From: Escherichia coli
Lineage (GTDB): Bacteria; Pseudomonadota; Gammaproteobacteria; Enterobacterales; Enterobacteriaceae
Length of the DNA stretch: 64,000 nucleotides
Reading direction: 5' to 3' (one strand)
NCBI RefSeq assembly: GCF_030384885.1
Contig: NZ_CP128613.1
The notes under the pieces were generated by a model that worked only from the letters and a program-made list of their open reading frames with translations, did not search any database and was not told the origin of the DNA. Each line of letters starts with the position of its first letter. Positions within the stretch are counted from its first letter, which is position 1. The translations under genes were made by a program, and so were the position numbers. Positions 1 to 64,000 of this stretch are shown one piece after another.

Positions 1-848
1 ATTTCCCACTTACCTTCGCGCCGCTGTAAAATCAATTCTTGCTCTTCGTTGTTGCCATTGGTCAGCGTAAAACGAACATGAATGCGGGCGGAATCGGCGG
101 TTTTCTCCAGGACTCGAATTTCATCAACGCGTGAAAATAGCGACTCTTCGCCAAAACAGATCGGATTGTCGTAAATAAATTGCCGTTCTATTTGCATATC
201 CTCATCGGGATTGTTGGCAGTCTTGAAGGTGGTTTTATAGAAGGCATTGACCGCCTGGCGGTAAGAGTCGGAAACCACCCACGTCCACGGCCAGCTATAA
301 TCAGCAATATGTTCAAAGAGTTCGGCAACAAAGGCTTCCGGCTGTTCTTTTTGCAACGAAGCTATAGCGGCCAGCGTTTTTTCATTCTCGCTATTAACTG
401 CTTGTAAGACGCTGCCATGATTGCTGACAATATCGTCAATGACCCAACGACCATTTTCCGCCACCATTTTCAGTGTCTGCGTGGTCTTTTCTTTATCGTC
501 TTTAAAGATACGAAAGCGCACAACGGCATCGGCATGATCGGCGTCAGGTTGGGTTATCGCTACGCTTTCTAACACCAGATCGCCAAAATCCTGACAATCA
601 CAAACCGGATCATAATCCAGCCAGCCAATATTGCCCGGCAGCGTAAGATTGTCGTTCAGGGTAAGCGCCTGTTGAATACGCGCAGAAGTTATCGCTCGCT
701 CTCCGGTTTCACCAAAATAAGGCGTACTGGCATCTGATTTATAGTTCTGATAAATCTGCCGGACTGTTTGTTCTACGGTCTGTGAGGGAGGCTGTGCGTG
801 TACGGTAAAACTTGCCAGGGCTGCTAAAAACAGAAGTATTATTTTCAT
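1..848 (-). CDS. yqhG: YqhG (DUF3828 periplasmic protein), 3' end runs off window start
   Basis: Manual translation from ATG ~848 gives MKIILLFLAALASFTVHAQPPSQTVEQ... with signal peptide; position next to dkgA as in E. coli; not in ORF track because no stop within window. Confidence 0.8.
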   Translation of the reverse strand, partial: MKIILLFLAALASFTVHAQPPSQTVEQTVRQIYQNYKSDASTPYFGETGERAITSARIQQALTLNDNLTLPGNIGWLDYDPVCDCQDFGDLVLESVAITQPDADHADAVVRFRIFKDDKEKTTQTLKMVAENGRWVIDDIVSNHGSVLQAVNSENEKTLAAIASLQKEQPEAFVAELFEHIADYSWPWTWVVSDSYRQAVNAFYKTTFKTANNPDEDMQIERQFIYDNPICFGEESLFSRVDEIRVLEKTADSARIHVRFTLTNGNNEEQELILQRREGKWE

Positions 849-1047
849 CTGTTTTTCACCTCTCCGTTGCGTTCATCCCGGGTGTAGATGAATTGTTCCT
901 TTAAGAGCTTCCGGCTCTGCATGATGATGCCCTTATATTTGGCGTTCCTGAACAAGGAAGAGTAACAATGGGCGTGACGCGAGGGGAATAAATGATTTCT
1001 GAAAAGTCCGGTAGCGGAACATTACCGCCACCGGAAGAATTTGCGCG

Positions 1048-1875
1048 TTAGCCGCCGAACTGGTCGGGATCGGGGCCGAGGCGTTTGCCCTGGTCGAGTT
1101 TGGCAATTTCACCTAGCTCGTCTTTGTCGAGACGGAAATCCCAGACATCAAAGTTTTCGGCAATACGTGAAGGTGTGACCGATTTCGGGATCACCACCAG
1201 GCCGTTATCCAGATGCCAGCGGATAACAATCTGCGCCGGGGTTTTGCCGTATTTATCTGCCAGATCGCGAATGACTTTCTGATCGAAAACGCCTTTCCCA
1301 CCTTGCGCTAATGGGCTCCAGGATTCGGTCTGGATTTTGTGTGTCGCGTTCCAGGCGTGAAGCTGGCGTTGCTGCATCAGCGGGTGGAGTTCAATCTGGT
1401 TTATCACCGGCGTCACGCCAGTTTCATCAATCAGGCGTTGCAGGTGGTGGATCTGGAAGTTGCACACGCCGATGCTTTTGATTAAGCCCTCTTTTTGCAA
1501 TTCGATCATGCCCTTCCATGCTTCGACATAATGGTCGATAGCAGGAACGGGCCAGTGCATTAAGTAAAGGTCGACATAATCAAGCTGGAGTTTTTTCAGG
1601 CTGTCGAGCAGGGCTTCGCGGGGGCGCTTGTGGTCGTCGTTCCAAAGTTTAGTGGTGATGAACAGTTCTTCTCTGTTAACTGAGGCATTTTTCAGGGCTT
1701 TGCCGACACCTTCTTCGTTCTTATAGGCCGCGGCGGTATCAATCGAGCGATAACCCACGTCTAACGCTTTTTGAATGGCAGTGATTACTTCCTCATTACT
1801 TGCTTGCCAGACGCCCAGTCCCAACTGGGGCATGACATTGCCATCCTGTAGCTTAATAACGGTTGGATTAGCCAT
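1048..1875 (-). CDS. dkgA: 2,5-diketo-D-gluconate reductase A / methylglyoxal reductase (aldo-keto reductase)
   Basis: Track ORF 275 aa MANPTVIKLQDGNVMPQLGLGVWQ...; matches E. coli DkgA (YqhE) from memory; AKR fold. Confidence 0.95.
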   Translation of the reverse strand: MANPTVIKLQDGNVMPQLGLGVWQASNEEVITAIQKALDVGYRSIDTAAAYKNEEGVGKALKNASVNREELFITTKLWNDDHKRPREALLDSLKKLQLDYVDLYLMHWPVPAIDHYVEAWKGMIELQKEGLIKSIGVCNFQIHHLQRLIDETGVTPVINQIELHPLMQQRQLHAWNATHKIQTESWSPLAQGGKGVFDQKVIRDLADKYGKTPAQIVIRWHLDNGLVVIPKSVTPSRIAENFDVWDFRLDKDELGEIAKLDQGKRLGPDPDQFGG

Positions 1876-1979
1876 ACGTTCCTCCTTTATATGAACTCAC
1901 CGGAGCAGGCTCCGGTGAGGTGTTGTGAACTTAAGTCTGGACGAAATGCCCGAAAACGAAAGTTTGAGGCGTAAAAAGC

Positions 1980-3143
1980 TTAGCGGGCGGCTTCGTATAT
2001 GCGGCGGCTGACATCCAGCGTAATGTCATGATTTTCGCCCAGTTGGGTCATACCGTGCTCTTCCAGTTTTTTCAACAAAGCCGGGATGGAGCTGCCGTCC
2101 AGACCGTAGTCGGAGAGGTGGGTCGGCACGCCTAATTGCTCAAAGAAATTGCGGGTTGCGGCAATCGCGGCGTCAATACGCTCATCGTCAGAACCTTCTG
2201 TGATGTTCCAGACGCGTTCAGCATATTGCAGCAGTTTAGCGCGTTTAGTGTCGCGTTTCTCATTCCACAGTGCAGGCAGGACGATAGCCAGCGTTTGCGC
2301 GTGATCCAGACCGTGCATCGCAGTCAGTTCGTGGCCCAGCATATGCGTTGCCCAATCCTGGGGTACACCTGCGCCAATTAAACCGTTCAGCGCCTGAGTC
2401 GCCGCCCACATAACGTTGGCGCGTACATCGTAGTTTTCTGGCTCTTTCAGGGCTTTCGGACCATCTTCGATCAGCGTCAGCAAAATGCCTTCTGCGAAAC
2501 GGTCCTGAATTTTGGCATCAACCGGTTTGGTAACATACTGTTCCACGGTGTGCACAAAGGCATCCACTACACCGTTAGCCACCTGACGCGGCGGCAGAGT
2601 GTAGGTATAAACCGGATCGAGCACGGCAAATACCGGCTGAACATGGGCAGAATGGAACGCCTGCTTGTCGCCTGTAGTTTTACGGGAGATGACCGCACCT
2701 GCGTTGGATTCTGAACCGGTCGCTGGCAGCGTCAGCACACAGCCCATCGGGATAGCGCTTTTAATCTCTTTACCGCCCGTTTGCAGAATGTGCCACGGAT
2801 CGATATTTTCTGGATAGTTAGCCGCCGCAGCGATAAATTTGGTGCCGTCCAGTACAGAACCGCCGCCAACCGCCAGCAGGAAGGTTACTTTCTGTTCGCG
2901 AACCAGTTTCACGGCGTTCATCAGCGTTTCATAAGCCGGGTTTGGCTCAATACCGCCAAATTCCAGCACGTCCATGCCTTTCAGGGCATCCAGAACTTGA
3001 TCGAGAACGCCGGTTTTTTTCACGCTGCCGCCGCCGTAGGTAATCAATACGCGAGCATCGTGAGGAATTTGTTCGCGTAAACCAGCGATTGCGCCTTTAC
3101 CAAAAAGAATGCGGGTTGGGGTGTGCAGATTAAAGTTGTTCAT
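1980..3143 (-). CDS. yqhD: NADPH-dependent aldehyde reductase (Fe-type alcohol dehydrogenase)
   Basis: Track ORF 1980..3167; start trimmed to [17 protein letters not shown] (annotated YqhD N-terminus, 387 aa). Confidence 0.95.
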
Positions 3144-3279
3144 TACTTGCTCCCTTTGCTGGGTCAATATGAGGGCAGAGATCGGTCTGCCTGATGTTTT
3201 TCATTGTGGTCGCCAGCGCCGTACCTCTCAATGCTCATTTCTGCCAATGTCTTGCCTATTTCTCCAGAGTGCTGGAGAA
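3144..3279. promoter_or_regulatory. yqhC / yqhD-dkgA divergent promoter region (expected YqhC operator)
   Basis: Intergenic between divergent yqhD and yqhC; YqhC is the known activator of yqhD-dkgA; operator not resolved by eye. Confidence 0.45.
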
Positions 3280-4236
3280 ATGCGACAAAATTGCGCACAA
3301 TCAAATTGCCGCATTATTCCTAAGAAATTACGCGATATGAAACGTGAAGAGATTTGCCGCTTGCTGGCGGGTAAAGTTAATAAACTGAAAAATAAAGAAA
3401 ATAGTTTATCAGAGCTATTGCCCGATGTGCGTTTGTTGTATGGCGAGACGCCTTTCGCACGTACGCCGGTGATGTACGAGCCTGGCATCATAATTCTCTT
3501 TTCTGGGCATAAAATCGGTTATATCAATGAACGCGTGTTTCGTTATGATGCAAATGAATATCTGCTGCTGACGGTGCCGTTGCCGTTTGAGTGCGAAACT
3601 TATGCCACGTCAGAGGTACCGCTGGCAGGGTTGCGTCTCAATGTCGATGTTTTGCAGTTACAAGAGCTGTTGATGGACATTGGCGAAGATGAGCATTTTC
3701 GGCCGTCGATGGCAGCCAGCGGGATTAACTCTGCCACGTTATCAGAAGAGATTTTATGTGCGGCGGAGCGGTTACTCGATGTGATGGAGCGACCGCTGGA
3801 TGCGCGTATTCTCGGCAAACAGATCATCCGCGAAATTCTGTACTACGTGCTGACCGGACCTTGCGGTGGCGCGTTACTGGCGCTGGTCAGCCGTCAGACT
3901 CACTTCAGCCTGATTAGTCGTGTGCTGAAACGAATTGAGAATAAATACACCGAAAACCTGAGCGTCGAGCAACTGGCGGCAGAAGCCAACATGAGCGTAT
4001 CGGCGTTCCACCATAATTTTAAGTCTGTCACTAGCACCTCGCCGTTGCAGTATTTGAAGAATTACCGTCTGCATAAGGCGCGGATGATGATTATCCACGA
4101 CGGCATGAAGGCCAGTGCAGCAGCGATGCGCGTCGGCTACGAAAGCGCGTCGCAATTTAGCCGTGAGTTTAAACGTTACTTTGGTGTGACACCGGGGGAG
4201 GATGCGGCAAGAATGCGGGCGATGCAGGGGAGTTAA
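3280..4236 (+). CDS. yqhC: AraC-family transcriptional activator of yqhD-dkgA
   Basis: Track ORF 3109..4236; start chosen at in-frame MRQNCAQ (318 aa, matching remembered YqhC length); C-terminal AraC HTH. Confidence 0.85.
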
Positions 4237-4275
4237 ATGCGTTCCCGGTACCGCAACCGGGAACGGGGGAAATTG

Positions 4276-4935
4276 TCAGGCGTTACAGTATTTCTTTTTA
4301 ATCACCACAAACAGCGTGCCTAACAAGCCTGCAGTTAACAAGGCAATCGGCAGGATCATCAGGAATGTCATTACCTGATCTTCATGCCGTTTAACGAACG
4401 GAATCATGCTTAAGGCATAGCCGAAACTGGTTACTACGCTGACCCACAGCAATCCGCTTAGCCAGTTGAAAAACTGGAAGCGGCGGTTTGGCAGACCGGA
4501 AATACCCGCCATGGTTGGCAACAGCGTACGGACAAATGCGAGAAAACGTCCAGCCAGCAGCGCCAGCAGACCGTGACGGTCAAACATACAGGTAGCACGC
4601 TGGTGATATTTGGCAGGAAGCTGTGCCAGCCAGCCTTTCACCGTTTTAGTATTCCCTAACCAGCGCCCCTGAATATAACTTAACCAGCAGCCCAAACTTG
4701 CTGCGGCGGTCAGGATCGCAATCGTTGGCAGAAAATCCATAACCCCCTGGGCAATCAATGCGCCTGCCAGTATCAACAAGCTGTCGCCTGGCAAAAATGA
4801 GGCGGGCAGCAGGCCGTTTTCTAAAAACAGCGTGGCAAACATGACAAAGTAAACAACGCTAACAATATGAGGATCCGCCAGCGCGGCAAAGTCGTGTTGC
4901 CAGAGCGCAGCGATGATATCTTGAATAACAGCCAT
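4276..4935 (-). CDS. yghB: DedA-family inner membrane protein
   Basis: Track ORF 219 aa [25 protein letters not shown]...; matches YghB. Confidence 0.9.
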
Positions 4936-5073
4936 GGACTTTCCTGTGGAACAGCGTTTAAGCCTTTATCTGCCTATTGTACTCCTGAATCACCCGGGAC
5001 GCCTTGATCCCGGACGCAACAATTTAAGACTTTTCACAATTAAATGTCTGCAAATTTGTCCAAACTGGCAACA

Positions 5074-6261
5074 TTACACAATTCGCGCAAAACCGGCGTC
5101 CAGATCGGCAATCAAATCATCGACATCTTCCAGACCAATATGCAGGCGAATCAAGGTCCCGCTAAAATCGATCTCGCCTTGCGGGCGAATGGCGGCGATA
5201 TGTTCTGGTTGATTTGCCAGGATCAACGATTCATACCCGCCCCACGAGTAGGCCATGCTGAATAAACTGTAGTTATCCAGATAGTTCGCCAGCTCTTCAT
5301 CATTGAGTTTTTTCTTAAGCACAAAGGAAAATAGCCCGCTGCTACCTGTAAAGTCTCGTTGCCAGAATTCGTGACCTTTACTGCCAGGCAGAGCAGGGTG
5401 GTTAACTCGCGCTACTTGCGGATGTTCCGCCAGCCATTCAGCTACTTTCAGGCTACTTTCGTGATGTTGACGCAGGCGAACACCCAAAGTGCGCAGGCCA
5501 CGACTGGTTATATAGGCGGTATCGGCATCGACCATCTGCCCCATCAGATAGGCATTCTCCCGTAGCTGCTCCCAGCAACGGGCATTGCATACGGCAGTAC
5601 CAATCATCGCATCTGAATGCCCAACCAGATATTTAGTAGCGGCCTGAATGGAAACATCAATGCCAAAATCCAGCGCCTTAAACAGCACGCCGGCCGCCCA
5701 GGTGTTATCGATCATAATGATGGCATCTGGCACTACACTGCGCACGGCGGCAACAATCGCCGGAACGTCGTGGACTTCCATGGTGATGGAGCCCGGCGAT
5801 TCCAGAAATACAATTTTAGTGTTTGGCTGTAGATGTTTAACAATATTCGCGCCAATCAGCGGATCAAACCACGATGTCGTTACGCCCAGTTTGCTGAGGA
5901 TTTTGCTACAGAAATCCTGACTCGGTTCATAGGCGGTGTTGGTCATCAACACATGATCGCCCTGTTTGACAAAAGCAAGAATGGAATTAGCAACCGCTGC
6001 TGCTCCGCAGGGGAACAGCACGCAGCCTGCGCCACCTTCCAGTTCGCACATCGCTTCTTGTAAGGAGAAATGGGTTAACGTTCCACGCCGTCCATAAAAC
6101 AACTCGCCATTGGCGCGATTGCGTGTCGCGTGTTTTTTGGCTTCCACACTGTCAAAGACCAGCGAAGACGCGCGCTGAATCACGCTATTTACCGCGCCGA
6201 GAGTGTATTTTTTGCTGCGTCCTGCGTTGACCAGTTGAGTATCAAGCTTGTTTTCCGCCAT
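5074..6261 (-). CDS. metC: cystathionine beta-lyase
   Basis: Track ORF 5074..6396; start trimmed to [25 protein letters not shown] (395 aa); PLP enzyme. Confidence 0.95.
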
Positions 6262-6512
6262 GTCCGGATTCCTGTTTTTATACGTCTGGATGTCTAAACT
6301 AGCATGAATATTCGCGGGCGCATCCTGAAGAATTGGCATAAAGCAGAAAATTTTTGCAAATGGCGTGCTGGTGACTTTTTTACTGCGTAAACGCAAGGAA
6401 AAGAAAGCAAAGGTACGGCAGTATGCAAATAGTAATGAGAACGACTATCAATTCGACGTCGTTTTGATATTATTATGCGCAGATTTTGTGACTTGCGTCC
6501 TGGAGATACACA
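6262..6512. promoter_or_regulatory. metC / exbBD divergent promoter region; met-box-like tandem (acgtctggatgtct, ~6283-6300) and Fur-box-like AT-rich segment (~6425-6450)
   Basis: Sequence motif by eye; metC is MetJ-repressed and exbB is Fur-repressed in E. coli. Confidence 0.45.
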
Positions 6513-7247
6513 GTGGGTAATAATTTAATGCAGACGGACCTTTCCGTCTGGGGTATGTATCAGCACGCCGATATTGTCGTTAAGTGCGTGATGATTGGGC
6601 TTATTTTGGCCTCCGTAGTCACTTGGGCAATCTTCTTCAGTAAGAGCGTTGAGTTCTTCAATCAGAAGCGTCGTCTTAAGCGCGAGCAGCAACTGCTGGC
6701 TGAAGCGCGTTCCTTAAACCAGGCCAACGATATCGCTGCTGATTTTGGTAGCAAAAGCTTGAGCCTGCATTTGCTCAATGAAGCGCAGAATGAGCTGGAA
6801 CTGTCAGAAGGCAGCGACGATAACGAAGGTATTAAAGAACGTACCAGCTTCCGTCTGGAGCGTCGGGTCGCCGCCGTGGGGCGTCAAATGGGCCGCGGTA
6901 ACGGCTACCTTGCAACCATCGGCGCGATTTCGCCGTTTGTGGGCCTCTTTGGTACGGTCTGGGGCATCATGAACAGCTTTATCGGTATTGCGCAAACGCA
7001 GACCACTAATCTGGCTGTCGTTGCGCCGGGTATCGCAGAAGCTCTGTTAGCAACGGCAATCGGCCTCGTGGCAGCGATTCCTGCGGTCGTTATCTATAAC
7101 GTATTTGCACGCCAGATTGGCGGCTTTAAAGCGATGCTGGGTGATGTCGCAGCGCAGGTATTATTGCTGCAAAGTCGTGACCTGGATCTGGAAGCCAGCG
7201 CCGCTGCGCATCCGGTTCGTGTCGCCCAAAAATTACGCGCAGGATAA
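6513..7247 (+). CDS. exbB: TonB-system energizer ExbB (GTG start)
   Basis: Track ORF 244 aa MGNNLMQTDLSVWGMYQHADIVVKCVMIG... Confidence 0.96.
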   Translation: MGNNLMQTDLSVWGMYQHADIVVKCVMIGLILASVVTWAIFFSKSVEFFNQKRRLKREQQLLAEARSLNQANDIAADFGSKSLSLHLLNEAQNELELSEGSDDNEGIKERTSFRLERRVAAVGRQMGRGNGYLATIGAISPFVGLFGTVWGIMNSFIGIAQTQTTNLAVVAPGIAEALLATAIGLVAAIPAVVIYNVFARQIGGFKAMLGDVAAQVLLLQSRDLDLEASAAAHPVRVAQKLRAG

Positions 7248-7253
7248 TGTTCG

Positions 7254-7679
7254 ATGGCAATGCATCTTAACGAAAACCTCGACGATAACGGCGAAATGCA
7301 TGATATCAACGTGACGCCATTTATCGACGTGATGTTGGTTCTGCTGATTATCTTTATGGTGGCAGCGCCGTTAGCGACGGTAGATGTGAAGGTGAACTTG
7401 CCTGCTTCTACCAGCACGCCGCAGCCTCGTCCGGAAAAACCGGTTTATCTGTCGGTGAAGGCGGACAACTCGATGTTTATCGGTAACGATCCGGTCACCG
7501 ATGAAACAATGGTTACAGCGCTGAATGCGTTAACCGAAGGTAAGAAAGATACCACTATCTTCTTCCGTGCGGATAAAACTGTCGATTACGAGACGTTGAT
7601 GAAGGTAATGGATACGCTGCATCAGGCGGGTTATCTAAAGATAGGTCTGGTTGGCGAAGAAACTGCCAAAGCGAAGTAA
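7254..7679 (+). CDS. exbD: TonB-system energizer ExbD
   Basis: Track ORF 141 aa MAMHLNENLDDNGEMHDINVTPFIDVMLVLLIIFMV... Confidence 0.96.
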   Translation: MAMHLNENLDDNGEMHDINVTPFIDVMLVLLIIFMVAAPLATVDVKVNLPASTSTPQPRPEKPVYLSVKADNSMFIGNDPVTDETMVTALNALTEGKKDTTIFFRADKTVDYETLMKVMDTLHQAGYLKIGLVGEETAKAK

Positions 7680-7688
7680 AGACAATTG

Positions 7689-7776
7689 CCTGATGCGCTA
7701 CGCTTATCAGGCCTACAAAATCTATCGCAACATATTGAATTTGCATGACATGTAGGCCGGATAAGGCGTTTAGACC
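7689..7776. repeat. REP/BIME element (two inverted REP units)
   Basis: gcctgatgcgctacgcttatcaggcctac ... gtaggccggataaggcgtttagaccgcatccggca; canonical E. coli REP sequence. Confidence 0.75.
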
Positions 7777-7805
7777 GCATCCGGCAAGAGTTAAATGCAT
7801 AATGA

Positions 7806-7840
7806 TGCCCGGTTGCTTTTCGCAACCGGGCATTTTTTTA
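7806..7840 (+). terminator. rho-independent terminator of exbBD
   Basis: Hairpin cccggttgc/gcaaccggg followed by T-run (cattttttt). Confidence 0.7.
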
Positions 7841-8722
7841 GCCTAAATGTTCGCCGCCGCACACGCCGTGTACTTCTGCGGTGACATAGCTCGACTCCTG
7901 ACTTGCCAGATAAACATACACTGGGGCCAGCTCCGCCGGTTGTCCTGCACGTTTCATTGGTGTTTGCTGACCAAACTGCGGGATCTTATCCTGCGTCTGT
8001 CCACCGGAAATTTGCAGTGCCGTCCAGATCGGGCCTGGTGCAACAATATTCACCCGAATACCTTTCTCCGCGACCTGCTTCGCCAGGCCACGGCTGTAGT
8101 TCAGAATCGCCGCCTTCGTAGCCGCATAGTCCAGCAAATGTGGGCTTGGCTGGTACGCCTGGATTGACGAAGTGGTGATGATACTGGCACCTTTCGGTAG
8201 CAGGGGGATCGCTTCCTGGGTTAGCCAGAACAGTGCGAAAACGTTAATGGCAAACGTCTTTTGAAACTGTTCGCTGGCGAGGTCTGCAATATCAGGAATG
8301 GCAACCTGTTTCCCGGCGACCAGCGCCATAATATCCAGCCCGCCTAGCGCCTTATGCGCTTCGTGAACCAGCGAACGGGCGAATTTCTCATCGCTTAAAT
8401 CGCCAGGCAGCAGGACGGCTTTGCGTCCGCATTCTTCAATGATCTTTTTCACATCCTGAGCGTCTTCTTCTTCCACAGGAAGATAACTGATCGCCACGTC
8501 AGCGCCTTCACGCGCGTAAGCAATGGCGGCAGCGCGACCGATTCCGGAATCGCCCCCTGTCACCAGTGCTTTACGATCTTTCAGGCGACCGCTACCAACA
8601 TAGGTTTTCTCGCCGCAATCCGGCACCGGTGTCATTTTCGCCTGGATGCCTGGCGTCGGTTGTTTCTGTTTGGGATATTCACCAGTGTAATACTGCGTGG
8701 TCGGGTCTTTTAAATGAGACAT
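7838..8722 (-). CDS. yghA: NADP-dependent short-chain dehydrogenase/reductase
   Basis: Track ORF 294 aa; SDR glycine-rich motif [12 protein letters not shown]; matches YghA. Confidence 0.9.
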
Positions 8723-8843
8723 TGTTTTTCTCCCTTCAGGTTCAACGTCCTTTAAGGGTAGACGCTCTCGATGCGTTGATAAGGGAACCAGGAAGATCCC
8801 TAAACCTCGGATTTATGCGATAAAGGTTTAACGGATATGTTGA

Positions 8844-9407
<564 letters not shown>

Positions 9408-9446
9408 TCTGATTCGGGCGCGGTTCTCGCGCCCGTTATTAACAGG

Positions 9447-10487
9447 TCATTTATCGGAAGACGCCTGCCACAGATTCAGCTCGCCATCGGCGATATGCTG
9501 ATCAATCTGCGCCAGCTCCTCGGTGCTAAATGTCAGATTATTCAGCGCCTGCACGTTCTCCTCAAGTTGCTCCGCGCGGCTGGCACCAATCAATACCGAC
9601 GTCACTCGCTCATCTTTCAGCAACCAGCTTAACGCCATTTGTGCCATTGATTGTCCACGCTGCTGTGCCATTTCATTCAATAACCGCAGGCTGTTGAGGT
9701 TGGCTTCGGTGAGCATTTTCGGCGTCAGGCCACGAACTTTATTCCCTTCACGATGCATCCGTGAATCTTGCGGAATACCGTTGAGATATTTTCCGGTCAG
9801 CAATCCCTGAGCCAGAGGAGTAAAGGCAATGCAGCCCACGCCGTTATGTTGCAGGGTATCCAGCAGGCCGCTTTTATCCACCCAGCGGTTCAGTAAATTG
9901 TATGAAGGTTGATGAATTAACAGCGGAATTTTCCATTCGTGCAGCAACTCGACCATTTTTTGCGTCCGCTCTGGCGAGTAAGAGGAGATCCCGACATAAA
10001 GCGCCTTACCGCTTTGTACCGCATGAGCCAGCGCAGAGGCGGTTTCTTCCATCGGCGTATTTTCATCGACGCGATGAGAGTAAAAGATATCGACATACTC
10101 CAGCCCCATACGCTTCAGGCTTTGGTCGAGGCTGGCGAGCATGTATTTACGTGAGCCGCCAGAGCCGTACGGGCCGGGCCACATATCGTAGCCAGCTTTG
10201 GTAGAGATAATCAGTTCATCGCGATAAGCGGCAAAATCCTCCCGCAGCAGGCGACCAAAGTTCTCTTCTGCGCTTCCTGGAGGCGGCCCGTAATTGTTGG
10301 CTAAATCAAAGTGCGTAATGCCCAAATCAAACGCTTTGCGCAGGATCGCACGCTGTGATTCCAGTGCGTTAACGTGACCGAAATTGTGCCATAAACCGAG
10401 CGATAACGCGGGCAGGCGTAAACCGCTTTTTCCGCAATAGCGGTATTGCATCTGCCCGTAACGTTCGGGATTCGCTAACCAGACCAT
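9447..10487 (-). CDS. gpr: L-glyceraldehyde 3-phosphate reductase (aldo-keto reductase)
   Basis: Track ORF 9447..10598; start trimmed to MVWLANPERYGQMQYRYCGKSG (346 aa); YghZ/Gpr. Confidence 0.9.
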   Translation of the reverse strand: MVWLANPERYGQMQYRYCGKSGLRLPALSLGLWHNFGHVNALESQRAILRKAFDLGITHFDLANNYGPPPGSAEENFGRLLREDFAAYRDELIISTKAGYDMWPGPYGSGGSRKYMLASLDQSLKRMGLEYVDIFYSHRVDENTPMEETASALAHAVQSGKALYVGISSYSPERTQKMVELLHEWKIPLLIHQPSYNLLNRWVDKSGLLDTLQHNGVGCIAFTPLAQGLLTGKYLNGIPQDSRMHREGNKVRGLTPKMLTEANLNSLRLLNEMAQQRGQSMAQMALSWLLKDERVTSVLIGASRAEQLEENVQALNNLTFSTEELAQIDQHIADGELNLWQASSDK

Positions 10488-10640
10488 GACCTCTCCTTTC
10501 CACCATTCAATTTCGAAACAATGTTTCCAGTTTAGCGATTTACCAGGGGGGATCCCGTAGCATCGCTCACAGTGTGACGAAAAACTGGGCAAAAACACGT
10601 GCTTATGCTTTGCTTAAAAAAACACCAATTGAGGAGTACA

Positions 10641-11531
10641 ATGATGCCGCGTCTGACCGCTAAAGATTTCCCACAAGAGTTGCTGGATTACTACGACTAT
10701 TACGCTCACGGGAAAATTTCGAAACGTGAGTTCCTCAACCTTGCGGCGAAGTATGCGGTGGGCGGGATGACGGCATTAGCGTTGTTTGATTTGCTCAAGC
10801 CAAATTATGCGCTGGCGACTCAGGTAGAGTTTACCGACCCGGAAATTGTTGCTGAGTACATCACGTATTCTTCGCCAAATGGTCACGGCGAGGTACGGGG
10901 TTATCTGGTGAAGCCCGCAAAGATGAGCGGCAAAACGCCAGCTGTGGTGGTGGTGCATGAGAATCGTGGACTGAATCCGTATATCGAAGATGTGGCACGG
11001 CGAGTAGCGAAGGCGGGGTATATCGCCCTGGCACCTGACGGCTTAAGTTCCGTTGGAGGTTATCCGGGTAATGATGATAAAGGTCGTGAGCTGCAACAGC
11101 AGGTTGATCCAACCAAACTGATGAATGATTTCTTTGCCGCAATTGAGTTTATGCAACGCTATCCGCAAGCGACAGGCAAAGTGGGTATTACCGGATTTTG
11201 CTATGGCGGTGGTGTATCGAACGCGGCGGCTGTCGCGTATCCGGAACTGGCCTGCGCGGTGCCGTTTTATGGTCGTCAGGCACCCACTGCCGATGTGGCG
11301 AAGATTGAAGCGCCTTTACTGCTCCACTACGCGGAACTGGATACCCGAATCAACGAGGGCTGGCCCGCTTACGAGGCGGCGTTGAAAGCCAATAATAAGG
11401 TCTATGAGGCGTATATCTATCCGGGGGTTAATCACGGATTCCATAATGATTCCACGCCCCGTTATGACAAATCTGCCGCCGATCTTGCCTGGCAAAGGAC
11501 GCTGAAATGGTTCGATAAATATCTCTCCTGA
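10641..11531 (+). CDS. yghX: dienelactone hydrolase family protein, uninterrupted reading frame
   Basis: Track ORF 10599..11531; ATG at 10641 preceded by gaggag RBS; MMPRLTAKDFPQELLDYYDYYAHG...; 296 aa with no frameshift. Confidence 0.8.
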   Translation: MMPRLTAKDFPQELLDYYDYYAHGKISKREFLNLAAKYAVGGMTALALFDLLKPNYALATQVEFTDPEIVAEYITYSSPNGHGEVRGYLVKPAKMSGKTPAVVVVHENRGLNPYIEDVARRVAKAGYIALAPDGLSSVGGYPGNDDKGRELQQQVDPTKLMNDFFAAIEFMQRYPQATGKVGITGFCYGGGVSNAAAVAYPELACAVPFYGRQAPTADVAKIEAPLLLHYAELDTRINEGWPAYEAALKANNKVYEAYIYPGVNHGFHNDSTPRYDKSAADLAWQRTLKWFDKYLS

Positions 11532-11649
11532 TAGGTTTATCTCTTACGGGATTACGTCTTAAACAAGCATGAAAAAATAGCGTGCGCAAAAGTCGTTCTT
11601 TGCCTAAAATATCGCTATATATGACAATATATAGCGAATGAGGTGAACG

Positions 11650-11937
11650 ATGAATAACCATTTTGGTAAAGGCTTAATGGCGGGATTAAAAGCAACGCAT
11701 GCCGACAGTGCGGTTAATGTGACAAAATACTGTGCCGATTATAAACGCGGTTTTGTATTAGGCTACTCACACCGGATGTACGAAAAGACCGGAGATCGCC
11801 AGCTTAGCGCCTGGGAAGCGGGGATTCTGACGCGCCGCTATGGACTGGATAAAGAGATGGTAATGGATTTCTTTCGTGAGAATAATTCCTGTTCTACGTT
11901 GCGCTTTTTTATGGCCGGTTATCGCCTCGAAAATTGA
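11650..11937 (+). CDS. yghW: DUF2623 protein
   Basis: Track ORF 95 aa [35 protein letters not shown]... Confidence 0.8.
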
Positions 11938-12125
11938 TCAAACATACGTATTATCTTGCTTTAATTAATTACACTAATGCTTATTCCCTTCGTTTTAGTG
12001 CCCCGCCGCAGTATCATGATATCGATAACCATAATAAATGTGTGGTAAATGGCGCATCGATCGCATTATTGATTTTGCGATTGAGGCAAAATATATGCCA
12101 GGTCTTCGCAACGGAATAACTATAA

Positions 12126-13244
12126 ATGACTGGAGATAACACCCTCATCCATTCTCACGGCATTAACCGTCGTGATTTCATGAAGCTTTGTGCAGCATTA
12201 GCCGCCACCATGGGGTTAAGTAGCAAAGCCGCTGCAGAAATGGCCGAATCGGTTACTAACCCGCAGCGTCCGCCAGTTATCTGGATTGGCGCGCAGGAGT
12301 GCACCGGTTGTACGGAATCTCTGCTTCGTGCAACGCATCCAACGGTAGAAAACCTCGTGCTGGAGACTATCTCTCTCGAGTATCACGAAGTGCTTTCCGC
12401 CGCCTTCGGTCATCAGGTCGAAGAGAACAAACATAACGCTCTCGAGAAGTACAAAGGGCAGTATGTGTTAGTGGTGGATGGTTCCATCCCATTAAAAGAT
12501 AATGGTATTTATTGCATGGTTGCCGGTGAGCCGATTGTGGATCACATCCGCAAAGCGGCGGAAGGCGCAGCAGCCATTATCGCTATCGGTTCCTGCTCTG
12601 CGTGGGGCGGTGTTGCCGCAGCTGGAGTTAACCCAACTGGCGCTGTCAGCCTGCAAGAAGTTCTGCCGGGCAAAACCGTTATCAACATTCCGGGCTGCCC
12701 ACCGAACCCGCACAACTTCCTCGCGACCGTTGCGCACATCATCACTTACGGCAAACCGCCGAAACTGGATGACAAAAACCGTCCGACTTTCGCCTATGGC
12801 CGTCTGATTCACGAACACTGCGAACGCCGCCCGCACTTCGATGCTGGTCGTTTTGCCAAAGAGTTCGGTGATGAAGGCCACCGCGAAGGCTGGTGCCTGT
12901 ACCACCTCGGCTGTAAAGGGCCAGAAACTTACGGCAACTGCTCAACGCTGCAATTCTGCGACGTTGGTGGCGTGTGGCCGGTGGCGATTGGTCACCCGTG
13001 CTATGGCTGTAACGAAGAAGGTATCGGCTTCCATAAAGGCATCCATCAGCTTGCCAACGTCGAAAACCAGACTCCGCGTTCGCAGAAACCGGATGTTAAC
13101 GCTAAAGAGGGCGGCAACGTCTCTGCGGGCGCTATCGGTTTGCTCGGCGGTGTGGTTGGGCTGGTTGCCGGTGTCAGCGTGATGGCGGTGCGTGAACTGG
13201 GTCGTCAGCAAAAGAAAGATAACGCTGACTCACGGGGAGAATAA
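12126..13244 (+). CDS. hybO: hydrogenase 2 small subunit (Tat signal RRDFMK)
   Basis: Track ORF 372 aa; twin-arginine motif and [NiFe] small-subunit Cys clusters. Confidence 0.97.
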
Positions 13245-13246
13245 CC

Positions 13247-14233
13247 GTGAACAGACGTAATTTTATTAAAGCAGCCTCCTGCGGGGCATTGCTGACGGGC
13301 GCGTTGCCGTCGGTCAGTCATGCGGCTGCTGAAAACCGCCCGCCAATTCCGGGATCGCTGAGTATGTTGTATGACTCGACGCTGTGCGTAGGCTGCCAGG
13401 CGTGCGTCACTAAGTGTCAGGATATCAACTTCCCTGAACGTAACCCACAAGGGGAACAGACCTGGTCGAACAACGACAAACTGTCGCCGTACACCAATAA
13501 CATCATTCAGGTGTGGACCAGCGGCACGGGAGTCAACAAAGACCAGGAAGAGAACGGCTATGCGTACATTAAGAAACAGTGTATGCACTGCGTCGATCCG
13601 AACTGTGTCTCCGTGTGCCCGGTCTCCGCGCTGAAAAAAGATCCGAAAACCGGCATTGTCCATTACGACAAAGATGTGTGCACCGGCTGCCGTTACTGCA
13701 TGGTCGCCTGCCCATACAACGTGCCGAAGTACGACTACAACAACCCGTTTGGTGCGCTGCATAAGTGCGAGCTGTGCAACCAGAAAGGTGTGGAACGTCT
13801 CGATAAAGGCGGTCTGCCTGGCTGCGTAGAAGTGTGCCCGGCGGGCGCGGTGATTTTTGGTACGCGTGAAGAGCTGATGGCGGAGGCGAAAAAACGTCTG
13901 GCGCTGAAGCCTGGCAGCGAATACCACTATCCACGTCAGACGCTGAAATCTGGCGACACTTACCTGCACACGGTGCCGAAATATTATCCGCATCTGTACG
14001 GCGAGAAAGAGGGCGGCGGTACTCAGGTTCTGGTACTGACGGGTGTGCCTTATGAAAATCTCGACCTGCCGAAACTGGACGATCTTTCTACTGGTGCGCG
14101 TTCCGAACATGTTCAACACACCCTGTATAAAGGCATGATGCTACCACTGGCTGTGCTGGCGGGCTTAACCGTGCTGGTTCGTCGCAACACCAAAAACGAC
14201 CATCACGACGGAGGAGACGATCATGAGTCATGA
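13247..14233 (+). CDS. hybA: hydrogenase 2 4Fe-4S ferredoxin-type component (GTG start, Tat signal)
   Basis: Track ORF 328 aa [19 protein letters not shown]...; multiple CxxCxxCxxxCP motifs. Confidence 0.96.
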
Positions 14234-15401
14234 TCCACAACCGCTGGGCGGCAAAATCATCAGTAAACCGGTCATGATTTTTGGACCGTTAATCGTCATC
14301 TGTATGCTCCTGATTGTGAAGCGTCTGGTGTTCGGTCTGGGCTCTGTCTCTGACCTGAACGGCGGCTTCCCGTGGGGCGTGTGGATCGCGTTTGACCTGT
14401 TGATCGGCACCGGCTTTGCCTGTGGCGGCTGGGCGCTGGCGTGGGCGGTATACGTCTTTAATCGTGGGCAATACCATCCGCTGGTGCGTCCGGCACTGTT
14501 GGCAAGTCTGTTTGGTTACTCACTGGGTGGCTTGTCGATCACTATCGACGTGGGGCGCTACTGGAACCTGCCGTACTTCTACATTCCGGGTCACTTCAAC
14601 GTGAACTCGGTACTGTTCGAGACGGCGGTCTGTATGACTATCTACATCGGCGTGATGGCACTCGAGTTTGCTCCGGCACTGTTTGAACGTCTGGGCTGGA
14701 AAGTATCGCTACAGCGTCTGAACAAGGTGATGTTCTTCATCATCGCGCTCGGCGCGCTGCTGCCAACCATGCACCAGTCTTCAATGGGGTCGCTGATGAT
14801 CTCGGCGGGCTACAAGGTGCATCCGCTGTGGCAAAGCTATGAAATGTTGCCGCTGTTCTCGCTGTTGACGGCGTTCATCATGGGCTTCTCGATTGTCATC
14901 TTTGAAGGTTCGCTGGTGCAGGCGGGTCTGCGTGGCAACGGTCCGGATGAAAAGAGCCTGTTCGTCAAACTGACCAACACCATCAGTGTGTTGCTGGCGA
15001 TTTTCATCGTGTTGCGCTTTGGCGAGCTGATCTATCGCGACAAGCTGTCGTTAGCGTTTGCCGGTGACTTCTACTCCGTGATGTTCTGGATTGAAGTCCT
15101 GCTGATGCTCTTCCCGCTGGTCGTTCTGCGTGTGGCGAAGCTGCGTAATGATTCCCGCATGCTGTTCCTGTCAGCACTGAGCGCACTGTTAGGTTGTGCA
15201 ACCTGGCGTCTGACCTATTCGCTGGTGGCATTCAACCCGGGCGGCGGTTACGCCTACTTCCCGACCTGGGAAGAACTGTTGATTTCTATTGGTTTTGTGG
15301 CTATTGAGATTTGCGCCTACATCGTACTCATTCGTCTACTGCCGATACTTCCTCCTTTAAAACAAAACGATCATAATCGTCATGAGGCGAGCAAAGCATG
15401 A
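14223..15401 (+). CDS. hybB: hydrogenase 2 membrane anchor (cytochrome b-like)
   Basis: Track ORF 392 aa polytopic; overlaps hybA stop. Confidence 0.95.
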
Positions 15402-17101
15402 GCCAGAGAATTACTATTGATCCGGTAACCCGTATTGAGGGGCATTTACGCATCGATTGCGAAATCGAAAATGGCGTCGTTTCGAAAGCATGGGCTTCCG
15501 GTACCATGTGGCGCGGCATGGAAGAGATCGTGAAAAACCGCGATCCGCGCGATGCATGGATGATTGTGCAACGTATCTGTGGCGTATGTACGACTACTCA
15601 CGCGCTGTCTTCCGTTCGTGCGGCAGAGAGCGCGCTGAATATCGACGTTCCGGTTAACGCGCAATACATCCGTAACATCATTCTGGCTGCGCACACCACG
15701 CATGACCATATCGTTCATTTCTATCAGCTTTCGGCGCTGGACTGGGTGGACATCACTTCTGCACTGCAAGCTGATCCAACCAAAGCCTCCGAAATGCTGA
15801 AAGGCGTTTCGACCTGGCATCTGAACAGCCCGGAAGAGTTCACCAAAGTTCAGAACAAGATCAAAGATCTGGTTGCCAGCGGTCAGTTGGGTATTTTCGC
15901 CAATGGCTACTGGGGTCACCCGGCGATGAAACTGCCGCCAGAAGTGAACCTGATTGCGGTAGCGCACTACCTGCAAGCGCTGGAGTGCCAGCGTGATGCT
16001 AACCGTGTAGTGGCGCTGCTGGGCGGTAAAACCCCGCACATTCAGAACCTGGCGGTAGGCGGTGTCGCGAACCCAATCAACCTCGACGGTCTGGGCGTGC
16101 TGAACCTTGAGCGCCTTATGTATATCAAGTCTTTCATCGACAAGCTGAGCGACTTTGTAGAGCAGGTTTACAAGGTTGATACCGCAGTTATCGCCGCGTT
16201 TTACCCGGAATGGCTGACGCGCGGTAAAGGTGCGGTGAACTATCTGAGCGTGCCGGAATTTCCGACCGACAGCAAAAACGGTAGCTTCCTGTTCCCGGGC
16301 GGCTACATCCAGAATGCCGATCTGTCGACTTACCGTCCGATCACTTCTCATTCCGATGAATATCTGATCAAAGGGATTCAGGAAAGCGCGAAGCACTCCT
16401 GGTATAAAGACGAAGCGCCGCAGGCACCGTGGGAAGGCACCACTATTCCGGCTTATGATGGTTGGTCTGACGACGGCAAATATTCCTGGGTGAAATCACC
16501 GACTTTCTACGGCAAAACGGTAGAAGTGGGGCCGCTGGCTAACATGCTGGTGAAACTGGCGGCAGGACGCGAGTCTACCCAGAACAAACTGAATGAAATC
16601 GTTGCGATTTATCAGAAACTGACTGGCAACACGCTGGAAGTGGCGCAGCTGCACTCCACGCTGGGCCGTATCATTGGTCGTACCGTTCACTGCTGCGAAT
16701 TGCAGGATATCCTGCAAAACCAATACAGTGCACTGATCACCAATATCGGCAAAGGCGATCACACCACCTTTGTGAAACCGAACATTCCGGCTACAGGTGA
16801 GTTCAAAGGTGTTGGCTTCCTTGAAGCACCGCGCGGTATGCTCTCTCACTGGATGGTGATCAAAGACGGAATTATCAGTAACTACCAGGCAGTTGTTCCA
16901 TCAACCTGGAACTCTGGCCCGCGTAACTTCAATGATGACGTCGGTCCTTACGAGCAGTCGCTGGTGGGTACGCCGGTTGCCGATCCGAATAAACCGCTGG
17001 AAGTGGTGCGTACCATTCACTCCTTCGACCCGTGCATGGCCTGTGCGGTACACGTAGTGGATGCCGACGGCAACGAAGTGGTTTCAGTGAAGGTCCTGTA
17101 A
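15398..17101 (+). CDS. hybC: hydrogenase 2 large subunit ([NiFe])
   Basis: Track ORF 567 aa; N-terminal RICGVCTTTH and C-terminal DPCMACAVH nickel-binding motifs. Confidence 0.97.
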   Translation: MSQRITIDPVTRIEGHLRIDCEIENGVVSKAWASGTMWRGMEEIVKNRDPRDAWMIVQRICGVCTTTHALSSVRAAESALNIDVPVNAQYIRNIILAAHTTHDHIVHFYQLSALDWVDITSALQADPTKASEMLKGVSTWHLNSPEEFTKVQNKIKDLVASGQLGIFANGYWGHPAMKLPPEVNLIAVAHYLQALECQRDANRVVALLGGKTPHIQNLAVGGVANPINLDGLGVLNLERLMYIKSFIDKLSDFVEQVYKVDTAVIAAFYPEWLTRGKGAVNYLSVPEFPTDSKNGSFLFPGGYIQNADLSTYRPITSHSDEYLIKGIQESAKHSWYKDEAPQAPWEGTTIPAYDGWSDDGKYSWVKSPTFYGKTVEVGPLANMLVKLAAGRESTQNKLNEIVAIYQKLTGNTLEVAQLHSTLGRIIGRTVHCCELQDILQNQYSALITNIGKGDHTTFVKPNIPATGEFKGVGFLEAPRGMLSHWMVIKDGIISNYQAVVPSTWNSGPRNFNDDVGPYEQSLVGTPVADPNKPLEVVRTIHSFDPCMACAVHVVDADGNEVVSVKVL

Positions 17102-17595
17102 TGCGTATTTTAGTCTTAGGGGTTGGCAATATTTTGCTGACCGATGAAGCCATCGGTGTGCGGATTGTCGAAGCGTTAGAGCAACGATACATTCTGCCGG
17201 ATTATGTTGAGATCCTCGATGGCGGCACGGCGGGAATGGAGCTGCTTGGCGACATGGCAAATCGCGATCATCTGATTATCGCCGATGCCATTGTGTCGAA
17301 AAAGAACGCGCCGGGAACGATGATGATCCTGCGGGATGAAGAAGTTCCGGCGTTGTTTACCAACAAAATCTCTCCGCATCAGCTTGGCCTGGCCGACGTA
17401 TTGTCGGCCCTGCGCTTCACCGGCGAGTTTCCGAAAAAGCTGACCCTGGTCGGCGTGATCCCGGAATCGCTGGAGCCGCACATCGGCTTGACGCCGACGG
17501 TCGAAGCGATGATTGAACCTGCGCTTGAGCAGGTTCTGGTTGCGCTGCGCGAATCAGGCGTGGAAGCCATCCCACGGGAGGCGACTCATGAATGA
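17101..17595 (+). CDS. hybD: hydrogenase 2 maturation endopeptidase
   Basis: Track ORF 17032..17595; start trimmed to MRILVLGVGNILLTDEAIG (164 aa); TAATG overlap with hybC. Confidence 0.93.
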   Translation: MRILVLGVGNILLTDEAIGVRIVEALEQRYILPDYVEILDGGTAGMELLGDMANRDHLIIADAIVSKKNAPGTMMILRDEEVPALFTNKISPHQLGLADVLSALRFTGEFPKKLTLVGVIPESLEPHIGLTPTVEAMIEPALEQVLVALRESGVEAIPREATHE

Positions 17596-18076
17596 AGAGA
17601 TAGCAGGTTTTCAGACCTCCCCGAAGGCGCAAGTACAGGCAGCGTTTGAAGAAATTGCCCGGCGTTCGATGCACGATCTCTCTTTTCTGCATCCTTCAAT
17701 GCCGGTGTACGTTTCCGACTTTACGTTGTTCGAAGGTCAGTGGACGGGGTGTGTAATCACCCCATGGATGCTGAGTGCAGTTATCTTCCCCGGCCCGGAT
17801 CAACTCTGGCCGCTGCGCAAAGTGAGTGAAAAAATCGGTCTGCAACTGCCGTATGGCACCATGACCTTTACTGTTGGTGAACTGGACGGTGTTTCGCAAT
17901 ACCTCTCCTGCTCGCTGATGTCGCCGCTTTCGCACAGCATGTCGATTGAAGAGGGCCAACGCCTGACGGATGACTGCGCACGAATGATCCTTTCGCTGCC
18001 AGTCACGAATCCGGATGTACCACACGCAGGGCGTCGTGCCCTGCTATTTGGCCGCAGGAGTGGCGAAAATGCATGA
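17588..18076 (+). CDS. hybE: hydrogenase 2-specific chaperone
   Basis: Track ORF 17513..18076; start trimmed to MNEEIAGFQTSPKAQ (162 aa). Confidence 0.9.
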   Translation: MNEEIAGFQTSPKAQVQAAFEEIARRSMHDLSFLHPSMPVYVSDFTLFEGQWTGCVITPWMLSAVIFPGPDQLWPLRKVSEKIGLQLPYGTMTFTVGELDGVSQYLSCSLMSPLSHSMSIEEGQRLTDDCARMILSLPVTNPDVPHAGRRALLFGRRSGENA

Positions 18077-18410
18077 GTTGTCGCTTTGCCAGAGCGCCGT
18101 TGAAATTATCCAACGGCAGGCGGAGCAGCATGATGTTAAGCGCGTCACCGCCGTGTGGCTGGAAATTGGCGCGCTCTCCTGCGTTGAGGAGAGCGCCGTC
18201 CGTTTTAGTTTTGAAATTGTCTGCCACGGAACGGTGGCGCAAGGGTGCGATTTACATATCGTCTATAAACCCGCCCAGGCCTGGTGCTGGGATTGCAGCC
18301 AGGTAGTGGAGATTCATCAGCACGATGCGCAATGCCCGCTCTGTCATGGCGAGCGGTTGCGTGTCGATACCGGCGATTCGCTGATCGTCAAAAGTATTGA
18401 AGTTGAATAA
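18069..18410 (+). CDS. hybF: hydrogenase nickel incorporation protein (HypA paralog)
   Basis: Track ORF 18015..18410; start trimmed to MHELSLCQSAVEIIQ (113 aa); CxxC...CxxC zinc site. Confidence 0.92.
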   Translation: MHELSLCQSAVEIIQRQAEQHDVKRVTAVWLEIGALSCVEESAVRFSFEIVCHGTVAQGCDLHIVYKPAQAWCWDCSQVVEIHQHDAQCPLCHGERLRVDTGDSLIVKSIEVE

Positions 18411-18422
18411 CCGGAGTTAACA

Positions 18423-18671
18423 ATGTGTATTGGCGTTCCAGGCCAGGTGCTGGCTGTCGGTGAAGATATTCACCAGCTTGCGCAGGTAGAAGTATGTGGT
18501 ATCAAGCGCGACGTGAATATCGCCCTGATTTGTGAAGGTAACCCTGCCGATTTGCTGGGCCAGTGGGTACTGGTACACGTCGGATTTGCCATGAGCATCA
18601 TCGACGAAGATGAAGCCAAAGCCACATTAGACGCGCTGCGCCAAATGGATTACGACATTACCAGCGCGTGA
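18423..18671 (+). CDS. hybG: hydrogenase maturation factor (HypC paralog)
   Basis: Track ORF 82 aa starting MCIGVPGQV (HypC-type N-terminal Cys). Confidence 0.93.
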
Positions 18672-18675
18672 TGAT

Positions 18676-18766
18676 TAGCTTTCGTAGGCCTGATAAGACG
18701 CGACAGCGTCGCATCAGGCATTGTGCACGATTGCCGGATGCGGCGTGAACGCCTTATCCGGCCTGG
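18676..18766. repeat. REP/BIME element
   Basis: gtaggcctgataagacgcgacagcgtcgcatcaggc ... gccggatgcggcgtgaacgccttatccggcctg. Confidence 0.75.
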
Positions 18767-18793
18767 ATGGCTTGCTGCGACGAACACCAACCC

Positions 18794-19660
18794 TTACCCC
18801 TGACGCTTATCTTCCGTATTCGTCTCAAAATCACTGGCGTCATGGCGCTCGTGCAACTGCTCGTTCAGCGGCCCGTTGGTGCGGTTAACAATACGCCCAC
18901 GCTTCACCGCCGGACGTTCGCCCACTTCTTTCGCCCAGCGTTGCACGTGTTTATAACTGCCCGCATCAAGAAACTCTGCGGCATCATACACACCACCTAA
19001 CACCACGTTGCCAAACCACGGCCAGATCGCCATATCCGCAATGGTGTACTCATCGCCCGCAACAAACTTATGCTGCGCCAGTTGCTTATCCAGCACGTCG
19101 AGCAGGCGCTTGGCTTCCATGGTAAACCGGTTGATGGCGTATTCAATTTTCACCGGCGCGTAATGGTAAAAGTGACCAAAACCACCGCCGAGGAACGGCG
19201 CGGCACCTTGTAACCAGAACAGCCAGTTCATTGCTTCAGTACGTTTCGCCAGATCCTGCGGCAGGAAGTAGCCAAATTTCTCCGCCAGATAAAGCAGAAT
19301 CGATCCAGACTCAAACACGCGGATCGGCGGAGTATGGGTATGATCGCGTAGCGCCGGGATCTTCGAGTTTGGGTTCACTTCGACAAAGCCGCTGGAGAAT
19401 TGATCGCCATCGCCAATACGAATCAGCCAGGCGTCGTACTCTGCACCAGTAACGCCCAGCGCCAGCAGCTCTTCAAGCATAATCGTTACTTTCTGACCGT
19501 TTGGCGTACCCAGTGAATAGAGTTGCAGCGGATGTTTGCCCACCGGCAGCGTTTTTTCATGCGTCGGACCAGAAACCGGGCGATTGATATTGGCGAACGC
19601 GCCGCCAGCGGATTTATCCCACGTCCAGACTTTCGCGGGCTGATAAGTATTGTCTGTCAT
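18794..19660 (-). CDS. yghU: glutathione transferase-like protein (disulfide-bond reductase)
   Basis: Track ORF 18794..19708; start trimmed to MTDNTYQPAKVWTWDKSAGG (288 aa). Confidence 0.92.
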   Translation of the reverse strand: MTDNTYQPAKVWTWDKSAGGAFANINRPVSGPTHEKTLPVGKHPLQLYSLGTPNGQKVTIMLEELLALGVTGAEYDAWLIRIGDGDQFSSGFVEVNPNSKIPALRDHTHTPPIRVFESGSILLYLAEKFGYFLPQDLAKRTEAMNWLFWLQGAAPFLGGGFGHFYHYAPVKIEYAINRFTMEAKRLLDVLDKQLAQHKFVAGDEYTIADMAIWPWFGNVVLGGVYDAAEFLDAGSYKHVQRWAKEVGERPAVKRGRIVNRTNGPLNEQLHERHDASDFETNTEDKRQG

Positions 19661-19864
19661 AGTGAGTTGCCTTCTGAGTGGTAGTGTTGAAGCAGTGTAG
19701 CAGGTCACTTGCTGTACAGAATGTGAATTTTTTAACCCTTTGCGCCAGCCGCTGCGATGAGGTGTATGATTAGTCTGACCTCTGTCCGGTTAATGTCGCT
19801 GAGCAGGTAATCAGAGCACAACAATTACGCCAACTGCTTAGGTTGTATTGTTAAAGGTAAAGTG

Positions 19865-21724
19865 ATGAGCAAAGGAACGACCAGCCAGGATGCCCCGTTC
19901 GGGACATTATTGGGCTACGCCCCAGGTGGGGTAGCAATCTACTCTTCAGATTACAGTTCTCTCGATCCGCAGGAATACGAAGATGACGCCGTATTCCGTA
20001 GCTATATCGACGACGAATATATGGGCCACAAATGGCAATGCGTTGAATTTGCTCGCCGTTTTCTCTTTCTGAATTACGGTGTGGTCTTCACTGACGTGGG
20101 TATGGCGTGGGAGATTTTCTCGCTGCGCTTCCTGCGTGAAGTGGTTAATGACAACATCCTGCCATTGCAGGCATTTCCTAACGGCTCGCCGCGTGCGCCG
20201 GTCGCGGGTGCGCTTCTTATCTGGGATAAAGGCGGTGAATTTAAAGACACTGGCCATGTCGCCATCATTACCCAATTGCATGGCAACAAAGTCCGTATTG
20301 CGGAACAGAACGTGATTCATTCCCCGTTACCGCAAGGGCAACAGTGGACACGCGAGCTGGAGATGGTGGTCGAAAACGGCTGCTATACCCTTAAAGACAC
20401 GTTTGATGACACCACCATTCTGGGCTGGATGATCCAGACGGAAGATACCGACTACAGCTTACCGCAGCCGGAAATTGCAGGCGAGCTGCTGAAAATCAGC
20501 GGAGCGCGTCTGGAAAACAAAGGTCAGTTTGACGGTAAATGGCTGGATGAAAAAGATCCGCTACAAAATGCCTACGTGCAGGCCAACGGTCAGGTGATCA
20601 ATCAGGATCCGTATCATTACTACACCATTACCGAGAGCGCAGAGCAGGAGCTGATTAAAGCCACCAACGAGCTGCACCTGATGTATCTTCACGCAACCGA
20701 CAAGGTGCTAAAAGATGACAACCTGCTGGCACTGTTCGACATTCCGAAAATCCTCTGGCCACGTTTGCGTCTCTCCTGGCAGCGTCGCCGTCACCATATG
20801 ATCACCGGTCGTATGGATTTCTGCATGGACGAACGTGGCCTGAAGGTCTACGAATACAACGCCGATTCCGCCTCCTGTCATACCGAAGCGGGCTTGATCC
20901 TCGAACGTTGGGCGGAGCAGGGCTATAAAGGCAATGGCTTCAATCCTGCGGAAGGGCTGATTAACGAACTGGCTGGTGCCTGGAAACACAGTCGTGCACG
21001 TCCGTTTGTCCATATCATGCAGGACAAAGATATCGAGGAAAACTATCACGCGCAGTTTATGGAGCAGGCGCTGCACCAGGCGGGCTTTGAAACGCGTATC
21101 TTGCGTGGGTTGGATGAACTGGGCTGGGATGCTGCCGGGCAACTGATTGATGGGGAAGGGCGACTGGTTAACTGCGTGTGGAAAACCTGGGCGTGGGAAA
21201 CCGCGTTTGATCAGATTCGTGAAGTTAGCGACCGTGAGTTTGCTGCGGTGCCGATCCGTACCGGTCATCCGCAAAATGAAGTGCGTTTAATTGACGTATT
21301 GCTGCGCCCGGAAGTGCTGGTCTTTGAGCCGCTGTGGACGGTGATCCCCGGCAACAAAGCGATTCTGCCGATCCTCTGGTCGCTGTTCCCGCACCATCGT
21401 TACCTACTGGATACCGATTTCACTGTTAATGATGAACTGGTAAAAACAGGTTACGCAGTGAAACCGATCGCCGGTCGCTGTGGCAGTAACATCGACCTCG
21501 TCAGCCATCATGAAGAGGTGCTGGATAAAACCAGCGGTAAATTTGCCGAGCAGAAAAACATCTATCAGCAACTGTGGTGTTTGCCGAAAGTGGACGGTAA
21601 ATACATCCAGGTATGTACTTTCACCGTTGGCGGCAACTACGGTGGGACGTGTTTGCGCGGTGATGAATCACTGGTCATCAAAAAAGAGAGTGATATTGAA
21701 CCGTTAATTGTCGTGAAAGAGTAA
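19865..21724 (+). CDS. gss: bifunctional glutathionylspermidine synthetase/amidase
   Basis: Track ORF 19862..21724; ATG at 19865, MSKGTTSQDAPFGTLLGYAPGG (619 aa). Confidence 0.96.
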   Translation: MSKGTTSQDAPFGTLLGYAPGGVAIYSSDYSSLDPQEYEDDAVFRSYIDDEYMGHKWQCVEFARRFLFLNYGVVFTDVGMAWEIFSLRFLREVVNDNILPLQAFPNGSPRAPVAGALLIWDKGGEFKDTGHVAIITQLHGNKVRIAEQNVIHSPLPQGQQWTRELEMVVENGCYTLKDTFDDTTILGWMIQTEDTDYSLPQPEIAGELLKISGARLENKGQFDGKWLDEKDPLQNAYVQANGQVINQDPYHYYTITESAEQELIKATNELHLMYLHATDKVLKDDNLLALFDIPKILWPRLRLSWQRRRHHMITGRMDFCMDERGLKVYEYNADSASCHTEAGLILERWAEQGYKGNGFNPAEGLINELAGAWKHSRARPFVHIMQDKDIEENYHAQFMEQALHQAGFETRILRGLDELGWDAAGQLIDGEGRLVNCVWKTWAWETAFDQIREVSDREFAAVPIRTGHPQNEVRLIDVLLRPEVLVFEPLWTVIPGNKAILPILWSLFPHHRYLLDTDFTVNDELVKTGYAVKPIAGRCGSNIDLVSHHEEVLDKTSGKFAEQKNIYQQLWCLPKVDGKYIQVCTFTVGGNYGGTCLRGDESLVIKKESDIEPLIVVKE

Positions 21725-21730
21725 TAGATG

Positions 21731-21768
21731 TTGTAGCAACCCCGTACTGATTATGAAGAATAATCAGT
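21731..21768 (+). terminator. hairpin downstream of gss (terminator candidate)
   Basis: ccccgtactgattat ... ataatcagtgcgggg inverted repeat immediately after gss stop; weak U-tract. Confidence 0.5.
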
Positions 21769-22015
21769 GCGGGGATTAATCAAAATATTCAATATTTATA
21801 TATTTCAATGTCTATTCATTTTATATGTGAATATATTAACCAGCAGAATACCTGTGTTCTAATTATTTTTAAATATTTTGAATGAATGCTTATTGTCTGA
21901 TACACAAGAAATAACACTCTTTTTATCGTTAAAAGATGATATTTCACTTTGCCCACGCCGTGAAAGTCACTGATAATGCGTCCGTTCGTAAATTCAAAAT
22001 GGCGTAATCTAATAT

Positions 22016-23515
22016 ATGCTAAATTTATTTGTTGGCCTTGATATATACACAGGGCTTTTGTTATTACTTGCTCTGGCATTTGTGTTGTTCTACGAAGCAA
22101 TCAATGGTTTTCATGACACGGCGAATGCGGTGGCAACCGTTATTTATACTCGTGCCATGCAGCCACAGCTTGCCGTGGTGATGGCGGCATTTTTTAACTT
22201 TTTTGGCGTATTGCTAGGCGGACTTAGCGTTGCCTATGCCATTGTCCATATGTTGCCAACCGATTTGTTGCTGAATATGGGGTCAACTCACGGCCTGGCG
22301 ATGGTCTTTTCCATGCTGCTGGCGGCGATTATCTGGAACCTGGGAACGTGGTTCTTTGGTTTACCGGCCTCCAGTTCGCATACCTTGATTGGTGCGATTA
22401 TCGGCATCGGTTTAACCAACGCGCTGTTAACCGGCTCATCGGTGATGGATGCGTTAAACCTGCGTGAAGTGACCAAAATTTTCTCCTCGCTGATTGTTTC
22501 CCCTATCGTCGGCCTGGTCATTGCGGGAGGCCTGATATTCCTGCTGCGCCGCTACTGGAGCGGGACGAAAAAGCGTGACCGTATTCACCGCATTCCGGAA
22601 GATCGCAAAAAGAAAAAAGGCAAACGTAAGCCACCATTCTGGACGCGTATTGCGCTGATTGTTTCCGCTGCGGGCGTGGCGTTTTCGCACGGCGCGAACG
22701 ACGGGCAGAAAGGGATCGGACTGGTGATGCTGGTACTGGTGGGGATTGCTCCTGCTGGTTTCGTCGTCAATATGAATGCGTCCGGCTATGAAATTACCCG
22801 TACCCGCGATGCCGTCACCAACTTTGAACACTATCTGCAACAGCATCCTGAACTGCCGCAGAAGTTGATTGCGATGGAACCTCCATTGCCTGCGGCATCG
22901 ACTGATGGCACGCAAGTAACGGAGTTTCATTGTCATCCGGCAAATACCTTTGATGCGATTGCGCGCGTTAAAACGATGTTGCCAGGTAATATGGAAAGCT
23001 ACGAGCCGTTAAGCGTGAGTCAGCGCAGCCAGCTGCGCCGCATTATGCTGTGCATCTCTGATACCTCTGCGAAGCTGGCGAAACTGCCAGGCGTCAGTAA
23101 AGAAGATCAGAACCTGCTGAAAAAACTGCGCAGCGATATGTTAAGCACCATTGAGTACGCTCCGGTGTGGATCATCATGGCGGTAGCACTGGCGCTCGGC
23201 ATTGGCACCATGATTGGCTGGCGTCGTGTAGCGATGACCATCGGTGAGAAGATTGGTAAGCGCGGCATGACGTATGCGCAAGGCATGGCGGCACAAATGA
23301 CGGCGGCAGTGTCTATCGGCCTTGCCAGTTATATTGGGATGCCCGTCTCCACAACGCACGTCCTCTCGTCTGCGGTAGCAGGGACGATGGTGGTGGACGG
23401 CGGTGGGTTACAGCGTAAAACGGTAACCAGCATCCTGATGGCGTGGGTGTTTACTTTACCGGCGGCGATTTTTCTGTCTGGTGGGTTGTACTGGATAGCA
23501 TTGCAGTTGATTTAA
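22016..23515 (+). CDS. pitB: low-affinity inorganic phosphate transporter
   Basis: Track ORF 499 aa [39 protein letters not shown]... Confidence 0.95.
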
Positions 23516-23563
23516 CCTTCCTGAAAATGCCCGGTCCTGGCGATCGGGCATTTCCATTTTTGA

Positions 23564-24256
23564 CTAGTGATAACCACACGCGGTCATAAAATCCGTAATC
23601 GCTTTTTCTGCATCAACCAGCACCTTTTCCAGTGGCTGATTGGCGTCGATATCAACCAGTTGTGCACCACCAAAGGTTAACTGTGGCGTTATGGCAATCT
23701 TTCTCGCCAGCGATTCCCGTTTATGGTCGGGTTTACGCGCGCAGGCAACTTCAAGGTCAACATTGAGTTTGATAACCAGATCAGGCTTATGGCTCGCCAT
23801 CCAGTGAAATGCTTTACGTTCCTGGCTTGCCAGCCATGAGACAAACCGGCCGCCTTCAACGTTAGGTGGGAACACCGTACCATCGTAAGCGCCAGGAATT
23901 TGGTCCTGAGGATAACGATCGGTTAAGACAATCAGCCCGCGACGACGACAGGCGAGCATATGACGAAAGCGTAACAGTCGGCGGGCGACGAAAGCGGTGA
24001 TCACCAGGGCCGGAACCGGACCCGGCAATTTTTTTGCCGTTTTCACTTCATTTTTTTCAATAGTCTTGTGCAGAGACTTTCCCATCAACGGTAATTTTGT
24101 CACTGCACGACCGACATTTCCGGCCTGTTTTCCTAAATGAACTCTTTCGGCAGCACCATATTTTTCGACAACGGTAATAAGATGTTCACACACCGTTGAC
24201 TTGCCTGAACCATCGCTACCAATAACGGCAATTAATGGAGGTGTTATTGACTGCAT
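23564..24256 (-). CDS. yghT: P-loop NTPase (Walker [11 protein letters not shown]), YghR/S/T paralog family
   Basis: Track ORF 230 aa; shares Walker A, DRYPQ and ARKPDH motifs with the two downstream paralogs. Confidence 0.88.
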
Positions 24257-24429
24257 GAATATATCCTTAAATTTAAATATCCATCAAAAATATTTATTTG
24301 GTTAATATGTTTTTATGAAAGCGTAATTCAGGTCAATGTCACAATTAACCATTGTCACAATAAGGTTGAACGGATATTCTGAGCACGGACCACGTAATAT
24401 TCAATACATTATTTTCTGCCGGGTTTTTC

Positions 24430-25143
24430 GTGAATCAACGTAATATGTCAATAATTAATTCCACGCCAGTGCGTGTTATTGCCATTGTAGGATGTGATGG
24501 TTCAGGTAAATCGACCCTCACGGCAAGCCTAGTAAATGAACTGGCAGCAACAATGCCAACAGAACACATTTATCTCGGGCAATCGTCCGGGCGAATTGGC
24601 GAATGGATTTCACAGCTCCCTGTTATTGGCGCACCTTTTGGGCGTTATCTGCGAAGTAAAGCGGCACATGTGCACGAAAAGCCCTCCACACCGCCTGGCA
24701 ATATTACTGCGCTGGTTATTTATCTGCTTTCCTGCTGGCGGGCGTATAAGTTTCGCAAAATGTTGTGTAAAAGCCAGCAAGGCTATCTGCTCATCACCGA
24801 CCGCTACCCGCAGGTTGAAGTGCCGGGTTTTCGCTTTGATGGCCCGCAACTGGCAAAAAACACGGGCGGTAACGGCTGGATAAAAATGTTAAGACAGCGC
24901 GAGCTCAAACTTTACCAATGGATGGCGTCTTATTTGCCCGTATTGTTGATTCGTCTTGGCATTGATGAACAAACCGCGTTTGCGCGTAAACCTGACCACC
25001 AACTGGCGGCGTTACAGGAAAAAATCGCTGTTACGCCGCAACTGACATTCAATGGCGCAAAGATCCTTGAACTGGATGGTCGGCAACCAGCCGATGAAAT
25101 TCTGCAAGCGTCACTACGCGCAATTCACGCCGCGCTTTCCTGA
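24430..25143 (+). CDS. yghS: P-loop NTPase (Walker A VGCDGSGKST), YghR/S/T paralog family
   Basis: Track ORF 237 aa, GTG start. Confidence 0.88.
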   Translation: MNQRNMSIINSTPVRVIAIVGCDGSGKSTLTASLVNELAATMPTEHIYLGQSSGRIGEWISQLPVIGAPFGRYLRSKAAHVHEKPSTPPGNITALVIYLLSCWRAYKFRKMLCKSQQGYLLITDRYPQVEVPGFRFDGPQLAKNTGGNGWIKMLRQRELKLYQWMASYLPVLLIRLGIDEQTAFARKPDHQLAALQEKIAVTPQLTFNGAKILELDGRQPADEILQASLRAIHAALS

Positions 25144-25173
25144 TCACCAAATGGATAGGGGATGATTTAACGA

Positions 25174-25932
25174 ATGGATGCACTACAAACACAAACTGTT
25201 AATAGTACAACCGCGCCGCAGCCCAACTACATTCCGGGGCTGATTGCGGTGGTCGGGTGTGATGGCACCGGTAAATCCACACTGACCACTGACCTGGTGA
25301 AATCGCTGCAACAACACTGGCAAACCGAGCGCCGCTATCTGGGGCTGCTCTCCGGCGAAGACGGCGACAAAATCAAACGGTTGCCGCTCGTTGGCGTCTG
25401 GCTGGAACGGCGACTGGCGGCCAAATCCTCGAAAACCCAAAGCATGAAAACCAAATCTCCGGCGCTATGGGCGGCGGTGATTATGTACTGCTTCTCGCTG
25501 CGAAGAATGGTGAATCTACGCAAGGTTCAGCGACTGGCGCAAAGTGGCGTTCTGGTGGTCAGCGATCGCTTCCCGCAGGCTGAAATTTCGGGCTTTTATT
25601 ATGACGGACCGGGGATTGGCGTCGAGCGTGCGACCGGGAAAATCAGCATGTTTCTGGCACAGCGCGAACGGCGTTTATACCAAAAAATGGCGCAATACCG
25701 TCCTGAATTAATTATTCGTTTGGGGATTGATATTGATACTGCCATCTCCCGCAAGCCTGACCATGACTATGCCGAGCTGCAGGACAAAATCGGTGTCATG
25801 TCGACGATTGGCTATAACGGCACAAAAATTCTTGAGATTGATTCCAGAGCGCCCTACAGCGAAGTGCTGGAACAGGCACAGAAGGCGGTTTCTCTGGTTG
25901 CAATCGTTTCTGACCGCCGAAGTTTAACTTAA
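25174..25932 (+). CDS. yghR: P-loop NTPase (Walker A VGCDGTGKST), YghR/S/T paralog family
   Basis: Track ORF 252 aa MDALQTQTVNSTTAPQPNYIPGLIAVVGCDGTGKST... Confidence 0.88.
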   Translation: MDALQTQTVNSTTAPQPNYIPGLIAVVGCDGTGKSTLTTDLVKSLQQHWQTERRYLGLLSGEDGDKIKRLPLVGVWLERRLAAKSSKTQSMKTKSPALWAAVIMYCFSLRRMVNLRKVQRLAQSGVLVVSDRFPQAEISGFYYDGPGIGVERATGKISMFLAQRERRLYQKMAQYRPELIIRLGIDIDTAISRKPDHDYAELQDKIGVMSTIGYNGTKILEIDSRAPYSEVLEQAQKAVSLVAIVSDRRSLT

Positions 25933-25977
25933 GGTTGGCGGGATACTTTTTACTATCAACGATAAGGTCAGGCTGAA

Positions 25978-27327
25978 TTGGCGGGGTTTAACATCAAACA
26001 TTGGTTTGCAGATGGCGCGTTTCGCACCATTATTCGCAATAGCGCCTGGTTAGGCTCCAGTAATGTCGTGAGCGCTTTGCTGGGTCTGTTGGCGCTCTCG
26101 TGTGCCGGTAAAGGGATGACGCCCGCCATGTTTGGCGTACTGGTGATTGTGCAATCGTACGCCAAGTCGATCAGCGATTTTATTAAGTTTCAGACATGGC
26201 AGCTGGTGGTTCAGTACGGAACGCCAGCCTTGACCAATAATAATCCGCAGCAATTTCGCAATGTCGTCTCATTTTCCTTCTCGTTGGATATCGTCAGCGG
26301 CGCGGTGGCGATTGTCGGCGGCATTGCCTTACTCCCTTTTCTTTCCCATTCATTAGGTCTGGATGACCAAAGCTTTTGGCTGGCAGCGCTGTATTGCACG
26401 CTCATTCCTTCAATGGCTTCCTCCACACCGACCGGCATTCTGCGTGCGGTAGATCGCTTCGATTTGATTGCTGTACAGCAGGCGACGAAACCTTTTCTGC
26501 GCGCAGCGGGGAGCGTCGTAGCCTGGTATTTTGATTTTGGTTTTGCGGGTTTTGTTATTGCCTGGTACGCATCGAATCTGGTTGGCGGCACCATGTACTG
26601 GTGGTTTGCCGCGCGCGAATTACGCCGCAGAAATATCCATAACGCCTTCAAATTGAATCTGTTTGAGTCTGCCCGACACATTAAAGGCGCGTGGAGTTTT
26701 GTCTGGTCAACCAACATTGCCCACTCCATCTGGTCGGCACGTAACTCGTGCAGCACAGTGTTGGTGGGGATCGTGTTAGGACCCGCTGCCGCCGGGTTAT
26801 TTAAAATCGCCATGACATTCTTCGATGCCGCCGGAACGCCAGCGGGTTTACTGGGCAAAAGTTTTTACCCAGAGGTAATGCGTTTAGATCCGCGTACCAC
26901 CAGACCGTGGTTGTTAGGCGTGAAGTCCGGTTTACTGGCGGGCGGAATCGGTATTCTGGTGGCGCTCGCGGTGTTGATCGTCGGCAAGCCGCTCATTTCG
27001 CTGGTGTTTGGCGTTAAGTATCTCGAAGCGTATGACCTGATTCAGGTAATGCTTGGCGCAATTGTGATTTCGATGCTGGGCTTCCCACAGGAGTCATTGC
27101 TATTGATGGCGGGAAAACAGCGCGCTTTTCTCGTGGCGCAAACCATCGCCTCAATCGGCTACATCGTATTGCTGTTCATGTTCTGTCATCTGTTTGGCGT
27201 GCTGGGGGCTGCATTTGCTTACTTCGGTGGGCAATGTCTGGATGTGGTGCTCTCGTTAATTCCAACCTTAAAGGCATTTTTTCAGCGCCATTCCTTGCTT
27301 TATAACGCAGCCGGAGAGAAATCCTGA
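25978..27327 (+). CDS. yghQ: polytopic inner membrane protein, MOP/Wzx-type flippase-like; start codon uncertain (first ATG in frame at 26116)
   Basis: Track ORF 449 aa (non-ATG start at 25978); many hydrophobic helices; stop overlaps next gene start (TGATG). Confidence 0.8.
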   Translation: MAGFNIKHWFADGAFRTIIRNSAWLGSSNVVSALLGLLALSCAGKGMTPAMFGVLVIVQSYAKSISDFIKFQTWQLVVQYGTPALTNNNPQQFRNVVSFSFSLDIVSGAVAIVGGIALLPFLSHSLGLDDQSFWLAALYCTLIPSMASSTPTGILRAVDRFDLIAVQQATKPFLRAAGSVVAWYFDFGFAGFVIAWYASNLVGGTMYWWFAARELRRRNIHNAFKLNLFESARHIKGAWSFVWSTNIAHSIWSARNSCSTVLVGIVLGPAAAGLFKIAMTFFDAAGTPAGLLGKSFYPEVMRLDPRTTRPWLLGVKSGLLAGGIGILVALAVLIVGKPLISLVFGVKYLEAYDLIQVMLGAIVISMLGFPQESLLLMAGKQRAFLVAQTIASIGYIVLLFMFCHLFGVLGAAFAYFGGQCLDVVLSLIPTLKAFFQRHSLLYNAAGEKS

Positions 27328-28151
27328 TGATGAGAAAATATTTCCCGCTTGAGGCGAGCGAGCGTCTATTTATTGCAGTTGAAGAAGATGATGTCGTTGA
27401 TGCGCAGGTCAGTTTACCGCCGACTATCGCAACAGGTTGTACCACCGAAATCATTCATGATAATTACGCGTTATGCCTGCAATTCTGGCTGAATGGCGTT
27501 GATCGTCAGGAATTACTGCGTTTAATCCACAAACAAGCCAAAGGCGAGGGGCTTACGGCTGACGAGCGTAAACAGTTTAAATATATGCGGGCGCGTTATA
27601 AGCATCTGCGTTTCGCTCAGCGACTGTATCTGAAAAAACACAAGGCAGGATTTTTATTCGGCAAAACGACGGTATGTCTGGGCCATTTTCAGGATGGTTT
27701 CCGTAACGGTAAAAAAAATATTGTGTCGTATTACGGCAACCTGTTACGGATTTATTTAAGCTCTCCGGTCTGGTCGTTGGTGAACTATTCATTACGCCAT
27801 AGCCAGTTAGAAAGCGTAAGCGGTTTTATTGCCTATCGGCAAAAGCAAATGCATACCCTGAAAGAGATAATTGCCAAACCGCGACTAACCGGCAGGGAAT
27901 TTCATGATGTGCGAAAAATCATCAGCCAGCAGGTTTCTTATTACGACACCCTAAGATCGCTTGATCCTGAAAAAAAAGAAGCGTTACAGATTTCCCGCTT
28001 CCTCGCCGCCATTAATGGCCTGATGGGGGATAAACACGACGACATGGTGGCGGATGATATGGAAAACCGCCAGTCGTATGATGCACCGATGGCGCTGGAT
28101 AGCGATATTCGTCAGCGCTTAGAACTGCTGATTTCGCGTTTTCCGCTATAA
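27327..28151 (+). CDS. hypothetical soluble protein, no recognisable motif
   Basis: Track ORF 274 aa MMRKYFPLEASERLFIAVEEDD...; start overlaps yghQ stop; codon usage protein-like. Confidence 0.6.
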   Translation: MMRKYFPLEASERLFIAVEEDDVVDAQVSLPPTIATGCTTEIIHDNYALCLQFWLNGVDRQELLRLIHKQAKGEGLTADERKQFKYMRARYKHLRFAQRLYLKKHKAGFLFGKTTVCLGHFQDGFRNGKKNIVSYYGNLLRIYLSSPVWSLVNYSLRHSQLESVSGFIAYRQKQMHTLKEIIAKPRLTGREFHDVRKIISQQVSYYDTLRSLDPEKKEALQISRFLAAINGLMGDKHDDMVADDMENRQSYDAPMALDSDIRQRLELLISRFPL

Positions 28152-28159
28152 CCGGAGCA

Positions 28160-28723
28160 ATGATGTCATCTCGTTTGATTATTGCGCTGATTATCATGCT
28201 CTTAGCCCCGGGTGTGCAGGCACACAATTTCGTCACGGGTAAAACGGTTACCCCTGTTTATATCCAGGAAGGCGGCGAGCTGCTTCTGAATAGCGACGAC
28301 GAAATTCACTACCAAAAGTGGAACAGCACACAGCTGGCGGGAAAAGTCCGCATTATTCAGTATATCGCCGGGCGTAAGTCGGCGAAGAAAAAGAACTCAC
28401 TGTTAATTAAAGCGGTTGAAGCGGCAAACTTTCCGCAGGATCGTTTTCAGCCCACCACCATTGTGAACACCGATGATGCCATCTTTGGTACTGGCTATTT
28501 TGTCGTTGGCAAAATCGAAAAAAATAAACGCCGCTATCCGTGGGCGCAATTCGTTATTGACGGCAATGGACAGGGACGCGTTGCCTGGCGGTTGCCGGAG
28601 CAGAGTTCAACCATTCTGGTGCTGAATAAAGCCGGGCAAATTCAGTGGGCAAAGGACGGCAGCCTGACGCCGGAAGAGGTAGATCATGTCATTGCGCTGG
28701 CGCAGAAGCTGATCAATGAATAA
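28160..28723 (+). CDS. YtfJ-family periplasmic protein (paralog of core ytfJ), signal peptide MMSSRLIIALIIMLLAPGVQA
   Basis: Track ORF 187 aa; collinear similarity to remembered E. coli YtfJ (shared stretches VVQYIAGR.., TTIVNTDDAI, YPW.QFV.D, WAKDG.LTPEEV). Confidence 0.75.
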   Translation: MMSSRLIIALIIMLLAPGVQAHNFVTGKTVTPVYIQEGGELLLNSDDEIHYQKWNSTQLAGKVRIIQYIAGRKSAKKKNSLLIKAVEAANFPQDRFQPTTIVNTDDAIFGTGYFVVGKIEKNKRRYPWAQFVIDGNGQGRVAWRLPEQSSTILVLNKAGQIQWAKDGSLTPEEVDHVIALAQKLINE

Positions 28724-28752
28724 AAATTCAAAGGATTGAGGGCGTTAGTGAG

Positions 28753-29823
28753 ATGAAGCTGGTTGAACACTACATCATGCGTGGTACTCGCCGTCTGGTG
28801 CTGATTATCGTCGGTTTTCTGATCTTTATTTTCGCCAGCTACTCCGCACAGCGTTATCTGACCGAAGCGGCAAATGGGACATTAGCTCTTGATGTTGTGC
28901 TGGATATTGTTTTCTACAAGGTGCTGATTGCACTGGAGATGTTGTTACCTGTTGGACTGTATGTGTCAGTTGGCGTGACGCTAGGGCAGATGTATACCGA
29001 CTCGGAAATTACCGCTATTTCTGCGGCGGGGGGGAGTCCGGGACGCTTGTACAAAGCCGTTCTTTATCTGGCGATACCGCTAAGTATTTTTGTCACCCTT
29101 CTGTCGATGTATGGTCGTCCGTGGGCTTATGCGCAGATTTATCAACTGGAGCAACAGTCGCAGTCGGAGCTGGATGTTCGCCAGTTGCGGGCAAAGAAAT
29201 TTAACACTAACGATAACGGACGAATGATCCTTTCGCAGACGGTTGATCAGGATAATAATCGCCTGACTGACGTGCTGATTTATACTTCTACTGCCAATCG
29301 AACCCGTATTTTCCGCGCCCGTTCGGTTGATGTAGTTGACCCATCACCCGAGAAACCGACCGTTATGTTGCATAACGGGACCGCCTATCTTCTCGATCAT
29401 CAGGGACGTGACGACAACGAACAGATCTACCGTAATCTGCAATTGCATCTGAATCCGCTGGATCAAAGCCCTAACGTCAAACGCAAAGCAAAATCGGTCA
29501 CGGAGCTGGCGCGCTCCGCCTTTCCTGCCGATCATGCCGAACTGCAATGGCGACAAAGCCGTGGCCTGACAGCATTGTTGATGGCGCTGCTGGCCATTTC
29601 ATTAAGTCGGGTAAAACCGCGGCAAGGGCGATTTTCAACGTTATTGCCACTGACGTTGCTGTTTGTTGCCATTTTTTATGGCGGCGACGTCTGCCGTACG
29701 CTGGTGGCTAACGGCGCGATTCCCCTCATTCCTGGTTTGTGGTTAGTACCCGGACTCATGCTAATGGGCCTGCTGATGCTGGTCGCACGCGACTTCTCTT
29801 TGCTGCAGAAATTTTCCCGATGA
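28753..29823 (+). CDS. LptF-like permease (YjgP/YjgQ family), paralog of core lptF
   Basis: Track ORF 356 aa; N-terminal TM bundle, conserved YTDSEITAISAAG segment resembling LptF LYTESEITVMHACG, large periplasmic insert, C-terminal TMs. Confidence 0.8.
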   Translation: MKLVEHYIMRGTRRLVLIIVGFLIFIFASYSAQRYLTEAANGTLALDVVLDIVFYKVLIALEMLLPVGLYVSVGVTLGQMYTDSEITAISAAGGSPGRLYKAVLYLAIPLSIFVTLLSMYGRPWAYAQIYQLEQQSQSELDVRQLRAKKFNTNDNGRMILSQTVDQDNNRLTDVLIYTSTANRTRIFRARSVDVVDPSPEKPTVMLHNGTAYLLDHQGRDDNEQIYRNLQLHLNPLDQSPNVKRKAKSVTELARSAFPADHAELQWRQSRGLTALLMALLAISLSRVKPRQGRFSTLLPLTLLFVAIFYGGDVCRTLVANGAIPLIPGLWLVPGLMLMGLLMLVARDFSLLQKFSR

Positions 29824-30899
29824 ATGTTTTCAGTCGCTATTTAATCCGTCATCTCTTTCTCGGTTTTGCCGCCGCCGCAGGGCTATTGCTGCCGCTTTTT
29901 ACTACCTTCAACCTGATTAACGAACTGGATGATGTCAGCCCGGGTGGTTATCGCTGGACTCAGGCGGTGCTGGTGGTGCTGATGACCTTACCGCGCACAC
30001 TGGTCGAACTTTCGCCGTTTATCGCCTTATTGGGGGGGATTGTCGGCTTGGGGCAGTTATCGAAAAACAGTGAGCTTACCGCCATTCGCAGCACGGGGTT
30101 TTCTATCTTCCGTATTGCACTGGTGGCGCTGGTTGCCGGGATATTGTGGACTGTTTCATTAGGCGCGATAGATGAGTGGGTGGCGTCGCCATTGCAGCAA
30201 CAGGCGCTGCAAATCAAATCGACTGCCACTGCGTTGGGGGAGGACGATGACATTACCGGCAATATGCTGTGGGCCAGGCGTGGTAATGAATTTGTGACGG
30301 TGAAATCGCTGAACGAGCAGGGCCAGCCGGTGGGCGTGGAGATATTTCATTACCGCGACGATCTCTCGCTCGAATCCTACATTTATGCACGCAGTGCCAC
30401 CATTGAAGACGACAAAACGTGGATCCTGCATGGTGTGAATCATAAAAAATGGCTGAATGGCAAAGAAACGCTGGAAACATCTGATAATCTTGCCTGGCAA
30501 TCGGCCTTCACCAGTATGAATCTTGAAGAGTTATCGATGCCGGGAAATACTTTTTCTGTCCGTCAACTTAATCATTACATCCATTATTTGCAGGAAACCG
30601 GGCAACCCAGCAGCGAATACCGCCTTGCACTGTGGGAAAAACTGGGACAACCCATCTTGACCCTGGCGATGATTTTGCTGGCTGTGCCGTTTACCTTTAG
30701 TGCCCCGCGTTCGCCTGGGATGGGTAGCCGTCTCGCTGTAGGCGTCATCGTGGGCTTACTCACCTGGATCAGCTATCAAATCATGGTCAATCTGGGATTG
30801 CTATTTGCGTTGAGCGCACCTGTTACCGCGCTCGGTTTACCGATAGCGTTTATGCTGGTGGCGTTGAGCCTGGTGTATTGGTATGACAGTCAACATTAA
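29820..30899 (+). CDS. LptG-like permease (YjgP/YjgQ family), paralog of core lptG
   Basis: Track ORF 29739..30899; start trimmed to MNVFSRYLIRHLFLGF (359 aa), ATGA overlap with upstream permease; segment NSELTAIRSTGFS resembles LptG. Confidence 0.8.
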   Translation: MNVFSRYLIRHLFLGFAAAAGLLLPLFTTFNLINELDDVSPGGYRWTQAVLVVLMTLPRTLVELSPFIALLGGIVGLGQLSKNSELTAIRSTGFSIFRIALVALVAGILWTVSLGAIDEWVASPLQQQALQIKSTATALGEDDDITGNMLWARRGNEFVTVKSLNEQGQPVGVEIFHYRDDLSLESYIYARSATIEDDKTWILHGVNHKKWLNGKETLETSDNLAWQSAFTSMNLEELSMPGNTFSVRQLNHYIHYLQETGQPSSEYRLALWEKLGQPILTLAMILLAVPFTFSAPRSPGMGSRLAVGVIVGLLTWISYQIMVNLGLLFALSAPVTALGLPIAFMLVALSLVYWYDSQH

Positions 30900-30933
30900 A
30901 CCCGCCGTGGCGCAGCACCACAGCGGGCTCACA

Positions 30934-32106
30934 TTACTGCTTCAGAGTAGCAAATGCCTGAATGATGGCATCGATTTGCTCACGAGTGTGGGCAGCGTTT
31001 ACGCTACAGCGCAGCAGCGTGATGCCTGCAGGCGCGGCAGGTGGCAGGATAAGATTCACATAAACGCCCAGCGAAATAAGCTCGCGCCAGATGCGTAAAC
31101 CTTCCTCTTTCGAACCGATTATCACTGGCACTACCGGGCTAATATGTGAACTTAACTCGTAACCCAGTTTTTGCAGACCGTCATACAGATGGTTGGCGTT
31201 ATCCATCAGCTTTTGCCGCAACTCTGGTTGTGAGGCAATGGTTCTTAACGACGAGCGCACGGTCGCAATGCAGGACGGAGAAGGAGAGGCGGTAAAAATA
31301 TACGGGCGGCTGCCGTAGCGCAGCACTTCCATCGCTTCCGAACCGACAGCAAAACCGCCAATCGAGGCCAGACTTTTACTGAAAGTACCAACGATAATAT
31401 CCACATCATCTTCAACGCCAACGGCTTCAGCCAGTCCGCGCCCCGTTGCGCCTAACACGCCAAACGAATGCGCTTCATCGACAATCAAATAACCACCGAG
31501 ACGACGTTTGATATCAACAATTTCCGCCAGCGGCGCAATGTCACCGAGCATACTGTAGATGCCTTCAACGATGATAATCGCCTCTTTTGCCCGTTCACCG
31601 AGGCGAACCATGCGCCGTTCCAGATCTTTAGCATCGTTATGGCGGAAACGAATAATTTCCGCTCCACCGAGAGAACAGGCGTCATAAATACTGGCGTGGC
31701 TGTCGGCATCCAGTAACACTACGGCGTTATGGTCGGCAAGTGCGCTGATGACACCTAAATTAGCGGTATAACCGGTTGAAAAAACGATAGCGGTAGGGCG
31801 ATTGAAAAACTCGGCAATTTCTTTCTCTAACGCCAGATGTGGCGCATAGCTGCCATTAGCCATACGAGAACCGGTAGTGCCGGTGCCTTGGGCCGCTAAC
31901 GCTGCCTGACCTTCGGCGATGGCATCATGATTGAAGGTTAAACCGAGATAATTATTGGTCCCGGCCAGGATCACGTTTTTATCGCCGATCCGGCCTTCGG
32001 TGGCGGAATACACTTCATCAATACAGGTACCAAACGGCGTTAACCCGTTGTCACTAAATTGCAGTCGCTCGCCAGCAAGGCGCGCATATTTATCGTATAG
32101 CCCCAT
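30934..32106 (-). CDS. PLP-dependent alpha-oxoamine synthase, serine palmitoyltransferase-like (third AOS paralog besides bioF and kbl)
   Basis: Track ORF 390 aa; PLP-lysine motif IVGTFSKSLASIGG, DEAHSFG motif, glycine-rich GTGTTGSR segment; TAATG overlap with upstream ACP. Confidence 0.85.
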   Translation of the reverse strand: MGLYDKYARLAGERLQFSDNGLTPFGTCIDEVYSATEGRIGDKNVILAGTNNYLGLTFNHDAIAEGQAALAAQGTGTTGSRMANGSYAPHLALEKEIAEFFNRPTAIVFSTGYTANLGVISALADHNAVVLLDADSHASIYDACSLGGAEIIRFRHNDAKDLERRMVRLGERAKEAIIIVEGIYSMLGDIAPLAEIVDIKRRLGGYLIVDEAHSFGVLGATGRGLAEAVGVEDDVDIIVGTFSKSLASIGGFAVGSEAMEVLRYGSRPYIFTASPSPSCIATVRSSLRTIASQPELRQKLMDNANHLYDGLQKLGYELSSHISPVVPVIIGSKEEGLRIWRELISLGVYVNLILPPAAPAGITLLRCSVNAAHTREQIDAIIQAFATLKQ

Positions 32107-32354
32107 TATTTATTCTCCAGCCATGGAAGTAGAGTTTCCATTAATTGCGCAGGGGTTTTGACATCCAGCAGAATATTAATAGGAATGGAAATATCGAATC
32201 TGTCTTCCAGCATCATTAAGAGATCCATCACTTTGATCGACTCCAGGCCAAGATCGTTGACGAGATCGCTGTCGGGCTTAATTTCCACACCGTTTTCGAC
32301 CAAATCCTGTAAACAGGAAAGGATGTAATCCATTACTATTTCACGATTTACCAT
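32106..32354 (-). CDS. acyl carrier protein (dedicated), candidate phosphopantetheine site in DLGLESIKVMDL
   Basis: Track ORF 82 aa; acidic four-helix ACP-like sequence; position between reductase and AOS. Confidence 0.7.
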   Translation of the reverse strand: MVNREIVMDYILSCLQDLVENGVEIKPDSDLVNDLGLESIKVMDLLMMLEDRFDISIPINILLDVKTPAQLMETLLPWLENK

Positions 32355-32385
32355 AGAAACGTTAACACACCTTTAAACAAGACAA

Positions 32386-33300
32386 TCAAAATAGCCCGTT
32401 GCGTAATGCGTGTTCCAGGCTAATCCCGGGAAACCAATTAATATCTTCAGAAATACGGTTATTACTTGCTGACCAGTCGGTGTGGGTTAATTCACGGATT
32501 TTCGAGCGGGTCAGCATAGGTTCTTTACCTGCCAGGCGACTCAACGCGGTACTGATATCCGCAAGGCAGGTGAGTACCGACAGAGGAATACCAACCATTC
32601 GAACGGAACCGCAACGGGCGTCGGCGGCAAGTTGCTGTACGCGTTGCCAGTCATAGCCGCCGGCGACGCCATCGCATAATTCATAGGTTTGCGTCTGTAC
32701 AGTTTCGGCGCTTAACCACTGCCCCACGGCTTGCGCGAAATCGGTGACGTGCAGGAAAGAGAGCTGTGTATCTGGCGCACCAAGTCGTGGCAGCAGGCCG
32801 CGCAGCATCCAGTCAAACAGCGGTTTTAACTCTTTATCGCCGGGACCATACACGGCTGTCGGGCGAAAAATGCCCAGCGTAATTTCGTCAGCCATTGCGG
32901 TCAGTCGTTGTTCGGCGACGTGTTTGGAATTTGCGTACCAGGAGAGTTCGGGATGGCGCGCCGCCAGCGAAGAGATAAACAGAAAACGTTGGCAAAAGCC
33001 GCTCTCTTTTGCCGCTTGCATCAGGCGCAGGCTGCCGTCAACGTTACAGCGGGTAAAAATCTCTTCTTTGTGTCCGCGCACTTGCCCGGCGCAATGGACC
33101 ACCGCGCTGGCTCCGGCAACCAGTTCGCTAAGCGAATGTGTATCTTCCAGCGAACCGCGCACCCAGATGAGATTATCATTGACGTGAGCGCGGGCAGTAC
33201 GCGTCAATGCGCGAACGTGAAAGCCGCGGGCGAGCAGGTTATCGATAATATATTTACCGATAAACCCGGTAGCGCCCGTCACCGCGACAGTTTGATTCAT
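32386..33300 (-). CDS. NAD(P)-dependent reductase of the epimerase/dehydratase SDR type (candidate 3-keto-sphinganine/ceramide reductase)
   Basis: Track ORF 304 aa; N-terminal VAVTGATGFIGKY Rossmann motif, YANSK (YxxxK); ATGA overlap with upstream FAAL. Confidence 0.8.
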   Translation of the reverse strand: MNQTVAVTGATGFIGKYIIDNLLARGFHVRALTRTARAHVNDNLIWVRGSLEDTHSLSELVAGASAVVHCAGQVRGHKEEIFTRCNVDGSLRLMQAAKESGFCQRFLFISSLAARHPELSWYANSKHVAEQRLTAMADEITLGIFRPTAVYGPGDKELKPLFDWMLRGLLPRLGAPDTQLSFLHVTDFAQAVGQWLSAETVQTQTYELCDGVAGGYDWQRVQQLAADARCGSVRMVGIPLSVLTCLADISTALSRLAGKEPMLTRSKIRELTHTDWSASNNRISEDINWFPGISLEHALRNGLF

Positions 33301-35015
33301 GCCATTGATTCCTGCACATGAAGGCTTGCAGCATAACGTTTTTTCGCTTCCGCACGGGCAGGCTTGCCGGAGGACGTTCGGGGAATACTGTGGGGCGGCA
33401 ACAGATCGATAGCCGCTGTTACGCCAAATTCGCTTTGGATCCGTGCTGCCAGTGCGTGGATAAGCTGCCCACGACGTTCTTCGTCGCTGATCCTACACTG
33501 GATCTGCAAAATGATTTTTTCCTGGGCGGTAACAAAAGCAATCGCATCGCCAGAATGAATTTCCGGTTCCTGTTCCGCAATATATTCAATATCCTGCGGC
33601 CAGATATTACGGCCACGAATAATAATCAGATCTTTAATGCGCCCGGTGACATACAGATAACCGTCCAGCAGATAACCGAGGTCGCCGGTATCTAACCAGC
33701 CCGTCGCGGCAATCTCGTCTTGCGAAACCTGGTCGCCAAAGTAACCGCTCATCAGGCTGGGGCCGGAGATGCAAATATGGCCTACCACACGTTCCGCGAC
33801 TGGCATACCTGCTTCATTGCGGATTTCAATGCCATGTTCCGGCAACGCTTTACCGCAGTTGACGAAAGTCGATACGGCGCGTGTTTCAGCACCCGGCGTG
33901 ACGGCTTTGCCCTGATATTCAAGAATGTCGCGATCCACTTCGTTAACCACAACCCCGGAGGCTTCATCAGAGAAGCTGACAGCCAGCGCATTTTCTGCCA
34001 GTCCGTAGCACGGCATGAAAGTTTTATCGTCAAAGTTAACCTGACGGAAACATTCAGCGAATTGATGGAGTTGTTCTGCGGAGATCGGCTCAGCACCAAT
34101 ACCAGCAACGCGCCAGCAGGAAAGATCCAGTTCAGCGAGATCTTTTTCATTCACGCGGCGCTGGCACAATTCATAGCCAAACGGCGGCGCAACGGAAACG
34201 GTGCCGCGATTTTTACTGATCAATTTAAGCCATTGCAGAGGACGCATGGCAAAATCCTGAGTGCGCAAATAATCTACTGAGAGCTGCGTGGCGACGGGGG
34301 TCAGGAGAAAGCCGACCAGTCCCATATCATGGTAGAAAGGCAGCCAGGAGACGCAGCGGTCGCCAGGGCGTAATTTAATGCCATCGTGGCTTATAGCACG
34401 TAGATTAGCCATCACTTCGCGATGGGTGATAATGACGCCACGGGGAAAACGGGTGCTGCCGGAGGTGTACTGGAGGTAGGCGATATCGTTCGGAACTGGA
34501 CGCTGGAGTACAACATCGGCTTCCGGTAATGCCTTAAACCAGGCGTGGCTTAAAACATGTAATTCGGGGTTGTTATGCGTAGCAGCATTGACCAGTGGCA
34601 ACCACTCATCACCAGTGATAATGGCTGCGGGCTGGCAACTTGCCAGTAGACCCTGCAGTTTGGCGCTCCAGGAATCCCGCTGACCGACGCCCATTGGAAT
34701 TGCCAACGGGACGGCGACTAAGCCGGCATACTGGCAGGCAAAAAAAGCCTCTACAAACCCGCTACTCGTTTCGGCAATCAGCGCCACGCGATCGCCTTTT
34801 TTCAGATTCAGTGATAACAACCGCTTCGCACCAGCTTCGGCACGCGCTTTTAACGTCTGATATTCCAGTTGATCTTCAAGTTGGCAACGTCTGTCATAAA
34901 AATTCATTCCGGCGCTACTCAGAGCGGCGTAGTCCAAAGCATCAACCAGCGTTGGAAAATCGGCATAGCGCATAGGTAGGGAATGCGTAAAGATGTTATT
35001 AGACATATACACCAC
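33297..35015 (-). CDS. fatty acyl-AMP ligase / acyl-ACP synthetase (adenylate-forming); start at GTG 35015 or ATG ~35006
   Basis: Track ORF 572 aa; AMP-binding signature YTSGSTRFPRGV, second motif TGDLGY; first gene of the minus-strand operon. Confidence 0.85.
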   Translation of the reverse strand: MVYMSNNIFTHSLPMRYADFPTLVDALDYAALSSAGMNFYDRRCQLEDQLEYQTLKARAEAGAKRLLSLNLKKGDRVALIAETSSGFVEAFFACQYAGLVAVPLAIPMGVGQRDSWSAKLQGLLASCQPAAIITGDEWLPLVNAATHNNPELHVLSHAWFKALPEADVVLQRPVPNDIAYLQYTSGSTRFPRGVIITHREVMANLRAISHDGIKLRPGDRCVSWLPFYHDMGLVGFLLTPVATQLSVDYLRTQDFAMRPLQWLKLISKNRGTVSVAPPFGYELCQRRVNEKDLAELDLSCWRVAGIGAEPISAEQLHQFAECFRQVNFDDKTFMPCYGLAENALAVSFSDEASGVVVNEVDRDILEYQGKAVTPGAETRAVSTFVNCGKALPEHGIEIRNEAGMPVAERVVGHICISGPSLMSGYFGDQVSQDEIAATGWLDTGDLGYLLDGYLYVTGRIKDLIIIRGRNIWPQDIEYIAEQEPEIHSGDAIAFVTAQEKIILQIQCRISDEERRGQLIHALAARIQSEFGVTAAIDLLPPHSIPRTSSGKPARAEAKKRYAASLHVQESMA

Positions 35016-35377
35016 GAAAAAAATTGGATATCAGAAATAAAATGACAATAATGCGGTGGATTATATAGGCATAAAAGATAAATGAGATAGTATTTTCATC
35101 GGTGCGATATTGAACATTGATTTAAATAATAGGTTTGGCTTTGTTGTTTTTATTGTGAATGATATTTAATTTATGAATATATTAAGAAGAAGCCTTGTTT
35201 GGTTGCCTTAAATCGACAAAAGGCATTGAGGCGCTTCTGTGTAGTCTCTGACCTTATCTTAATTATTAATAAATACTATTTATTCTTTGTTTGTATTCAT
35301 TGGGTTGATTATTAAGATGCCGTTCGTTGCTGTTGCAATCTGTTTGTCACCGTTAATTATTTGTTATCCACAGAGAT
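35016..35377. promoter_or_regulatory. AT-rich divergent promoter region between the FAAL operon (-) and yghO (+)
   Basis: ~360 bp strongly AT-rich with A/T tracts; flanked by divergent start codons; typical of H-NS-bound, horizontally acquired regulatory regions. Confidence 0.5.
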
Positions 35378-36520
35378 ATGGAATGCGATCTGCTGATGAT
35401 TAAAATTGAAAAAGTAATTAATAAAAATGACATTAAGGCATTTATCGCTTTTCCGTCATCACTTTATCCCGATGATCCAAACTGGATACCCCCTTTGTTC
35501 ATTGAACGCAGCGAGCATTTGTCGGCGAAGAATCCGGGGACGGACCATATTATCTGGCAGGCGTGGGTAGCAAAAAAAGCGGGGCAGATAGTCGGGCGGA
35601 TTACCGCGCAAATCGATACCTTGCACCGCGAGCGTTACGGTGACGATACCGGTCATTTTGGCATGATTGACGCCATTGATGATCCGCAGGTTTTTGCCGC
35701 TTTGTTTGGCGCAGCGGAAGCATGGTTGAAGTTACAAGGTGCCAGTATGATCAGCGGGCCTTTCAGCCTGAATATCAATCAGGAAAGCGGATTACTGATT
35801 GAAGGTTTCGACACTCCGCCCTGTGCGATGATGCCGCACGGTAAACCGTGGTATGCCGCGCATATTGAACAATTGGGTTATCACAAAGGTATTGATTTAC
35901 TGGCGTGGTGGATGCAACGAACCGATCTCACTTTCTCTCCGGCGCTAAAAAAACTGATGGATCAGGTACGCAAAAAGGTGACCATTCGTTGCATCAATCG
36001 TCAGCGGTTTGCTGAAGAGATGCAGATCCTGCGTGAGATTTTCAACTCTGGCTGGCAGCACAACTGGGGATTTGTGCCGTTTACCGAACATGAATTCGCT
36101 ACCATGGGCGATCAACTAAAGTATCTGGTACCGGACGATATGATCTACGTCGCTGAGATTGGTTCTGCACCCTGCGCGTTTATTGTCGGCTTGCCGAACA
36201 TCAACGAGGCGATTGCCGATCTGAACGGATCGCTCTTTCCCTTCGGCTGGGCAAAATTGCTGTGGCGCTTAAAAGTCAGCGGTGTGCGAACTGCGCGAGT
36301 GCCGCTGATGGGCGTGCGTGACGAGTATCAGTTCAGCCGCATCGGCCCGGTGATTGCGCTGTTATTGATTGAAGCCTTACGCGATCCGTTTGCTCGCCGG
36401 AAGATCGATGCGCTGGAAATGTCATGGATCCTCGAAACCAATACAGGCATGAATAACATGCTGGAACGCATTGGAGCGGAGCCGTACAAGCGTTACCGAT
36501 TGTATGAAAAGCAGATTTAA
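35378..36520 (+). CDS. yghO: YghO, full-length; candidate N-acyltransferase (GNAT/FemAB-like fold suspected, not verified)
   Basis: Track ORF 380 aa MECDLLMIKIEKVINKNDIKAF...; position between the lipid operon and glcC. Confidence 0.75.
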   Translation: MECDLLMIKIEKVINKNDIKAFIAFPSSLYPDDPNWIPPLFIERSEHLSAKNPGTDHIIWQAWVAKKAGQIVGRITAQIDTLHRERYGDDTGHFGMIDAIDDPQVFAALFGAAEAWLKLQGASMISGPFSLNINQESGLLIEGFDTPPCAMMPHGKPWYAAHIEQLGYHKGIDLLAWWMQRTDLTFSPALKKLMDQVRKKVTIRCINRQRFAEEMQILREIFNSGWQHNWGFVPFTEHEFATMGDQLKYLVPDDMIYVAEIGSAPCAFIVGLPNINEAIADLNGSLFPFGWAKLLWRLKVSGVRTARVPLMGVRDEYQFSRIGPVIALLLIEALRDPFARRKIDALEMSWILETNTGMNNMLERIGAEPYKRYRLYEKQI

Positions 36521-36658
36521 TACCAGATCCCATTAAGCGCACGGACGGTCATTCGGGAGAGTGTATAGATGAACAGATTTAACATCAGATCCTATTAAGC
36601 GCAGGGGCGGTCCCCTCGCCCCTCAGGGAGAGGGTTAGGGTGAGGGGGAAAACTCGGC

Positions 36659-37429
36659 TCACATTCCCCCCTTGTTCATCTCCAGTGGCACCGCCGAGCG
36701 AATCAAATGGTGGCCTTCCAGTTCGATATCGTGGAGATTCTTTTTCACGGTCCGCACATGATCACGTGCGGCGCGCTGGGCGACGTGCGGCAGTCGCTGC
36801 AACACCGCGTTGTAGATCCGCGCATGTTGGCGATCGATCTGCTTTTTTTGCTGTGGTCGATGGTAGAGATTATTTACGCTGGCAAACACTGAATTAAACA
36901 TCAGATCGGTCAATGATTGCAGCGTAAAAACTAGCACCTGATTGTGGGAAGCCTGACAAATGGCAAGATGGAAAGCATGATCCAGCTGCGCGTGTTCGAT
37001 CAGCGAAATTTCTTTGTTGTTTTCACTGGCGGCGAGCATTTTTTCATAACAGCGGGTTATCAAAACAAAATCCGCCTGGGTTCCCAGCGTAGCTGCCAAC
37101 CTTGCCGATTCGCCTTCCAGCAATGCGCGAACGTCGAGTAGATCGTATAGCGTTCGCGGCTGTGTACTGAACAGATGGATCAGCGGGCTGGTGTCCTGCA
37201 CGCGATTAAGGCGTGCGACACGAGAATCGCGCCCCTGTGCTGTTTCAATAATCCCGCGTCCGCGCAGCACGGTCAGCCCTTCACGCAGTGCGGAACGCGA
37301 GAAGCCGAGCTTTTCACACAGTCGACGCTCCGAAGGAAGCGGCTGACCGACCTTCAGCACGCCGTCGATAATTAACCGTTCGATACTCTCTGCAACCACT
37401 TCGCAAATAGGGCGACGTTCATCTTTCAT
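36659..37429 (-). CDS. glcC: GntR-family activator of the glycolate operon
   Basis: Track ORF 36659..37489; start trimmed to MKDERRPICEVVAESIERLIIDG. Confidence 0.93.
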   Translation of the reverse strand: MKDERRPICEVVAESIERLIIDGVLKVGQPLPSERRLCEKLGFSRSALREGLTVLRGRGIIETAQGRDSRVARLNRVQDTSPLIHLFSTQPRTLYDLLDVRALLEGESARLAATLGTQADFVLITRCYEKMLAASENNKEISLIEHAQLDHAFHLAICQASHNQVLVFTLQSLTDLMFNSVFASVNNLYHRPQQKKQIDRQHARIYNAVLQRLPHVAQRAARDHVRTVKKNLHDIELEGHHLIRSAVPLEMNKGGM

Positions 37430-37679
37430 TCCCGGACCTCGTGCACAGGTAGGACCAATTTTTCTGTTCTTGATTCGCAAAACACGCACATCACGTAAGT
37501 GATTATGTTACATCAATTTAACATTAAGTTAACCAAGGCAAGGTCACAGAGCTGGAAAAAAAATGGTCTGACCGGTAGCTAAAGAGATAGACGAAAACGA
37601 AAAGCCCGCTTAATAACTGTTCACAGAAGCAGCGCGCAAAAATCAGCTGCCACACAACACAACAAAGCGAACCCTACTC
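37430..37679. promoter_or_regulatory. glcC / glcDEFGBA divergent promoter region
   Basis: Intergenic between divergent glcC and glcD; known regulated promoter pair in E. coli. Confidence 0.5.
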
Positions 37680-39179
37680 ATGAGCATCTTGTACGAAGAG
37701 CGTCTTGATGGCGCTTTACCCGATGTCGACCGTACATCGGTACTGATGGCACTGCGTGAGCATGTCCCTGGACTGGAGATCCTGCATACCGATGAGGAGA
37801 TCATTCCTTACGAGTGTGACGGGTTGAGCGCGTATCGTACGCGTCCATTACTGGTTGTTCTGCCTAAGCAGATGGAACAGGTGACGGCGATTCTCGCTGT
37901 CTGCCACCGTTTGCATGTACCGGTAGTGACCCGTGGCGCAGGCACCGGACTTTCTGGCGGTGCGCTGCCGCTGGAAAAAGGTGTGTTGTTGGTGATGGCG
38001 CGCTTTAAAGAAATCCTCGACATTAACCCCGTTGGTCGCCGTGCGCGTGTGCAGCCGGGCGTGCGTAACCTGGCGATCTCCCAGGCTGTTGCGTCGCATA
38101 ATCTCTATTACGCGCCGGATCCTTCCTCACAAATCGCCTGTTCCATTGGCGGCAACGTGGCGGAAAACGCCGGGGGCGTCCACTGTCTGAAATATGGTCT
38201 GACCGTACATAATCTGCTGAAAATTGAAGTGCAAACGCTGGATGGCGAGACACTAACGCTGGGATCGGACGCGCTGGATTCGCCCGGTTTTGACCTGCTG
38301 GCGCTGTTCACCGGATCGGAAGGCATGCTCGGCGTGACCACCGAAGTGACGGTAAAACTGCTGCCGAAGCCCCCTGTGGCACGAGTTCTGTTAGCCAGCT
38401 TTGACTCAGTAGAAAAAGCCGGACTTGCGGTTGGCGACATCATCGCTAATGGCATTATCCCCGGCGGGCTGGAGATGATGGATAACCTGTCGATCCGCGC
38501 GGCGGAAGATTTTATTCATGCCGGTTATCCCGTCGATGCCGAAGCAATTTTATTATGTGAGTTGGACGGCGTGGAGTCTGATGTACAGGAAGACTGCGAG
38601 CGAGTTAACGACATCTTACTGAAAGCGGGCGCGACTGACGTCCGTCTGGCGCAGGATGAAGCGGAGCGCGTGCGTTTCTGGGCCGGTCGCAAAAATGCTT
38701 TTCCAGCGGTAGGACGTATTTCCCCGGATTACTACTGCATGGACGGCACCATCCCGCGCCGCGCGTTGCCTGGCGTACTGGAAGGCATTGCCCGTTTATC
38801 GCAGCAATATGATTTACGCGTTGCCAACGTCTTTCATGCCGGAGACGGCAATATGCACCCGTTAATCCTTTTCGATGCCAACGAACCCGGTGAATTCGCC
38901 CGTGCGGAAGAATTGGGTGGGAAGATCCTTGAACTCTGTGTTGAAGTAGGCGGCAGTATCAGTGGGGAACATGGCATCGGGCGCGAAAAAATCAATCAGA
39001 TGTGCGCCCAGTTCAACAGTGATGAAATTACTACCTTTCATGCAGTCAAGGTGGCGTTTGATCCTGATGGTTTGCTGAACCCTGGGAAAAACATCCCCAC
39101 ACTGCACCGCTGCGCTGAATTTGGTGCCATGCACGTGCATCACGGTCATTTACCTTTCCCTGAACTGGAGCGTTTCTGA
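37680..39179 (+). CDS. glcD: glycolate oxidase FAD-linked subunit
   Basis: Track ORF 499 aa MSILYEERLDGALPDVDRTSVLMALREHVPGLEILH... Confidence 0.96.
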   Translation: MSILYEERLDGALPDVDRTSVLMALREHVPGLEILHTDEEIIPYECDGLSAYRTRPLLVVLPKQMEQVTAILAVCHRLHVPVVTRGAGTGLSGGALPLEKGVLLVMARFKEILDINPVGRRARVQPGVRNLAISQAVASHNLYYAPDPSSQIACSIGGNVAENAGGVHCLKYGLTVHNLLKIEVQTLDGETLTLGSDALDSPGFDLLALFTGSEGMLGVTTEVTVKLLPKPPVARVLLASFDSVEKAGLAVGDIIANGIIPGGLEMMDNLSIRAAEDFIHAGYPVDAEAILLCELDGVESDVQEDCERVNDILLKAGATDVRLAQDEAERVRFWAGRKNAFPAVGRISPDYYCMDGTIPRRALPGVLEGIARLSQQYDLRVANVFHAGDGNMHPLILFDANEPGEFARAEELGGKILELCVEVGGSISGEHGIGREKINQMCAQFNSDEITTFHAVKVAFDPDGLLNPGKNIPTLHRCAEFGAMHVHHGHLPFPELERF

Positions 39180-40231
39180 TGCTACGCGAGTGTGATTACA
39201 GCCAGGCGCTGCTTGAGCAGGTGAATCAGGCGATTAGCGATAAAACGCCGCTGGTGATTCAGGGCAGCAATAGCAAAGCCTTTTTAGGTCGTCCTGTCAC
39301 CGGGCAAGCGCTGGATGTGCGTTGTCATCGAGGCATTGTTAATTACGACCCGACCGAGCTGGTGATAACCGCGCGTGCCGGAACGCCGCTGGTGGCGATT
39401 GAAGCGGCGCTGGAGAGCGCGGGGCAAATGCTCCCCTGCGAGCCACCGCATTATGGTGACGAAGCCACCTGGGGCGGTATGGTCGCCTGCGGGCTGGCAG
39501 GGCCGCGTCGCCCGTGGAGTGGTTCGGTACGCGATTTTGTCCTCGGTACGCGCATTATTACCGGTACTGGAAAACATCTGCGCTTTGGTGGCGAAGTGAT
39601 GAAAAACGTTGCCGGATACGATCTCTCGCGGTTAATGGCCGGAAGCTACGGCTGTCTTGGCGTGCTCACTGAAATCTCGATGAAAGTGTTGCCGCGACCG
39701 CGCGCCACACTGAGCTTGCGTCGGGAAATAAGCCTGCAAGAAGCCATGAGTGAAATCGCCCAGTGGCAACTCCAGCCATTACCCATTAGTGGCTTATGTT
39801 ACTTCGACAATGCGTTGTGGATCCGCCTTGAAGGCGGTGAAGGATCGGTAAAAGCAGCACGTGAACTGCTGGGTGGCGAAGAGGTTGCGGGTCAGTTCTG
39901 GCAGCAATTGCGTGAACAACAACTGCCGTTCTTCTCATTACCGGGCACTTTATGGCGTATTTCCTTACCCACCGATGCGCCGATGATGGATTTACCCGGC
40001 GAGCAACTGATCGACTGGGGCGGCGCGTTACGTTGGCTGAAATCGACAGCCGATGACAATCAAATCCATCGCATTGCCCGCAACGCAGGCGGTCATGCGA
40101 CCCGCTTTAGTGCCGGAGACGGTGGCTTTGCCCCGCTACCGGCTCCTTTATTCCGCTATCACCAGCAGCTTAAACAGCAGCTCGACCCTTGCGGCGTGTT
40201 TAACCCCGGTCGCATGTACGCGGAACTTTAA
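39179..40231 (+). CDS. glcE: glycolate oxidase FAD-binding subunit
   Basis: Track ORF 350 aa MLRECDYSQALLEQVNQAISDKTPLVIQG... Confidence 0.95.
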   Translation: MLRECDYSQALLEQVNQAISDKTPLVIQGSNSKAFLGRPVTGQALDVRCHRGIVNYDPTELVITARAGTPLVAIEAALESAGQMLPCEPPHYGDEATWGGMVACGLAGPRRPWSGSVRDFVLGTRIITGTGKHLRFGGEVMKNVAGYDLSRLMAGSYGCLGVLTEISMKVLPRPRATLSLRREISLQEAMSEIAQWQLQPLPISGLCYFDNALWIRLEGGEGSVKAARELLGGEEVAGQFWQQLREQQLPFFSLPGTLWRISLPTDAPMMDLPGEQLIDWGGALRWLKSTADDNQIHRIARNAGGHATRFSAGDGGFAPLPAPLFRYHQQLKQQLDPCGVFNPGRMYAEL

Positions 40232-40241
40232 GGAGCAGGCT

Positions 40242-41465
40242 ATGCAAACCCGGTTAACTGAAGAGATGCTTCAGAACGCGCGTGCGCTGGAAGCCGACAG
40301 CATCCTGCGCGCCTGTGTTCACTGTGGATTTTGTACCGCAACCTGCCCAACTTATCAGCTTTTAGGCGATGAACTGGACGGGCCGCGCGGGCGCATCTAT
40401 CTGATTAAACAGGTGCTGGAGGGCAACGAAGTCACGCTTAAAACGCAGGAGCATCTCGATCGCTGTCTCACTTGTCGCAATTGTGAAACCACCTGTCCTT
40501 CTGGTGTGCGCTATCACAATTTGCTGGATATCGGGCGTGATATTGTCGAGCAGAAAGTGAAACGCCCACTGCCAGAACGAATGCTGCGCGAAGGGTTGCG
40601 CCAGGTTGTGCCGCGTCCGGCGGTCTTCCGTGCGCTGACGCAGGTAGGGCTGGTGCTGCGACCATTGTTACCAGAGCAAGTCAGAGCAAAATTGCCCGCT
40701 GGAACCATGAAAGCCAAACCGCGTCCGCCGCTGCGCCATAAGCGCCGGGTTTTAATGCTGGAAGGCTGCGCCCAACCTACGCTTTCGCCCAATACCAACG
40801 CGGCAACTGCGCGAGTGCTGGATCGTCTGGGGATCAGCGTGACGCCAGCTAATGAAGCAGGCTGTTGTGGCGCGGTGGACTATCATCTTAATGCGCAAGA
40901 GAAAGGGCTGGCGCGGGCGCGCAATAATATTGATGCCTGGTGGCCCGCGATTGAAGCAGGTGCCGAGGCAATTTTACAAACCGCCAGCGGTTGCGGCGCG
41001 TTCGTGAAAGAGTATGGGCAGATGCTGAAAAGTGATGCGTTGTACGCCGATAAAGCGCGTCGGGTCAGTGAACTGGCGGTCGATTTAGTCGAACTTCTGC
41101 GCAAGGAACCGCTGGAAAAACTGGCAATTCGCGGCGATAAAAAACTGGCCTTCCACTGCCCGTGTACCCTACAACATGCGCAAAAGCTGAACGGCGAAGT
41201 GGAAAAAGTGTTACTTCGTCTTGGATTTACCTTAACGGACGTTCCCGACAGCCATCTGTGCTGCGGCTCTGCGGGAACATATGCGTTAACGCATCCCGAT
41301 CTGGCGCGCCAGCTGCGGGATAACAAAATGAATGCGCTGGAAAGCGGCAAACCGGAAATGATCGTCACCGCCAACATTGGTTGCCAGATGCATCTGGCGA
41401 GTGCCGGTCGTACCTCTGTGCGTCACTGGATTGAAATTGTAGAACAAGCCCTTGAAAAGGAATAA
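40242..41465 (+). CDS. glcF: glycolate oxidase iron-sulfur subunit
   Basis: Track ORF 40053..41465; start trimmed to MQTRLTEEMLQNARALEADSILRACVHCGFCTATCPTYQ (407 aa), preceded by aggag. Confidence 0.95.
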   Translation: MQTRLTEEMLQNARALEADSILRACVHCGFCTATCPTYQLLGDELDGPRGRIYLIKQVLEGNEVTLKTQEHLDRCLTCRNCETTCPSGVRYHNLLDIGRDIVEQKVKRPLPERMLREGLRQVVPRPAVFRALTQVGLVLRPLLPEQVRAKLPAGTMKAKPRPPLRHKRRVLMLEGCAQPTLSPNTNAATARVLDRLGISVTPANEAGCCGAVDYHLNAQEKGLARARNNIDAWWPAIEAGAEAILQTASGCGAFVKEYGQMLKSDALYADKARRVSELAVDLVELLRKEPLEKLAIRGDKKLAFHCPCTLQHAQKLNGEVEKVLLRLGFTLTDVPDSHLCCGSAGTYALTHPDLARQLRDNKMNALESGKPEMIVTANIGCQMHLASAGRTSVRHWIEIVEQALEKE

Positions 41466-41469
41466 CAAA

Positions 41470-41874
41470 ATGAAAACTAAAGTCATTCTTAGCCAGCAAA
41501 TGGCGAGTGCAATTATTGCCGCAGGTCAGGAAGAGGCGCAGAAAAATAACTGGTCTGTTTCCATTGCTGTTGCCGATGACGGCGGTCATCTGCTGGCGTT
41601 AAGTCGCATGGACGATTGCGCGCCGATTGCGGCTTACATCTCCCAGGAGAAAGCGCGTACCGCCGCGCTGGGGCGTCGTGAAACTAAGGGCTATGAAGAG
41701 ATGGTGAACAACGGACGTACCGCGTTCGTGACTGCGCCGTTACTGACGTCGCTGGAAGGTGGCGTACCGGTTATTGTGGATGGGCAAATTATTGGTGCCG
41801 TGGGCGTTTCTGGTTTAACCGGAGCACAGGATGCGCAGGTCGCGAAAGCGGCAGCAGCGGTGTTGGCGAAATAA
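41470..41874 (+). CDS. glcG: GlcG (heme-binding-like protein of glc operon)
   Basis: Track ORF 41452..41874; start trimmed to MKTKVILSQQMASAIIAAG (134 aa). Confidence 0.93.
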   Translation: MKTKVILSQQMASAIIAAGQEEAQKNNWSVSIAVADDGGHLLALSRMDDCAPIAAYISQEKARTAALGRRETKGYEEMVNNGRTAFVTAPLLTSLEGGVPVIVDGQIIGAVGVSGLTGAQDAQVAKAAAAVLAK

Positions 41875-41895
41875 GCGAAAACGAGGAGATAAACA

Positions 41896-44067
41896 ATGAG
41901 TCAAACCATAACCCAGGGCCGTTTACGCATTGACGCCGACTTTAAACGTTTTGTGGATGAAGAAGTTTTGCCTGGCGTGGAACTGGATGCTGCCGCGTTC
42001 TGGCGCAATGTTGATGAGATTGTTCACGATCTGGCGCCAGAAAATCGTCAGTTGCTGGCAGACCGCGATCGCATTCAGGCGGCGCTTGATGAGTGGCATC
42101 GCAGCAATCCGGGGCCGGTAAAAGATAAAGCGGCCTATAAATCTTTCCTGCGTGAACTGGGCTACCTGGTGCCACAGCCTGACCACGTTACGGTGGAAAC
42201 CACGGGCATCGACAGCGAAATCACCAGTCAGGCGGGGCCACAGCTGGTGGTTCCGGCAATGAATGCTCGCTACGCGCTGAACGCGGCGAACGCTCGCTGG
42301 GGATCGCTGTACGACGCGCTATACGGCAGTGACATCATCCCGCAGGAAGGGGCGATGGTCAGCGGCTACGATCCGCAGCGCGGTGCGCTGGTTATCGCCT
42401 GGGTTCGACGTTTCCTCGATGAATCACTGCCGCTGGAAAATGGCAGCTATCAGGATGTGGTGGCGTTTAGCGTGGTCGACAAACAATTACGTATCCAGTT
42501 GAAAAATAGTCAAGAAAGCACGTTACGTACACCGGCACAGTTTGTCGGTTACCGTGGCGATGCCGCTGCGCCAACCTGCATTTTGCTGAAAAATAACGGC
42601 CTGCATATCGAGCTACAAATCGATGCCAACGGGCGGATTGGCAAAGACGATCCGGCGCACATCAACGATGTTATCGTCGAAGCGGCCATCAGTACCATTC
42701 TCGACTGTGAAGATTCGGTCGCAGCGGTTGATGCGGAAGATAAAATCCTACTGTACCGCAACCTGCTGGGCCTGATGCAGGGGACTCTGCAAGAGAAAAT
42801 GGAGAAAAACGGTCGGCAAATCGTGCGTAAACTGAATGACGATCGTCAGTACACCGCCGCCGATGGCTCTGAAATTTCTCTGCACGGACGTTCGCTGCTG
42901 TTTATCCGCAACGTAGGTCATTTGATGACCATTCCTGTGATTTGGGACAGCGAAGGTAATGAAATTCCGGAAGGTATTCTTGATGGCGTCATGACTGGTG
43001 CGATTGCCCTCTACGACTTAAAAGTGCAGAAAAACTCGCGTACCGGCAGTGTTTATATTGTGAAACCGAAAATGCACGGTCCACAGGAAGTGGCTTTTGC
43101 CAACAAACTGTTTACCCGCATTGAGACAATGCTTGGTATGAAACCGAATACCCTGAAAATGGGCATTATGGATGAAGAACGCCGGACCTCGCTGAACTTG
43201 CGTAGCTGTATCGCTCAGGCGAGCAACCGCGTGGCGTTTATCAACACTGGCTTCCTCGACCGTACCGGCGATGAGATGCATTCGGTGATGGAAGCGGGCC
43301 CGATGCTGCGTAAAAACCAGATGAAATCGACGCCGTGGATCAAAGCCTACGAGCGCAATAACGTGCTTTCCGGCCTGTTCTGCGGGCTGCGCGGTAAAGC
43401 GCAAATCGGTAAAGGGATGTGGGCAATGCCGGACCTGATGGCAGACATGTACAGCCAGAAGGGCGATCAGTTACGCGCCGGGGCGAACACGGCCTGGGTT
43501 CCGTCGCCAACTGCCGCTACACTCCATGCGCTGCACTACCATCAAACCAACGTACAGAGTGTGCAAGCCAACATTGCCCAGACCGAGTTCAATGCTGAAT
43601 TTGAACCGCTGCTGGACGATCTGCTGACCATTCCGGTTGCTGAAAACGCTAACTGGTCGGCACAAGAGATCCAACAAGAGCTGGATAACAACGTACAGGG
43701 GATTCTGGGTTACGTGGTGCGCTGGGTGGAGCAGGGGATTGGTTGTTCAAAAGTGCCGGATATTCACAACGTGGCGCTGATGGAAGACCGTGCAACGTTG
43801 CGTATCTCCAGCCAGCATATCGCCAACTGGTTACGTCACGGTATTTTGACCAAAGATCAGGTGCATGCGTCGCTGGAGAACATGGCGAAAGTGGTGGATC
43901 AGCAAAATGCTGGCGATCCGGCATATCGTCCGATGGTCGGGAATTTCGCTAACTCGTGTGCCTTTAAAGCTGCCAGCGATTTGATCTTCCTCGGCGTGAA
44001 ACAGCCAAACGGTTATACCGAACCGTTATTACACGCCTGGCGTTTACGTGAAAAAGAAAGTCATTAA
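41896..44067 (+). CDS. glcB: malate synthase G
   Basis: Track ORF 723 aa [27 protein letters not shown]... Confidence 0.97.
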
Positions 44068-44422
44068 TAGCATCAAAAAAGCCCCGGCAAGTTTTATTGT
44101 CGGGGCTATGATAGTAACTGCGGTAGTATATTTATCCCGGAAATAACCGGGGCGATTATCAGGGTTTAACAATATTAAATACCCGTAGCGCATCACTAGC
44201 GGGACTAAAACAACATTATGGACATCTTTACGATACTCTGCGCCTGTGTGTGCGGAACAGAAACCCTTACCCGATATACTTGTTATGCCAGAGGTAGCAA
44301 TTGCGTTAGCGGCGTGCTGTTGCTGTAAAGTATAACGCCTATATTTTACAGTTCAGTCCTCTTTTGCTTATTACAAACCTTAAATATATCAAGTATATAA
44401 AGATAATAAGAGACTGAACAAT

Positions 44423-46105
44423 ATGGTTACCTGGACCCAAATGTATATGCCGATGGGAGGACTGGGGCTATCCGCTCTGGTCGCCCTGATCCCGATAATA
44501 TTCTTCTTCGTTGCACTCGCGGTATTACGTCTGAAAGGGCATGTTGCTGGAGCAATAACCCTTATATTATCTATCCTGATTGCGATATTCGCCTTTAAAA
44601 TGCCAATTGATATGGCATTTGCTGCTGCGGGCTATGGCTTTATTTATGGATTATGGCCTATTGCGTGGATTATTGTCGCGGCGGTATTCCTGTATAAATT
44701 AACCGTTGCCAGCGGGCAGTTTGATATTATCCGCAGTTCGGTTATCTCCATCACCGATGATCAGCGTTTGCAGGTGTTACTGATTGGTTTCTCCTTTGGC
44801 GCACTGCTGGAAGGAGCGGCTGGCTTTGGCGCGCCGGTGGCGATTACAGGCGCTCTGCTGGTGGGGCTGGGCTTCAAACCGTTATATGCGGCGGGGTTGT
44901 GTCTGATTGCCAACACTGCGCCGGTGGCGTTTGGTGCGTTGGGCGTGCCGATTCTGGTCGCTGGTCAGGTAACGGGAATCGATCCGTTTGATATTGGCGC
45001 AATGGCGGGACGTCAGTTACCGTTCCTGTCGGTTCTTGTGCCATTCTGGCTGGTGGCAATGATGGACGGTTGGAAAGGGGTGAAAGAGACCTGGCCAGCG
45101 GCGCTGGTTGCAGGGGGAAGCTTCGCTGTCACGCAGTTCTTTACCTCTAACTACATTGGTCCGGAACTGCCGGATATTACTTCGGCGCTGGTGAGTATTG
45201 TCTCACTCGCTTTATTCCTTAAAGTCTGGCGGCCGAAAAATACCGAAACGGCAATCAGCATGGGGCAATCCGCAGGTGCGATGGTGGTAAATAAGCCATC
45301 TTCTGGCGGTCCCGTGCCTTCAGAATATAGTCTGGGGCAAATCATTCGTGCATGGTCACCGTTTTTAATCTTAACGGTACTGGTTACCATCTGGACGATG
45401 AAACCATTTAAAGCGTTATTTGCTCCGGGCGGTGCGTTTTATTCGCTGGTGATTAATTTCCAGATCCCTCATTTGCATCAACAAGTGTTGAAAGCGGCAC
45501 CCATTGTCGCCCAGCCAACGCCAATGGATGCGGTGTTTAAATTCGACCCCCTCTCTGCTGGCGGCACCGCTATTTTTATTGCGGCGATTATCTCTATCTT
45601 CATCCTCGGCGTGGGGATCAAGAAAGGTATTGGCGTCTTTGCCGAAACGCTAATTAGCCTGAAGTGGCCGATACTGTCGATTGGCATGGTGCTGGCGTTC
45701 GCCTTCGTCACCAACTATTCCGGTATGTCCACCACGCTGGCGCTGGTACTGGCGGGCACAGGCGTGATGTTCCCGTTCTTCTCACCGTTCCTTGGCTGGT
45801 TGGGTGTATTTCTCACGGGTTCGGATACGTCTTCTAACGCCCTGTTTGGTTCACTGCAATCAACGACGGCGCAGCAAATCAACGTCTCTGACACCCTGCT
45901 GGTGGCAGCAAACACCAGCGGTGGCGTGACCGGCAAGATGATCTCCCCGCAATCTATCGCCGTGGCCTGTGCCGCGACAGGTATGGTGGGTCGAGAATCT
46001 GAACTGTTCCGCTACACCGTGAAGCACAGTCTGATTTTTGCCAGCGTTATCGGCATTATCACCCTGCTGCAGGCGTATGTGTTTACCGGAATGTTAGTCT
46101 CGTAA
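44423..46105 (+). CDS. glcA: glycolate/lactate permease
   Basis: Track ORF 560 aa [29 protein letters not shown]... Confidence 0.95.
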
Positions 46106-46107
46106 AT

Positions 46108-46140
46108 CAATAAAGCCGGATGATCGTTAATATCATCCGG
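46108..46140 (+). terminator. rho-independent terminator of glcA
   Basis: gccggatgat cgttaat atcatccggc followed by ttcattctttg. Confidence 0.7.
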
Positions 46141-46599
46141 CTTCATTCTTTGTTCATTACATTATTCTGTCTTATTAATTTAAAATCATTTCCTGCTTTA
46201 TTATCTATACAGTAATAATGTATTGCATTCAGATAACATACTAAATAATTAAGGGTGTGAGAATATCTGTTTTTTTATCACGCAAAACAAGTCTGTATTA
46301 ATTATGTTCGCTTGATGAGCAAACACCGTTCTATCTGTTGCTTTTGCAATCTAAATCGTTAAAACTATCAACGAATTTATATGGTTACGCTGTGAAAAGT
46401 TGTTGATTTTTTGTTTGTTGAAATTTCGTAAAAATAACCTGGCAGATATCGTATAGGGGATATTCTTATAGATTTCACCTGTTTTTCTATAAATGATGCC
46501 GTTTTCTTAAGAATGGAGGAAGTTATTAGAGAAAATAAAGCATAAAACTATTTTCCCAGTTACAAATTCTTTAATTTTATTTTGTCACTTGCGTTATTA

Positions 46600-47592
46600 A
46601 TGAATAAGAAATTTAAATATAAAAAATCGCTTTTAGCGGCTATTTTAAGCGCAACCTTATTAACCGGTTGTGATGGCGGTGGTTCAGGATCGTCCTCCGA
46701 TACGCCGTCTGTAGATTCTGGAGCAGGGACTTTGCCGGAAGTGAAACCCGATCCAATACCAACCCCGGAACCGACACCTGAGCCGACGCCGGACCCAGAA
46801 CCTACACCAGACCCGACACCCGATCCAGAGCCGACACCAGAACCGGAGCCAGAACCTGTTCCTACGAAAACGGGGTATCTGACCCTGGGCGGAAGCCAGC
46901 GGGTAACTGGTGCTACCTGTAATGGTGAATCCAGCGACGGCTTTACCTTTACGCCAGGCAATACCGTGAGTTGTGTGGTGGGCAGTACGACCATTGCAAC
47001 ATTCAACACCCAGTCAGAGACTGCGCGTAGCCTGCGTGCGGTTGACAAAGTGTCGTTTAGCCTTGAGGACGCGCAGGAGCTGGCGGATTCTGCAAATAAG
47101 AAAACCAACGCCATCTCTCTGGTGACGTCCAGCGACAGTTGCCCCGCAGATGCAGAACAGCTTTGTCTTACTTTCTCGTCAGTGGTTGATCGCGCGCGTT
47201 TTGAAAAACTGTATAAGCAAATTGATCTGGCAACAAACGATTTCAGCAAGCTGGTCAATGAAGAGGTGGAAAACAATGCTGCGACTGATAAAGCGCCGTC
47301 CACCCATACCTCAACGGTAGTGCCAGTCACGACAGAGGGAACAAAACCGGATCTGAACGCGTCCTTCGTGTCGGCTAACGCGGAACAGTTTTATCAGTAT
47401 CAACCAACTGAAATCATTCTTTCCGAAGGCCATCTGGTGGATAGCCTGGGGAACGGTGTTGCTGGCGTAGACTACTACACCAATTCAGGCCGTGGCGTAA
47501 CTGACGAAAACGGTAAATTCTCCTTTAGCTGGGGCGAAACCATCTCCTTTGGTATCGATACCTTTGAACTGGGCTCAGTACGCGGCAATAAG
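46600..47592 (+). pseudogene. yghJ: sslE/yghJ lipoprotein mucinase, 5' fragment only (~330 of ~1500 codons), then out-of-context tail to stop at 47664
   Basis: Track ORF 46582..47664; MNKKFKYKKSLLAAILSATLLTGCDGGG lipobox, PEPT-repeat linker, collinear with SslE N-terminus up to ...ISFGIDTFELGSVRGNK, after which similarity stops. Confidence 0.8.
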
Positions 47593-47603
47593 ATCCGCAG
47601 AAA

Positions 47604-47861
47604 ATTTTTAACTATATCCAGCTTACGCCTGTGCGTAAGGAGGGAATTGTCGGTTATGCAGTGAAGCCGGGGGCAGATCGTTCTCTGTTCGATGCCAGCG
47701 GTTTCAGGGAAGGCGATATCGCCATTGCGCTCAATCAGCAGGATTTCACTGATCCACGAGCAATGATTGCTCTGATGCGGCAGTTACCTTCAATGGATTC
47801 CATTCAACTTACGGTTTTACGCAAGGGTGCGCGCTACGACATTTCCATCGCGCTGCGCTAA
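47604..47861 (+). pseudogene. gspC: gspC (T2SS-beta) 3' fragment encoding only the C-terminal PDZ-like region
   Basis: Frame continuing into track ORF 47631..47861 reads ...NYIQLTPVRKEGIVGYAVKPGADRSLFDASGFREGDIAIALNQQDFTDPRAMIALMRQLPSMDSIQLTVLRKGARYDISIALR; no 5' part present. Confidence 0.7.
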
Positions 47862-47890
47862 CCGCATTTAATCCAGGAGAATCATTCATC

Positions 47891-48807
47891 GTGTTTTGGC
47901 GTGATATTACGTTGTCGGCCTGGCGTAAGAAGACAACTGGCCTCAAAACAAAAAAGCGTTTACTGCCGCTGGTGCTGGCAGCGGCATTATGCAGTTCACC
48001 GGTCTGGGCGGAAGAAGCCACTTTCACCGCTAATTTTAAAGATACCGACCTGAAATCGTTCATCGAAACCGTCGGCGCTAACCTTAATAAAACCATCATT
48101 ATGGGGCCGGGCGTACAGGGGAAAGTGAGTATTCGTACCATGACCCCACTCAATGAACGCCAGTATTACCAGCTATTCCTTAACCTGCTGGAAGCACAGG
48201 GGTATGCCGTCGTACCGATGGAAAACGACGTGCTGAAGGTGGTGAAATCCAGCGCCGCGAAAGTCGAGCCGCTGCCGCTGGTCGGTGAAGGCAGCGACAA
48301 CTACGCGGGCGATGAAATGGTCACCAAAGTAGTGCCGGTACGTAATGTGTCGGTCCGCGAACTGGCACCGATTTTGCGCCAGATGATCGACAGCGCAGGC
48401 TCAGGCAACGTTGTTAATTACGATCCCTCCAACGTAATTATGCTCACCGGACGCGCCTCCGTCGTAGAGCGCCTGGCGGTCTGATGGACGATCAGGCGGG
48501 AGAAAGCGTGGCGAAAGTGCCGCTGCTGGGCGATATCCCGTTGATTGGTAACCTGTTTAAATCGACGGCGGATAAAAAAGAAAAACGTAACCTGATGGTG
48601 TTTATCCGCCCGACCATTCTGCGTGATGGTATGGCGGCAGACGGCGTGTCGCAGCGCAAATATAACTATATGCGCGCCGAACAGATCTATCGCGATGAGC
48701 AAGGCTTAAGCCTGATGCCGCACACCGCGCAGCCGATATTGCCTGCGCAAAATCAGGCTCTACCGCCGGAAGTTCGTGCGTTCCTTAATGCCGGGAGAAC
48801 GCGTTAA
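47891..48807 (+). pseudogene. gspD: gspD secretin with large internal deletion/frameshift (N0-domain fragment 47891..48484 plus C-terminal fragment 48484..48807)
   Basis: Track ORFs of 197 aa (signal peptide + N0 domain, ends ...VNYDPSNVIMLTGRASVVERLAV) and 107 aa (secretin C-terminal motif VPLLGDIPLIGNLF) in different frames; intact GspD is ~650 aa. Confidence 0.8.
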
Positions 48808-50300
48808 TGGTGCCTGTAGCACAGGAAACCACTGCTAACACCGTGCGTCTGCCCTACAGTTTCAGCCGTCGGTTTAGCCTGGTGGCATGGTGCGAAGCGT
48901 CGCTGGAGATCCTCCATGTGCATCCGTTGTCGCTCTCTGTTTTGCAGGAGCTGCAACGGGGGCTGAACGCGCCCTTTACGCTGCGGCAAATCGACGAAGC
49001 CGAATTTGAACAGCGGCTGAATGCGGTCTGGCAACGGGACTCTTCCGAGGCCCGCCAGCTGATGGAAGATCTCGGTTCTGCTGAGGACTTTTTTACCCTC
49101 GCGGAAGAACTGCCGGAAACGGAAGATCTGCTGGAAAGTGACGATGATGCGCCGATCATCAAACTGATCAACGCCATGCTGGCAGAGGCGATTAAAGAAG
49201 GCGCTTCGGATATCCACATCGAGACGTTTGAAAAGAGTCTGGTGATCCGTTTTCGCGTTGACGGCACATTACATGAAATGCTGCGTCCGGGGCGCAAACT
49301 GGCCTCGCTGCTGGTATCGCGTATTAAGGTGATGGCACGGCTGGATATCGCCGAAAAACGCGTACCGCAGGATGGGCGCATTGCGCTGCTGCTGGGCGGT
49401 CGGGCGATTGACGTGCGTGTCTCCACCATGCCTTCCGCCTGGGGCGAGCGCGTGGTGCTGCGACTGCTGGACAAAAACCAGGCCCGCCTGACGCTGGAAC
49501 GTCTGGGGTTGAGCCATGAACTGACCGCGCAGTTGCGCCAGCTACTGCACAAACCGCACGGCATCTTTCTGGTGACGGGGCCGACAGGTTCCGGCAAAAG
49601 CACCACGCTGTACGCCGGATTGCAGGAGCTGAACAACCACTCGCGCAACATTCTCACGGTTGAAGACCCCATCGAATACATGATTGAAGGGATCGGTCAG
49701 ACACAGGTTAACACCCGCGTCGGCATGACCTTCGCCCGTGGCCTGCGCGCGATTTTGCGTCAGGACCCGGATGTGGTGATGGTCGGTGAAATCCGCGATA
49801 CCGAAACCGCAGAAATCGCCGTCCAGGCGTCATTGACCGGACACCTGGTACTTTCCACGCTGCATACCAACACGGCGGTGGGGGCGATCACGCGTTTGCA
49901 GGATATGGGCGTTGAGCCTTTCCTGCTCTCTTCCAGCCTGACGGGCGTGATGGCGCAGCGACTTGTTCGCACACTGTGCACCGACTGCCGCCAGCCCGCG
50001 CCTGCCACTGATGAAGAAAAACGCCTGCTGGGAATTACCGATGTGCGTACCGTCACGCTGTACCATCCGCAGGGCTGCCCCGCCTGTAATCACAAAGGTT
50101 TTCGCGGGCGTACTGCCATCCATGAGCTGATCGTGGTAGACGCCACATTGCGTGATTTGATTCACCGTCAGGCCGGGGAACTGGAGCTGGAACGTTATGT
50201 CCGGCAACACTCTGCGGGTATCCGCAGCAACGGCATTGAGAAAGTGCTTGCCGGAGAAACCTCTCTCGATGAAGTGCTGCGGGTAACGATGGAGGCGTAA
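48807..50300 (+). CDS. gspE: type II secretion ATPase GspE (reading frame intact)
   Basis: Track ORF 497 aa; Walker [10 protein letters not shown], tetracysteine CTDC...CPAC motif. Confidence 0.9.
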
Positions 50301-50995
50301 TGGCACTGTTTTACTATCAGGCGTTACAGCGTAATGGTCGCAAAACCAAAGGCATGATTGAGGCGGATTCCGCGCGTCATGCCCGCCAGTTGTTGCGCGG
50401 TAAAGAGCTTATCCCCGTACACATTGAAGCCCGGATGAATGCTTCGTCAGGGGGAATGTTGCAGCGTCGGCGACACGCACATCGTCGTGTGGCGGCGGCA
50501 GATCTGGCGCTGTTCACTCGCCAACTGGCAACGCTGGTGCAGGCAGCAATGCCGCTGGAAACCTGCTTACAGGCGGTCAGTGAGCAAAGTGAAAAACTGC
50601 ATGTAAAAAGCCTCGGAATGGCGCTACGCAGCCGGATTCAGGAAGGTTACACCCTGTCGGACAGCCTGCGCGAACATCCCCGCGTCTTTGACTCCCTGTT
50701 TTGTTCGATGGTGGCTGCCGGAGAAAAATCCGGGCATCTCGACGTGGTGCTCAATCGCCTGGCGGATTACACCGAACAGCGACAGCGCCTGAAATCACGC
50801 CTGCTGCAGGCCATGCTCTATCCGCTGGTACTGCTGGTGGTGGCAACGGGCGTGGTCACTATTTTGCTGACGGCGGTGGTGCCGAAAATTATCGAACAGT
50901 TTGATCATCTCGGACACGCGCTGCCTGCCTCCACCCGCGCTCTTATCGCTATGAGCGACGCGTTGCAGACCAGCGGCGTTTACTGGCTGACCGGT
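50300..50995 (+). pseudogene. gspF: gspF inner-membrane platform protein, 3'-truncated (~230 of ~400 codons); ORF continues into unrelated sequence to 51088
   Basis: Track ORF 50300..51088 262 aa; GspF-like N-terminal cytoplasmic domain and first TM; last ~30 residues non-GspF. Confidence 0.75.
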
Positions 50996-51239
50996 GCCAT
51001 GTATCACGGGCCTGTGCATCCATTAAGGAAAGCATCCCTGAACGTTGCATCAGGTCACGCCAGATTTCGCGATCGAGATTGCGTGTGATGGCTTTCATTG
51101 CGGTTTCCGGTTTCTCCATCAGCCAGCAGCCGCAGCGAAAATCCTGTTTCATGGCCCAGTCCGGGGCGGCTTTACCGCCAATACTTTCTGTCATTGCTGA
51201 TATTTCAGCCAGTTGCCGGATAAGTGTGTCGTGTAGTGG

Positions 51240-52539
<1,300 letters not shown>

Positions 52540-52620
52540 TGATGTGGGGGGAATCTGGTTGAGTTCGGTAGAATTGATTTGGAGGCAGAACGCTTAAATT
52601 GTGGCGTTCTGAAACGAAAA

Positions 52621-52644
52621 ACGGACCTCCGTGGAGGTCCGTTG
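52621..52644 (-). terminator. pheV terminator hairpin
   Basis: aacggacctccgtggaggtccgtt perfect inverted repeat just 3' of the tRNA, followed on the minus strand by ttttcgtttc. Confidence 0.6.
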
Positions 52645-52654
52645 ATATGAATTT

Positions 52655-52730
52655 TGGTGCCCGGACTCGGAATCGAACCAAGGACACGGGGATTTTCAAT
52701 CCCCTGCTCTACCGACTGAGCTATCCGGGC
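52655..52730 (-). tRNA. pheV: tRNA-Phe (GAA anticodon)
   Basis: Reverse complement reads GCCCGGATAGCTCAGTCGGTAGAGCAGGGGATTGAAAATCCCCGTGTCCTTGGTTCGATTCCGAGTCCGGGCACCA, the E. coli tRNA-Phe sequence. Confidence 0.97.
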
Positions 52731-52835
52731 AACGGGGCGCATTAAACCTGATTCGCCTCGTCTCGTCAATCAAATTTCTTCAATTTACTGCAGACTGCAC
52801 AATCTATCATCACTTTGTCGCTATTGCACGCACTG

Positions 52836-53543
52836 TCAGGCAAACCAGGCGGTCCAGGCTGCGGAAAGCGGCATTGCCAGAAGGAGTGCTGGAAGCATGT
52901 TGACCACCGGGAACATTTTAATGCCACAGATGCGTAAGCCGGTTGCCAGCAGCAATAAACCGCCCACGGCGCTGAAGTCTGCCATCATCGACGGTGTGGT
53001 CAGCGGTAATATCAGTGCGGCAGCCCACGCCAGCGTTAACTGGATGATCAGTAATGGAATGCTAATCACCGATACCGCGATGCCCAGTGAGCAGGCGAAG
53101 ATCATTGCCGTAAAAAAATCAAGAAATGACTTGGCGATTAAAATACTCGGATCGCCGGTCATACCTTCGTTCATCGCACCGAAGATCCCGGTGCCGCTGG
53201 CGCAAAACAGGACAATAATCGCGACAAAATTCTGAATAAAAGATTCATGCGCTGGCTTCTTACGTGAGTGACGAAACAGATTTTGTGCTTTGGCGACTGC
53301 TGTATTGACACCTTTCTCCAGCAAACAAATTTCGCCAATTAGAGCGCCAAGTAGCGTAGCTAAAACCATCGCTGGAAGGTTGGCGCATTTCACCACCAGT
53401 AAAATACCAATCCCCAGCGATGCCAGACCAAAAATAGATGTCATGGAGACGCGGATACGTTCCGGTAAACGTTGGCTGAGCAGAGCGCCGATAACGCCAC
53501 CCAGTAAGACTGCACTCGCGTTGATAAAAGGGCCGATGACCAC
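52836..53543 (-). CDS. yqgA: DUF554 inner membrane protein
   Basis: Track ORF 235 aa MVIGPFINASAVLLGGVIGALLSQRLPERIRVSMTS... Confidence 0.9.
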   Translation of the reverse strand: MVIGPFINASAVLLGGVIGALLSQRLPERIRVSMTSIFGLASLGIGILLVVKCANLPAMVLATLLGALIGEICLLEKGVNTAVAKAQNLFRHSRKKPAHESFIQNFVAIIVLFCASGTGIFGAMNEGMTGDPSILIAKSFLDFFTAMIFACSLGIAVSVISIPLLIIQLTLAWAAALILPLTTPSMMADFSAVGGLLLLATGLRICGIKMFPVVNMLPALLLAMPLSAAWTAWFA

Positions 53544-53935
53544 AAGAGTTCCTGTTAACTGTATTGTTTGATTTTCTTATTATGAACTTTTTGCCTTGTT
53601 GATGGCTTGTTTGGTCGCAAAGTCCTGGCTTGCACGCTTTAGCGAAAGGTGCCATGATTGCGCGAATTTTCTCCTCTCTGTACGGAGTTTGCCCGATGCA
53701 CGCCACCTCCTTACATTCTCTCGCTTATCGCCGTTTCGCGCGAAACTCCTCCCTTTTTCTGCTCATGCGGTGAAGTTAACGCACGCTCACTGCAGGACAA
53801 CAGTAAAATCAGAGCGTTTCTGCTTTTACTGATGTCTGGCGGTCGGAGCTGGTGACCAGTTTGACCCATATCTCGTGGGGCAGGGTTTTTCACCTTGTCC
53901 GGTATTCTTACTTCCCCGAAACGGGTTTTGCACTT

Positions 53936-56071
53936 ATGAAATCAATGAATATTGCCGCCAGTAGTGAACTGGTATCCCGACTTTCTACTCATCGCCGCGT
54001 GGTGGCGTTGGGAGATACTGATTTTACGGACGTCGCGGCAGTCGTCATTACCGCTGCGGATAGCCGCAGTGGCATTCTTGCGTTGCTTAAGCGCACCGGT
54101 TTTCATCTACCGGTGTTTTTGTATTCCGAACATGTTGTTGAATTACCCGCGGGCGTTACGGCGGTAATCAACGGCAACGAGCAGCAGTGGCTGGAGCTGG
54201 AATCCGCAGCCTGTCAGTATGAAGAGAATTTGCTGCCACCGTTTTATGACACGCTGACGCAGTACGTTGAGATGGGCAACAGCACCTTTGCTTGCCCTGG
54301 GCATCAACATGGTGCGTTCTTTAAAAAGCATCCTGCTGGTCGTCATTTTTATGATTTCTTTGGCGAGAACGTCTTTCGTGCCGATATGTGTAACGCCGAC
54401 GTGAAACTGGGCGATTTGCTTATTCATGAAGGTTCGGCGAAGGATGCACAGAAATTCGCAGCCAAAGTCTTTCATGCCGATAAAACCTATTTTGTGCTGA
54501 ACGGCACATCGGCAGCGAATAAAGTGGTGACGAATGCGCTATTAACGCGTGGCGATCTGGTGCTCTTCGACCGTAACAACCATAAGTCGAATCATCATGG
54601 TGCGTTGATTCAGGCGGGGGCGACGCCGGTCTATCTGGAAGCTTCACGTAACCCGTTTGGTTTCATTGGCGGTATTGATGCGCACTGTTTTAATGAAGAG
54701 TATCTGCGCCAGCAAATTCGCGACGTTGCGCCAGAAAAAGCAGACCTGCCGCGTCCGTTTCGCCTGGCGATTATTCAGCTGGGAACCTATGACGGCACTG
54801 TCTATAACGCCCGACAGGTGGTCGATACCGTTGGGCATCTGTGTGATTACATTCTGTTTGATTCCGCGTGGGTCGGTTACGAACAGTTTATCCCGATGAT
54901 GGCAGATAGCTCGCCGCTGCTGTTAGAGCTTAACGAAAACGATCCGGGGATCTTTGTGACGCAGTCGGTGCATAAACAGCAGGCGGGCTTCTCGCAGACA
55001 TCGCAGATCCATAAAAAAGATAACCATATTCGCGGGCAGGCGCGTTTTTGCCCGCATAAGCGGTTAAATAATGCCTTTATGCTCCATGCTTCTACCAGCC
55101 CGTTCTATCCGCTGTTTGCCGCGCTGGACGTTAACGCCAAAATTCATGAAGGGGAGAGTGGGCGTCGGCTGTGGGCGGAGTGCGTTGCGTTGGGGATTGA
55201 AGCGCGCAAGGCGATTCTTGCGCGCTGTAAGCTGTTCCGCCCGTTTATTCCACCCGTTGTTGATGGCAAATTGTGGCAGGATTATCCGACGTCAGTGTTA
55301 GCCAGCGACCGTCGTTTTTTCAGTTTTGAGCCGGGGGCGAAGTGGCACGGCTTTGAAGGATATGCCGCGGAGCAGTATTTTGTCGATCCGTGTAAGCTGT
55401 TACTGACCACACCAGGTATTGATGCTGAAACCGGTGAATATAGCGACTTTGGCGTTCCGGCGACGATTCTGGCGCATTATCTGCGTGAGAACGGTATTGT
55501 GCCGGAGAAGTGCGATCTCAACTCCATTCTGTTCTTATTAACGCCGGCGGAAAGCCACGAGAAGCTGGCACAACTGGTGGCGATGCTGGCGCAGTTTGAA
55601 CAGCATATTGAGGATGACTCACCGCTGGCGGAGGTGTTGCCGAGCGTTTATAACAAATATCCGGTGCGCTATCGCGACTACACTTTGCGCCAGTTGTGTC
55701 AGGAGATGCATGATCTGTATGTCAGTTTCGACGTCAAAGACCTACAAAAAGCGATGTTCCGCCAGCAGAGTTTCCCGTCAGTGGTGATGAATCCCCAGGA
55801 TGCGCATAGCGCTTATATTCGCGGTGAAGTGGAGTTGGTGCGGATTCGTGATGCCGAAGGGCGAATTGCGGCAGAAGGGGCTTTGCCTTATCCCCCTGGC
55901 GTGCTTTGCGTGGTGCCTGGGGAAGTCTGGGGCGGGGCTGTCCAGCGTTATTTCCTTGCGCTGGAAGAAGGGGTGAATTTGCTGCCAGGTTTTTCACCGG
56001 AGCTGCAAGGTGTCTATAGCGAAACCGATTCGGATGGTATGAAACGGTTGTACGGGTATGTGTTGAAGTAA
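53936..56071 (+). CDS. speC: ornithine decarboxylase, constitutive
   Basis: Track ORF 53852..56071; start trimmed to MKSMNIAASSELVSRLSTHRRVVALGDTDF (711 aa). Confidence 0.96.
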   Translation: MKSMNIAASSELVSRLSTHRRVVALGDTDFTDVAAVVITAADSRSGILALLKRTGFHLPVFLYSEHVVELPAGVTAVINGNEQQWLELESAACQYEENLLPPFYDTLTQYVEMGNSTFACPGHQHGAFFKKHPAGRHFYDFFGENVFRADMCNADVKLGDLLIHEGSAKDAQKFAAKVFHADKTYFVLNGTSAANKVVTNALLTRGDLVLFDRNNHKSNHHGALIQAGATPVYLEASRNPFGFIGGIDAHCFNEEYLRQQIRDVAPEKADLPRPFRLAIIQLGTYDGTVYNARQVVDTVGHLCDYILFDSAWVGYEQFIPMMADSSPLLLELNENDPGIFVTQSVHKQQAGFSQTSQIHKKDNHIRGQARFCPHKRLNNAFMLHASTSPFYPLFAALDVNAKIHEGESGRRLWAECVALGIEARKAILARCKLFRPFIPPVVDGKLWQDYPTSVLASDRRFFSFEPGAKWHGFEGYAAEQYFVDPCKLLLTTPGIDAETGEYSDFGVPATILAHYLRENGIVPEKCDLNSILFLLTPAESHEKLAQLVAMLAQFEQHIEDDSPLAEVLPSVYNKYPVRYRDYTLRQLCQEMHDLYVSFDVKDLQKAMFRQQSFPSVVMNPQDAHSAYIRGEVELVRIRDAEGRIAAEGALPYPPGVLCVVPGEVWGGAVQRYFLALEEGVNLLPGFSPELQGVYSETDSDGMKRLYGYVLK

Positions 56072-56077
56072 GAATAA

Positions 56078-56112
56078 AAAAACGGGTCACCTTCTGGCGA
56101 CCCGTTTTTCTT
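56078..56112. terminator. hairpin between convergent speC and nupG (bidirectional terminator candidate)
   Basis: aaaaaaacgggtcacc ttct ggcgacccgtttttctt : stem flanked by A-run and T-run. Confidence 0.6.
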
Positions 56113-56119
56113 TGCGTAA

Positions 56120-57376
56120 TTAGTGGCTAACCGTCTGTGTGCCTGTCGGGACACGAACGTGTTTATATTTGAACATCGCCATGAACGCGAAGGCCAGAAT
56201 CACGGAGTAACCTGCGAAAATCAGCCATACGGTCTGCCAGTCGGTAATGCCGTTTTGGGTGTACATCTCAACCACTTTACCGCTCACGATGCCGCCGAGG
56301 ATACAGCCGAAGCCGTTAGTCATCATCAGGAACATCCCCTGCGCACTGGCGCGAATTGCCGGGCTAACTTCTTTTTCGACAAACACCGAACCAGAGATGT
56401 TGAAGAAGTCGAATGCGCAACCGTAAACGATCATCGACAGTACCAGCAGCACGGTACCGAACGGAGTCGGGTCGCCGTAAGCAAACAGCGCAAAACGCAG
56501 GATCCACGCCACGATACTGATCATCATTACGTTCTTAATACCGTAGCGGCTTAAGAAGAACGGGATGGTCAGAATGAACAGGGTTTCAGAGATCTGCGAA
56601 ATCGACATGATGATTGACGCATGCTGCACGATGAAGCTGCTGGCAAACATCGGATCTTTGTCGAAGCTGTGCAGGAAGGTATTACCGAACATGTTGGTAA
56701 TCTGCAGTTCCGCGCCCAGCAGCATTGAGAAGATGAAGAAGATTGCCATACGCTTGTTTTTAAACAGCGCGAATGCGTCGAGGCCCAGCAGGGTTGTCCA
56801 GCTCTGATTCGCTTGCTGTTTAGCAACCGGAATATGCGGCAGAGTCAGGGTAAACAGAACCAGAATGGCGGAAAGGGCTGCGCCAATATATAGCTGCATG
56901 TGGCTTAATTCGAAGCCGGACAGGCTCACCACCCACATTGCCATGATAAAGCCGATGGTGCCCCAGATACGGATTGGCGGGAAGTCAGTAACGATATCCA
57001 TCCCGGCATTTTGCAGGCGATAGTAAGAGATGGTGTTGATTAACCCAAGCGTTGGCATATAAGCAAACGAGTTAATCAATATCACAAGGAACATCGCTTC
57101 CGGCGTCGTGACCTGTGCTGCCATGAACAGCGTGATAGCGCCAATGGTGTGGCAAATGGCATATACCCATTTCGCACTTAACCATTTGTCGGCCACAATC
57201 CCCAGCAGCGCAGGCATAAAGACCGCGGCGATACCCAGTGAGCTATAAACTGCGCCAATAGAAGCACCGTCAAACTTCAGGGTAACAAACATATAGGAAC
57301 CGAGGGTCGTCAGCCAACTTCCCCACAGACAGAACTGCAGAAAAGAGAGGATTTTCAGCTGCAGCTTAAGATTCAT
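56120..57376 (-). CDS. nupG: nucleoside:H+ symporter
   Basis: Track ORF 56120..57424; start trimmed to MNLKLQLKILSFLQFCLWGSWLTTLGSYMF (418 aa). Confidence 0.95.
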   Translation of the reverse strand: MNLKLQLKILSFLQFCLWGSWLTTLGSYMFVTLKFDGASIGAVYSSLGIAAVFMPALLGIVADKWLSAKWVYAICHTIGAITLFMAAQVTTPEAMFLVILINSFAYMPTLGLINTISYYRLQNAGMDIVTDFPPIRIWGTIGFIMAMWVVSLSGFELSHMQLYIGAALSAILVLFTLTLPHIPVAKQQANQSWTTLLGLDAFALFKNKRMAIFFIFSMLLGAELQITNMFGNTFLHSFDKDPMFASSFIVQHASIIMSISQISETLFILTIPFFLSRYGIKNVMMISIVAWILRFALFAYGDPTPFGTVLLVLSMIVYGCAFDFFNISGSVFVEKEVSPAIRASAQGMFLMMTNGFGCILGGIVSGKVVEMYTQNGITDWQTVWLIFAGYSVILAFAFMAMFKYKHVRVPTGTQTVSH

Positions 57377-57577
57377 GTTAATTTCCTCACATCGTGATGC
57401 GGATGAGTGTTTGAAAAAGCACATTTGACCGTGCGAGATGATGCGATTCTATCAACTTCGCAGACTGGTTTTTTGTTACCTGTGGCAAATAATTGCAAAC
57501 ATTCCCAATTTGCAAAACGAAATTGTGATGTGGATAGCATTTTTGCCCCTGAGCATCGTCAGGGGCGGTAAGTGGAA

Positions 57578-58684
<1,107 letters not shown>

Positions 58685-58721
58685 TTATGCAAGTTGCCGG
58701 AGACGTGCTCCGGCACTGTTT

Positions 58722-59000
<279 letters not shown>

Positions 59001-59024
59001 TCATCCTCTTTATCGACTCACGCG

Positions 59025-60077
59025 CTAAACCGGCGCGCCAGTGCGTAACTGCTGTAACAAACGCTCCACGGGAGCCGCCAGGCCAACTGACGGCGGTTGC
59101 GCTAAGTTATACCAGAGCGCATTGCCTTCATCCATGCAGCCGGTGAATGACGACACGGGAAGCCACATAGGCACAATATCTAAGTGGAAATGGCTGAAGG
59201 TATGGCGAAACGCGGTCAGCTGCGTCAGGTTATCGGCAGCAATCTGCCGTTGCGCCAGCCATTGCCGCAAACTTTCTTCATCGGCAAACTGCGGGAAACA
59301 GTATAAACCGCCCCACAATCCGCTCGGCGGACGCTGCGCCAGAAATACTTCATCTTTGTGCTGTAACAGCAGAAAGTAGCCGGTGCGCTCCGGTAGCGTC
59401 TGTTTCGGTTTTTTGCCCGGATAAAGCGACCAGCTATTGTTGGCGGCGGCAATACATCCGTTTTGTAGCGGACAGAGCGAACATTTCGGTTTCGAACGCG
59501 TACAAATCATCGCGCCCAAATCCATCATCGCCTGGTTAAACCGTTCCACGCCAACCGCGGGCGTCACCTGCTCGCTTAAACTCCATAGTTTGTTCTCGAC
59601 CTCTTTTTTCCCAGGCCAGCCGCTTACAGCATAGCAGCGCGCCAGCACCCGTTTGACGTTACCGTCGAGAATCGGAAAGTGCTTACCCAGAGAAAGCGAG
59701 AGAATCGCGCCTGCGGTGGAACGCCCGACGCCCGGCAGTGCTGCAACTTCCTCAAAGGTTTCCGGGAATTTACCGCCGTGTAAGGCCGCCACTTGTTGTG
59801 CCGCTTTATGTAGGTTGCGCGCGCGGGCGTAATAGCCAAGCCCGGTCCACAAGTGGAGAACTTCGTCCAGCGGCGCATTGGCGAGATCGGTCACCGTCGG
59901 GAAGCGCGCCATAAAGCGTTCAAAATAGGGGATAACGGTCGCAACCTGAGTTTGTTGCAACATCACTTCTGAGAGCCATACTTTGTAGGGCGTCTTGTCA
60001 ATTTGCCAGGGCAGAGATTTTCGCCCGTATTTATCGTACCAGTCCAGAACCTGGGCTGAAAATTGCGACGCTTGCAT
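59025..60077 (-). CDS. mutY: adenine DNA glycosylase
   Basis: Track ORF 59025..60107; start trimmed to [20 protein letters not shown] (350 aa); [4Fe-4S] Cys cluster [17 protein letters not shown]. Confidence 0.96.
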
Positions 60078-60237
60078 GGTCACCGAATTCACTGTTGTTG
60101 GGGGCAAGATTGCAGCACAGCGACGGCAGGGTGTAAACCGGAACTTTCCGCAGCCACGGCCTTATCATGCTTGCATCCGGCAACTAACTTTGGATAATGC
60201 CCGTTTTCAGAACACTTTCACAAGCGACTAAATCTTT

Positions 60238-60957
60238 ATGAAAAACGACGTCATCTCACCGGAATTTGATGAAAACGGCCGCCCACTGCGCCGTATCCGT
60301 AGTTTTGTGCGCCGCCAGGGGCGACTGACCAAAGGCCAGGAACATGCGCTGGAAAACTACTGGCCGGTGATGGGCGTTGAGTTCAGCGAAGATATGCTGG
60401 ATTTCCCTGCGCTTTTTGGCCGTGAAGCGCCGGTGACGCTTGAGATTGGTTTTGGCATGGGGGCGTCGCTGGTGGCAATGGCTAAAGATCGCCCTGAGCA
60501 GGACTTCCTCGGCATTGAAGTGCATTCACCAGGCGTTGGTGCGTGCCTGGCTTCTGCGCATGAAGAAGGCTTAAGCAACCTGCGCGTGATGTGTCATGAT
60601 GCGGTTGAAGTGCTACACAAAATGATTCCTGACAATTCATTGCGCATGGTGCAGCTCTTTTTCCCTGACCCGTGGCACAAAGCGCGCCATAATAAACGCC
60701 GTATCGTTCAGGTGCCGTTTGCCGAACTGGTAAAAAGCAAACTGCAACTGGGTGGCGTATTCCATATGGCGACCGACTGGGAACCTTATGCGGAACATAT
60801 GCTTGAAGTGATGTCTTCTATTGACGGTTATAAAAACCTGTCAGAGAGCAATGATTACGTACCGCGTCCGGCATCACGTCCGGTGACGAAATTTGAACAA
60901 CGTGGTCATCGTCTTGGTCACGGAGTATGGGACTTAATGTTCGAGAGGGTGAAATAA
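60238..60957 (+). CDS. trmB: tRNA (guanine-N7)-methyltransferase
   Basis: Track ORF 239 aa [43 protein letters not shown]... Confidence 0.95.
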
Positions 60958-61283
60958 TGGCAAAGAACCGTAGCCGTCGTCTGCGTAAAAAAATGCACAT
61001 CGACGAATTCCAGGAATTAGGATTTTCGGTGGCATGGCGATTCCCGGAAGGTACATCGGAAGAACAGATTGATAAAACCGTTGATGACTTTATTAACGAG
61101 GTTATCGAACCGAACAAACTGGCCTTTGACGGCAGCGGTTATCTGGCCTGGGAAGGTCTGATCTGCATGCAGGAAATCGGCAAATGCACCGAAGAACATC
61201 AGGCGATTGTGCGTAAGTGGCTGGAAGAGCGCAAACTGGATGAGGTACGCACCAGCGAACTTTTCGACGTTTGGTGGGACTAA
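60957..61283 (+). CDS. yggL: DUF469 protein YggL
   Basis: Track ORF 60927..61283; start trimmed to [23 protein letters not shown] (108 aa); TAATG overlap with trmB. Confidence 0.9.
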   Translation: MAKNRSRRLRKKMHIDEFQELGFSVAWRFPEGTSEEQIDKTVDDFINEVIEPNKLAFDGSGYLAWEGLICMQEIGKCTEEHQAIVRKWLEERKLDEVRTSELFDVWWD

Positions 61284-61296
61284 GAAAGCATACGGG

Positions 61297-61405
<109 letters not shown>

Positions 61406-61466
61406 GTACTTTGTTATCAATCTGGGGCCAGCAAATGCTGGCCTGATTTGTTCTTGAGGGAAGACT

Positions 61467-62186
61467 ATGATGCGCAAAATGCTGCTGGCGGCAGCACTTT
61501 CAGTGACGGCGATGACCGCTCACGCCGACTACCAGTGCAGCGTCACGCCGCGTGACGATGTGATTGTCAGCCCGCAAACCGTGCAGGTGAAGGGCGAAAA
61601 CGGCAATCTGGTGATCACGCCAGACGGCAACGTGATGTATAACGGTAAGCAATATGCCCTGAACGCCGCCCAGCGCGAGCAGGCGAAGGATTATCAGGCT
61701 GAACTGCGTAGCACGCTGCCGTGGATTGATGAAGGCGCGAAAAGCCGCGTCGAGAAAGCCCGTATTGCGCTGGATAAAATTATCGTTCAGGAGATGGGCG
61801 AAAGCAGCAAAATGCGCAGCCGTCTGACCAAACTTGATGCGCAGCTGAAAGAGCAGATGAACCGCATTATCGAAACGCGCAGCGATGGCCTGACGTTCCA
61901 CTATAAAGCCATTGATCAGGTTCGCGCCGAAGGCCAGCAATTAGTGAATCAGGCAATGGGCGGAATTTTACAGGACAGCATTAATGAAATGGGCGCGAAA
62001 GCGGTGCTGAAAAGCGGTGGTAACCCATTACAGAATGTGCTGGGAAGCCTGGGCGGTCTGCAATCCTCAATCCAGACCGAATGGAAAAAGCAGGAAAAAG
62101 ACTTCCAGCAGTTTGGCAAAGATGTCTGTAGCCGCGTTGTGACTCTGGAAGATAGCCGCAAAGCCCTGGTCGGGAATTTAAAATAA
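61467..62186 (+). CDS. yggN: DUF2884 periplasmic protein
   Basis: Track ORF 239 aa MMRKMLLAAALSVTAMTAHADYQCSVTPRDD... Confidence 0.9.
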   Translation: MMRKMLLAAALSVTAMTAHADYQCSVTPRDDVIVSPQTVQVKGENGNLVITPDGNVMYNGKQYALNAAQREQAKDYQAELRSTLPWIDEGAKSRVEKARIALDKIIVQEMGESSKMRSRLTKLDAQLKEQMNRIIETRSDGLTFHYKAIDQVRAEGQQLVNQAMGGILQDSINEMGAKAVLKSGGNPLQNVLGSLGGLQSSIQTEWKKQEKDFQQFGKDVCSRVVTLEDSRKALVGNLK

Positions 62187-62361
62187 TCCTCTATTTTAAG
62201 ACGGCATAATACTTTTTTATGCCGTTTAATTCTTCGTTTTGTTACCTGCCTCTAACTTTGTAGATCTCCAAAATATATTCACGTTGTAAATTGTTTAACG
62301 TCAAATTTCCCATACAAAGCTAAGGGATAATGCGTAGCGTTCACGTAACTGGAGGAATGAA

Positions 62362-63408
62362 ATGGAGTTTTTCAAAAAGACGGCACTTGCCGCACTGGTT
62401 ATGGGTTTTAGTGGTGCAGCATTGGCATTACCCAATATCACCATTTTAGCAACCGGCGGGACCATTGCCGGTGGTGGTGACTCCGCAACCAAATCTAACT
62501 ACACAGCGGGTAAAGTTGGCGTAGAAAATCTGGTTAATGCGGTGCCGCAACTGAAGGACATTGCGAACGTTAAAGGCGAGCAGGTAGTGAATATCGGCTC
62601 CCAGGACATGAACGATAATGTCTGGCTGACACTGGCGAAAAAAATTAACACCGACTGCGATAAAACCGACGGCTTCGTCATTACTCACGGTACCGACACG
62701 ATGGAAGAAACCGCTTACTTCCTCGACCTGACGGTGAAATGCGACAAACCGGTGGTGATGGTCGGCGCAATGCGCCCGTCCACGTCCATGAGCGCAGACG
62801 GTCCATTCAACCTGTATAACGCGGTAGTGACCGCAGCTGATAAAGCCTCCGCTAATCGTGGCGTGCTGGTGGTGATGAACGACACCGTACTGGACGGTCG
62901 CGATGTCACCAAAACCAACACCACCGACGTAGCGACCTTCAAGTCTGTTAACTACGGTCCTCTGGGTTACATTCACAACGGTAAGATTGACTACCAACGT
63001 ACCCCGGCACGTAAGCATACCAGCGACACGCCGTTCGATGTCTCTAAGCTGAATGAACTGCCGAAAGTCGGCATCGTTTATAACTACGCTAACGCATCCG
63101 ATCTTCCGGCTAAAGCACTGGTAGATGCGGGCTATGATGGCATCGTCAGCGCTGGTGTGGGTAACGGTAACCTGTATAAATCCGTGTTCGACACTCTGGC
63201 GACCGCCGCGAAAAACGGCACTGCAGTAGTGCGTTCTTCCCGCGTACCGACGGGCGCTACCACTCAGGATGCCGAAGTGGATGATGCGAAATATGGCTTC
63301 GTGGCCTCTGGCACGCTGAACCCGCAAAAAGCGCGCGTTCTGCTGCAACTGGCTCTGACGCAAACCAAAGATCCGCAGCAGATCCAGCAGCTCTTCAATC
63401 AGTACTAA
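62362..63408 (+). CDS. ansB: L-asparaginase 2 (periplasmic)
   Basis: Track ORF 348 aa MEFFKKTALAALVMGFSGAALALPNITILATGGTIAGGG... Confidence 0.97.
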   Translation: MEFFKKTALAALVMGFSGAALALPNITILATGGTIAGGGDSATKSNYTAGKVGVENLVNAVPQLKDIANVKGEQVVNIGSQDMNDNVWLTLAKKINTDCDKTDGFVITHGTDTMEETAYFLDLTVKCDKPVVMVGAMRPSTSMSADGPFNLYNAVVTAADKASANRGVLVVMNDTVLDGRDVTKTNTTDVATFKSVNYGPLGYIHNGKIDYQRTPARKHTSDTPFDVSKLNELPKVGIVYNYANASDLPAKALVDAGYDGIVSAGVGNGNLYKSVFDTLATAAKNGTAVVRSSRVPTGATTQDAEVDDAKYGFVASGTLNPQKARVLLQLALTQTKDPQQIQQLFNQY

Positions 63409-63416
63409 TCACCTCG

Positions 63417-63441
63417 CCCCGGTATCGTGCCGGGGTTTTTC
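63417..63441 (+). terminator. rho-independent terminator of ansB
   Basis: ccccggtatcgtgccgggg followed by ttttt. Confidence 0.75.
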
Positions 63442-63523
63442 ACTTCAGACTCACGTCCATTGCCAATTTTCATCACCCTAATGATAATCACCGGAATAAA
63501 TTATTCCGCGCGAGGGTTTTCGG

Positions 63524-64000
63524 GTGAAAAAGCAATGGATTGTTGGCACGGCGCTGCTTATGTTGATAACTGGTAATGCCTGGGCAGATGGCGAACCGCC
63601 AACTGAAAATATCTTAAAAGATCAATTCAAAAAGCAGTATCACGGCATTCTCAAGCTTGATGCCATCAGCTTAAAAAATCTTGATGCTAAGGGTAATCAG
63701 GCCACCTGGTCAGCGGAAGGCGATGTCTCTTCCAGTGACGATCTCTATACCTGGGTCGGTCAGTTGGCAGATTACGAACTGCTCGAACAGACCTGGACGA
63801 AAGATAAACCGGTAAAATTCTCGGCGATGTTAACCAGTAAAGGAACGCCCGCGTCTGGCTGGTCGGTGAACTTTTACTCTTTTCAGGCGGCAGCCAGCGA
63901 TCGTGGGCGGGTGGTCGACGATATCAAAACGAATAATAAATATCTGATCGTGAATAGCGAAGATTTCAATTATCGCTTTAGTCAGCTTGAATCAGCGTTG
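63524..64000 (+). CDS. yggM: DUF1202 protein, 5' part (GTG start), runs off window end
   Basis: Manual translation VKKQWIVGTALLMLITGNAWADGEPPTENILKDQFKKQYHGILKLDAISLKNLD...; no stop before 64000. Confidence 0.8.
   Translation, partial: MKKQWIVGTALLMLITGNAWADGEPPTENILKDQFKKQYHGILKLDAISLKNLDAKGNQATWSAEGDVSSSDDLYTWVGQLADYELLEQTWTKDKPVKFSAMLTSKGTPASGWSVNFYSFQAAASDRGRVVDDIKTNNKYLIVNSEDFNYRFSQLESAL

Follow-up and report, generated by a model that had tools for sequence, protein, structure and literature searches.

The region at positions 30934-35015 of the window (the whole stretch of 64,000 nucleotides of Escherichia coli DNA that was analysed) is very probably aasR-cerR-acpR-spt, the operon in the sphingolipid locus of E. 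coli that corresponds to CC_1165-CC_1162 in Caulobacter crescentus. A sequence-only reading of the same DNA had proposed a ceramide-type lipid pathway for these genes. That proposal is supported yet not new, as the genes are named in RefSeq and have partly been tested in strain BL21(DE3).

Organization of the operon

The ORF listing of the window contains four co-directional ORFs on the minus strand, which are given here together with the intergenic region in front of them:

aasR, 33297..35015, minus strand, 572 aa from a GTG start: FAAL-type acyl-ACP synthetase
cerR (epi), 32386..33300, minus strand, 304 aa: extended SDR, predicted 3-keto reductase
acpR, 32106..32354, minus strand, 82 aa: dedicated acyl carrier protein
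spt, 30934..32106, minus strand, 390 aa: PLP-dependent serine palmitoyltransferase
aasR/yghO intergenic region, 35007..35377, no strand: divergent and AT-rich (30% GC), presumed promoter/regulatory region for both genes

The overlapping stop and start codons described earlier were confirmed from the ORF list and the junction letters: the TGA of aasR overlaps the ATG of cerR as ATGA (GGCATGAATC), and the TAA of acpR shares one base with the ATG of spt as TAATG (AATAAATAATGGGG). Between cerR and acpR lie 31 nt. The reported ligase length of 572 aa is correct for the ORF that starts at the GTG at 35015, whereas PGAP places the start at the ATG at 35006 and thereby obtains 569 aa. In RefSeq/PGAP, the four products are called fatty acyl-AMP ligase, NAD-dependent epimerase/dehydratase family protein, acyl carrier protein, and spt (serine palmitoyltransferase). 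All four are genuine genes and not chance ORFs, because they have strong family matches, orthologues at 80 loci of other genomes, and dN/dS values of 0.03-0.16 within E. coli. The GC content of the aasR/yghO intergenic region is 0.302, compared with 0.515 for the whole window, and a regulatory role is presumed for it; a consensus promoter scan of this region gave no score above those of shuffled sequences.

The alpha-oxoamine synthase is a serine palmitoyltransferase

Judged by its family relationships, the alpha-oxoamine synthase (AOS) of the operon belongs with the serine palmitoyltransferases; it is neither a BioF nor a Kbl. It reaches 599.9 bits on the NCBIfam Spt equivalog NF047599 (cut-off 500) and stays below the cut-offs of the BioF (335 bits, cut-off 426), Kbl (299 bits, cut-off 460), CqsA (224 bits, cut-off 428), and ALAS models. 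In the PDB the protein matches SPT (378 bits) ahead of Kbl (205) and BioF (177), and the best solved structures are the SPTs of Sphingomonas paucimobilis and S. wittichii (2jg2, the top match, and 2x8u, with 378 and 371 bits). The motif GTFSKS is found at residue 240, with Lys244 as the PLP Schiff-base lysine. This lysine and the active-site His, Asp, His, and Arg are common to both proteins, as H137, D210, H213, K244, and R366 align with H159, D231, H234, K265, and R390 of S. paucimobilis SPT. The two differ at Arg378 of the S. paucimobilis enzyme, located in an RPPATP loop, whose position is occupied by Leu354 (in LPPAAP) in the window protein; Leu is also found in the consensus of ten related Spt sequences, and the E. 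coli enzyme is active (PMC9386255).

The assumption that this AOS, as a redundant paralogue of BioF or Kbl, works in biotin or threonine metabolism and is unrelated to its neighbours could draw on the shared family, since E. coli BioF and Kbl have the same alpha-oxoamine synthase fold and PLP chemistry, and on some database entries in which the protein is still labelled 8-amino-7-oxononanoate synthase. It is nevertheless refuted, and was given next to no credence, by the family cut-offs, by an identity of only 30.5% to K-12 BioF and 31.6% to Kbl, and by the translational coupling of spt to the gene of a dedicated ACP. In a neighbour-joining tree, the kind of check proposed by the sequence-only reading, the protein falls within the Caulobacter/Nitrosomonas Spt clade, and not inside BioF or Kbl, the grouping that this reading had named as a refutation. 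BioF and Kbl branch off in a clade of their own, and their genes have other genomic surroundings.

Ligase, carrier protein, and reductase

The assignments made earlier for the other three proteins hold as well, and every motif quoted for the operon was retrieved. AasR matches the NCBIfam fatty acyl-AMP ligase family NF006624 with 873 bits (cut-off 600) and carries YTSGSTRFPRGV at residue 180 of the PGAP-length protein. The acpR product matches ACP families in the profile search; its Ser39, invariant across 16 orthologues, is the 4'-phosphopantetheine attachment site. CerR matches Pfam Epimerase (PF01370, 5e-23), with GATGFIGKY at residue 9 and YANSK at residue 122. Its Rossmann motif spans residues 9-17, so that a classical signal peptide would not fit before it; the CerR of Caulobacter has been reported to be periplasmic. 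Predicted 3-keto reduction is proposed to act on a long-chain base or an oxidised ceramide, and in the literature the activities of E. coli CerR and YghO are likewise put forward as proposals ('might encode', PMC9386255).

The statement that the function of this locus had not been established in E. coli is not supported, given that PGAP already lists spt and that the BL21(DE3) orthologues ECD_02851, ECD_02853, and ECD_02854 were characterised by Padilla-Gómez et al. in 2022 (PMC9386255). In that work, AcpR (ECD_02853) was found to bear 4'-phosphopantetheine, acyl-AcpR was the preferred substrate of E. coli Spt, and AasR (ECD_02851) functioned together with AcpREc and SPTEc (PMC9386255). The BL21(DE3) genes ECD_02850-ECD_02854 (yghO/aca, aasR, epi/cerR, acpR, and spt) form the same locus between glcC and pitB in the same order, with ECD_02852 and ECD_02854 as the counterparts of cerR and spt, and with aca (ECD_02850) being yghO (PMC9386255). 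Only strain-level substitutions separate the two loci, the protein identities being 100% for AcpR (both under accession WP_000248097.1), 98.2% for Spt, 97.4% for AasR, 96.7% for CerR, and 98.2% for YghO.

The drawn parallel to Caulobacter was borne out. All five ceramide proteins have homologues there, with identities of 54% (Spt), 46% (AasR), 43% (AcpR), 43% (YghO/bCerS), and 35% (CerR); E values are 7e-151 and 8e-92 for AasR and YghO against the Caulobacter vibrioides homologues (for YghO that of the locus), and 2e-40 for CerR against a protein of the Caulobacter CerR locus. The order of the four genes is identical in C. crescentus, where cerS/bcerS is CC_1154 and lies about 9 kb from spt, whereas in E. 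coli yghO directly adjoins aasR in divergent orientation. In Sphingomonadaceae, aasR is found elsewhere in the genome (PMC9386255). A 2026 preprint depicts the sphingolipid operons of E. coli UTI89 beside those of Caulobacter and S. wittichii (10.64898/2026.04.12.717747).

yghO and the adjoining candidate export operon

The operon is flanked by yghO on one side and by a convergent operon on the other:

yghO (aca/bcerS), 35378..36520, plus strand: putative acyl-CoA N-acyltransferase (bacterial ceramide synthase)
lptG2, 29820..30899, plus strand: LptG paralogue, partner of LptF2
lptF2, 28753..29823, plus strand: LptF paralogue, intact; candidate sphingolipid extractor subunit
YtfJ-family gene, 28160..28723, plus strand: periplasmic protein with N-terminal signal peptide
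CHAD-like gene, 27327..28151, plus strand: 274-aa all-alpha protein, CHAD-like fold
yghQ, 25978..27327, plus strand: MOP-family flippase-like membrane protein, 449 aa, full length here
yghR, 25174..25932, plus strand: P-loop kinase-like protein, Walker A motif GCDGTGKST
yghS, 24430..25143, plus strand: P-loop kinase-like paralogue
yghT, 23564..24256, minus strand: P-loop kinase-like paralogue, divergent from yghS

YghO has no match in Pfam or NCBIfam profile searches; its AF2 model (pLDDT 90.9) has a tandem-GNAT fold, with a Foldseek match to 2wpw (E 8e-16). LptF2 and LptG2 resemble the LptF and LptG of the lipopolysaccharide extractor LptB2FG closely enough that PGAP names them lptF and lptG, since both pass the respective equivalog cut-offs (TIGR04407, 323 bits; TIGR04408, 308 bits); unlike LptB2FG, they are a second copy inside the sphingolipid locus. 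The 356-aa LptF2 ORF encodes exactly the same protein as its counterpart in strain R32_14_1F, and lptG2 is found alongside spt in many loci. In Caulobacter, the LptF2/G2 paralogues are genetically tied to sphingolipid production and bind LptB (10.64898/2026.04.12.717747). There, too, the locus is linked to LptF/G paralogues and to a flippase-like gene of the MOP type: YghQ, a weak match to the MOP flippase model NF007773, shows 27% identity to the protein encoded upstream of aasR in the Caulobacter locus, and CC_1166 has been described as a potential flippase.

Within the window, no homologue was found of lptC2 or of the genes that separate spt from lptF2 in Caulobacter, where cpgA/B/C are located. 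E. coli and other Enterobacterales instead have yghR/S/T and the CHAD-like and YtfJ-like genes. The YtfJ-family protein (TIGR01626, 212 bits; N-terminus MMSSRLIIALIIMLLAPGVQA) is inherited together with spt in Enterobacterales, as is yghR, which also accompanies it in a few other loci. YghR has only weak dTMP-kinase and AAA matches, YghS reaches 24.7 bits on TIGR00041 (cut-off 83), and YghT 25.7 bits on dTMP-kinase models (cut-offs 83 and 193); PDB sequence searches gave no significant match for YghS and only matches with E >= 0.1 for YghT. The whole adjacent operon (yghS/R/Q, CHAD-like, YtfJ-like, and lptF2/G2) and the divergent yghT accompany spt across Enterobacterales.

These neighbours bear on the nature of the end product. 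CqsA belongs to the AOS family, and the four-gene operon alone would end at a reduced or oxidised long-chain base, a product for which the earlier reading had left room. A soluble or signalling molecule, such as a CqsA-like autoinducer amino-ketone or a free sphingoid base acting as a long-chain-base signal, might thus be made instead of a membrane ceramide. We regard this as highly improbable: the enzyme falls short of the CqsA cut-off and exceeds that of Spt, a bCerS-type tandem-GNAT gene is divergent beside the operon, most loci with yghO keep it near the operon, and LptF/LptG paralogues and a flippase-like gene adjoin. Moreover, E. coli expressing SPTEc, AcpR, and AasR produced spots migrating like sphinganine and ceramide (PMC9386255).

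Proposed pathway

In the ceramide-type pathway, AasR adenylates a free long-chain fatty acid and loads it onto the 4'-phosphopantetheine arm on Ser39 of AcpR, after which Spt (PLP, Lys244) condenses acyl-AcpR with L-serine under loss of CO2 to yield 3-oxo-sphinganine. The divergently encoded YghO, as a tandem-GNAT N-acyltransferase (bCerS), is predicted to attach the second acyl chain, and CerR, as an extended SDR whose catalytic motif is YxxxK, would reduce the 3-keto group to deliver dihydroceramide; the order of N-acylation and CerR reduction is disputed in the Caulobacter literature. Finally, the convergent operon probably serves to move the lipid, which YghQ would flip and LptF2/LptG2, together with LptB, would extract in the direction of the outer membrane; the operon may also add a head group. 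The reactions of CerR and YghO, the export, the head group, and an expression of the locus by E. coli itself are inferred from homology.

Distribution, selection, and expression

The locus is present in 4163 of 5426 complete E. coli genomes (77%), and the order aasR-cerR-acpR-spt is maintained in most of the 80 genome loci, Caulobacter vibrioides included. In K-12, it is absent between yghO and a truncated yghQ that abuts the IS5 element at that site, and eight genes are gone. The locus is under purifying selection: within E. coli as well as versus Pseudocitrobacter, each of the 13 genes has a dN/dS value in the range 0.02-0.16, as low as for the neighbouring glc genes.

It is conceivable, though we consider it rather unlikely, that the locus is intact but cryptic, i.e., not transcribed (for example, because nucleoid proteins silence its AT-rich promoter regions) and yielding no lipid in ordinary growth. 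BL21(DE3) with empty vectors shows no 3-oxo-sphinganine spot on TLC despite its chromosomal locus (PMC9386255), which suggests that rich laboratory medium may leave the operon unexpressed. Both promoter-bearing intergenic regions have a GC content of about 30% versus 51.5% for the window, K-12 has no obvious laboratory phenotype without the eight genes, and no report of a native E. coli sphingolipid was found in the literature searched. On the other hand, the low dN/dS values and the retention of the locus in 77% of the complete genomes and in many Enterobacterales genera, despite rearrangement, indicate that its function is selected for at some stage of the life cycle. Important to note is that silence would be a matter of expression, with which the biochemical assignment is compatible; the enzymes would then truly have their capacity, but it would stay physiologically dormant or be drawn on in a niche condition only. 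Among complete genomes, the one closest to the window does not come from a B strain but from 2013C-4282, an isolate from human stool.

Operon structure and genomic setting

The sequence-only reading had placed a translationally coupled operon of four minus-strand genes in this region, and the ORF listing returns all four at those positions.

33297-35015, minus strand, ligase (AasR) ORF, 572 aa from GTG
32386-33300, minus strand, reductase (CerR) ORF, 304 aa
32106-32354, minus strand, acyl carrier protein (AcpR) ORF, 82 aa
30934-32106, minus strand, synthase (Spt) ORF, 390 aa

Direct reading of the sequence bears out the proposed ATGA and TAATG couplings. At the junction ...GGCATGAATC... the reductase ATG is overlapped by the ligase stop TGA, and at the junction ...AATAAATAATGGGG... 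the synthase ATG shares one base with the carrier-protein stop TAA; the spacing between the reductase and ACP genes is 31 nt. Every motif that had been quoted for these enzymes was found in the proteins. The extent of the ligase ORF from its GTG is likewise as described, but the RefSeq annotation uses a different start (ATG at 35006, giving 569 aa). The PGAP names of the four products are fatty acyl-AMP ligase, NAD-dependent epimerase/dehydratase family protein, acyl carrier protein, and "spt: serine palmitoyltransferase". The acpR gene belongs to one operon with spt and lies immediately upstream of it.

The 4082-base region is 100% identical to that of strain 2013C-4282 and was matched in 4163 of the 5426 complete E. 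coli genomes, with at least 80% of its length covered in 4067. The locus is flanked by pitB-yghT on one side and glcC on the other. Further out, the plus strand at about 46400-64000, on the downstream side of the glc operon, carries the lipoprotein mucinase gene sslE together with the T2SS-beta type II secretion cluster gspC-M, and the hyb hydrogenase-2 operon is found upstream of yghU; these surroundings are ordinary annotated E. coli context.

Identity of the serine palmitoyltransferase

Spt scores 599.9 bits against the serine palmitoyltransferase equivalog NF047599, above the cut-off of 500. The models of the other alpha-oxoamine synthase (AOS) families were rejected: BioF (TIGR00858) gives 334.8 bits against a cut-off of 426.45, with 30.5% identity to K-12 BioF; the Kbl (glycine C-acetyltransferase) models NF005394 and TIGR01822 give 298.8 and 250.1 bits against 460 and 493, with 31.6% identity to K-12 Kbl; and CqsA (NF005526) and 5-aminolevulinate synthase (TIGR01821) give 224.1 and 219.6 bits against 428 and 338.55. 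Among solved structures, the Sphingomonas SPTs rank first (378 and 371 bits), ahead of Kbl (205) and BioF (177). In a neighbour-joining tree without bootstrap values, which was used only in combination with the HMM cut-offs, the window Spt falls inside the Caulobacter/Nitrosomonas Spt clade. A synthase grouping within BioF or Kbl had been named in advance as an outcome that would speak against an SPT; given this clade placement and the low identity to both families, that check leaves the SPT assignment standing.

Upon alignment to the Sphingomonas paucimobilis enzyme (SpSPT, 2jg2), residues H137, D210, H213, R366, and the PLP lysine K244 of Spt correspond to H159, D231, H234, R390, and K265, whose functional roles we take to be those assigned in the SPT structural literature. 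SpSPT R378, located in the "RPPATP" loop, is replaced by Leu354 in the window Spt (LPPAAP), and a consensus built from ten related Spt sequences has Leu there as well, so that this group does not conserve the Sphingomonas R378 position. The absence of an arginine there may be linked to the use of acyl-ACP as substrate.

Two unusual database proteins resemble Spt. A 443-aa "eukprot" protein (P0047) is 97% identical to it and combines a PP-binding with an aminotransferase Pfam domain; probably, acpR and spt were merged here into one gene model after E. coli sequence had contaminated a eukaryotic data set. In another protein (P0126, 794 aa), a Spt-like C-terminal half with 53% identity follows an N-terminal extension of about 400 residues.

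The remaining ceramide enzymes

All five protein components of the Caulobacter-type (Rhodobacteria-type) ceramide cluster have a counterpart here: Spt, acpR, AasR, CerR, and a bCerS-type GNAT, here the product of the divergent yghO gene. The Caulobacter cluster genes have been defined both genetically and biochemically (PMC9386255, PMC11324152, PMC11087976). Identities to the Caulobacter vibrioides homologues are 54% for Spt, 46% for AasR (CC_1165 type, E 7e-151, also linked to acpR-spt), 43% for AcpR, 35% for CerR (33-35% to the CC_1164 type, E 2e-40), and 43% for YghO (CC_1154 type, E 8e-92). In C. vibrioides, the YghO homologue lies 9 kb off and a YghQ-like gene is found upstream.

AasR reaches 873 bits against the fatty acyl-AMP ligase subfamily model NF006624 (cut-off 600). 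The phosphopantetheine-attachment site of AcpR, Ser39, is invariant across 16 orthologues. CerR is an extended SDR (Pfam Epimerase, 5e-23) in which both the GxxGxxG and YxxxK motifs are present. Its Rossmann motif begins at residue 9, which leaves no room for a classical signal peptide, in contrast to the periplasmic location reported for the Caulobacter enzyme; the E. coli CerR is either exported by a non-classical route or a cytoplasmic enzyme. Profile scans gave no significant Pfam or NCBIfam match for YghO, and the same holds for the 274-aa protein encoded at 27327-28151; their functions were therefore taken from orthology and predicted folds. For YghO, the predicted fold is that of a tandem-GNAT acyltransferase (pLDDT 90.9; Foldseek E 8e-16 to 2wpw).

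Published biochemistry and the proposed pathway

The interpretation of the operon as a ceramide-type pathway is supported by the equivalog score of Spt, by the Caulobacter homologues, and by published work on orthologues. The accompanying statement that its function in E. coli had not been established experimentally has to be corrected: the genes are named in RefSeq, and the BL21(DE3) orthologues have already been tested by Padilla-Gómez et al. 2022 (PMC9386255), where ECD_02851 is designated aasR, ECD_02852 epi, ECD_02853 acpR, ECD_02854 spt, and yghO/ECD_02850 aca. The BL21(DE3) locus (2989282-3002257) has the same gene order as the window, and the proteins share 100% (AcpR), 98.2% (Spt), 97.4% (AasR), 96.7% (CerR), and 98.2% (YghO) identity.

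In that study (PMC9386255), beta-alanine-derived 4'-phosphopantetheine was incorporated by AcpREc, and AasREc acylated the AcpR of E. coli but not that of Caulobacter. SPTEc preferred acyl-AcpR over acyl-CoA or acyl-AcpP, and 3-oxo-sphinganine, identified by TLC migration, was formed from L-serine and acyl-AcpR by the BL21(DE3) orthologues. BL21(DE3) with an empty vector showed no new lipid on TLC. The reductase and N-acyltransferase roles of ECD_02852 and ECD_02850 were only suggested there ("might"). In a 2026 preprint on Caulobacter LptF2/LptG2 (10.64898/2026.04.12.717747), the sphingolipid operons of E. coli UTI89 are drawn beside those of Caulobacter and S. wittichii. Annotation and experimental literature thus already cover the locus, and as its genes, naming, and first biochemical step are on record in that literature and in RefSeq, the finding by itself adds no new knowledge. 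Neither a report of a native E. coli sphingolipid nor a functional study of the locus under the yghO or yghQRST names was found in open-access PMC and bioRxiv.

Based on what others have shown with near-identical proteins, AasR would put a fatty acid onto AcpR, and Spt would condense acyl-AcpR with L-serine to 3-oxo-sphinganine. By homology, YghO would then perform the N-acylation and CerR would reduce the 3-keto group. The order of these steps is disputed: PMC11087976 puts acylation first, with a periplasmic CerR, while the Geiger group favours a eukaryote-like order. Following the Caulobacter preprint, export may proceed via the flippase-like YghQ and subsequently LptB-LptF2/G2. The sphingolipid locus contains a second LptF/LptG pair, which sits next to spt in convergent orientation and occurs linked to it in many loci. 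Both proteins score above the LptF and LptG equivalog cut-offs (LptF2, TIGR04407, 323 bits; LptG2, TIGR04408, 308 bits), and they are candidate sphingolipid transport paralogues.

Conservation, selection, and loss from K-12

A scan of one genome per species yielded 80 Spt loci, against which 14 window proteins were compared by tblastn. The order aasR-cerR-acpR-spt is kept in most of them, and in the great majority spt is directly preceded by acpR. A set of 13 genes stays together in Pseudocitrobacter, Hafnia, Pluralibacter, Mangrovibacter, and Rosenbergiella. The same 13 genes are found in Serratia marcescens (two loci, L090 and L091, 1-13632), where the orientation of the spt operon with respect to the transport operon is inverted. 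That the set has been retained in all these genera argues for selection on a joint function. In S. marcescens, aasR-cerR-acpR-spt precedes the yghS...lptG2 operon and is read in the same direction, and one strain has a phospholipase-like gene and two ankyrin-repeat genes after the 13-gene set.

For all 13 genes, dN/dS is 0.02-0.16 within E. coli (window against BL21(DE3) and one divergent E. coli) and at most 0.23 against Pseudocitrobacter, similar to the values of the neighbouring glc genes. The usual account of E. coli membrane lipids names only PE, PG, and cardiolipin, and in this light it is notable that E. coli other than K-12 has a complete set of genes for ceramide synthesis, which selection maintains.

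In K-12 MG1655 (NC_000913.3, 3129043-3132408, corresponding to window 27327-35377), IS5 (IS5LO/insH9) joins yghO to a truncated yghQ, and the 274-aa gene, the ytfJ-like gene, lptF2, lptG2, spt, acpR, cerR, and aasR are missing. With IS5 at the junction, the loss looks IS5-associated, and it accounts for the pathway being missing from standard E. coli gene lists. The two divergent intergenic regions of the locus (35007-35377 and 24257-24429) have a GC content of about 30%, compared with 51.5% for the window and 0.50-0.52 for the coding parts of the locus, which is compatible with silencing of presumed promoters there by nucleoid proteins in laboratory culture. A consensus promoter and terminator scan of 30700-36700 performed no better than on shuffled sequence, and no promoter is therefore claimed.

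Accessory genes and the head group

The ORFs at 11.2-16.7 kb of the Caulobacter locus (L049) gave no tblastn match (E <= 1e-4) within the 64-kb window. Homologues of the Caulobacter genes between spt and lptF2, where cpgABC for the (di)phosphoglycerate head group sit, were accordingly not found in the window. Instead of cpgABC, the E. coli locus has a YtfJ-family protein, which bears a signal peptide, and three P-loop proteins.

23564-24256, minus strand, yghT, P-loop protein
24430-25143, plus strand, yghS, P-loop protein
25174-25932, plus strand, yghR, P-loop protein

YghR, YghS, and YghT are paralogous and share the Walker A motif G(S/C)DG(S/T)GKST. Two of them are named "dTMP kinase" in RefSeq (PGAP), which we rejected: dTMP-kinase models give only about 25 bits at cut-offs of 83-193, and PDB sequence searches with YghS and YghT returned nothing below E = 0.01. 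The name looks like an over-annotation. In Enterobacterales the three proteins are inherited together with spt, and this is also seen in three further loci (Luteibacter, a betaproteobacterial MAG, and a Pseudomonas MAG). One may speculate that they and the YtfJ-family protein act in head-group chemistry or in handling of the lipid.

Taken jointly, these observations allow a tentative reading, which we consider possible but rather doubtful: most natural E. coli (about three quarters of complete genomes) might, under some condition, make an outer-membrane sphingolipid with a head group unlike the Caulobacter phosphoglycerate. This lipid would be built or handled by a module that travels with spt and, in the loci compared, occurs mainly in Enterobacterales; it comprises the P-loop kinase-like YghR/S/T, a CHAD-like protein that may bind polyphosphate, and a YtfJ-like protein of the periplasm. 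The lipid would be exported by LptB with LptF2/LptG2, and K-12 would be without the pathway through the IS5-associated deletion. If true, the K-12 deletion kept the lipid out of sight during decades of biochemical work on E. coli lipids.

As to the transport genes, lptF is annotated as frameshifted (1070 nt) in the best-matching record, NZ_CP027579.1 (4369605-4370674). That a frameshift also applies to the window is ruled out, as lptF2 (28753-29823, plus strand) is an intact 1071-nt ORF of 356 aa that encodes the same protein sequence as in strain R32_14_1F; here, the window thus differs from the NZ_CP027579.1 assembly by at least one base.

Follow-up and report, generated by a model that had tools for sequence, protein, structure and literature searches.

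Which pathway does a small acyl carrier protein (ACP) serve when its gene stands between a reductase gene and an alpha-oxoamine synthase (AOS) gene in Escherichia coli, and is its attachment site really unusual? The question was raised by an initial annotation, made from sequence alone, of the window, the whole stretch of 64,000 nucleotides analysed here. That annotation described an 82-residue open reading frame (ORF) between the reductase and the AOS and gave no strand for it; the ORF is present at 32106..32354, on the minus strand. We conclude, with a probability of roughly 95%, that this gene, acpR, encodes AcpR, a specialised ACP reserved for the first committed reaction of sphingolipid (ceramide) synthesis in bacteria. 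The protein is already known and is not a new finding. It is annotated in RefSeq (WP_000248097.1), where PGAP names it "acyl carrier protein", and it is identical in 82 of 82 residues to ECD_02853 (ACT44657.1) of BL21(DE3), with which it shares both accession and position. ECD_02853 was characterised in 2022 by Padilla-Gomez et al. (Front Microbiol 13:961041; PMC9386255), who named it AcpR_Ec.

The 82 codons of acpR translate to MVNREIVMDYILSCLQDLVENGVEIKPDSDLVNDLGLESIKVMDLLMMLEDRFDISIPINILLDVKTPAQLMETLLPWLENK, which contains the segment DLGLESIKVMDL. The product is acidic, with 16 Asp and Glu residues against 6 Lys and Arg and a calculated pI of 4.05. It matches the Pfam PP-binding model PF00550 far beyond chance (E 1.3e-13; 51.4 bits, cut-off 20.8 bits), and the match, from residue 9 to residue 74, spans profile positions 1-66 of 67 and so takes in the whole domain. 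AcpR is a member of the acyl carrier protein/PP-binding superfamily. Against the AcpP equivalog models (TIGR00517 and NF002148-51) it scores below every cut-off, with 35.6 bits where 71 are required and 33.7 bits for TIGR00517, where the cut-off is 70.45. NCBIfam holds no AcpR-specific model, and the matches of AcpR in that collection are to AcpP and DltC models, all under cut-off. An AAAGGTG resembling a Shine-Dalgarno sequence is found 13 nt from the acpR ATG. Because this spacing is above the usual, Met8 was considered as the true start; it was rejected because the alignment of relatives at 46-67% identity begins at residue 1, with M in the first consensus column.

An AlphaFold2 (AF2) model of AcpR, built with 72 relatives (mean pLDDT 85.9), has helices at residues 4-18, 39-53, 59-63 and 68-80, the four-helix ACP bundle with its short helix III, and Ser39 opens helix II. 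When the model was compared with the PDB by Foldseek, the best 50 matches were ACPs, nearly all at a TM score of about 0.7-0.85. A PDB search by sequence likewise returned acyl carrier proteins only, the best being 9iho_U (E 2.7e-7). In that search DLGLESIKVMDL, which comprises AcpR residues 34-45 (32220..32255, minus strand) and covers the end of loop I/II and, in the recognition helix (helix II), the N-terminal half, aligned with DLGLDSLDTVEV of mitochondrial ACP (9iho_U) and with DLGADSLDVVEL of 5h9g; its alignment with DLGLDSLDTVEV and with DLGADSLDTVEL of E. coli AcpP runs column for column. Ser39, whose codon TCG occupies 32238..32240 on the minus strand, stands opposite the attachment serine of solved ACPs in the PDB search and of K-12 AcpP in a BLASTP comparison.

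Homologues were collected in two ways. The best 120 matches of a word-indexed search were all from Escherichia, Shigella and E. albertii and all at 94-100% identity. Since that listing carried no information on variation at the site, an exhaustive phmmer search with AcpR over 1.84 billion representatives was used instead, which found 753 relatives at E<=0.001. Site statistics were taken from the stand-alone ACPs among the best 150 of these 753; 107 of them, at less than 70% identity to AcpR, make up the diverged set referred to below. Ser39 is invariant in all 107, and also throughout the 72-sequence alignment behind the AF2 model. Its alignment, its invariance and its position at the start of helix II lead us to predict that Ser39 is the residue of AcpR that carries 4'-phosphopantetheine. 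The ACP-like size, acidity and helix pattern proposed in the initial annotation are thus borne out by the Pfam match, the pI, the aligned serine and the four-helix fold, and the serine itself falls where the attachment site of AcpP and of the solved ACPs lies.

The neighbours of acpR on the minus strand are those of a sphingolipid pathway. Directly downstream lies spt (30934..32106, minus strand), encoding serine palmitoyltransferase, an AOS (Pfam Aminotran_1_2, E 8.9e-52). Its product passes the NCBIfam equivalog SerpalmtaseBetaP with 599.9 bits against a cut-off of 500, and scores also on the bioF, Kbl and alpha-hydroxyketone autoinducer synthase models, in each case below cut-off. Upstream are cerR/epi (32386..33300, minus strand), a homologue of ECD_02852 that encodes a reductase of the NAD-dependent epimerase/dehydratase family (Pfam Epimerase, E 1.9e-23), and then aasR (33297..35015, minus strand), a homologue of ECD_02851 that encodes an acyl-ACP synthetase of the fatty acyl-AMP ligase (FAAL) type (Pfam AMP-binding, E 2.2e-58; NCBIfam NF006624 fatty acyl-AMP ligase, 873 bits, cut-off 600). 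PGAP starts aasR at 35006, and the ORF reaches a GTG at 35015. In the PGAP annotation aasR is a "fatty acyl-AMP ligase", cerR an "NAD-dependent epimerase/dehydratase family protein" and acpR an "acyl carrier protein", and spt appears as "spt: serine palmitoyltransferase". The TAA stop of acpR and the ATG of spt share one base (TAATG, 32104-32108), and these two genes are translationally coupled; aasR and cerR overlap by 4 nt. Because of the two overlaps, aasR-cerR-acpR-spt look like one operon. A consensus scan for promoters and terminators over 30.7-35.5 kb found as many candidates as expected from shuffled sequence (6 vs 6.2; 7 vs 6.1) and so carries no information on transcription signals.

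Divergent from the aasR operon is yghO (35378..36520, plus strand), a homologue of ECD_02850 that encodes a putative N-acyltransferase or bacterial ceramide synthase (aca/cerS). YghO has no Pfam or NCBIfam match; the assignment as aca/cerS orthologue is that of two sphingolipid papers (PMC9386255, PMC11324152). In K-12 the same protein carries the label "putative DNA-binding transcriptional regulator", as against the N-acyltransferase or ceramide synthase of the sphingolipid literature. The order of genes is pitB, yghT, yghS, a yghR-like gene, a yghQ-like flippase gene, a gene for a 274-residue hypothetical protein, a YtfJ-family gene and a second lptF/lptG-like pair, followed by the minus-strand genes spt, acpR, epimerase and FAAL, then yghO, glcC and glcDEFGB. 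With acpR directly upstream of spt on the same strand, a FAAL-type synthetase gene two genes upstream of acpR, and a product identical to a characterised AcpR, the gene has the genomic and sequence features by which an AcpR is recognised.

The arrangement extends to distant relatives. Gene context was inspected for four informative members of the diverged set, and what is said here on linkage to spt or an AOS gene extends to those four. At 67% identity and with a Glu-Ser site, the relative on the unrelated contig L005 has the order FAAL-epimerase-ACP-AOS-YtfJ, with a 73%-identical yghO-like gene beside the operon. L011 (43% identity, Glu-Ser site) has the order epimerase-ACP-AOS-flippase-LptF/G, and L008 (45% identity, Asp-Ser site) keeps the ACP-AOS arrangement. 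Relatives at 67%, 45% and 43% identity thus retain the full gene order or, failing that, the ACP-AOS pair. The fourth, P0180, has a Ser-Ser site, and its gene is followed by an AOS gene amid different neighbours.

The initial annotation had called the context of the attachment serine atypical, placing it in LGLESI rather than in the Asp-Ser-Leu motif of housekeeping AcpP. The description of the residues stands: between the AcpR site DLGLESIKVMDL and the AcpP site DLGADSLDTVEL, Asp is replaced by Glu before the serine and Leu by Ile after it. In the diverged set (n=107) the serine is preceded by Asp in 85, by Glu and by Ser in 9 each, by Thr in 2 and by Ala and by Asn in 1 each, and it is followed by Leu in 46, Val in 33, Ile in 20 and Met in 7. 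Of 134 variants sampled within Escherichia, 120 retain DLGLESI. Because relatives with Glu-Ser and with Asp-Ser share synteny, and because Glu occurs in 9 and Ile in 20 of the 107, the Glu-Ser-Ile site is a conservative, recurrent and functional minority variant of Asp-Ser-Leu. The word atypical therefore overstates the case, and the variant is not what sets the family apart. What does separate the family from AcpP is, on helix II, S-x-[KAQ]-V-M, with K, A or Q at +2 (Asp in AcpP), V at +3 and M at +4 (87 of 107), and F-D-[IV]-S-[IV]-P after helix II, where the full family mark reads F-D-[IV]-S-[IV]-P-[LI].

A reading of AcpR as a pseudo-ACP that escapes modification, signalled by "ESI", was also considered and rejected, because the serine is invariant, Glu-Ser occurs in the syntenic relatives L005 and L011, and the identical protein has been labelled in published work.

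That published work deals with AcpR_Ec itself, and its evidence for this protein consists of labelling, gel shift and in vivo TLC, with mass spectrometry and kinetics coming from the Caulobacter protein (PMC9386255). According to the report, AcpR_Ec carries 4'-phosphopantetheine, as seen by in vivo incorporation of beta-[3H]alanine, and a purified apo/holo mixture was converted to the holo form in vitro by Sinorhizobium meliloti AcpS; phosphopantetheinylation, which the initial annotation had put forward as a check on its ACP assignment, is thus on record for the identical protein. Co-expression of AcpR_Ec, SPT_Ec and AasR_Ec in vivo gave a compound co-migrating with 3-oxo-sphinganine, SPT_Ec incorporated [14C]serine, and housekeeping AcpP was no substitute for AcpR (PMC9386255). 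Exchange with the Caulobacter system was one-way: AasR_Ec was inactive with AcpR_Cc in vivo, and AcpR_Cc was partly replaceable by AcpR_Ec (PMC9386255). In vitro, SPT_Ec preferred palmitoyl-AcpR_Cc to palmitoyl-CoA or palmitoyl-AcpP, and a Vibrio Aas did not acylate AcpR_Cc (PMC9386255). The authors' reading is that free fatty acids are channelled into sphingolipid synthesis, and they note that all five ceramide genes are clustered in E. coli as in Caulobacter (PMC9386255). A pathway-specific ACP that links the FAAL to the AOS apart from fatty-acid synthesis, as the initial annotation had suggested, therefore has experimental support in the identical AcpR_Ec (PMC9386255).

These observations fit a mechanism in which a phosphopantetheinyl transferase would place 4'-phosphopantetheine on Ser39, the residue that opens helix II, after translation. 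AasR would then adenylate a free long-chain fatty acid and load it onto the thiol of AcpR, leaving CoA and housekeeping AcpP unloaded, and serine palmitoyltransferase would condense acyl-AcpR with L-serine to form 3-oxo-sphinganine. For the onward conversion of 3-oxo-sphinganine to dihydroceramide, the proposed enzymes are YghO/CerS and the reductase CerR; for CerR the role in E. coli is presented as a proposal in the published account (PMC9386255). AasR_Ec would be expected to acylate AcpR_Ec directly in vitro; the published kinetics belong to the Caulobacter pair.

The distribution of the locus bears on how far this pathway is used. The 4.2 kb block is found in 4194 of 5426 complete E. coli genomes, 4067 of which hold at least 80% of it at 95-100% nucleotide identity; it is absent from the other 1232 (about 23%), K-12 included, and is therefore dispensable. 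In K-12 MG1655 the whole block is missing; in its place an IS5 element (insH9) is flanked on one side by a damaged yghO, whose 5' end it overlaps, and on the other by a truncated yghQ. The window is chromosomal E. coli DNA, and the 22.2 kb around acpR show 99.99% identity to E. coli strain 2013C-4282. Most E. coli strains, unlike K-12, thus carry a complete and conserved gene set for ceramide synthesis.

The alternative that best survives, though we think it improbable, is that acpR is intact but sits in a cryptic, effectively silent cluster, so that the ACP would have no physiological role in E. coli. BL21(DE3) with empty vectors showed neither sphingolipid nor 3-oxo-sphinganine (PMC9386255), and both the loss of the block to IS5 in K-12, with its absence from about 23% of complete genomes, and the promoter scan that did no better than shuffled sequence are compatible with silence. 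Against this stand the close conservation of the block across 4067 genomes, of AcpR among the 120 matches listed from E. coli, Shigella and E. albertii, and of DLGLESI in the sampled variants, the preservation of start/stop overlaps typical of a working operon, and the fact that the proteins are functional when expressed (PMC9386255). This alternative bears on expression and not on the molecular function of AcpR. The acpR operon is probably expressed natively in E. coli. The cited sphingolipid literature, so far as its accounts of E. coli go, contains no report of a sphingolipid in the wild type; strains with an intact operon (~77%) may make an AcpR-dependent ceramide-type lipid under conditions yet untried.

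A second alternative, that the AOS served by AcpR makes not a sphingolipid but another product, for example a CqsA/LqsA-type alpha-amino-ketone signal or an aminolipid with another amino acid or acyl chain, is very unlikely. A native product has never been observed in E. coli, as in the empty-vector BL21(DE3) of the published study (PMC9386255), the AOS draws sub-threshold scores from models for other AOS enzymes, and the Ser-Ser relative P0180 is encoded upstream of an AOS in other surroundings. The AOS, however, passes the SPT equivalog and no other AOS model, the three E. coli genes together yield the compound co-migrating with 3-oxo-sphinganine and SPT_Ec takes serine, and the five ceramide genes lie together, as they do in Caulobacter (PMC9386255).

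That AcpR might be a redundant AcpP paralogue active in type II fatty-acid synthesis has next to nothing to commend it beyond the common fold and the common acidic end of helix II (E50/D51), given scores under every AcpP equivalog cut-off, a local identity to K-12 AcpP (b1094, taken from the genome record) of just 14/35 across the site by BLASTP, a location away from the fab cluster, where acpP sits between fabG and fabF, the inability of AcpP to replace AcpR, and the lack of acylation of AcpR_Cc by Vibrio Aas (PMC9386255).

With AcpR read as the carrier dedicated to sphingolipid synthesis, the residues at its site invite a speculation about partner choice. Enterobacterial Glu38, together with Lys41, lies on the recognition helix and may make AcpR_Ec readable by AasR_Ec, or by a particular phosphopantetheinyl transferase, alone; if so, this would account for the report that exchange with the Caulobacter pair fails in one direction. 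The joint proposition, that Glu38 with Lys41 is a specificity determinant and that ~77% of strains make an AcpR-dependent ceramide-type lipid, is one we hold tentatively and regard as rather doubtful as a whole. The positions mapped here (D, E or S before the serine; K, A or Q followed by V-M after it) offer residues for engineering orthogonal ACP/ligase pairs.

On the far side of spt, and adjoining it, is a second, intact LptF/LptG-like permease pair (28753-30899, plus strand; Pfam LptF_LptG, E 1.9e-55 and 2.7e-69); no ABC ATPase gene is adjacent to this pair. In strain 2013C-4282 the RefSeq copy of this lptF is called "frameshifted"; the ORF in the window is intact and identical to that of BL21 in 352 of 356 residues. 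In L011, an unrelated contig, an LptF_LptG gene likewise adjoins the ACP and AOS genes. A role in moving sphingolipids from the inner membrane to the outer has been proposed for some genes of the Caulobacter cluster (PMC11324152). Farther on, a full-length yghQ, encoding a flippase-like protein of the MOP/Polysacc_synt type (25978-27327, plus strand), precedes genes for a 274-residue protein with no family match and then a YtfJ_HI0045-family protein (27327-28723, plus strand). Because the same trio flanks spt in the same order in L005, the evidence suggests a place in the lipid pathway, or in the export of its product, for flippase, 274-residue protein and YtfJ homologue. Beyond the trio, yghT (minus strand), yghS (plus) and the yghR-like gene (plus), at 23564-25932, encode adjacent paralogous P-loop proteins of 230-252 residues. 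PGAP names them "dTMP kinase", and they score 24-31 bits on the dTMP kinase equivalog, where the cut-off is 83. In L005 a similar gene, with a faint Thymidylate_kin match, and a DAGK_prokar gene lie beside the yghO-like gene. The three may be putative lipid or ceramide kinases of the sphingolipid pathway rather than nucleotide kinases.

Elsewhere in the window, in the region 46560-52730 downstream of glcA, the sslE/T2SS-beta (gsp) locus is decayed: it retains a 360-residue N-terminal sslE-like ORF, a 197-residue N-terminal fragment of GspD, an intact GspE and a 262-residue GspF fragment, and it also holds an IS3-family transposase (rve). Strain 2013C-4282 has a complete sslE-gspC-M operon at this position, so the window derives from another strain. 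The sRNA isrC (52299-52421) and a tRNA-Phe (52655-52730, minus strand) come after the decayed genes. Gathering-level Rfam matches identify three further sRNAs: C0719 between glcB and glcA (44122-44343, minus strand), naRNA4/CssrE (18687-18763, both strands) and ES173 (1914-1977, minus strand). These three are ordinary E. coli features unrelated to acpR.

Among known carrier proteins, the nearest to AcpR is AcpR_Ec of BL21(DE3), the identical protein, whose gene stands in the common order yghO, aasR-cerR-acpR-spt. The best-characterised counterpart is AcpR_Cc (CC_1163) of Caulobacter crescentus, likewise encoded directly upstream of spt and filling the same role; this likeness is one of published roles and gene position. 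AcpR_Cc bears 4'-phosphopantetheine, is loaded by a dedicated AasR and is the preferred thioester donor for SPT, but the two carriers are incompletely interchangeable, AasR_Cc working less well with AcpR_Ec than with its own partner (PMC9386255). With AcpP, AcpR shares the PP-binding fold, the helix II N-cap serine in its DLG-x-[DE]-S context, and the equivalents of E50/D51, F53, D54 and P58. The two part at K41, V42 and M43 of AcpR, which replace D, T and V of AcpP after the serine, and at FDISIP against FDTEIP; AcpP, unlike AcpR, is a poor SPT substrate (PMC9386255). NodF, AcpXL and RkpF, and the FAAL-ACP pairs of polyketide and lipopeptide pathways, resemble AcpR as dedicated carriers that sequester the acyl pool of one pathway from fatty-acid synthesis, and in the published tree NodF, AcpXL and RkpF group apart from the AcpRs (PMC9386255). 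The partners of these rhizobial ACPs and FAAL-ACP pairs are acyltransferases or PKS/NRPS modules, whereas the partner of AcpR is an alpha-oxoamine synthase.

Follow-up and report, generated by a model that had tools for sequence, protein, structure and literature searches.

What keeps the ceramide synthesis genes of Escherichia coli off in laboratory culture, and what might turn them on? Roughly three in four complete genomes of E. coli, including those of BL21, CFT073 and many pathogenic lineages, carry the full ceramide (sphingolipid) synthesis gene set, and we found no report in the literature searched of E. coli making sphingolipids from its native locus. In the 64-kb stretch of E. coli DNA analysed here (the window), these genes form two oppositely oriented transcription units, headed by aasR and yghO, with an A+T-rich intergenic region (35007–35377) and no conserved open reading frame between them. 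The decision to express the ceramide pathway must fall at this intergenic region. The original prediction held that the region is a typical H-NS nucleation site and that the module is silenced under laboratory conditions until a specific signal activates it. Our analysis confirms the feature and describes a promoter region of a fairly ordinary sort, divergent, A+T-rich, part of an accessory locus and probably an H-NS target. As a sequence feature, such a region is commonplace; the notable part is a conserved block of 115 bp that adjoins aasR.

The region separates the transcription units of the ceramide synthesis genes

Between 34000 and 36600, the window is 100% identical to NZ_CP027579.1 (E. 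coli 2013C-4282), and elsewhere in the window one 1-bp difference from that strain was found. The RefSeq annotation of the identical strain places a fatty acyl-AMP ligase (FAAL), an NAD-dependent epimerase/dehydratase, an acyl carrier protein and a serine palmitoyltransferase in a minus-strand operon, with yghO diverging from it on the plus strand, and thus matches the divergent arrangement of a FAAL operon and yghO that was first read from the DNA. This set of genes has been published as the sphingolipid operon of E. coli, aasR-cerR-acpR-spt. Its first gene, aasR (33297–35006, minus strand; orthologue ECD_02851), encodes the fatty acyl-AMP ligase, an acyl-AcpR synthetase, and matches NCBIfam NF006624 with 873 bits against a cut-off of 600. 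It is followed on the same strand by cerR, also named epi (32386–33300), for a reductase of the NAD-dependent epimerase/dehydratase family (orthologue ECD_02852; PMC9386255), by acpR (32106–32354; CFT073 orthologue c3714), annotated in RefSeq and encoding a specialised acyl carrier protein, and by the last gene of the operon, spt (30934–32106), whose product is a proteobacterial-type serine palmitoyltransferase (599.9 bits to NCBIfam NF047599, for which the cut-off is 500). To the right of the intergenic region, yghO (35378–36520, plus strand; also aca, cerS or bCerS) encodes a predicted N-acyltransferase. YghO has no Pfam or NCBIfam match, so its role rests on orthology to Caulobacter CC_1154 (PMC9386255, Figure 9 legend).

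In BL21(DE3), the orthologues are ECD_02850 (yghO, as aca/cerS), 02851 (aasR), 02852 (epi/cerR), 02853 (acpR) and 02854 (spt), and the AasR, AcpR and Spt proteins of this strain have been characterised biochemically (PMC9386255). Paralogues of lptF/lptG and a yghQ-type flippase, just upstream, are part of the same locus (bioRxiv 10.64898/2026.04.12.717747). The gene content is that of a ceramide cluster: the Spt is of the proteobacterial type, a specialised acyl carrier protein gene lies directly upstream of spt, and an acyl-ACP synthetase, a reductase and an N-acyltransferase accompany them. The same five genes (aasR, cerR, acpR, spt and cerS/aca) are found in the ceramide clusters of alpha-, beta- and gamma-proteobacteria such as Caulobacter crescentus, with lptF/lptG paralogues nearby as in E. 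coli (PMC9386255; PMC11324152), whereas the divergent placement of aasR and yghO around an A+T-rich spacer characterises the clusters of Enterobacterales. Because the operon is the published sphingolipid operon and yghO is a predicted ceramide synthase, the region between them is the shared divergent control region of the ceramide synthesis genes, with the aasR operon on its left and yghO on its right.

The edges of the region depend on the start codons. The start of aasR is most likely the ATG at 35006 and not the GTG at 35015, since the N-terminus from this ATG is conserved in 10 genera. For yghO, an alternative start at 35396 (M7) corresponds to the start used in other genera, where a TAAGG Shine-Dalgarno sequence precedes the equivalent methionine; this sequence is lost in Escherichia. 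With the start at 35396, the intergenic length would be 389 bp instead of 371 bp. The boundaries first proposed, 35016 and 35377, are therefore roughly right, with the left edge moved to the aasR ATG and the right edge possibly shifted with the start of yghO. The original prediction had not connected the module with the sphingolipid (ceramide) locus already described, and had also missed the uneven conservation of the region.

Composition of the region

The intergenic region of 371 bp has a G+C content of 0.302 (30.2%; 69.8% A+T), or 0.298 over 35016–35377, against 0.515 (51.5%; 48.5% A+T) for the whole 64-kb window, 0.525 for aasR and 0.497 for yghO. The description of a strongly A+T-rich stretch of ~360 bp, far richer than the flanking coding DNA, is borne out by these values, and the three A/T strings quoted in its support are all found, aaatgacaataatg at 35040, tttaaataatagg at 35121 and ttaattattaataaatactatttattc at 35259. 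Among windows of this length across the 64 kb, only 0.49% are equally poor in G+C; the low G+C is real and lies beyond chance fluctuation. The TpA frequency is 0.103 compared with a window average of 0.044, a 2.3-fold enrichment, and the longest run of A/T only is 17 bp. The A+T-rich tract proper extends from ~34975 to ~35500, past both intergenic edges.

The region thus stands out from the window without being unique in it. The window contains 21 intergenic regions that are 50 bp or longer. Four of them have a G+C content of 0.29–0.30 (gss-pitB, yghT-yghS, aasR-yghO and glcA-sslE), and the others range from 0.36 to 0.58. With four of 21 regions alike in composition, composition alone is weak evidence for H-NS.

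One third of the region is nearly invariant within Escherichia

The main new result is that conservation divides the region into two parts. We aligned the window with four other Escherichia lineages, which comprise cryptic-clade isolates, E. whittamii and a divergent E. coli. Across these five lineages, 6 of the 115 sites adjoining aasR vary (35007–35121, minus strand; core 35007–35100), compared with 339 of 915 third-codon sites in aasR and yghO (37%; Fisher p = 2e-14) and 115 of 257 alignment columns in the rest of the intergenic region (45%; p = 3e-16). The contrast recurs in seven other E. coli genomes, an independent set, with 4/94 variable sites in the block versus 56/284. Sliding pi is 0.02–0.03 from ~34922 to 35121, ~0.09 in coding sequence and 0.14–0.39 in the rest of the intergenic region, so that low diversity runs on from the block into the codons of aasR, back to ~34922. 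These counts point to strong purifying selection on the 115-bp block, and they indicate that the ~256-bp A+T-rich spacer adjoining yghO (35122–35377) changes at or above the synonymous rate. The block and the spacer are alike in G+C (0.305 in the variable part) and unequal in diversity, which implies that one third of the region is under strong constraint in sequence; the spacer, the other two thirds, has kept its composition and not its sequence.

Other Enterobacterales share the arrangement and carry a different conserved element

A cross-genus scan with YghO as the query, using one genome per species, finds divergent aasR and yghO in 10 genera: Escherichia clades, Shimwellia, Citrobacter amalonaticus, Pluralibacter, Pseudocitrobacter, Serratia, Klebsiella indica, Cedecea, Hafnia and a Pseudomonas MAG. 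In each of them, the G+C content of the intergenic region is 15–25 points below that of the flanking genes. Intergenic length ranges from 270 to 806 bp, and the longer versions (Serratia, K. indica, Shimwellia and Pluralibacter) contain no plausible open reading frames or regulator gene. The regions of C. amalonaticus, Serratia, K. indica, Shimwellia, Pluralibacter, Hafnia and Cedecea resemble that of E. coli in position, orientation and G+C deficit, and also in the conservation of the aasR ribosome-binding region. Save for this ribosome-binding region, E. coli-anchored phylogenetic footprinting with 14-mers against the nine other genera finds nothing beyond shuffles.

A 16-mer, GCATTAAGTGGTAAAA, is common to the intergenic regions of seven other genera and is absent from the E. 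coli window; where other Enterobacterales carry this element, E. coli instead has its own conserved block. One tentative interpretation is that the block is an Escherichia-specific switch, the binding site of a dedicated activator or counter-silencer that would turn on the otherwise silent pathway when a host or envelope signal is present; the block would have taken the place of the GCATTAAGTGGTAAAA of other Enterobacterales. We consider so specific a role possible, though rather doubtful. The block and its contrast with GCATTAAGTGGTAAAA provide a handle on when E. coli makes sphingolipids.

Promoter sequences in the region

A strong sigma-70 promoter is absent from the region. A scan for sigma-70 pairs returns one promoter-like site where 2.9 are expected, the best sigma-70 weight-matrix score is 7.85, whereas the best scores of shuffles average 10.1, and consensus searches of the region for sigma-E and sigma-54 find no sites. 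Within the conserved block, a perfect TATAAT hexamer faces aasR (35060–35065, minus strand). This is a candidate -10 only: its score is not above shuffles and its partner -35 is poor (ATCTCA, at a 17-bp spacer). A transcript from this site would start near 35053 and carry a leader of ~47 nt. The literature searched yielded no transcription start site data for the region. The most economical reading of the block is that it combines a weak, factor-dependent aasR promoter with an operator and the aasR 5' leader.

Two potential coding sequences near the ends of the region were rejected. A coding extension of AasR into the block would meet an in-frame TGA 26 nt upstream of the ATG, and an A-run there is 1 nt shorter in most strains. 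A 28-codon open reading frame that overlaps the yghO start shows changes that are all non-synonymous, together with an indel. Direct and inverted repeats in the region are limited to short A+T-rich matches, as chance predicts.

The locus appears silent in culture of BL21(DE3)

Physiological evidence comes from one strain, BL21(DE3), in which extracts of empty-vector cells lack SPT activity and show no 3-oxo-sphinganine-like compound on TLC (PMC9386255). Overexpression of SPT alone in this strain likewise yields no product, and plasmid-borne aasR and acpR are needed (PMC9386255). Chromosomal AasR and AcpR fail to complement plasmid-borne Spt, so that in complex medium at 30 degrees C the native operon is in effect switched off. 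When BL21 is supplied with plasmid-made 3-oxo-sphinganine, compounds appear that migrate like sphinganine and ceramide, and the authors suggest that chromosomal ECD_02852 and yghO are responsible (PMC9386255). If chromosomal cerR and yghO do act on the plasmid-made precursor, they must be expressed at some basal level. We found no publication on how the sphingolipid locus of E. coli is regulated, including by searches with the locus tags c3711-c3716 and ECD_02850-54.

H-NS and StpA at the sphingolipid locus

H-NS binds DNA by composition, with a preference for high A+T content and many TpA steps. The region has both properties, with high A+T over a few hundred base pairs and an enrichment in TpA steps and A/T tracts. 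The high-affinity H-NS motif TCGATAAATT, which supports H-NS binding without strictly defining it, finds a best match with two mismatches, and 75% of shuffles contain one as good. The genes themselves are of ordinary composition, with G+C contents of 0.525 for aasR, 0.549 for cerR, 0.517 for spt and 0.497 for yghO; acpR alone is low, at 0.406. The flanking genes have ordinary E. coli G+C and not the A+T-rich bodies that mark a horizontally acquired island, so the locus does not fit the classic picture of A+T-rich foreign DNA covered by H-NS from end to end, and no multi-kilobase filament is expected.

The intergenic region of CFT073, at 3,544,845–3,545,253 of NC_004431.1, is 93% identical to that of the window, and ChIP-seq in this strain finds c3714, yghS and yghT bound by H-NS and StpA (PMC9765446; GEO GSE212064). 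In an hns deletion, the signal of c3714 is lost, while yghS and yghT stay bound (PMC9765446). The gene c3714 is acpR, as it is the sole unnamed 249-nt gene in that interval and encodes an identical protein; it lies at 3,547,885–3,548,133 in CFT073, and the yghS-yghT intergenic region at 3,555,812–3,555,985. Neither aasR nor yghO is among the genes listed as H-NS-bound in CFT073, where calls are made per gene and intergenic DNA falls outside the scoring (PMC9765446). A rough extrapolation from the values of yghS and yghT suggests that, even with the region bound as strongly, the 1.1-kb yghO would be a borderline case and aasR would fall below the threshold, so that their absence from the list is at most weak evidence against strong binding. 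Public H-NS data thus agree with binding at acpR, yghS and yghT and leave the two genes that flank the region uncalled.

The closest comparison within the locus is the yghT-yghS intergenic region (24257–24429, 173 bp), which is likewise divergent and heads the second operon of the sphingolipid locus, for transport and modification. It has the same A+T content (0.70) and TpA frequency (0.105) as the aasR-yghO region, and the A+T and TpA content of both is above that of acpR (59% A+T). The two regions differ in that yghT-yghS is half as long and that its flanking genes are called as bound by H-NS/StpA in CFT073, in contrast to aasR and yghO. A motif common to the two regions, sought as a sign of co-regulation, was not found beyond chance.

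Comparable regions are known from other strains. H-NS-bound intergenic regions are more diverse than others, with a median of 0.019 versus 0.006 (Higashi et al. 2016, PMC4720273). The ybdO-type promoters bound by H-NS/StpA in K-12, SE11 and SE15 (PMC4720273) resemble the aasR-yghO region in that they span a few hundred base pairs with ~70% A+T and many TpA steps. Like them, the aasR-yghO region belongs to an accessory locus (absent from K-12), shows raised diversity over most of its length and serves genes that give no detectable product in rich medium. Unlike them, it has flanking genes that are not A+T-rich and lie outside the CFT073 bound list, one third of it is the opposite of diversified, and H-NS binding here is predicted from sequence. 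The H-NS supplements for SE11/SE15 and H10407 do not mention the locus, and the literature searched contains no report that aasR or yghO is derepressed when hns, or both hns and stpA, are mutated.

On this evidence, H-NS/StpA fairly probably occupies 35007–35377 in vivo, and it is less probable that this occupancy is the main reason why the locus is silent. The claim of an H-NS target that silences the module therefore stands in part: the composition and TpA content, the H-NS-bound genes of the same locus in CFT073, the lack of product in BL21 and the lack of a good sigma-70 promoter speak for it, and the H-NS motif search, the composition of the gene bodies and the uncalled aasR and yghO speak against it.

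A combined model and its alternatives

We favour a model, to which we assign a probability of about 0.55, in which weak promoters and an A+T-rich target of H-NS/StpA jointly keep the sphingolipid locus off until a factor acts at the conserved block. The aasR and yghO promoters both look intrinsically weak, and the 115-bp block most likely contains the aasR promoter, with its perfect -10 and no usable -35, the 5' leader and one or more sites for a sequence-specific factor. The A+T-rich tract at ~34975–35500 is likely to bind H-NS/StpA. H-NS at this tract, at acpR and at the promoter region between yghT and yghS would combine to leave the locus essentially off in laboratory culture, and silencing would be lifted once something acts at the conserved block. 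The weak promoters, the likeness to H-NS-bound DNA in the same locus and the 115-bp block make the idea of H-NS silencing concretely testable.

The best-surviving alternative is that the composition of the spacer is passive. According to this explanation, the A+T content of the spacer is a mutational equilibrium, all regulatory information lies in the block and close to the yghO start, where ordinary sequence-specific factors read it, the promoters are weak or activator-dependent, and H-NS is unimportant. Singleton substitutions occur at 0.25 per G/C site from GC to AT and at 0.079 per A/T site from AT to GC, although the counts behind these rates are small (19 vs 13) and the polarisation is crude. 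The implied equilibrium G+C of the variable part is ~0.24, close to the observed 0.30, and a spacer so near its compositional equilibrium could maintain its A+T-richness passively. Several results already described are in keeping with this explanation: substitution in the 256-bp spacer is at least as fast as at synonymous sites, E. coli 14-mers leave no footprint in other genera beyond shuffles, aasR and yghO are missing from the H-NS-bound genes listed in CFT073, and the H-NS motif is not enriched. However, a neutral origin would be no bar to H-NS, given that it binds by composition, and in CFT073 it binds acpR, a gene of the same operon that is less A+T-rich than the spacer. In addition, all 10 genera have kept a long, A+T-rich spacer, and in none has it shrunk to a short intergenic region. 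We regard a purely passive spacer as a possible but rather unlikely account.

Another explanation invokes a global regulator of A+T-rich sites and gives H-NS a secondary part. In its most specific form, ArcA would repress at low oxygen from a putative ArcA-box-like direct repeat, GTTAATTATTTGTTA, with two GTTA elements at 11-bp spacing just upstream of the yghO start (35352–35366, plus strand); Fis, IHF or Lrp would be other candidates. The repeat came from a panel of 18 transcription-factor consensus strings, in which no other motif stood out. It has two mismatches to the 15-bp ArcA box, is equalled by 1% of shuffles and is invariant in seven E. coli genomes. Nevertheless, one match at the 1% level is near expectation for 18 motifs, the site is not significantly conserved across genera, and a regulator at the yghO end would leave the conserved block on the aasR side unexplained. 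We treat the site as a lead only and consider control by a global regulator improbable.

It is highly improbable that the block encodes a small RNA, a small leader peptide or a 5' leader with structure, such as a riboswitch, with control exerted after transcription start: its conservation is tighter than that of coding sequence and crosses the aasR start, and an 18-codon open reading frame lies within it (35117–35061, minus strand), but Rfam returns no match on either strand of 34700–35700 at E-values up to 1, the folding z-scores of the presumed aasR leader (-0.37 and -0.62) are not significant against shuffles, the 18-codon frame differs at four residues in BL21-type strains, in most strains a change of 1 nt in an A-run disrupts a 20-codon frame on the plus strand of the block, and the substitutions are too few for covariation.

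Distribution of the region within E. coli

The intergenic region is found in 4132–4167 of 5426 complete E. coli genomes, at 93–96% identity to the window. K-12-like strains lack it: an IS5 element lies at the position equivalent to 35418 of the window, and the sequence from the 3' end of yghQ through about codon 13 of yghO is gone. The O157:H7 strain Sakai lacks the whole locus. Consequently, regulatory data from K-12, including RegulonDB, and from EHEC are uninformative for this region. The IS5 insertion and deletion endpoint of the K-12-like strains falls inside the A+T-rich tract, a position that fits the description of H-NS-bound DNA as a hotspot for transposition (PMC11335895).

Loss and possible decay of the sphingolipid locus within E. 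coli

K-12-like genomes, represented here by strain THB42-F5 (L036), have lost the ~8 kb between the 3' end of yghQ and about codon 13 of yghO, a deletion that takes the entire ceramide operon together with the aasR-yghO intergenic region. In these genomes, an IS5 element lies at the position corresponding to 35418 of the window, exactly within the A+T-rich 5' end of yghO. Across complete genomes, yghO is retained without the aasR-yghO intergenic region in ~400 cases (4566 versus 4167 genomes). Three of the six other E. coli sampled, CUVET20-PYO2 (L005), O145:H28 RM13514 (L006) and 723_010814_2_1 (L007), have yghO annotated as a pseudogene due to a frameshift or internal stop. aasR remains intact in all three. 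This pattern suggests that the ceramide pathway is decaying in several E. coli lineages. In O157:H7 Sakai (L034, 3,875,536-3,876,852), a truncated pitB adjoins the prophage-like element SpLE3, which is inserted at pheV; this position lacks the glc genes as well as yghO and the sphingolipid locus.

Start codons and a conserved 16-mer in the aasR-yghO region

The start codons on both sides of the intergenic region are ambiguous, at 34973-35015 on the aasR side and at 35378-35398 on the yghO side. In the window strain, PGAP begins aasR at 35006; in many other strains its call corresponds to 34973, and the ORF lister reports a GTG at 35015. Cross-genus conservation points to 35006. The annotated yghO start is 35378. 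In other genera, the gene begins at the position corresponding to 35396 and is preceded by a TAAGG Shine-Dalgarno sequence. As this TAAGG is missing in Escherichia, translation initiation of yghO looks weak in E. coli.

A 16-mer, GCATTAAGTGGTAAAA, occurs once in the aasR-yghO intergenic region of each of seven non-Escherichia genera. Five of these match it with 0-2 mismatches and Cedecea with 4; shuffled sequences match far worse. It is located at 3887-3899 in L015, 3677-3689 in L018 and 3700-3712 in L025, and at equivalent positions in L014, L016, L028 and L030, all comparison loci from other genomes. In the three genera measured, its distance upstream of yghO is 120-330 bp. The 16-mer is absent from E. 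coli, Pseudocitrobacter and a Pseudomonas MAG. It may represent a promoter or operator that has since been replaced in Escherichia.

Other A+T-rich regions and H-NS

A second, milder A+T-rich trough, at 32050-32500, lies inside the ceramide operon and includes acpR (32106-32354), whose G+C content is 0.406. The acpR orthologue in strain CFT073, c3714, was called H-NS/StpA-bound in the wild type, and the signal is gone in the hns deletion (PMC9765446). The neighbouring cerR and spt received no bound call in CFT073 (PMC9765446). Three further intergenic regions match aasR-yghO in having 29-30% G+C: gss-pitB (21726-22016), yghT-yghS (24257-24429) and glcA-sslE (46106-46599), the last located upstream of sslE and the type II secretion genes. 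H-NS binding in CFT073 was also called for both yghS and yghT (PMC9765446).

Sequence differences and additional yghO copies

The lptF paralogue (28753-29823) is uninterrupted in the window, with an ORF of 356 codons, and is annotated as 'frameshifted' in RefSeq, because a G run at ~29025-29031 contains seven residues in the window versus six in NZ_CP027579.1. The probable cause is a sequencing difference in the homopolymer; upstream of the run, the extra G offsets record-to-window coordinates by 1.

Besides its canonical divergent pair (L014), Shimwellia pseudoproteus carries a yghO paralogue (73% identity) at a second locus (L027), where no aasR homologue was detected within the 4 kb flanks. 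Finally, a YghO fragment with 97% identity to the E. coli protein is found on a 430-bp contig of a Gram-positive assembly, labelled Macrococcus sp. DPC7161 (L033), and is almost certainly contamination.

Follow-up and report, generated by a model that had tools for sequence, protein, structure and literature searches.

The window (the whole stretch of Escherichia coli DNA analysed here, 64,000 nucleotides) carries yghO beside a set of genes for predicted sphingolipid synthesis and transport (Table 1). In the ORF reading of the window, yghO runs from ATG to stop, and its 380 codons are uninterrupted, as the original prediction had it. The segment from 30900 to 37500 is 100% identical to E. coli 2013C-4282 (NZ_CP027579.1), in which yghO is annotated (RefSeq). 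In other genera, the YghO homologues all have a length of 374 aa and start at the residue equivalent to Met7 (position 35396), and the functional start codon may therefore lie at 35396, six codons downstream of 35378. At the 3' end of the gene, an imperfect tandem duplication (36512-36635; 39-nt copies, 87% identical, 62-71 nt spacing) takes in the region of the yghO stop codon. This duplication lengthens the yghO-glcC spacer, which is 138 bp in the window compared to 6 bp in both K-12 and BL21. Most of the listed E. coli genomes match the 6.6 kb in two pieces, which would fit absence of the duplication insert from these strains.

Table 1. Features of the yghO region in the window
Feature	Coordinates	Strand	Description and basis
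lptF2	28753..29823	+	LptF paralogue, intact; TIGR04407, 323 bits; G7 tract at about 29021-29028
lptG2	29820..30899	+	LptG paralogue, candidate sphingolipid exporter subunit; TIGR04408, 307 bits; RefSeq annotation; Caulobacter LptF2/G2 study
spt	30934..32106	-	Serine palmitoyltransferase (ECD_02854 orthologue); NF047599 equivalog, 597.6 bits, cut-off 500
acpR (ACP)	32106..32354	-	Specialised acyl carrier protein AcpR, 82 aa (ECD_02853 orthologue); RefSeq annotation and family search
SDR	32386..33300	-	NAD-dependent epimerase/dehydratase family, CerR-like keto-reductase candidate (ECD_02852 orthologue); RefSeq annotation and family search
aasR (FAAL)	33297..35006	-	Specialised acyl-ACP synthetase AasR (ECD_02851 orthologue); NF006624, 873 bits; RefSeq annotation
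aasR-yghO intergenic region	35007..35377	.	Divergent, AT-rich, 371 bp, 30% GC; both promoters presumed here
yghO	35378..36520	+	380 aa, or 374 aa from 35396; putative tandem-GNAT N-acyltransferase, predicted bCerS/CC_1154 orthologue

The five genes that were proposed to form a set (aasR, SDR, acpR, spt and yghO) are all present in the window, and all five ORFs are intact. yghO does diverge from the FAAL operon across an AT-rich region, as predicted, with the spacer well below the GC content of the window (51.5%). The further claim that this region is a shared promoter did not find the same backing: a scan with sigma-70 and terminator consensus patterns returned a single weak sigma-70 match, fewer than the shuffled expectation, and the promoters are therefore only presumed. 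The SDR protein starts with MNQTVAVTGATGFIGK, and its Rossmann motif begins at residue 8, at the extreme N-terminus; no Sec or Tat signal peptide is evident there. Caulobacter CerR, in contrast, is reported to be periplasmic.

The product of lptF2 (356 aa) shows 70% identity to a Pluralibacter protein without gaps. In NZ_CP027579.1 the tract at 29017-29030 has six G residues, compared to seven in the window, and the gene is called frameshifted there by PGAP. Either the one-base difference comes from a homopolymer error in sequencing or assembly, or the site is prone to slippage; the poly-G motif pattern searched for is absent from both the BL21 locus and a second comparison locus (L006). Farther upstream (23564-28723) are yghT, yghS, yghR-like, yghQ-like and ytfJ-like genes and a gene for a 274-aa hypothetical protein without a match in the family search. 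yghT, yghS and yghR are three paralogous P-loop "dTMP-kinase-like" genes and yghQ encodes a MOP-family flippase. Together with the 274-aa gene, they accompany the spt-yghO cluster in Serratia, Erwinia, Rosenbergiella, Mangrovibacter, Pseudocitrobacter and Hafnia. These seemingly uncharacterised proteins are candidates for phosphorylation or other modification of a sphingolipid head group and for its flipping.

Searched as a single sequence against Pfam, NCBIfam and PDB sequences, E. coli YghO gives nothing meaningful; its relationship to the GNATs is visible only by profile and structure methods. The family is large and uniform: an exhaustive search collects 6341 50%-identity cluster representatives at an E-value of 1e-3 or lower and 1080 at 1e-30 or lower, mostly about 370-400 aa in length. 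The closest representatives in a cluster look-up are from Deltaproteobacteria and Kiloniellales MAGs, with none from Caulobacter. In an alignment of 90 family members, P122, W224 and N349 are invariant, while W220, N223, G225, P228, R301, G306, E341, W344, L346, K365 and Y367, mainly in the C-terminal half, are near-invariant. Scanned singly, eight of these 90 proteins match Acetyltransf_1 at an E-value of 1e-3 or lower and 35 at 0.1 or lower; Acetyltransf_6 and FemAB_like are each matched by three at 0.1 or lower. When PDB sequences are searched with a profile, the matches are mainly GNATs, aligned in most cases over residues 303-379 or so (motif A/B region). The best match is 3tt2 (E-value: 0.005), in which GVRRPWRGR----GIALA is aligned to the profile segment GVrkeYqksrlGaglA with a four-residue insertion (E-value: 0.005-0.05). 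The pyrophosphate-binding loop of motif A (Q/R-x-x-G-x-G/A, after beta4) is poorly conserved across the family, and the N-terminal GNAT domain of YghO has no motif A.

The structural model of YghO is a soluble two-domain alpha/beta protein with a GNAT fold (mixed sheet with beta4-beta5 splay) in both domains, and on this model YghO is a member of the GNAT superfamily with two GNAT domains. In structure comparison, it scores 24.1 with MAB_4324 ("tandem repeat GNAT"; 7q3a), 22.9 with the glucosamine N-acetyltransferase GlmA (5kf1), 21.0 with the tandem GNAT ORF14 (2wpw), 20.6 with MshD (1ozp), 16-17 with Eis proteins, 16.1 with N-myristoyltransferase, 13.2 with FemX and about 12 with single-domain GNATs. 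The original prediction had left a GNAT/FemAB-like fold unconfirmed and had named Acetyltransf_6 as a family to compare. The GNAT part of this expectation holds; the Acetyltransf_6/FemAB part fits less well than a tandem GNAT of the MshD/GlmA type. Aligned with hhalign, the N- and C-terminal halves of YghO give a weak in-register match (E-value: 0.004, probability 9%), and the case for an internal duplication thus rests on structure rather than sequence. Because a motif-A-like segment (about residues 301-327) and most of the invariant residues are in the C-terminal domain, this domain is likely to be the CoA-binding and catalytic one, with any catalytic residues expected there, by analogy with MshD-type enzymes. 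The N-terminal domain probably supplies the acceptor site for a lipid.

YghO differs from its structural relatives in several respects. MshD (mycothiol synthase), GlmA, MAB_4324 and ORF14 show 14-16% identity to YghO, which is 40-80 residues longer; these tandem GNATs act on acetyl-CoA and a small polar amine, whereas the presumed substrates of YghO are long-chain lipids. N-myristoyltransferase (2p6e; 11% identity) is eukaryotic and acylates the N-terminal glycine of proteins. The eukaryotic ceramide synthases (Lag1/CerS, TLC domain) share the chemistry proposed for YghO, acyl-CoA-dependent N-acylation of a sphingoid base, but these are polytopic membrane proteins and YghO is modelled as a soluble alpha/beta GNAT of unrelated fold, so that the likeness would be one of analogy and not homology. 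The Pfam domain TRAM_LAG1_CLN8 has no match in YghO or in the 90 family members. The title of the 2022 bacterial ceramide synthase paper speaks of "convergent evolution".

Some longer proteins also belong to the family, including three of 784, 630 and 940 aa and UniProt A0A9E6RH89 (752 aa); the 784-aa protein matches in two stretches. At least one family member in AFDB50 (Foldseek) is fused to an LptF/LptG permease, an arrangement that would directly tie lipid synthesis to transport.

Among proteins with an assigned pathway, YghO resembles the Caulobacter ceramide synthase CC_1154 (CCNA_01212; also named CerS, bCerS and Aca), whose gene is among the five structural genes needed for (dihydro)ceramide synthesis. 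YghO was compared with a homologue from a Caulobacter sp. MAG and, for C. crescentus CC_1154 itself, with a published table. The MAG homologue shows 44% identity over 374 of 374 aa (E-value: 8e-108), and the published values for CC_1154 and ECD_02850 of E. coli BL21(DE3) are 44% identity and 98% coverage (E-value: 1e-107; Table S2, PMC9386255). YghO and bCerS (Stankeviciute et al. 2022, Olea-Ozuna et al. 2021) are alike in length (about 375-390 aa), full-length homology, lack of transmembrane segments and linkage to spt, acpR, aasR, cerR and lptF2/G2. They differ in gene position: yghO is directly divergent to the aasR operon, while Caulobacter bCerS is downstream of lptF2-lptG2 and about 8 kb from spt. 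The Caulobacter sp. MAG has the published Caulobacter order (SDR-ACP-SPT, followed by lptG2 and then the YghO homologue).

Scanning of one genome per species yielded 80 loci with a YghO homologue, in which the neighbour proteins of the window were sought by tblastn. At least 9 kb is available on both sides of the homologue in 49 of these loci. In 46 of the 49, homologues of FAAL, SDR, ACP, SPT or LptF2/LptG2 are found within 10 kb; spt itself is present in 31, and three have no sphingolipid genes nearby. The exact divergent arrangement of FAAL and yghO occurs in 28 of the 80 loci, which are from Enterobacterales, Pseudomonas, Salinicola, Nitrococcus, Methyloversatilis, other Betaproteobacteria, Desulfuromonadales and Gemmatimonadetes. 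The Nitrosomonas homologue adjoins lptF2/lptG2 only, in agreement with the published position of Neut_1100 apart from Neut_0458-0461. Serratia, Pluralibacter and Erwinia keep the linkage of yghO to the operon but have a different other flank, and the gene block shows about 80% amino acid identity across genera of Enterobacterales. Based on homology and genomic association together, YghO is a member of the bCerS family and almost certainly the E. coli orthologue of bCerS/CerS/Aca.

The role of YghO as N-acyltransferase in the five-gene set is already known as an orthology-based proposal. Padilla-Gomez et al. 2022 (PMC9386255) list "aca: CC_1154, yghO ECD_02850" for BL21(DE3), propose that YghO N-acylates the long-chain base and find a cluster of all five genes in C. 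crescentus and E. coli BL21 alone. The same study demonstrates function for the E. coli proteins AasR, AcpR and Spt and shows that AcpR carries 4'-phosphopantetheine and that SPTEc forms 3-oxo-sphinganine. BL21 gave sphinganine- and ceramide-like TLC spots, "possibly by intrinsic enzymes", an indirect hint of N-acylation, and BL21 with empty vectors gave no such lipid. A 2026 preprint draws the sphingolipid locus of E. coli UTI89 beside those of Caulobacter and Sphingomonas and reports that sphingolipid transport in Caulobacter needs LptF2/G2/C2. Homologues of bCerS are routine markers of sphingolipid potential in metagenomes. With the assignment in the literature and the family characterised in Caulobacter, the present analysis therefore confirms known biology. 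The confirmation lies in the fold, the breadth of synteny and the evidence of selection; two labels discussed below are also removed.

Of 5426 complete E. coli genomes, 4548 (about 84%) contain yghO DNA, with at least 80% of the gene covered in 4529, and the 6.6-kb block from spt to glcC is at least 80% covered in 4066 (about 75%). In K-12, IS5 has taken the place of the whole stretch between the 3' end of yghQ and roughly codon 13 of yghO. The genes lost are those for the hypothetical protein, the ytfJ-like protein, LptF2, LptG2, Spt, AcpR, the SDR and AasR, together with the yghO promoter and start. In MG1655 (positions 2738-6103 of the extracted locus), IS5 lies between a C-terminally truncated yghQ and yghO, and homology to the window resumes at yghO nucleotide 41. 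The 378-aa "YghO" that PGAP calls in K-12 takes its first residues from the IS5 boundary. Because IS5 removed both the operon and the 5' end of the gene, K-12 yghO is an orphan remnant, and studies based on it therefore examine an N-terminally altered protein.

This remnant bears on whether YghO could be a GNAT acyl- or acetyltransferase for some other acceptor (a protein lysine, an amino sugar or an amino lipid) that is only loosely coupled to the spt operon. A near-complete yghO is kept in K-12 without the operon, the closest solved structures are of enzymes that acetylate glucosamine (GlmA), a mycothiol precursor (MshD) and aminoglycosides (Eis), and the three loci without sphingolipid genes would fit such a role. 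The K-12 copy, however, is truncated by IS5 and without its promoter and first ~13 codons. The ASKA clone of K-12 yghO was included in a screen for lysine acetyltransferases and is not among the four enzymes reported there. Linkage of the family to spt-pathway or lptF2/G2 genes is also very strong and phylum-wide, and ceramide synthesis requires the Caulobacter orthologue. A different acceptor is thus unlikely.

It is also quite improbable that the locus is cryptic and decaying in E. coli and that YghO has no current function. Such a reading would account for the loss of the operon from K-12, the absence of yghO from about 16% of complete genomes, the lptF2 frameshift flagged at the G tract in an otherwise identical RefSeq record and the fact that native E. 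coli sphingolipid is not reported in the literature. Against decay, all of the ORFs are intact, the block is kept in about three quarters of complete genomes and the amino acid identity noted above is held across Enterobacterales genera. yghO is also under strong purifying selection: the window and BL21 copies differ by 39 synonymous and 8 non-synonymous changes (dN/dS 0.05). The corresponding values are 0.07 for spt and 0.06 for lptF2/G2 (range 0.06-0.16 for spt, lptF2, lptG2 and the SDR gene), compared to 0.02 for glcD and 0.07 for glcE. The closeness of the yghO value to those of spt and the glc genes argues for a maintained function.

The segment 30900-40231 of the window is unusually divergent from BL21 (yghO 95.9% and glcD 93.6% nucleotide identity, dS 0.18-0.29), which points to import of the segment or to a deep-branching lineage. 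The identity of yghO to almost every other complete E. coli genome is 95-99%.

A legacy annotation makes YghO a DNA-binding transcriptional regulator, which would act on the divergent lipid operon. Some UniProt/GenBank family entries are named "DNA-binding protein" or "DNA-binding transcriptional regulator", and local regulators are typically placed divergently to the genes that they control. The fold contradicts such a role: the two GNAT domains account for the whole chain, and no DNA-binding Pfam family matches YghO or the 90 family members. An HTH-type regulator can be rejected with near certainty. The DNA-binding or unrelated fold that would have spoken against the original prediction is accordingly not what the model contains. 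Naming in AFDB50 (Foldseek) is inconsistent ("N-acetyltransferase", "DNA-binding protein" and "dATP pyrophosphohydrolase"). Caulobacter segnis D5VLY1, for example, is labelled a pyrophosphohydrolase and shows 43% identity and a TM of 0.97 to YghO. The dATP pyrophosphohydrolase label is ruled out by the fold.

YghO is thus very probably a bCerS orthologue, a two-GNAT cytoplasmic enzyme that N-acylates the long-chain base made by the AasR-AcpR-Spt module. The original prediction had named it for the acylation step from gene context; beyond context, the candidate is now supported by the full-length identity of 44%, the linkage in 46 of 49 loci and the dN/dS of 0.05. The proposed model for YghO function is as follows. 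The divergent AasR-AcpR-Spt module would supply a long-chain base. YghO, about 375 aa long and either soluble or peripheral in the cytoplasm, would most likely take a long-chain acyl group off an acyl thioester and attach it to the C2 amino group of this base. The acyl donor would be acyl-CoA, by analogy with Caulobacter, but may instead be acyl-AcpR; the Caulobacter enzyme is said, from work by Stankeviciute in 2022, to use acyl-CoA in vitro. The acceptor would be 3-ketosphinganine in the order argued for by the Klein laboratory, in which 3-ketosphinganine is acylated first and then reduced by periplasmic CerR, or sphinganine in the eukaryote-like order proposed by the Geiger laboratory. The product would be an (oxo)dihydroceramide, with reduction by the neighbouring SDR, and the derived lipid would probably be exported by the adjacent LptF2/LptG2 paralogues. 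As BL21 with empty vectors lacks such lipid, the locus may not be expressed in laboratory culture.

A bolder reading, which is possible but to which we hold only tentatively, is that a ceramide-based lipid is made natively by the majority of natural E. coli and by many further Enterobacterales (Serratia, Erwinia, Pantoea, Hafnia and Pluralibacter). In such strains YghO would be the synthase, a dedicated LptF2/G2 system would carry the lipid to the outer membrane, and the products of yghQRST would serve to modify its head group and to flip it. Two things would have hidden the lipid: the IS5-associated loss in K-12 and silence of the AT-rich promoter region in laboratory culture. This reading is already half-implied by the literature. 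The textbook lipids of E. coli are PE, PG, cardiolipin and LPS, and activity of YghO and its neighbours in wild strains would mean that this inventory is incomplete for about three quarters of them. Sphingolipids from bacteria can affect host immunity and the robustness of the outer membrane.

Follow-up and report, generated by a model that had tools for sequence, protein, structure and literature searches.

A BoxC element and a decayed partial tandem copy make up the yghO-glcC spacer of an Escherichia coli lineage

Results

The yghO-glcC boundary

The window, by which we mean the whole stretch of DNA analysed here, is 64,000 nt of Escherichia coli sequence (NZ_CP128613.1). Two convergent genes, yghO and glcC, meet in it, and their stop codons are separated by 138 nt.

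35378-36520, + strand: yghO CDS, 380 aa (ORF list and RefSeq annotation of the identical record NZ_CP027579.1)
36659-37429, - strand: glcC CDS, 256 aa (annotations and translations)

The YghO protein ends in ...RLYEKQI* with its TAA stop at 36518-36520, and the TGA stop of glcC is found at 36659-36661 (TCA on the + strand). A 401-nt query that covers the spacer showed no difference between the window and E. coli 2013C-4282 (NZ_CP027579.1; 100% identity).

The identity of the window to K-12 is 94-97% over about 45 kb of collinear DNA (span 4858-59449). Its yghO, glcC and glcD genes are 94-96% identical to those of K-12 and EC958, and 92-95% identical to those of other Escherichia species. These values suggest that the genome represents a deep-branching lineage that has been labelled E. 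coli. Some larger differences to K-12 were also observed. A segment of about 8.3 kb at 27050-35417, with several long ORFs and a fatty acyl-AMP ligase gene (33297-35015, - strand), has no counterpart in K-12, which carries an IS5 and a truncated yghQ there. For another segment of about 5 kb (47593-52645), blastn returned no match above 300 nt to the sslE/gsp region, which fills the corresponding K-12 interval; the segment has either diverged or been replaced. A 12/18-nt periodic repeat rich in CCN/GAN codons (46743-46856), apparently encoding a proline-rich linker, is located where the window aligns to K-12 sslE.

The G-rich element

The G-rich sequence in the spacer is a member of the repeat family that was named BoxC, later PIT (potential intrastrand triplex) and then TMECO (Holder et al., Nucleic Acids Res 2015, PMC4666352). 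The intact copy consists of a core with a flank on each side.

36597-36612, + strand: BoxC left flank of the intact copy, AAGCGCAGGGGCGGTC (comparison with 12 other BoxC copies)
36613-36648, + strand: intact BoxC/PIT/TMECO core, type A (regex of the published consensus; PMC4666352)
36647-36673, + strand: BoxC right flank, GGAAAACTCGGCTCACATTCCCCCCTT (similar flanks at cstA/ybdD, phnP and lldD; hairpin predictions)

The core reads CCCTCGCCC-CTCA-GGGAGAGGG-TTA-GGGTGAGGG-GG, and the published core consensus, CCCTCNCCC-N3-6-GGGNGAGGG-N3-GGGNGAGGG (PMC4666352), was matched exactly by a regex at 36613-36646. The second loop is TTA in type A elements and CCG in type B (PMC4666352); it is TTA at 36635-37 in the window, and the core is therefore of type A. 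Its G-rich strand is the sense strand of yghO, and 36626-36646 fits the pattern (G3N3)3G3, which is unique within the window. A preliminary description, made from the sequence alone, had called this element a G-rich palindrome overlapping the glcC stop. The string is present as quoted there, but its dyad symmetry is only partial, with 10-nt arms (36612-36621 and 36638-36647) that are 90% complementary, and it ends at 36648, short of the stop codon; only the right flank extends over the end of glcC. Within that flank, GGGGGAA and TTCCCCC can pair according to the hairpin prediction.

A complete BoxC unit is about 56 bp, and in the window BoxC-homologous DNA extends over approximately 36586-36673. 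The left flank pattern ..GCGC.CGGAC(G/A)GTC and the right flank pattern G(G)AA(A/C)A..GC.C are common to 12 other copies, with flank-sharing copies at zntA/tusA, pstA, phnP, tauD/hemB, adk, yihR/S, ybcF/purK, cstA/ybdD, gabT/P, gcvP and alx. The copies at phnP, lldD/trmL and cstA/ybdD also share a sequence similar to CACATTCCC farther to the right. At the yjdP/phnP copy of K-12, a right flank of the CACATTCCC type abuts the phnP stop (136-162 of that locus), and BoxC right flanks beside gene ends may recur.

The core aligns with other BoxC copies, and the element is multicopy in the genome and not single-copy. A blastn search with 36562-36682 found 72,837 places in 5,407 of the 5,426 complete E. 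coli genomes, 72,806 of them chromosomal and 31 on plasmids. The number of copies per genome has a median of 15 and reaches 27, and the window's own genome has 8. The position of the core is intergenic, while the right flank overlaps the end of glcC and the first of the two tandem units described below overlaps the end of yghO. The locus is variable, with three length alleles and decayed variants.

In alleles that carry the element, the 3' end of glcC, consisting of the last four codons and the stop (AAG GGG GGA ATG TGA), lies within the right flank and makes up its last 15 nt (CTCACATTCCCCCCTT on the + strand). GlcC consequently ends in ...EMNKGGM* (256 aa) with the element, as compared to ...EMNLS* (254 aa) in the element-free K-12 form. 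The end of the YghO protein is the same with the element.

The tandem units

To the left of the intact core lies a direct repeat, which is part of two longer units, S1 and S2.

36512-36550, + strand: ungapped direct repeat, copy 1, 39 nt (repeat search)
36574-36612, + strand: ungapped direct repeat, copy 2, 39 nt (repeat search; shuffle and window-tile controls)
36501-36561, + strand: tandem unit S1 (gapped alignment to S2, 51/60)
36562-36632, + strand: tandem unit S2 (repeat search, gapped alignment)

The two 39-nt copies are identical at 34 of 39 positions (87%) and contain the 30-nt strings on which an imperfect tandem repeat had been proposed. Their start-to-start spacing is 62 nt, and not about 67 nt as was first given. 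In 300 shuffles of 36400-36760 (361 nt), with offsets up to 150, the best 39-nt direct match was 24/39, and the runner-up among 177 tiles of the real window, a coding proline-rich repeat, had 28/39. By both controls the direct repeat is well beyond chance, and the repeat proposed in the preliminary description stands. Tandem Repeats Finder did not detect the 62-nt repeat, as the copies are too few and too diverged, and returned only a 6-nt AGGGTG periodicity inside the core.

The 39-nt repeat is the core of S1 and S2, which match at 51 of 60 aligned positions in a gapped alignment, with a further 11 nt of indels (excess in S2). S1 starts in the tail of yghO (TGTATGAAAAGCAGATTTAA); within the unit a spacer comes next, then a BoxC left flank at 36535-36550 (AAGCGCACGGACGGTC), and last a decayed core, ATTC-GGGAGAG (36551-36561), without the C-rich block. 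S2 starts with the decayed, non-coding counterpart of the yghO tail (TGTATAGATGAACAGATTTAA), and continues through the spacer and the BoxC left flank into the intact core, of which it holds the first half. Both units end in GGGAGAG, and their junction, GGGAGAG followed by TGTAT, falls inside the BoxC core. The left flank that is typical of the family, CGGACGGTC, is kept in S1, and the S1 flank AAGCGCACGGACGGTC is nearer to the usual BoxC left flank than the S2 flank AAGCGCAGGGGCGGTC is. The earlier view of a duplicated yghO 3' end was correct in that the last six codons and the TAA stop are included in S1, but it was incomplete; the duplicated unit also holds the left half of BoxC, and the first copy is therefore a decayed BoxC.

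We also considered TGTATAGATGAA as a decayed third block of BoxC. This gave 6/12 matches and was rejected, the alignment to the yghO tail being better (17/21) and continuing into CAGATTTAA. The S1/S2 junction also creates a 9-codon ORF, MNRFNIRSY*, at 36569-36598 on the + strand, with a Shine-Dalgarno-like GGGAGAG (36555-36561) 7 nt 5' of the ATG; this ORF is probably accidental.

Alleles of the locus

The locus was matched in 4,546 of 5,426 complete E. coli genomes. In most E. coli, including the K-12 derivatives, the element is absent and the two stop codons lie 6 nt apart. Coverage of the query was 80% or more in 186 genomes, and in 185 of these, among them ST131 EC958 and SMS-3-5, there is one BoxC and a spacer of 75-76 nt. 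In EC958, yghO is annotated as a frameshifted pseudogene (1999-3142 of that locus). The two-unit form with its 138-nt spacer was found only in the window's own genome among the 5,426. In the same genomes the junction segment 36536-36590 had no other match, and a less diverged intermediate with two copies was not found. A search of the E. coli genomes for a donor of the 62-nt segment at another locus found none, and scanning metagenomes for a two-copy variant of any kind gave 0 matches.

A single occurrence in 5,426 complete genomes could be taken to mean that the extra 62 nt are a sequencing or assembly error in one genome, a reading to which we give practically no probability. It is refuted by other NCBI assemblies with the same spacer: all four draft assemblies that were read have the 138-nt form, and the three that were compared base by base are identical to the window. 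Moreover, an identical YghO is indexed in 871 blocks of the assembly collection, and an identical GlcC in 938.

The nearest complete genome, RMDEC465, has a yghO that is 99.7% identical to that of the window, and a single-copy spacer. Its alignment to the window defines one further feature.

36542-36603, + strand: 62 nt absent from the closest single-copy allele, RMDEC465 (allele alignment)

The boundaries of this segment can slide within the shared ATTAAGCGCA, and the RMDEC465 spacer is the left part of S1 joined to the right part of S2 at the same shared sequence. Judged from its sequence, the RMDEC465 spacer is what a deletion between the repeats would be expected to produce.

In a scan with one genome per species, yghO adjoined glcC only in Escherichia. 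In Escherichia sp. E1V33 there is a single intact BoxC, and the left part, CCTATTAAGCGCAGGGG, is of the S2 type; the BoxC of E. whittamii is degenerate, and the left part there, CCCATTAAGCGCACGGA, is of the S1 type. The latter element (approximately 3644-3740 of its locus), an example of how a core decays, shows a 12-nt loss between two GAGGG repeats, and its C-rich block has acquired substitutions. The site is empty and of K-12 length in Escherichia sp. MOD1-EC7003 and in the divergent 'E. coli' SCPM-O-B-8794. Filled and empty sites thus occur in several Escherichia species, and the presence/absence polymorphism crosses species. Three indels, of about 3, 60 and 16 nt, set the filled alleles apart from the empty ones, and no target-site duplication accompanies them. 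The outgroups give no polarity for insertion or deletion, since both states are found in several Escherichia species and the two genes are not adjacent outside the genus.

The left parts of the two units resemble different alleles. S1 shares the states CCCA, CAC and GGA with the E. whittamii allele, and S2 shares CCTA, CAG and GGG with Escherichia sp. E1V33 and other E. coli.

Discussion

The yghO-glcC spacer of the window strain is nearly all BoxC-family DNA, consisting of one intact copy and, directly upstream of it, a decayed and presumably older partial one. The main published result on BoxC is a raised local variability among strains (PMC4666352), and the arrangement at yghO-glcC is an ordinary, lineage-specific rearrangement at a kind of repeat site that is already reported as unstable. 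The partial duplication is a lineage-specific variant of this instability. The preliminary description had offered two possibilities, a repeat-mediated terminator or a small repetitive element that shapes the gene boundary. The second one was borne out; the element is BoxC, and strains differ in both its presence and its copy structure.

It appears likely that the locus as a whole can be explained by a spacer built from BoxC, a tandem duplication with decay, and a secondary deletion in RMDEC465. A BoxC unit would first have been present at the yghO-glcC junction, and a segment of about 70 nt, from the last codons of yghO to the BoxC middle block GGGAGAG, would then have been duplicated in tandem, with a breakpoint inside the structure-prone core. 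The most likely mechanism would be replication slippage or unequal recombination at the structure-prone repeat. The upstream copy may later have lost its C-rich block, and the yghO tail in the downstream copy would have decayed because it was no longer coding. The single-copy allele of RMDEC465 would be the result of a secondary 62-nt deletion between the two repeats. It probably was not the precursor, since in that case S1 and S2 would both require several additional changes.

S1 and S2 differ by about 15% in addition to the indels. This is too large for a recent clonal duplication, and implies either an old event or units that come from different alleles. The duplication would then be about as old as the splits between the Escherichia species, or the units would be two diverged alleles joined by unequal recombination. 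That S1 and S2 share states with two allele classes is not predicted by a simple divergence in situ. It is conceivable, though on balance we find it somewhat unlikely, that the two-unit allele arose by unequal or illegitimate recombination between two diverged single-BoxC alleles, one of the ancestral type seen in E. whittamii (CCCATTAAGCGCACGGA, degenerate core) and one of the E1V33 or E. coli B2 type (CCTATTAAGCGCAGGGG, intact core). Such an event could follow the import of foreign Escherichia DNA, and the divergence of the window lineage from K-12 makes an exchange between lineages plausible. The diagnostic states of a different allele class in each unit argue for it, and so does the order of the single-copy alleles, which in our reading runs from E. 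whittamii over RMDEC465 and E1V33 to B2 without homoplasy. Against it, three substitutions and an indel separate the S2 copy of the yghO tail, TGTATAGATGAA, from all yghO ends seen (TGTATGAAAAG), so that the join must still be old, or else mutagenic. Furthermore, a single-copy allele of the S1 type with an ATTC-GGGAGAG core was not found in E. coli. We regard it as improbable that the two-unit form is ancestral to every Escherichia yghO-glcC allele with a BoxC, in which case the single-copy alleles would be independent 62-nt deletions with different crossover points between S1 and S2. The E. whittamii, RMDEC465, E1V33 and B2 types would then each have collapsed independently. If it were so, the locus would be a natural record of BoxC copying adjacent host sequence by template switching and then collapsing, and could be used to study how a repeat family that has no enzyme spreads and reshapes the ends of genes.

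Whichever way the two BoxC copies came about, it is very improbable that they and the direct repeat serve as a terminator, or as a structure that protects the 3' ends of the convergent yghO and glcC transcripts. The element does extend a convergent spacer of 6 nt to 75-138 nt, a GC-rich hairpin of -25.1 kcal/mol (52 nt) is predicted for its core, and its G-rich strand, which is the yghO sense strand, fits a pattern of the G-quadruplex type. With near-identical oligonucleotides the BoxC G-rich strand forms an intrastrand triplex in vitro, NMR of the full oligonucleotide favoured the triplex over a quadruplex, and a stable triplex in vivo is unsupported (PMC4666352). However, a scan for terminators and promoters found nothing in the spacer, and a stem followed by a T-run is absent from both strands. 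The sole terminator-like site in 36300-36900 is located inside yghO (36348-36361). When both strands were folded, as the preliminary description had proposed, the whole spacer did not exceed its shuffles in stability (z = -0.40 for the + strand, -0.03 for the - strand), and the z of the core hairpin was only -1.1. Most E. coli dispense with the element, and in earlier experiments BoxC had neither promoter nor terminator activity and no effect on RNA polymerase (summarised in PMC4666352). The terminator part of the earlier proposal is not supported. It is even less probable that BoxC is a miniature transposable element and the direct repeats its target-site duplication. That filled and empty forms of this one site occur in several Escherichia species would fit, but the repeats are 39-60 nt long and bracket just 23 nt with no element in between, a geometry that contradicts a target-site duplication, and the three indels between filled and empty alleles leave no clean one. 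The published survey also found no association of BoxC with transposons, phages or plasmids (PMC4666352). We infer that the arrangement is selectively neutral and without a dedicated function; neither a duplication nor a recombination of alleles calls for one.

The significance of these observations is small beyond annotation. A repeat family that most pipelines do not annotate, with no Rfam match and no RefSeq feature, explains the entire yghO-glcC spacer. The locus also illustrates that the end of a regulator gene, here the last codons and the stop of glcC, can come from a BoxC. It is one worked example of the already reported instability of BoxC sites, with an empty, a single and a partially duplicated form, and a secondary deletion. 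The 62-nt length difference can be used as a marker of the window's E. coli lineage.

Comparison with known repeat families

The REP/BIME elements are, like the element described here, short, GC-rich and partly palindromic dispersed repeats between convergent genes, but their sequence is unrelated to it. The REP consensus had no match in 36500-36680, as compared to three elsewhere in the window (7752-7785, 18733-18766 and 61361-61394). An Rfam search of 35000-38000 with permissive E-values gave only chance-level matches to eukaryotic families (E > 4).

Inverted BoxC pairs, in which a type A and a type B element are combined, are found at five loci in K-12. The linker after the type A core in the window, GGAAAACTCGGCTCAC, resembles those at gabT/gabP, gcvP and alx, and it is likewise followed by a C-rich segment in inverted orientation. 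In the window this segment is only a short stub, ATTCCCCCC, without a full inverted type B core, and the second copy is direct and upstream instead of inverted.

BoxC is a dispersed chromosomal repeat of enterobacteria for which we know of no enzyme or function. The likeness of the window element to this family is close. The core match is exact, including the type A TTA loop, the flanks are conserved, and the core has the single-mismatch ('mm') architecture of the commonest K-12 subtype. Dispersed chromosomal copies and polymorphism among strains at the locus are shared as well, and the core lies between genes. K-12 has 23 BoxC copies, all of them intergenic (PMC4666352), and the yghO-glcC site, which is empty in K-12, is outside these 23. 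The locus was not found in the accessible part of the supplement of that study, where a mismatch in the B2/F allele would escape the strict consensus. The window element also differs in that the first loop of the core (CTCA) is one base shorter, and in that the stop and some coding sequence of glcC come from its right flank. Finally, it is accompanied by a partial tandem copy, which has decayed and takes in the 3' end of the adjacent gene.

What the first reader, a model, noticed from the sequence alone, without database searches (positions are those of the whole stretch)
46600..47861. sslE (yghJ) is truncated after ~330 codons and joined to the 3' end of gspC: deletion of sslE 3' part, pppA, yghG and gspC 5' part
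The reading frame reproduces the SslE lipoprotein N-terminus (lipobox, PEPT-repeat linker) up to ...FGIDTFELGSVRGNK, then similarity ends. About 10 nt later another frame encodes only the C-terminal ~85 residues of GspC. Expected intervening genes (rest of the ~1500-codon sslE, prepilin peptidase pppA, pilotin yghG) are absent. The junction is at about 47592-47605 (hand-derived). This removes the secreted mucinase substrate and essential T2SS-beta parts in one event.
Basis: partly seen in the sequence, partly recalled or inferred. Interest (0 to 1): 0.55.

Follow-up and report, generated by a model that had tools for sequence, protein, structure and literature searches.

The report
Deletion scar fusing sslE to gspC
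A 5.8-kb deletion has cut the E. coli mucinase gene sslE after codon 331 and joined it out of frame to the last 89 codons of gspC; it is one of three deletions that wrecked this secretion locus in one small lineage, which is an ordinary, well-known kind of gene loss.

Summary
The window is collinear with Escherichia cryptic clade I strain 2013C-4282, which has an intact sslE-pppA-gspS2-gspC..M locus. The flanks are 99.99-100% identical. Relative to that strain, 5,849 bp are missing. sslE nt 993 (codon 331 of 1519) is joined to gspC nt 683, with a 3-bp microhomology (AAG, window 47590-47592). The sslE frame then runs 23 out-of-frame codons to a stop at 47662-47664. The gspC remnant is codons 229-317, in another frame. 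There is no IS element, repeat or leftover sslE sequence at the junction. The same junction occurs on 14 independent public contigs, so it is not an assembly artefact. It occurs in none of 5,426 complete RefSeq E. coli genomes.

The locus carries two further deletions: 1,144 bp inside gspD, and about 22 kb from gspF to a DUF4942 remnant beside pheV. The second removes gspG-M and the kps capsule cluster. Only gspE remains intact. A sister configuration has the sslE-gspC deletion with intact gspD, gspE and gspF, so decay was stepwise.

Independent losses of T2SS-beta are already documented (K-12, Crooks), and more were seen here. This is a new deletion allele of a known kind, of low interest.

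The parts
46600..47592 (+). sslE 5' remnant: codons 1-331 of 1519. It keeps the signal peptide with lipobox LLTGC, the PEPT-repeat linker, domain NT1 and the first part of NT2.
   Evidence: NCBIfam SslE profile 1-332/1519. 331/331 identity to SslE of 2013C-4282. Domain limits taken from PMC8881592.
47590..47592 (.). Deletion 1 junction: AAG, a 3-bp microhomology present at both parental breakpoints. 5,849 bp are missing relative to 2013C-4282 (5,752 bp relative to strain muskdeer13-4).
   Evidence: BLAST coordinates overlap by 3 nt. Three-way junction alignment.
47593..47664 (+). Out-of-frame tail of the truncated sslE ORF: 23 codons plus a TGA stop, read from gspC-derived DNA.
   Evidence: ORF list. 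BLASTP similarity to SslE ends at residue 331.
47592..47861 (+). gspC 3' remnant: codons 229-317 plus stop (the C-terminal PDZ-like part). It lacks the N-terminal transmembrane and HR regions.
   Evidence: Translation. 89/89 identity to GspC residues 229-317. NCBIfam GspC profile 244-319/319 and weak PDZ-protease hits.
47891..48479 (+). gspD 5' fragment (nt 1-589 of 2061).
   Evidence: NCBIfam type_II_gspD profile 1-148/600. BLAST to intact loci.
48471..48479 (.). Deletion 2 junction inside gspD. 1,144 bp are missing, which shifts the frame. The exact microhomology is TG, lying within an imperfect 7/9 repeat.
   Evidence: the latter uses the same allele in L004, which lacks this deletion.
48480..48807 (+). 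gspD 3' fragment (from about nt 1734 to the stop).
   Evidence: NCBIfam gspD profile 545-599/600. BLAST.
48807..50300 (+). gspE, a 497-codon ORF of full length. It is the only intact T2SS-beta gene left.
   Evidence: ORF list. Same length as annotated gspE in intact loci. 52 synonymous and 5 non-synonymous codon differences from 2013C-4282.
50300..50989 (+). gspF 5' fragment (nt 1-690 of 1224).
   Evidence: NCBIfam GspF profile 1-230/401. BLAST.
50988..50989 (.). Deletion 3 junction (2-bp microhomology TG). 22,152 bp are missing relative to 2013C-4282: the gspF 3' end, gspG-M, the two ABC transporter genes annotated in 2013C-4282, a HAD hydrolase gene, the kpsF-S capsule genes and an IS110 remnant. 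Alternatively, 1,526 bp are missing relative to an L004-type progenitor.
   Evidence: Annotation of the missing stretch.
50990..51230 (-). Remnant of a DUF4942 pseudogene belonging to the pheV-side island.
   Evidence: 100% match to 2013C-4282 record positions 4420984 onward. Annotation.
51240..52417 (-). IS3-family element, also present at the same place in 2013C-4282. It is not at any deletion junction.
52655..52730 (-). tRNA-Phe (pheV), the hypervariable integration site that borders the locus.
   Evidence: ARAGORN, Rfam, annotation.

Best explanation
This is a genuine, lineage-specific chromosomal deletion scar in the sslE/T2SS-beta locus of an Escherichia cryptic clade I strain closely related to 2013C-4282.

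Shown:
- One event removed 5,849 bp, from sslE nt 994 to gspC nt 682. This took out the NT3 and M60 (HExxH mucinase) parts of SslE, the prepilin peptidase PppA, the pilotin GspS-beta (YghG) and the N-terminal two thirds of GspC.
- The two ends share only AAG, and nothing foreign lies between them.
- What remains is a 354-codon ORF (331 SslE codons plus 23 out-of-frame codons) behind an unchanged sslE upstream region, and a promoterless gspC tail.
- Two further deletions (gspD internal; gspF to the pheV side) leave only gspE intact. This locus therefore cannot encode the mucinase or a working T2SS-beta.

Inferred:
- The most likely mechanism is RecA-independent illegitimate recombination at short microhomology, such as replication slippage or misjoined ends.
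- Decay was stepwise. A sister configuration (L004) carries the identical sslE-gspC junction but still has full-length gspD, gspE and gspF.
- After the first inactivating hit, the remaining genes were probably free to decay.
For: - Collinearity with 2013C-4282: window 1-47592 is 99.987% identical and 50988-64000 is 100% identical, with three gaps between them.
- Junction alignments show microhomologies of 3, 2 and 2 bp.
- Protein-level identity of both remnants to their intact counterparts is 100%, and NCBIfam gives only partial profile coverage.
- No direct or inverted repeats or IS ends lie at the junction. The nearest IS is 3.6 kb away and is shared with the intact strain.
- The exact 354-aa product is encoded on 14 contigs from independent assemblies (NCBI GCA_904842275.1 and Logan runs including SRR16760859 and SRR34489103). 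The 71-nt junction string (47560-47630) is identical in all three loci fetched, L004, L005 and L006.
- L004 has deletion 1 with intact gspD, gspE and gspF and a different gspG-side deletion.
- The intact gene order sslE-pppA-gspS2-gspC..yghD is seen in muskdeer13-4 and 2013C-4282.
- The literature reports that T2SS-beta sits beside the hypervariable pheV site and has been lost independently several times, and that pppA is needed for SslE secretion (PMC3707838). Mucinase activity needs the M60 metallopeptidase motif (PMC4014459).
Against: - A 3-bp microhomology is only weak evidence for a mechanism. Under a random-junction model, 3 bp or more is expected about 5% of the time, and 2 bp or more about 16% (my calculation).
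- The order of deletion 1 relative to the gspG-side deletion cannot be determined, because every contig that carries deletion 1 also lacks gspG-M.
- The rest of the genome is not available. The missing genes could exist elsewhere, and a second T2SS (alpha, or plasmid-borne) may be present.
- No expression data exist for the truncated ORF.
Confidence: 0.88

Rival explanations
1. Artefact: an intact sslE with a sequencing frameshift, or a misassembled or collapsed contig.
For: None found.
Against: The sequence after 47592 is gspC and gspD DNA, with no mismatch to 2013C-4282 from 47590 to 47918, and is not sslE. The same junction is present on 14 contigs from independent assemblies, in two different downstream configurations.
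Confidence: 0.01
2. IS-mediated deletion. An IS1 (or other IS) inserted in the locus made an adjacent deletion, as in E. coli E41, where sslE (1035 nt), IS1 and a gspC 3' fragment (567 nt) are adjacent. A second deletion then removed the IS together with a little more of both flanks.
For: E41 has an IS1 exactly between a truncated sslE and a truncated gspC, and the window's endpoints lie just outside E41's on both sides. IS1 elements are annotated next to sslE, gspS2 or gspC in many genomes.
Against: There is no IS sequence, terminal inverted repeat or target duplication at the window junction. E41 belongs to a different lineage (about 90% identity over the query), and its configuration is unique to one genome. 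This route needs two events where one suffices.
Confidence: 0.05
3. The deletion was not made in this lineage. It was imported by homologous recombination from a donor that already carried it.
For: A recombination tract lies next to it. The retained gspD-gspF DNA differs from 2013C-4282 by 100 substitutions in 3.4 kb, and about 85-90% of the differing codons are synonymous, while the flanks are essentially identical.
Against: DNA on both sides of this junction is essentially identical to 2013C-4282: 5 substitutions and one 1-nt indel in 47.6 kb on the left, and none in the first 329 bp on the right. Dense divergence starts only at 48349. No other genome or metagenome searched carries the junction.
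Confidence: 0.05
4. Adaptive remodelling rather than neutral decay. The truncated 354-aa lipoprotein (lipobox, linker, NT1, partial NT2) is kept as a functional product, or loss of the immunogenic SslE together with the kps capsule was selected.
For: The sslE upstream region and ORF start are unchanged relative to the intact strain. The truncated ORF is identical on all 14 contigs. NT1 is an independently folding domain (PMC8881592). Deleting sslE or gsp gave a small urea-tolerance advantage in E. coli W (PMC3707838).
Against: The carriers differ by only about 0.02-0.03%, so conservation of the ORF says nothing about selection. NT2 is cut in the middle, and the tail is 23 random out-of-frame residues. 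Without a T2SS-beta the lipoprotein cannot be exported to the surface by its normal route.
Confidence: 0.05

Closest known systems
E. coli K-12 T2SS-beta remnant (yghJ/sslE-pppA-yghG-yghF-yghE-yghD)
   Same: Same chromosomal locus between glcA and pheV, with a clean internal deletion that inactivates T2SS-beta (PMC3707838). In the K-12 derivative DH1, gspC is followed directly by a gspL fragment.
   Different: K-12 lost gspD-K but keeps full-length sslE, pppA and gspS2. The window lost the sslE 3' end, pppA, gspS2 and the gspC 5' end, plus part of gspD and everything from mid-gspF to gspM.
E. coli E41 (NZ_CP069707.1) sslE-IS1-gspC configuration
   Same: Almost the same set of genes is removed (sslE 3' part, pppA, gspS2, gspC 5' part), and the endpoints lie within about 40 and 300 nt of the window's.
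   Different: An IS1 sits at the E41 junction, and its gspD-I are intact. It is a different lineage and an independent event. The window junction has no IS.
Other independent sslE truncations in complete genomes: CUVET19-1942 (sslE nt 546 joined to gspJ) and 38I23CPO002 (sslE nt 543 joined to pppA; gspE joined to gspM)
   Same: The sslE 5' remnant is fused directly to a downstream gsp or pppA fragment with no IS annotated. They show that this locus decays repeatedly.
   Different: Different breakpoints, different partners and different lineages.
Intact sslE-T2SS-beta locus of Escherichia cryptic clade I strain 2013C-4282 (stx1-positive; PMC10100065)
   Same: The flanks are 99.987-100% identical and the gene order is the same. 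It is the nearest available progenitor-like state.
   Different: All 14 genes are intact, as is the kps cluster. Its gspD-gspG allele differs from the window's by about 3%.

Membership tests
SslE/AcfD lipoprotein M60 zinc metalloprotease (NCBIfam NF037973 / NF037974) | N-terminal signal peptide with lipobox cysteine | tested here: met
   MNKKFKYKKSLLAAILSATLLTGC is identical to intact SslE.
SslE/AcfD lipoprotein M60 zinc metalloprotease (NCBIfam NF037973 / NF037974) | Full-length match reaching the curated whole-protein cut-off | tested here: not met
   702 bits against a cut-off of 3000. Only profile positions 1-332 of 1519 are covered.
SslE/AcfD lipoprotein M60 zinc metalloprotease (NCBIfam NF037973 / NF037974) | C-terminal M60-like domain with the HExxH...E motif required for mucinase activity (PMC4014459) | tested here: not met
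   Similarity ends at residue 331. The M60 domain lies at about residues 1000-1500. No sslE 3' DNA was found anywhere in the window.
GspC (T2SS inner-membrane component) | Complete protein: N-terminal transmembrane segment, HR domain and C-terminal PDZ-like domain, with a score above the curated cut-off | tested here: not met
   Only residues 229-317 of 317 remain. The score is 168 bits against a cut-off of 561.
Functional T2SS-beta operon (sslE-pppA-gspS2-gspCDEFGHIJKLM) | All core genes present and intact | tested here: not met
   pppA, gspS2 and gspG-M are absent. gspC, gspD and gspF are fragments. Only gspE is full length.
Microhomology-mediated (illegitimate) deletion | Parental sequences share a few identical bases at the breakpoint, with nothing inserted | tested here: met
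   AAG is shared at both breakpoints, and BLAST segments overlap by 3 nt. This is weak statistically: about 5% expected by chance.
IS-mediated adjacent deletion | An IS end (or remnant) abuts the junction | tested here: not met
   No IS sequence or inverted repeat lies at 47590-47592. The only IS in the region is at 51240-52417 and is shared with the intact strain.
Deletion by homologous recombination between long repeats | Direct repeats of tens of bases or more at both breakpoints in the progenitor | tested here: not met
   The junction alignment shows only 3 identical bases.

The most novel reading that the evidence does not exclude
The loss is not neutral. In a shallow sublineage of Escherichia cryptic clade I, the immunogenic surface mucinase SslE, its secretion machine and the kps capsule were shed in quick succession under selection. 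The surviving 354-aa lipoprotein (NT1 plus half of NT2, behind an untouched sslE upstream region) would still be made and would have a role of its own.
Probability: 0.06. Interest if true: 0.35.

Novelty: new member of a known kind. Interest (0 to 1): 0.15.

Why it matters
It matters mainly for annotation and typing. This lineage should be scored as SslE-negative and T2SS-beta-negative (and, from the 22-kb deletion, kps-negative), even though a 354-codon 'sslE' ORF and an intact gspE would be picked up by gene-presence screens. SslE is a vaccine candidate, so truncated alleles that keep only the N-terminus are relevant to coverage estimates. Otherwise it is one more example of the recurrent decay of a locus next to pheV.

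Tried and rejected
1. An exact-match scan for the 30-nt junction in GTDB species-representative genomes and in JGI metagenome contigs gave 0 hits each. The source genome was therefore not identified, and the junction is rare.
2. An exact look-up of the 354-aa product in the 15-billion-protein collection did not find it, although look-up of encoding contigs did find 14 contigs.
3. A Pfam scan of the truncated product gave only a low-complexity hit (Trypan_PARP) on the PEPT linker, so no Pfam domain covers NT1 or NT2.
4. The repeat search and the promoter/terminator scan around the junction gave nothing informative.
5. I tried to decide which lineage carries the recombinant gspD-G tract. The window/L004 allele has its best outside match at 98.4% and the 2013C-4282 allele at 97.8%. 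The window allele's distance to other clade I strains (1.6-2.1%) is nearer the flank distance (1.2-2.0%). This leans weakly towards 2013C-4282 being the recombinant, but it is not decisive.
6. The IS1-intermediate idea prompted by strain E41 found no IS trace, and E41's configuration is unique to one genome.
7. The apparent mismatches just right of the L004 gspG junction lie in the first ~25 nt of the BLAST alignment, which runs into an imperfect homology there, so they do not mark a recombination boundary. The 2 mismatches and 2 gaps were not located individually.

Full report
**What is in the sequence**

The + strand of the window carries glcB (41896-44067) and glcA (44423-46105). An ORF follows that starts at the ATG at 46600 and ends at a TGA at 47662-47664. 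NCBIfam places its first 332 residues on positions 1-332 of the 1519-position SslE model, with 702 bits against a whole-protein cut-off of 3000. The first 331 residues are 100% identical to residues 1-331 of the intact SslE of E. coli 2013C-4282. Similarity then stops, and 23 unrelated residues follow. From 47592, in another frame, 89 codons plus a stop are 100% identical to GspC residues 229-317 of 317. Three details need small corrections: the junction is at 47590-47592, there is no 10-nt gap, and 89 GspC codons remain rather than about 85.

**Defining the deletion**

I used two intact reference loci, strain muskdeer13-4 and strain 2013C-4282. Both have the gene order glcA, sslE, pppA, gspS2, gspC, D, E, F, G, H, I, J, K, L, yghD. 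The whole window is collinear with 2013C-4282:

| Window | 2013C-4282 record | Identity |
|---|---|---|
| 1-47592 | 4340853-4388443 | 99.987% |
| 47590-48479 | 4394290-4395179 | 98.3% |
| 48471-50989 | 4396315-4398833 | 96.6% |
| 50988-64000 | 4420984-4433996 | 100% |

Deletion 1 removes 5,849 bp: sslE nt 994 to its end, pppA, gspS2 and gspC nt 1-682. The parental sequences read ...GCAATAAG|TCGACT... and ...GGCGAAAG|ATCCGC..., and the window reads ...GCAATAAGATCCGC.... The exact microhomology is therefore AAG, with no inserted bases. No repeats or IS ends lie near the junction. BLAST of the whole window against the intact locus found no other copy of the missing DNA, only 33-37-nt REP-like matches.

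**The deletion is real and rare**

None of 5,426 complete RefSeq E. coli genomes has a match that spans the junction. All hits to a 601-nt query centred on it cover one side only. Exact-match scans of GTDB representative genomes and JGI metagenome contigs also found nothing. Even so, the exact 354-aa product is encoded on 14 contigs from independent assemblies, and the junction string is identical in the three loci I fetched. This rules out a one-off assembly error or a frameshift in an intact gene.

**The rest of the locus**

Two more deletions lie downstream.

- **Deletion 2** is inside gspD, joining nt 589 to nt 1725. It removes 1,144 bp and shifts the frame, leaving ORFs of 197 and 107 codons that match the two ends of the GspD profile. 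Compared with the same allele in L004, which lacks this deletion, the exact microhomology is TG inside an imperfect 7/9 repeat.
- **Deletion 3** joins gspF nt 690 to the inside of a DUF4942 pseudogene next to an IS3-family element and pheV, with a 2-bp microhomology. Relative to 2013C-4282 it removes 22,152 bp: the gspF 3' end, gspG-M, the two ABC transporter genes annotated there, a HAD hydrolase gene, the capsule genes annotated as KpsF, KpsE, kdsB and other capsule biosynthesis or export proteins, and an IS110 remnant.

Only gspE (497 codons) is still full length.

**Order of events**

L004 (NCBI GCA_904842275.1) has the identical sslE-gspC junction and the same gspD-F allele (99.96-99.98% identical to the window). 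It differs in having full-length gspD, gspE and gspF and a different right-hand deletion, from gspG nt ~210 to a point 782 bp upstream of the window's right breakpoint. L005 and L006 have the window's configuration. Counting the similar places that were not shown, 4 contigs are of the L004 type and 10 of the window type.

Deletion 1 is shared, so it is older than deletion 2. The window's deletion 3 encloses the L004 deletion on both sides. It is either a 1,526-bp secondary deletion on an L004-type background or an independent 22-kb event. The two options cost the same number of events, and I cannot choose between them. Nor can I order deletion 1 against the gspG-side deletion.

**A recombination tract**

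The retained gsp DNA is far more diverged from 2013C-4282 than the flanks are. There are 100 substitutions in 3.4 kb, against 5 substitutions and one indel in 47.6 kb on the left and none in 13 kb on the right. In gspE, 52 differing codons are synonymous and 5 non-synonymous, and 51 of 60 changes are at third positions. This is allelic divergence under purifying selection, so it reflects homologous recombination with another functional allele rather than pseudogene decay. Dense divergence starts at 48349, whereas the first 329 bp to the right of the deletion 1 junction are identical. Both alleles are unique in the complete-genome set, with best outside matches of 98.4% and 97.8%. Which lineage is the recombinant stays open.

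**Organism**

2013C-4282 is listed among the completely sequenced, stx1-positive strains of Escherichia cryptic clade I (PMC10100065). The other close matches to the flank include EC42405, which that paper also lists, at 98.1%. The window therefore comes from a very close relative of 2013C-4282 in clade I.

**Consequences**

These follow from established knowledge plus what the sequence shows. SslE comprises a lipobox, a disordered linker, NT1 (mature residues 67-211), NT2 (230-425), NT3 (426-1000) and an M60 metalloprotease domain (PMC8881592). Mucin degradation needs the metallopeptidase motif (PMC4014459). The remnant keeps the lipobox, the linker, NT1 and less than half of NT2, so it cannot be a mucinase. 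PppA is required for SslE secretion (PMC3707838), and it is gone along with the pilotin, most of GspC, the secretin core, half of GspF and all the pseudopilins. This locus cannot encode a working T2SS-beta. Whether the 354-codon ORF is expressed was not tested. Its upstream region is essentially identical to that of the intact strain: the six differences in the left flank all lie upstream of position 39,053.

**Mechanism**

All three junctions are clean, with 3, 2 and 2 bp of microhomology and no mobile element. This fits RecA-independent illegitimate recombination. It is an inference, because microhomologies this short are only modestly above chance (3 bp or more is expected in about 5% of random junctions, by my calculation). 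I considered an IS1-mediated route because E. coli E41 has an IS1 exactly between a truncated sslE (1035 nt) and a gspC 3' fragment (567 nt). The window has no IS trace, however, and the E41 configuration is unique to one unrelated genome.

**Comparison with what is known**

Independent losses of T2SS-beta have been described. K-12 has an internal gspD-K deletion, Crooks has had the locus replaced, and O157:H7 is also reported to lack the SslE-secreting T2SS. The proximity to hypervariable pheV has been proposed as the reason (PMC3707838). I confirmed the K-12-type scar in DH1 and found further independent scars:

- CUVET19-1942: sslE nt 546 joined to gspJ.
- 38I23CPO002: sslE nt 543 joined to pppA, and gspE joined to gspM.
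- E41: sslE, IS1, gspC.

The window's deletion is thus a new allele of a known, recurrent kind of event. The literature I searched contains no report of this particular junction.

**Verdict**

It is an ordinary reductive event of low interest (0.15). Its practical value is for annotation and for SslE-based vaccine-coverage or virulence-gene typing.

Noticed in passing
window 47891-48807 (junction 48471-48479): gspD carries its own internal 1,144-bp frameshifting deletion (nt 589 joined to nt 1725). It is absent from the sister configuration L004, which shares the sslE-gspC junction, so it is a later event.
   Followed up: yes
window 50988-50989: A 22,152-bp deletion relative to 2013C-4282 joins gspF nt 690 to a DUF4942 pseudogene beside IS3 and pheV. 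Besides gspG-M, it removes the whole capsule cluster annotated in 2013C-4282 (KpsF, KpsE, kdsB and other capsule biosynthesis or export genes, plus ABC transporter genes), so this lineage probably lacks that capsule.
   Followed up: partly
window 48349-50989: The retained gspD-gspE-gspF DNA is 96.6-98.3% identical to 2013C-4282, while both flanks are 99.99-100% identical. Most differing codons are synonymous, which indicates a homologous-recombination tract. Neither allele has a match above 98.5% in 5,426 complete genomes, and which lineage is the recombinant is unresolved.
   Followed up: partly
L004 (GCA_904842275.1) 14279-14294: The sister configuration has a different right-hand deletion, from gspG nt ~210 to 782 bp upstream of the window's right breakpoint. 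Its junction lies at an imperfect homology of about 19 nt (GGATAAC-GGG-CGTTATG against GGATAACAGGGATGTTATG). The window's deletion encloses it on both sides.
   Followed up: partly
window 29028 (ORF 28753-29823, +): The only indel between the window and 2013C-4282 in 47.6 kb of left flank is a 1-nt difference in an lptF paralog. The ORF is intact here (356 codons) but is annotated as frameshifted in 2013C-4282.
   Followed up: no
window about 25978-35015: An accessory cluster lies between yghS and yghO, shared with 2013C-4282 and muskdeer13-4. It comprises a lipopolysaccharide biosynthesis protein, a YtfJ-family protein, second copies of lptF and lptG, serine palmitoyltransferase (spt), an acyl carrier protein, an epimerase and a fatty acyl-AMP ligase. 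This looks like a sphingolipid-like lipid synthesis and export module.
   Followed up: no
L009 (CUVET19-1942) 5201-5949; L010 (38I23CPO002) 6201-7309: Two unrelated complete genomes have sslE cut at almost the same place (nt 546 and nt 543) but joined to different partners (gspJ and pppA). This may be a deletion-prone spot in sslE.
   Followed up: no
window 52299-52421 (-) and 44122-44343 (-): Rfam matches above the gathering score: isrC Hfq-binding RNA (145 bits), overlapping the outer end of the IS3-family element on the pheV side, and C0719 sRNA (283 bits) in the glcB-glcA spacer. Both are also present in the intact relative and are unrelated to the deletion.
   Followed up: no
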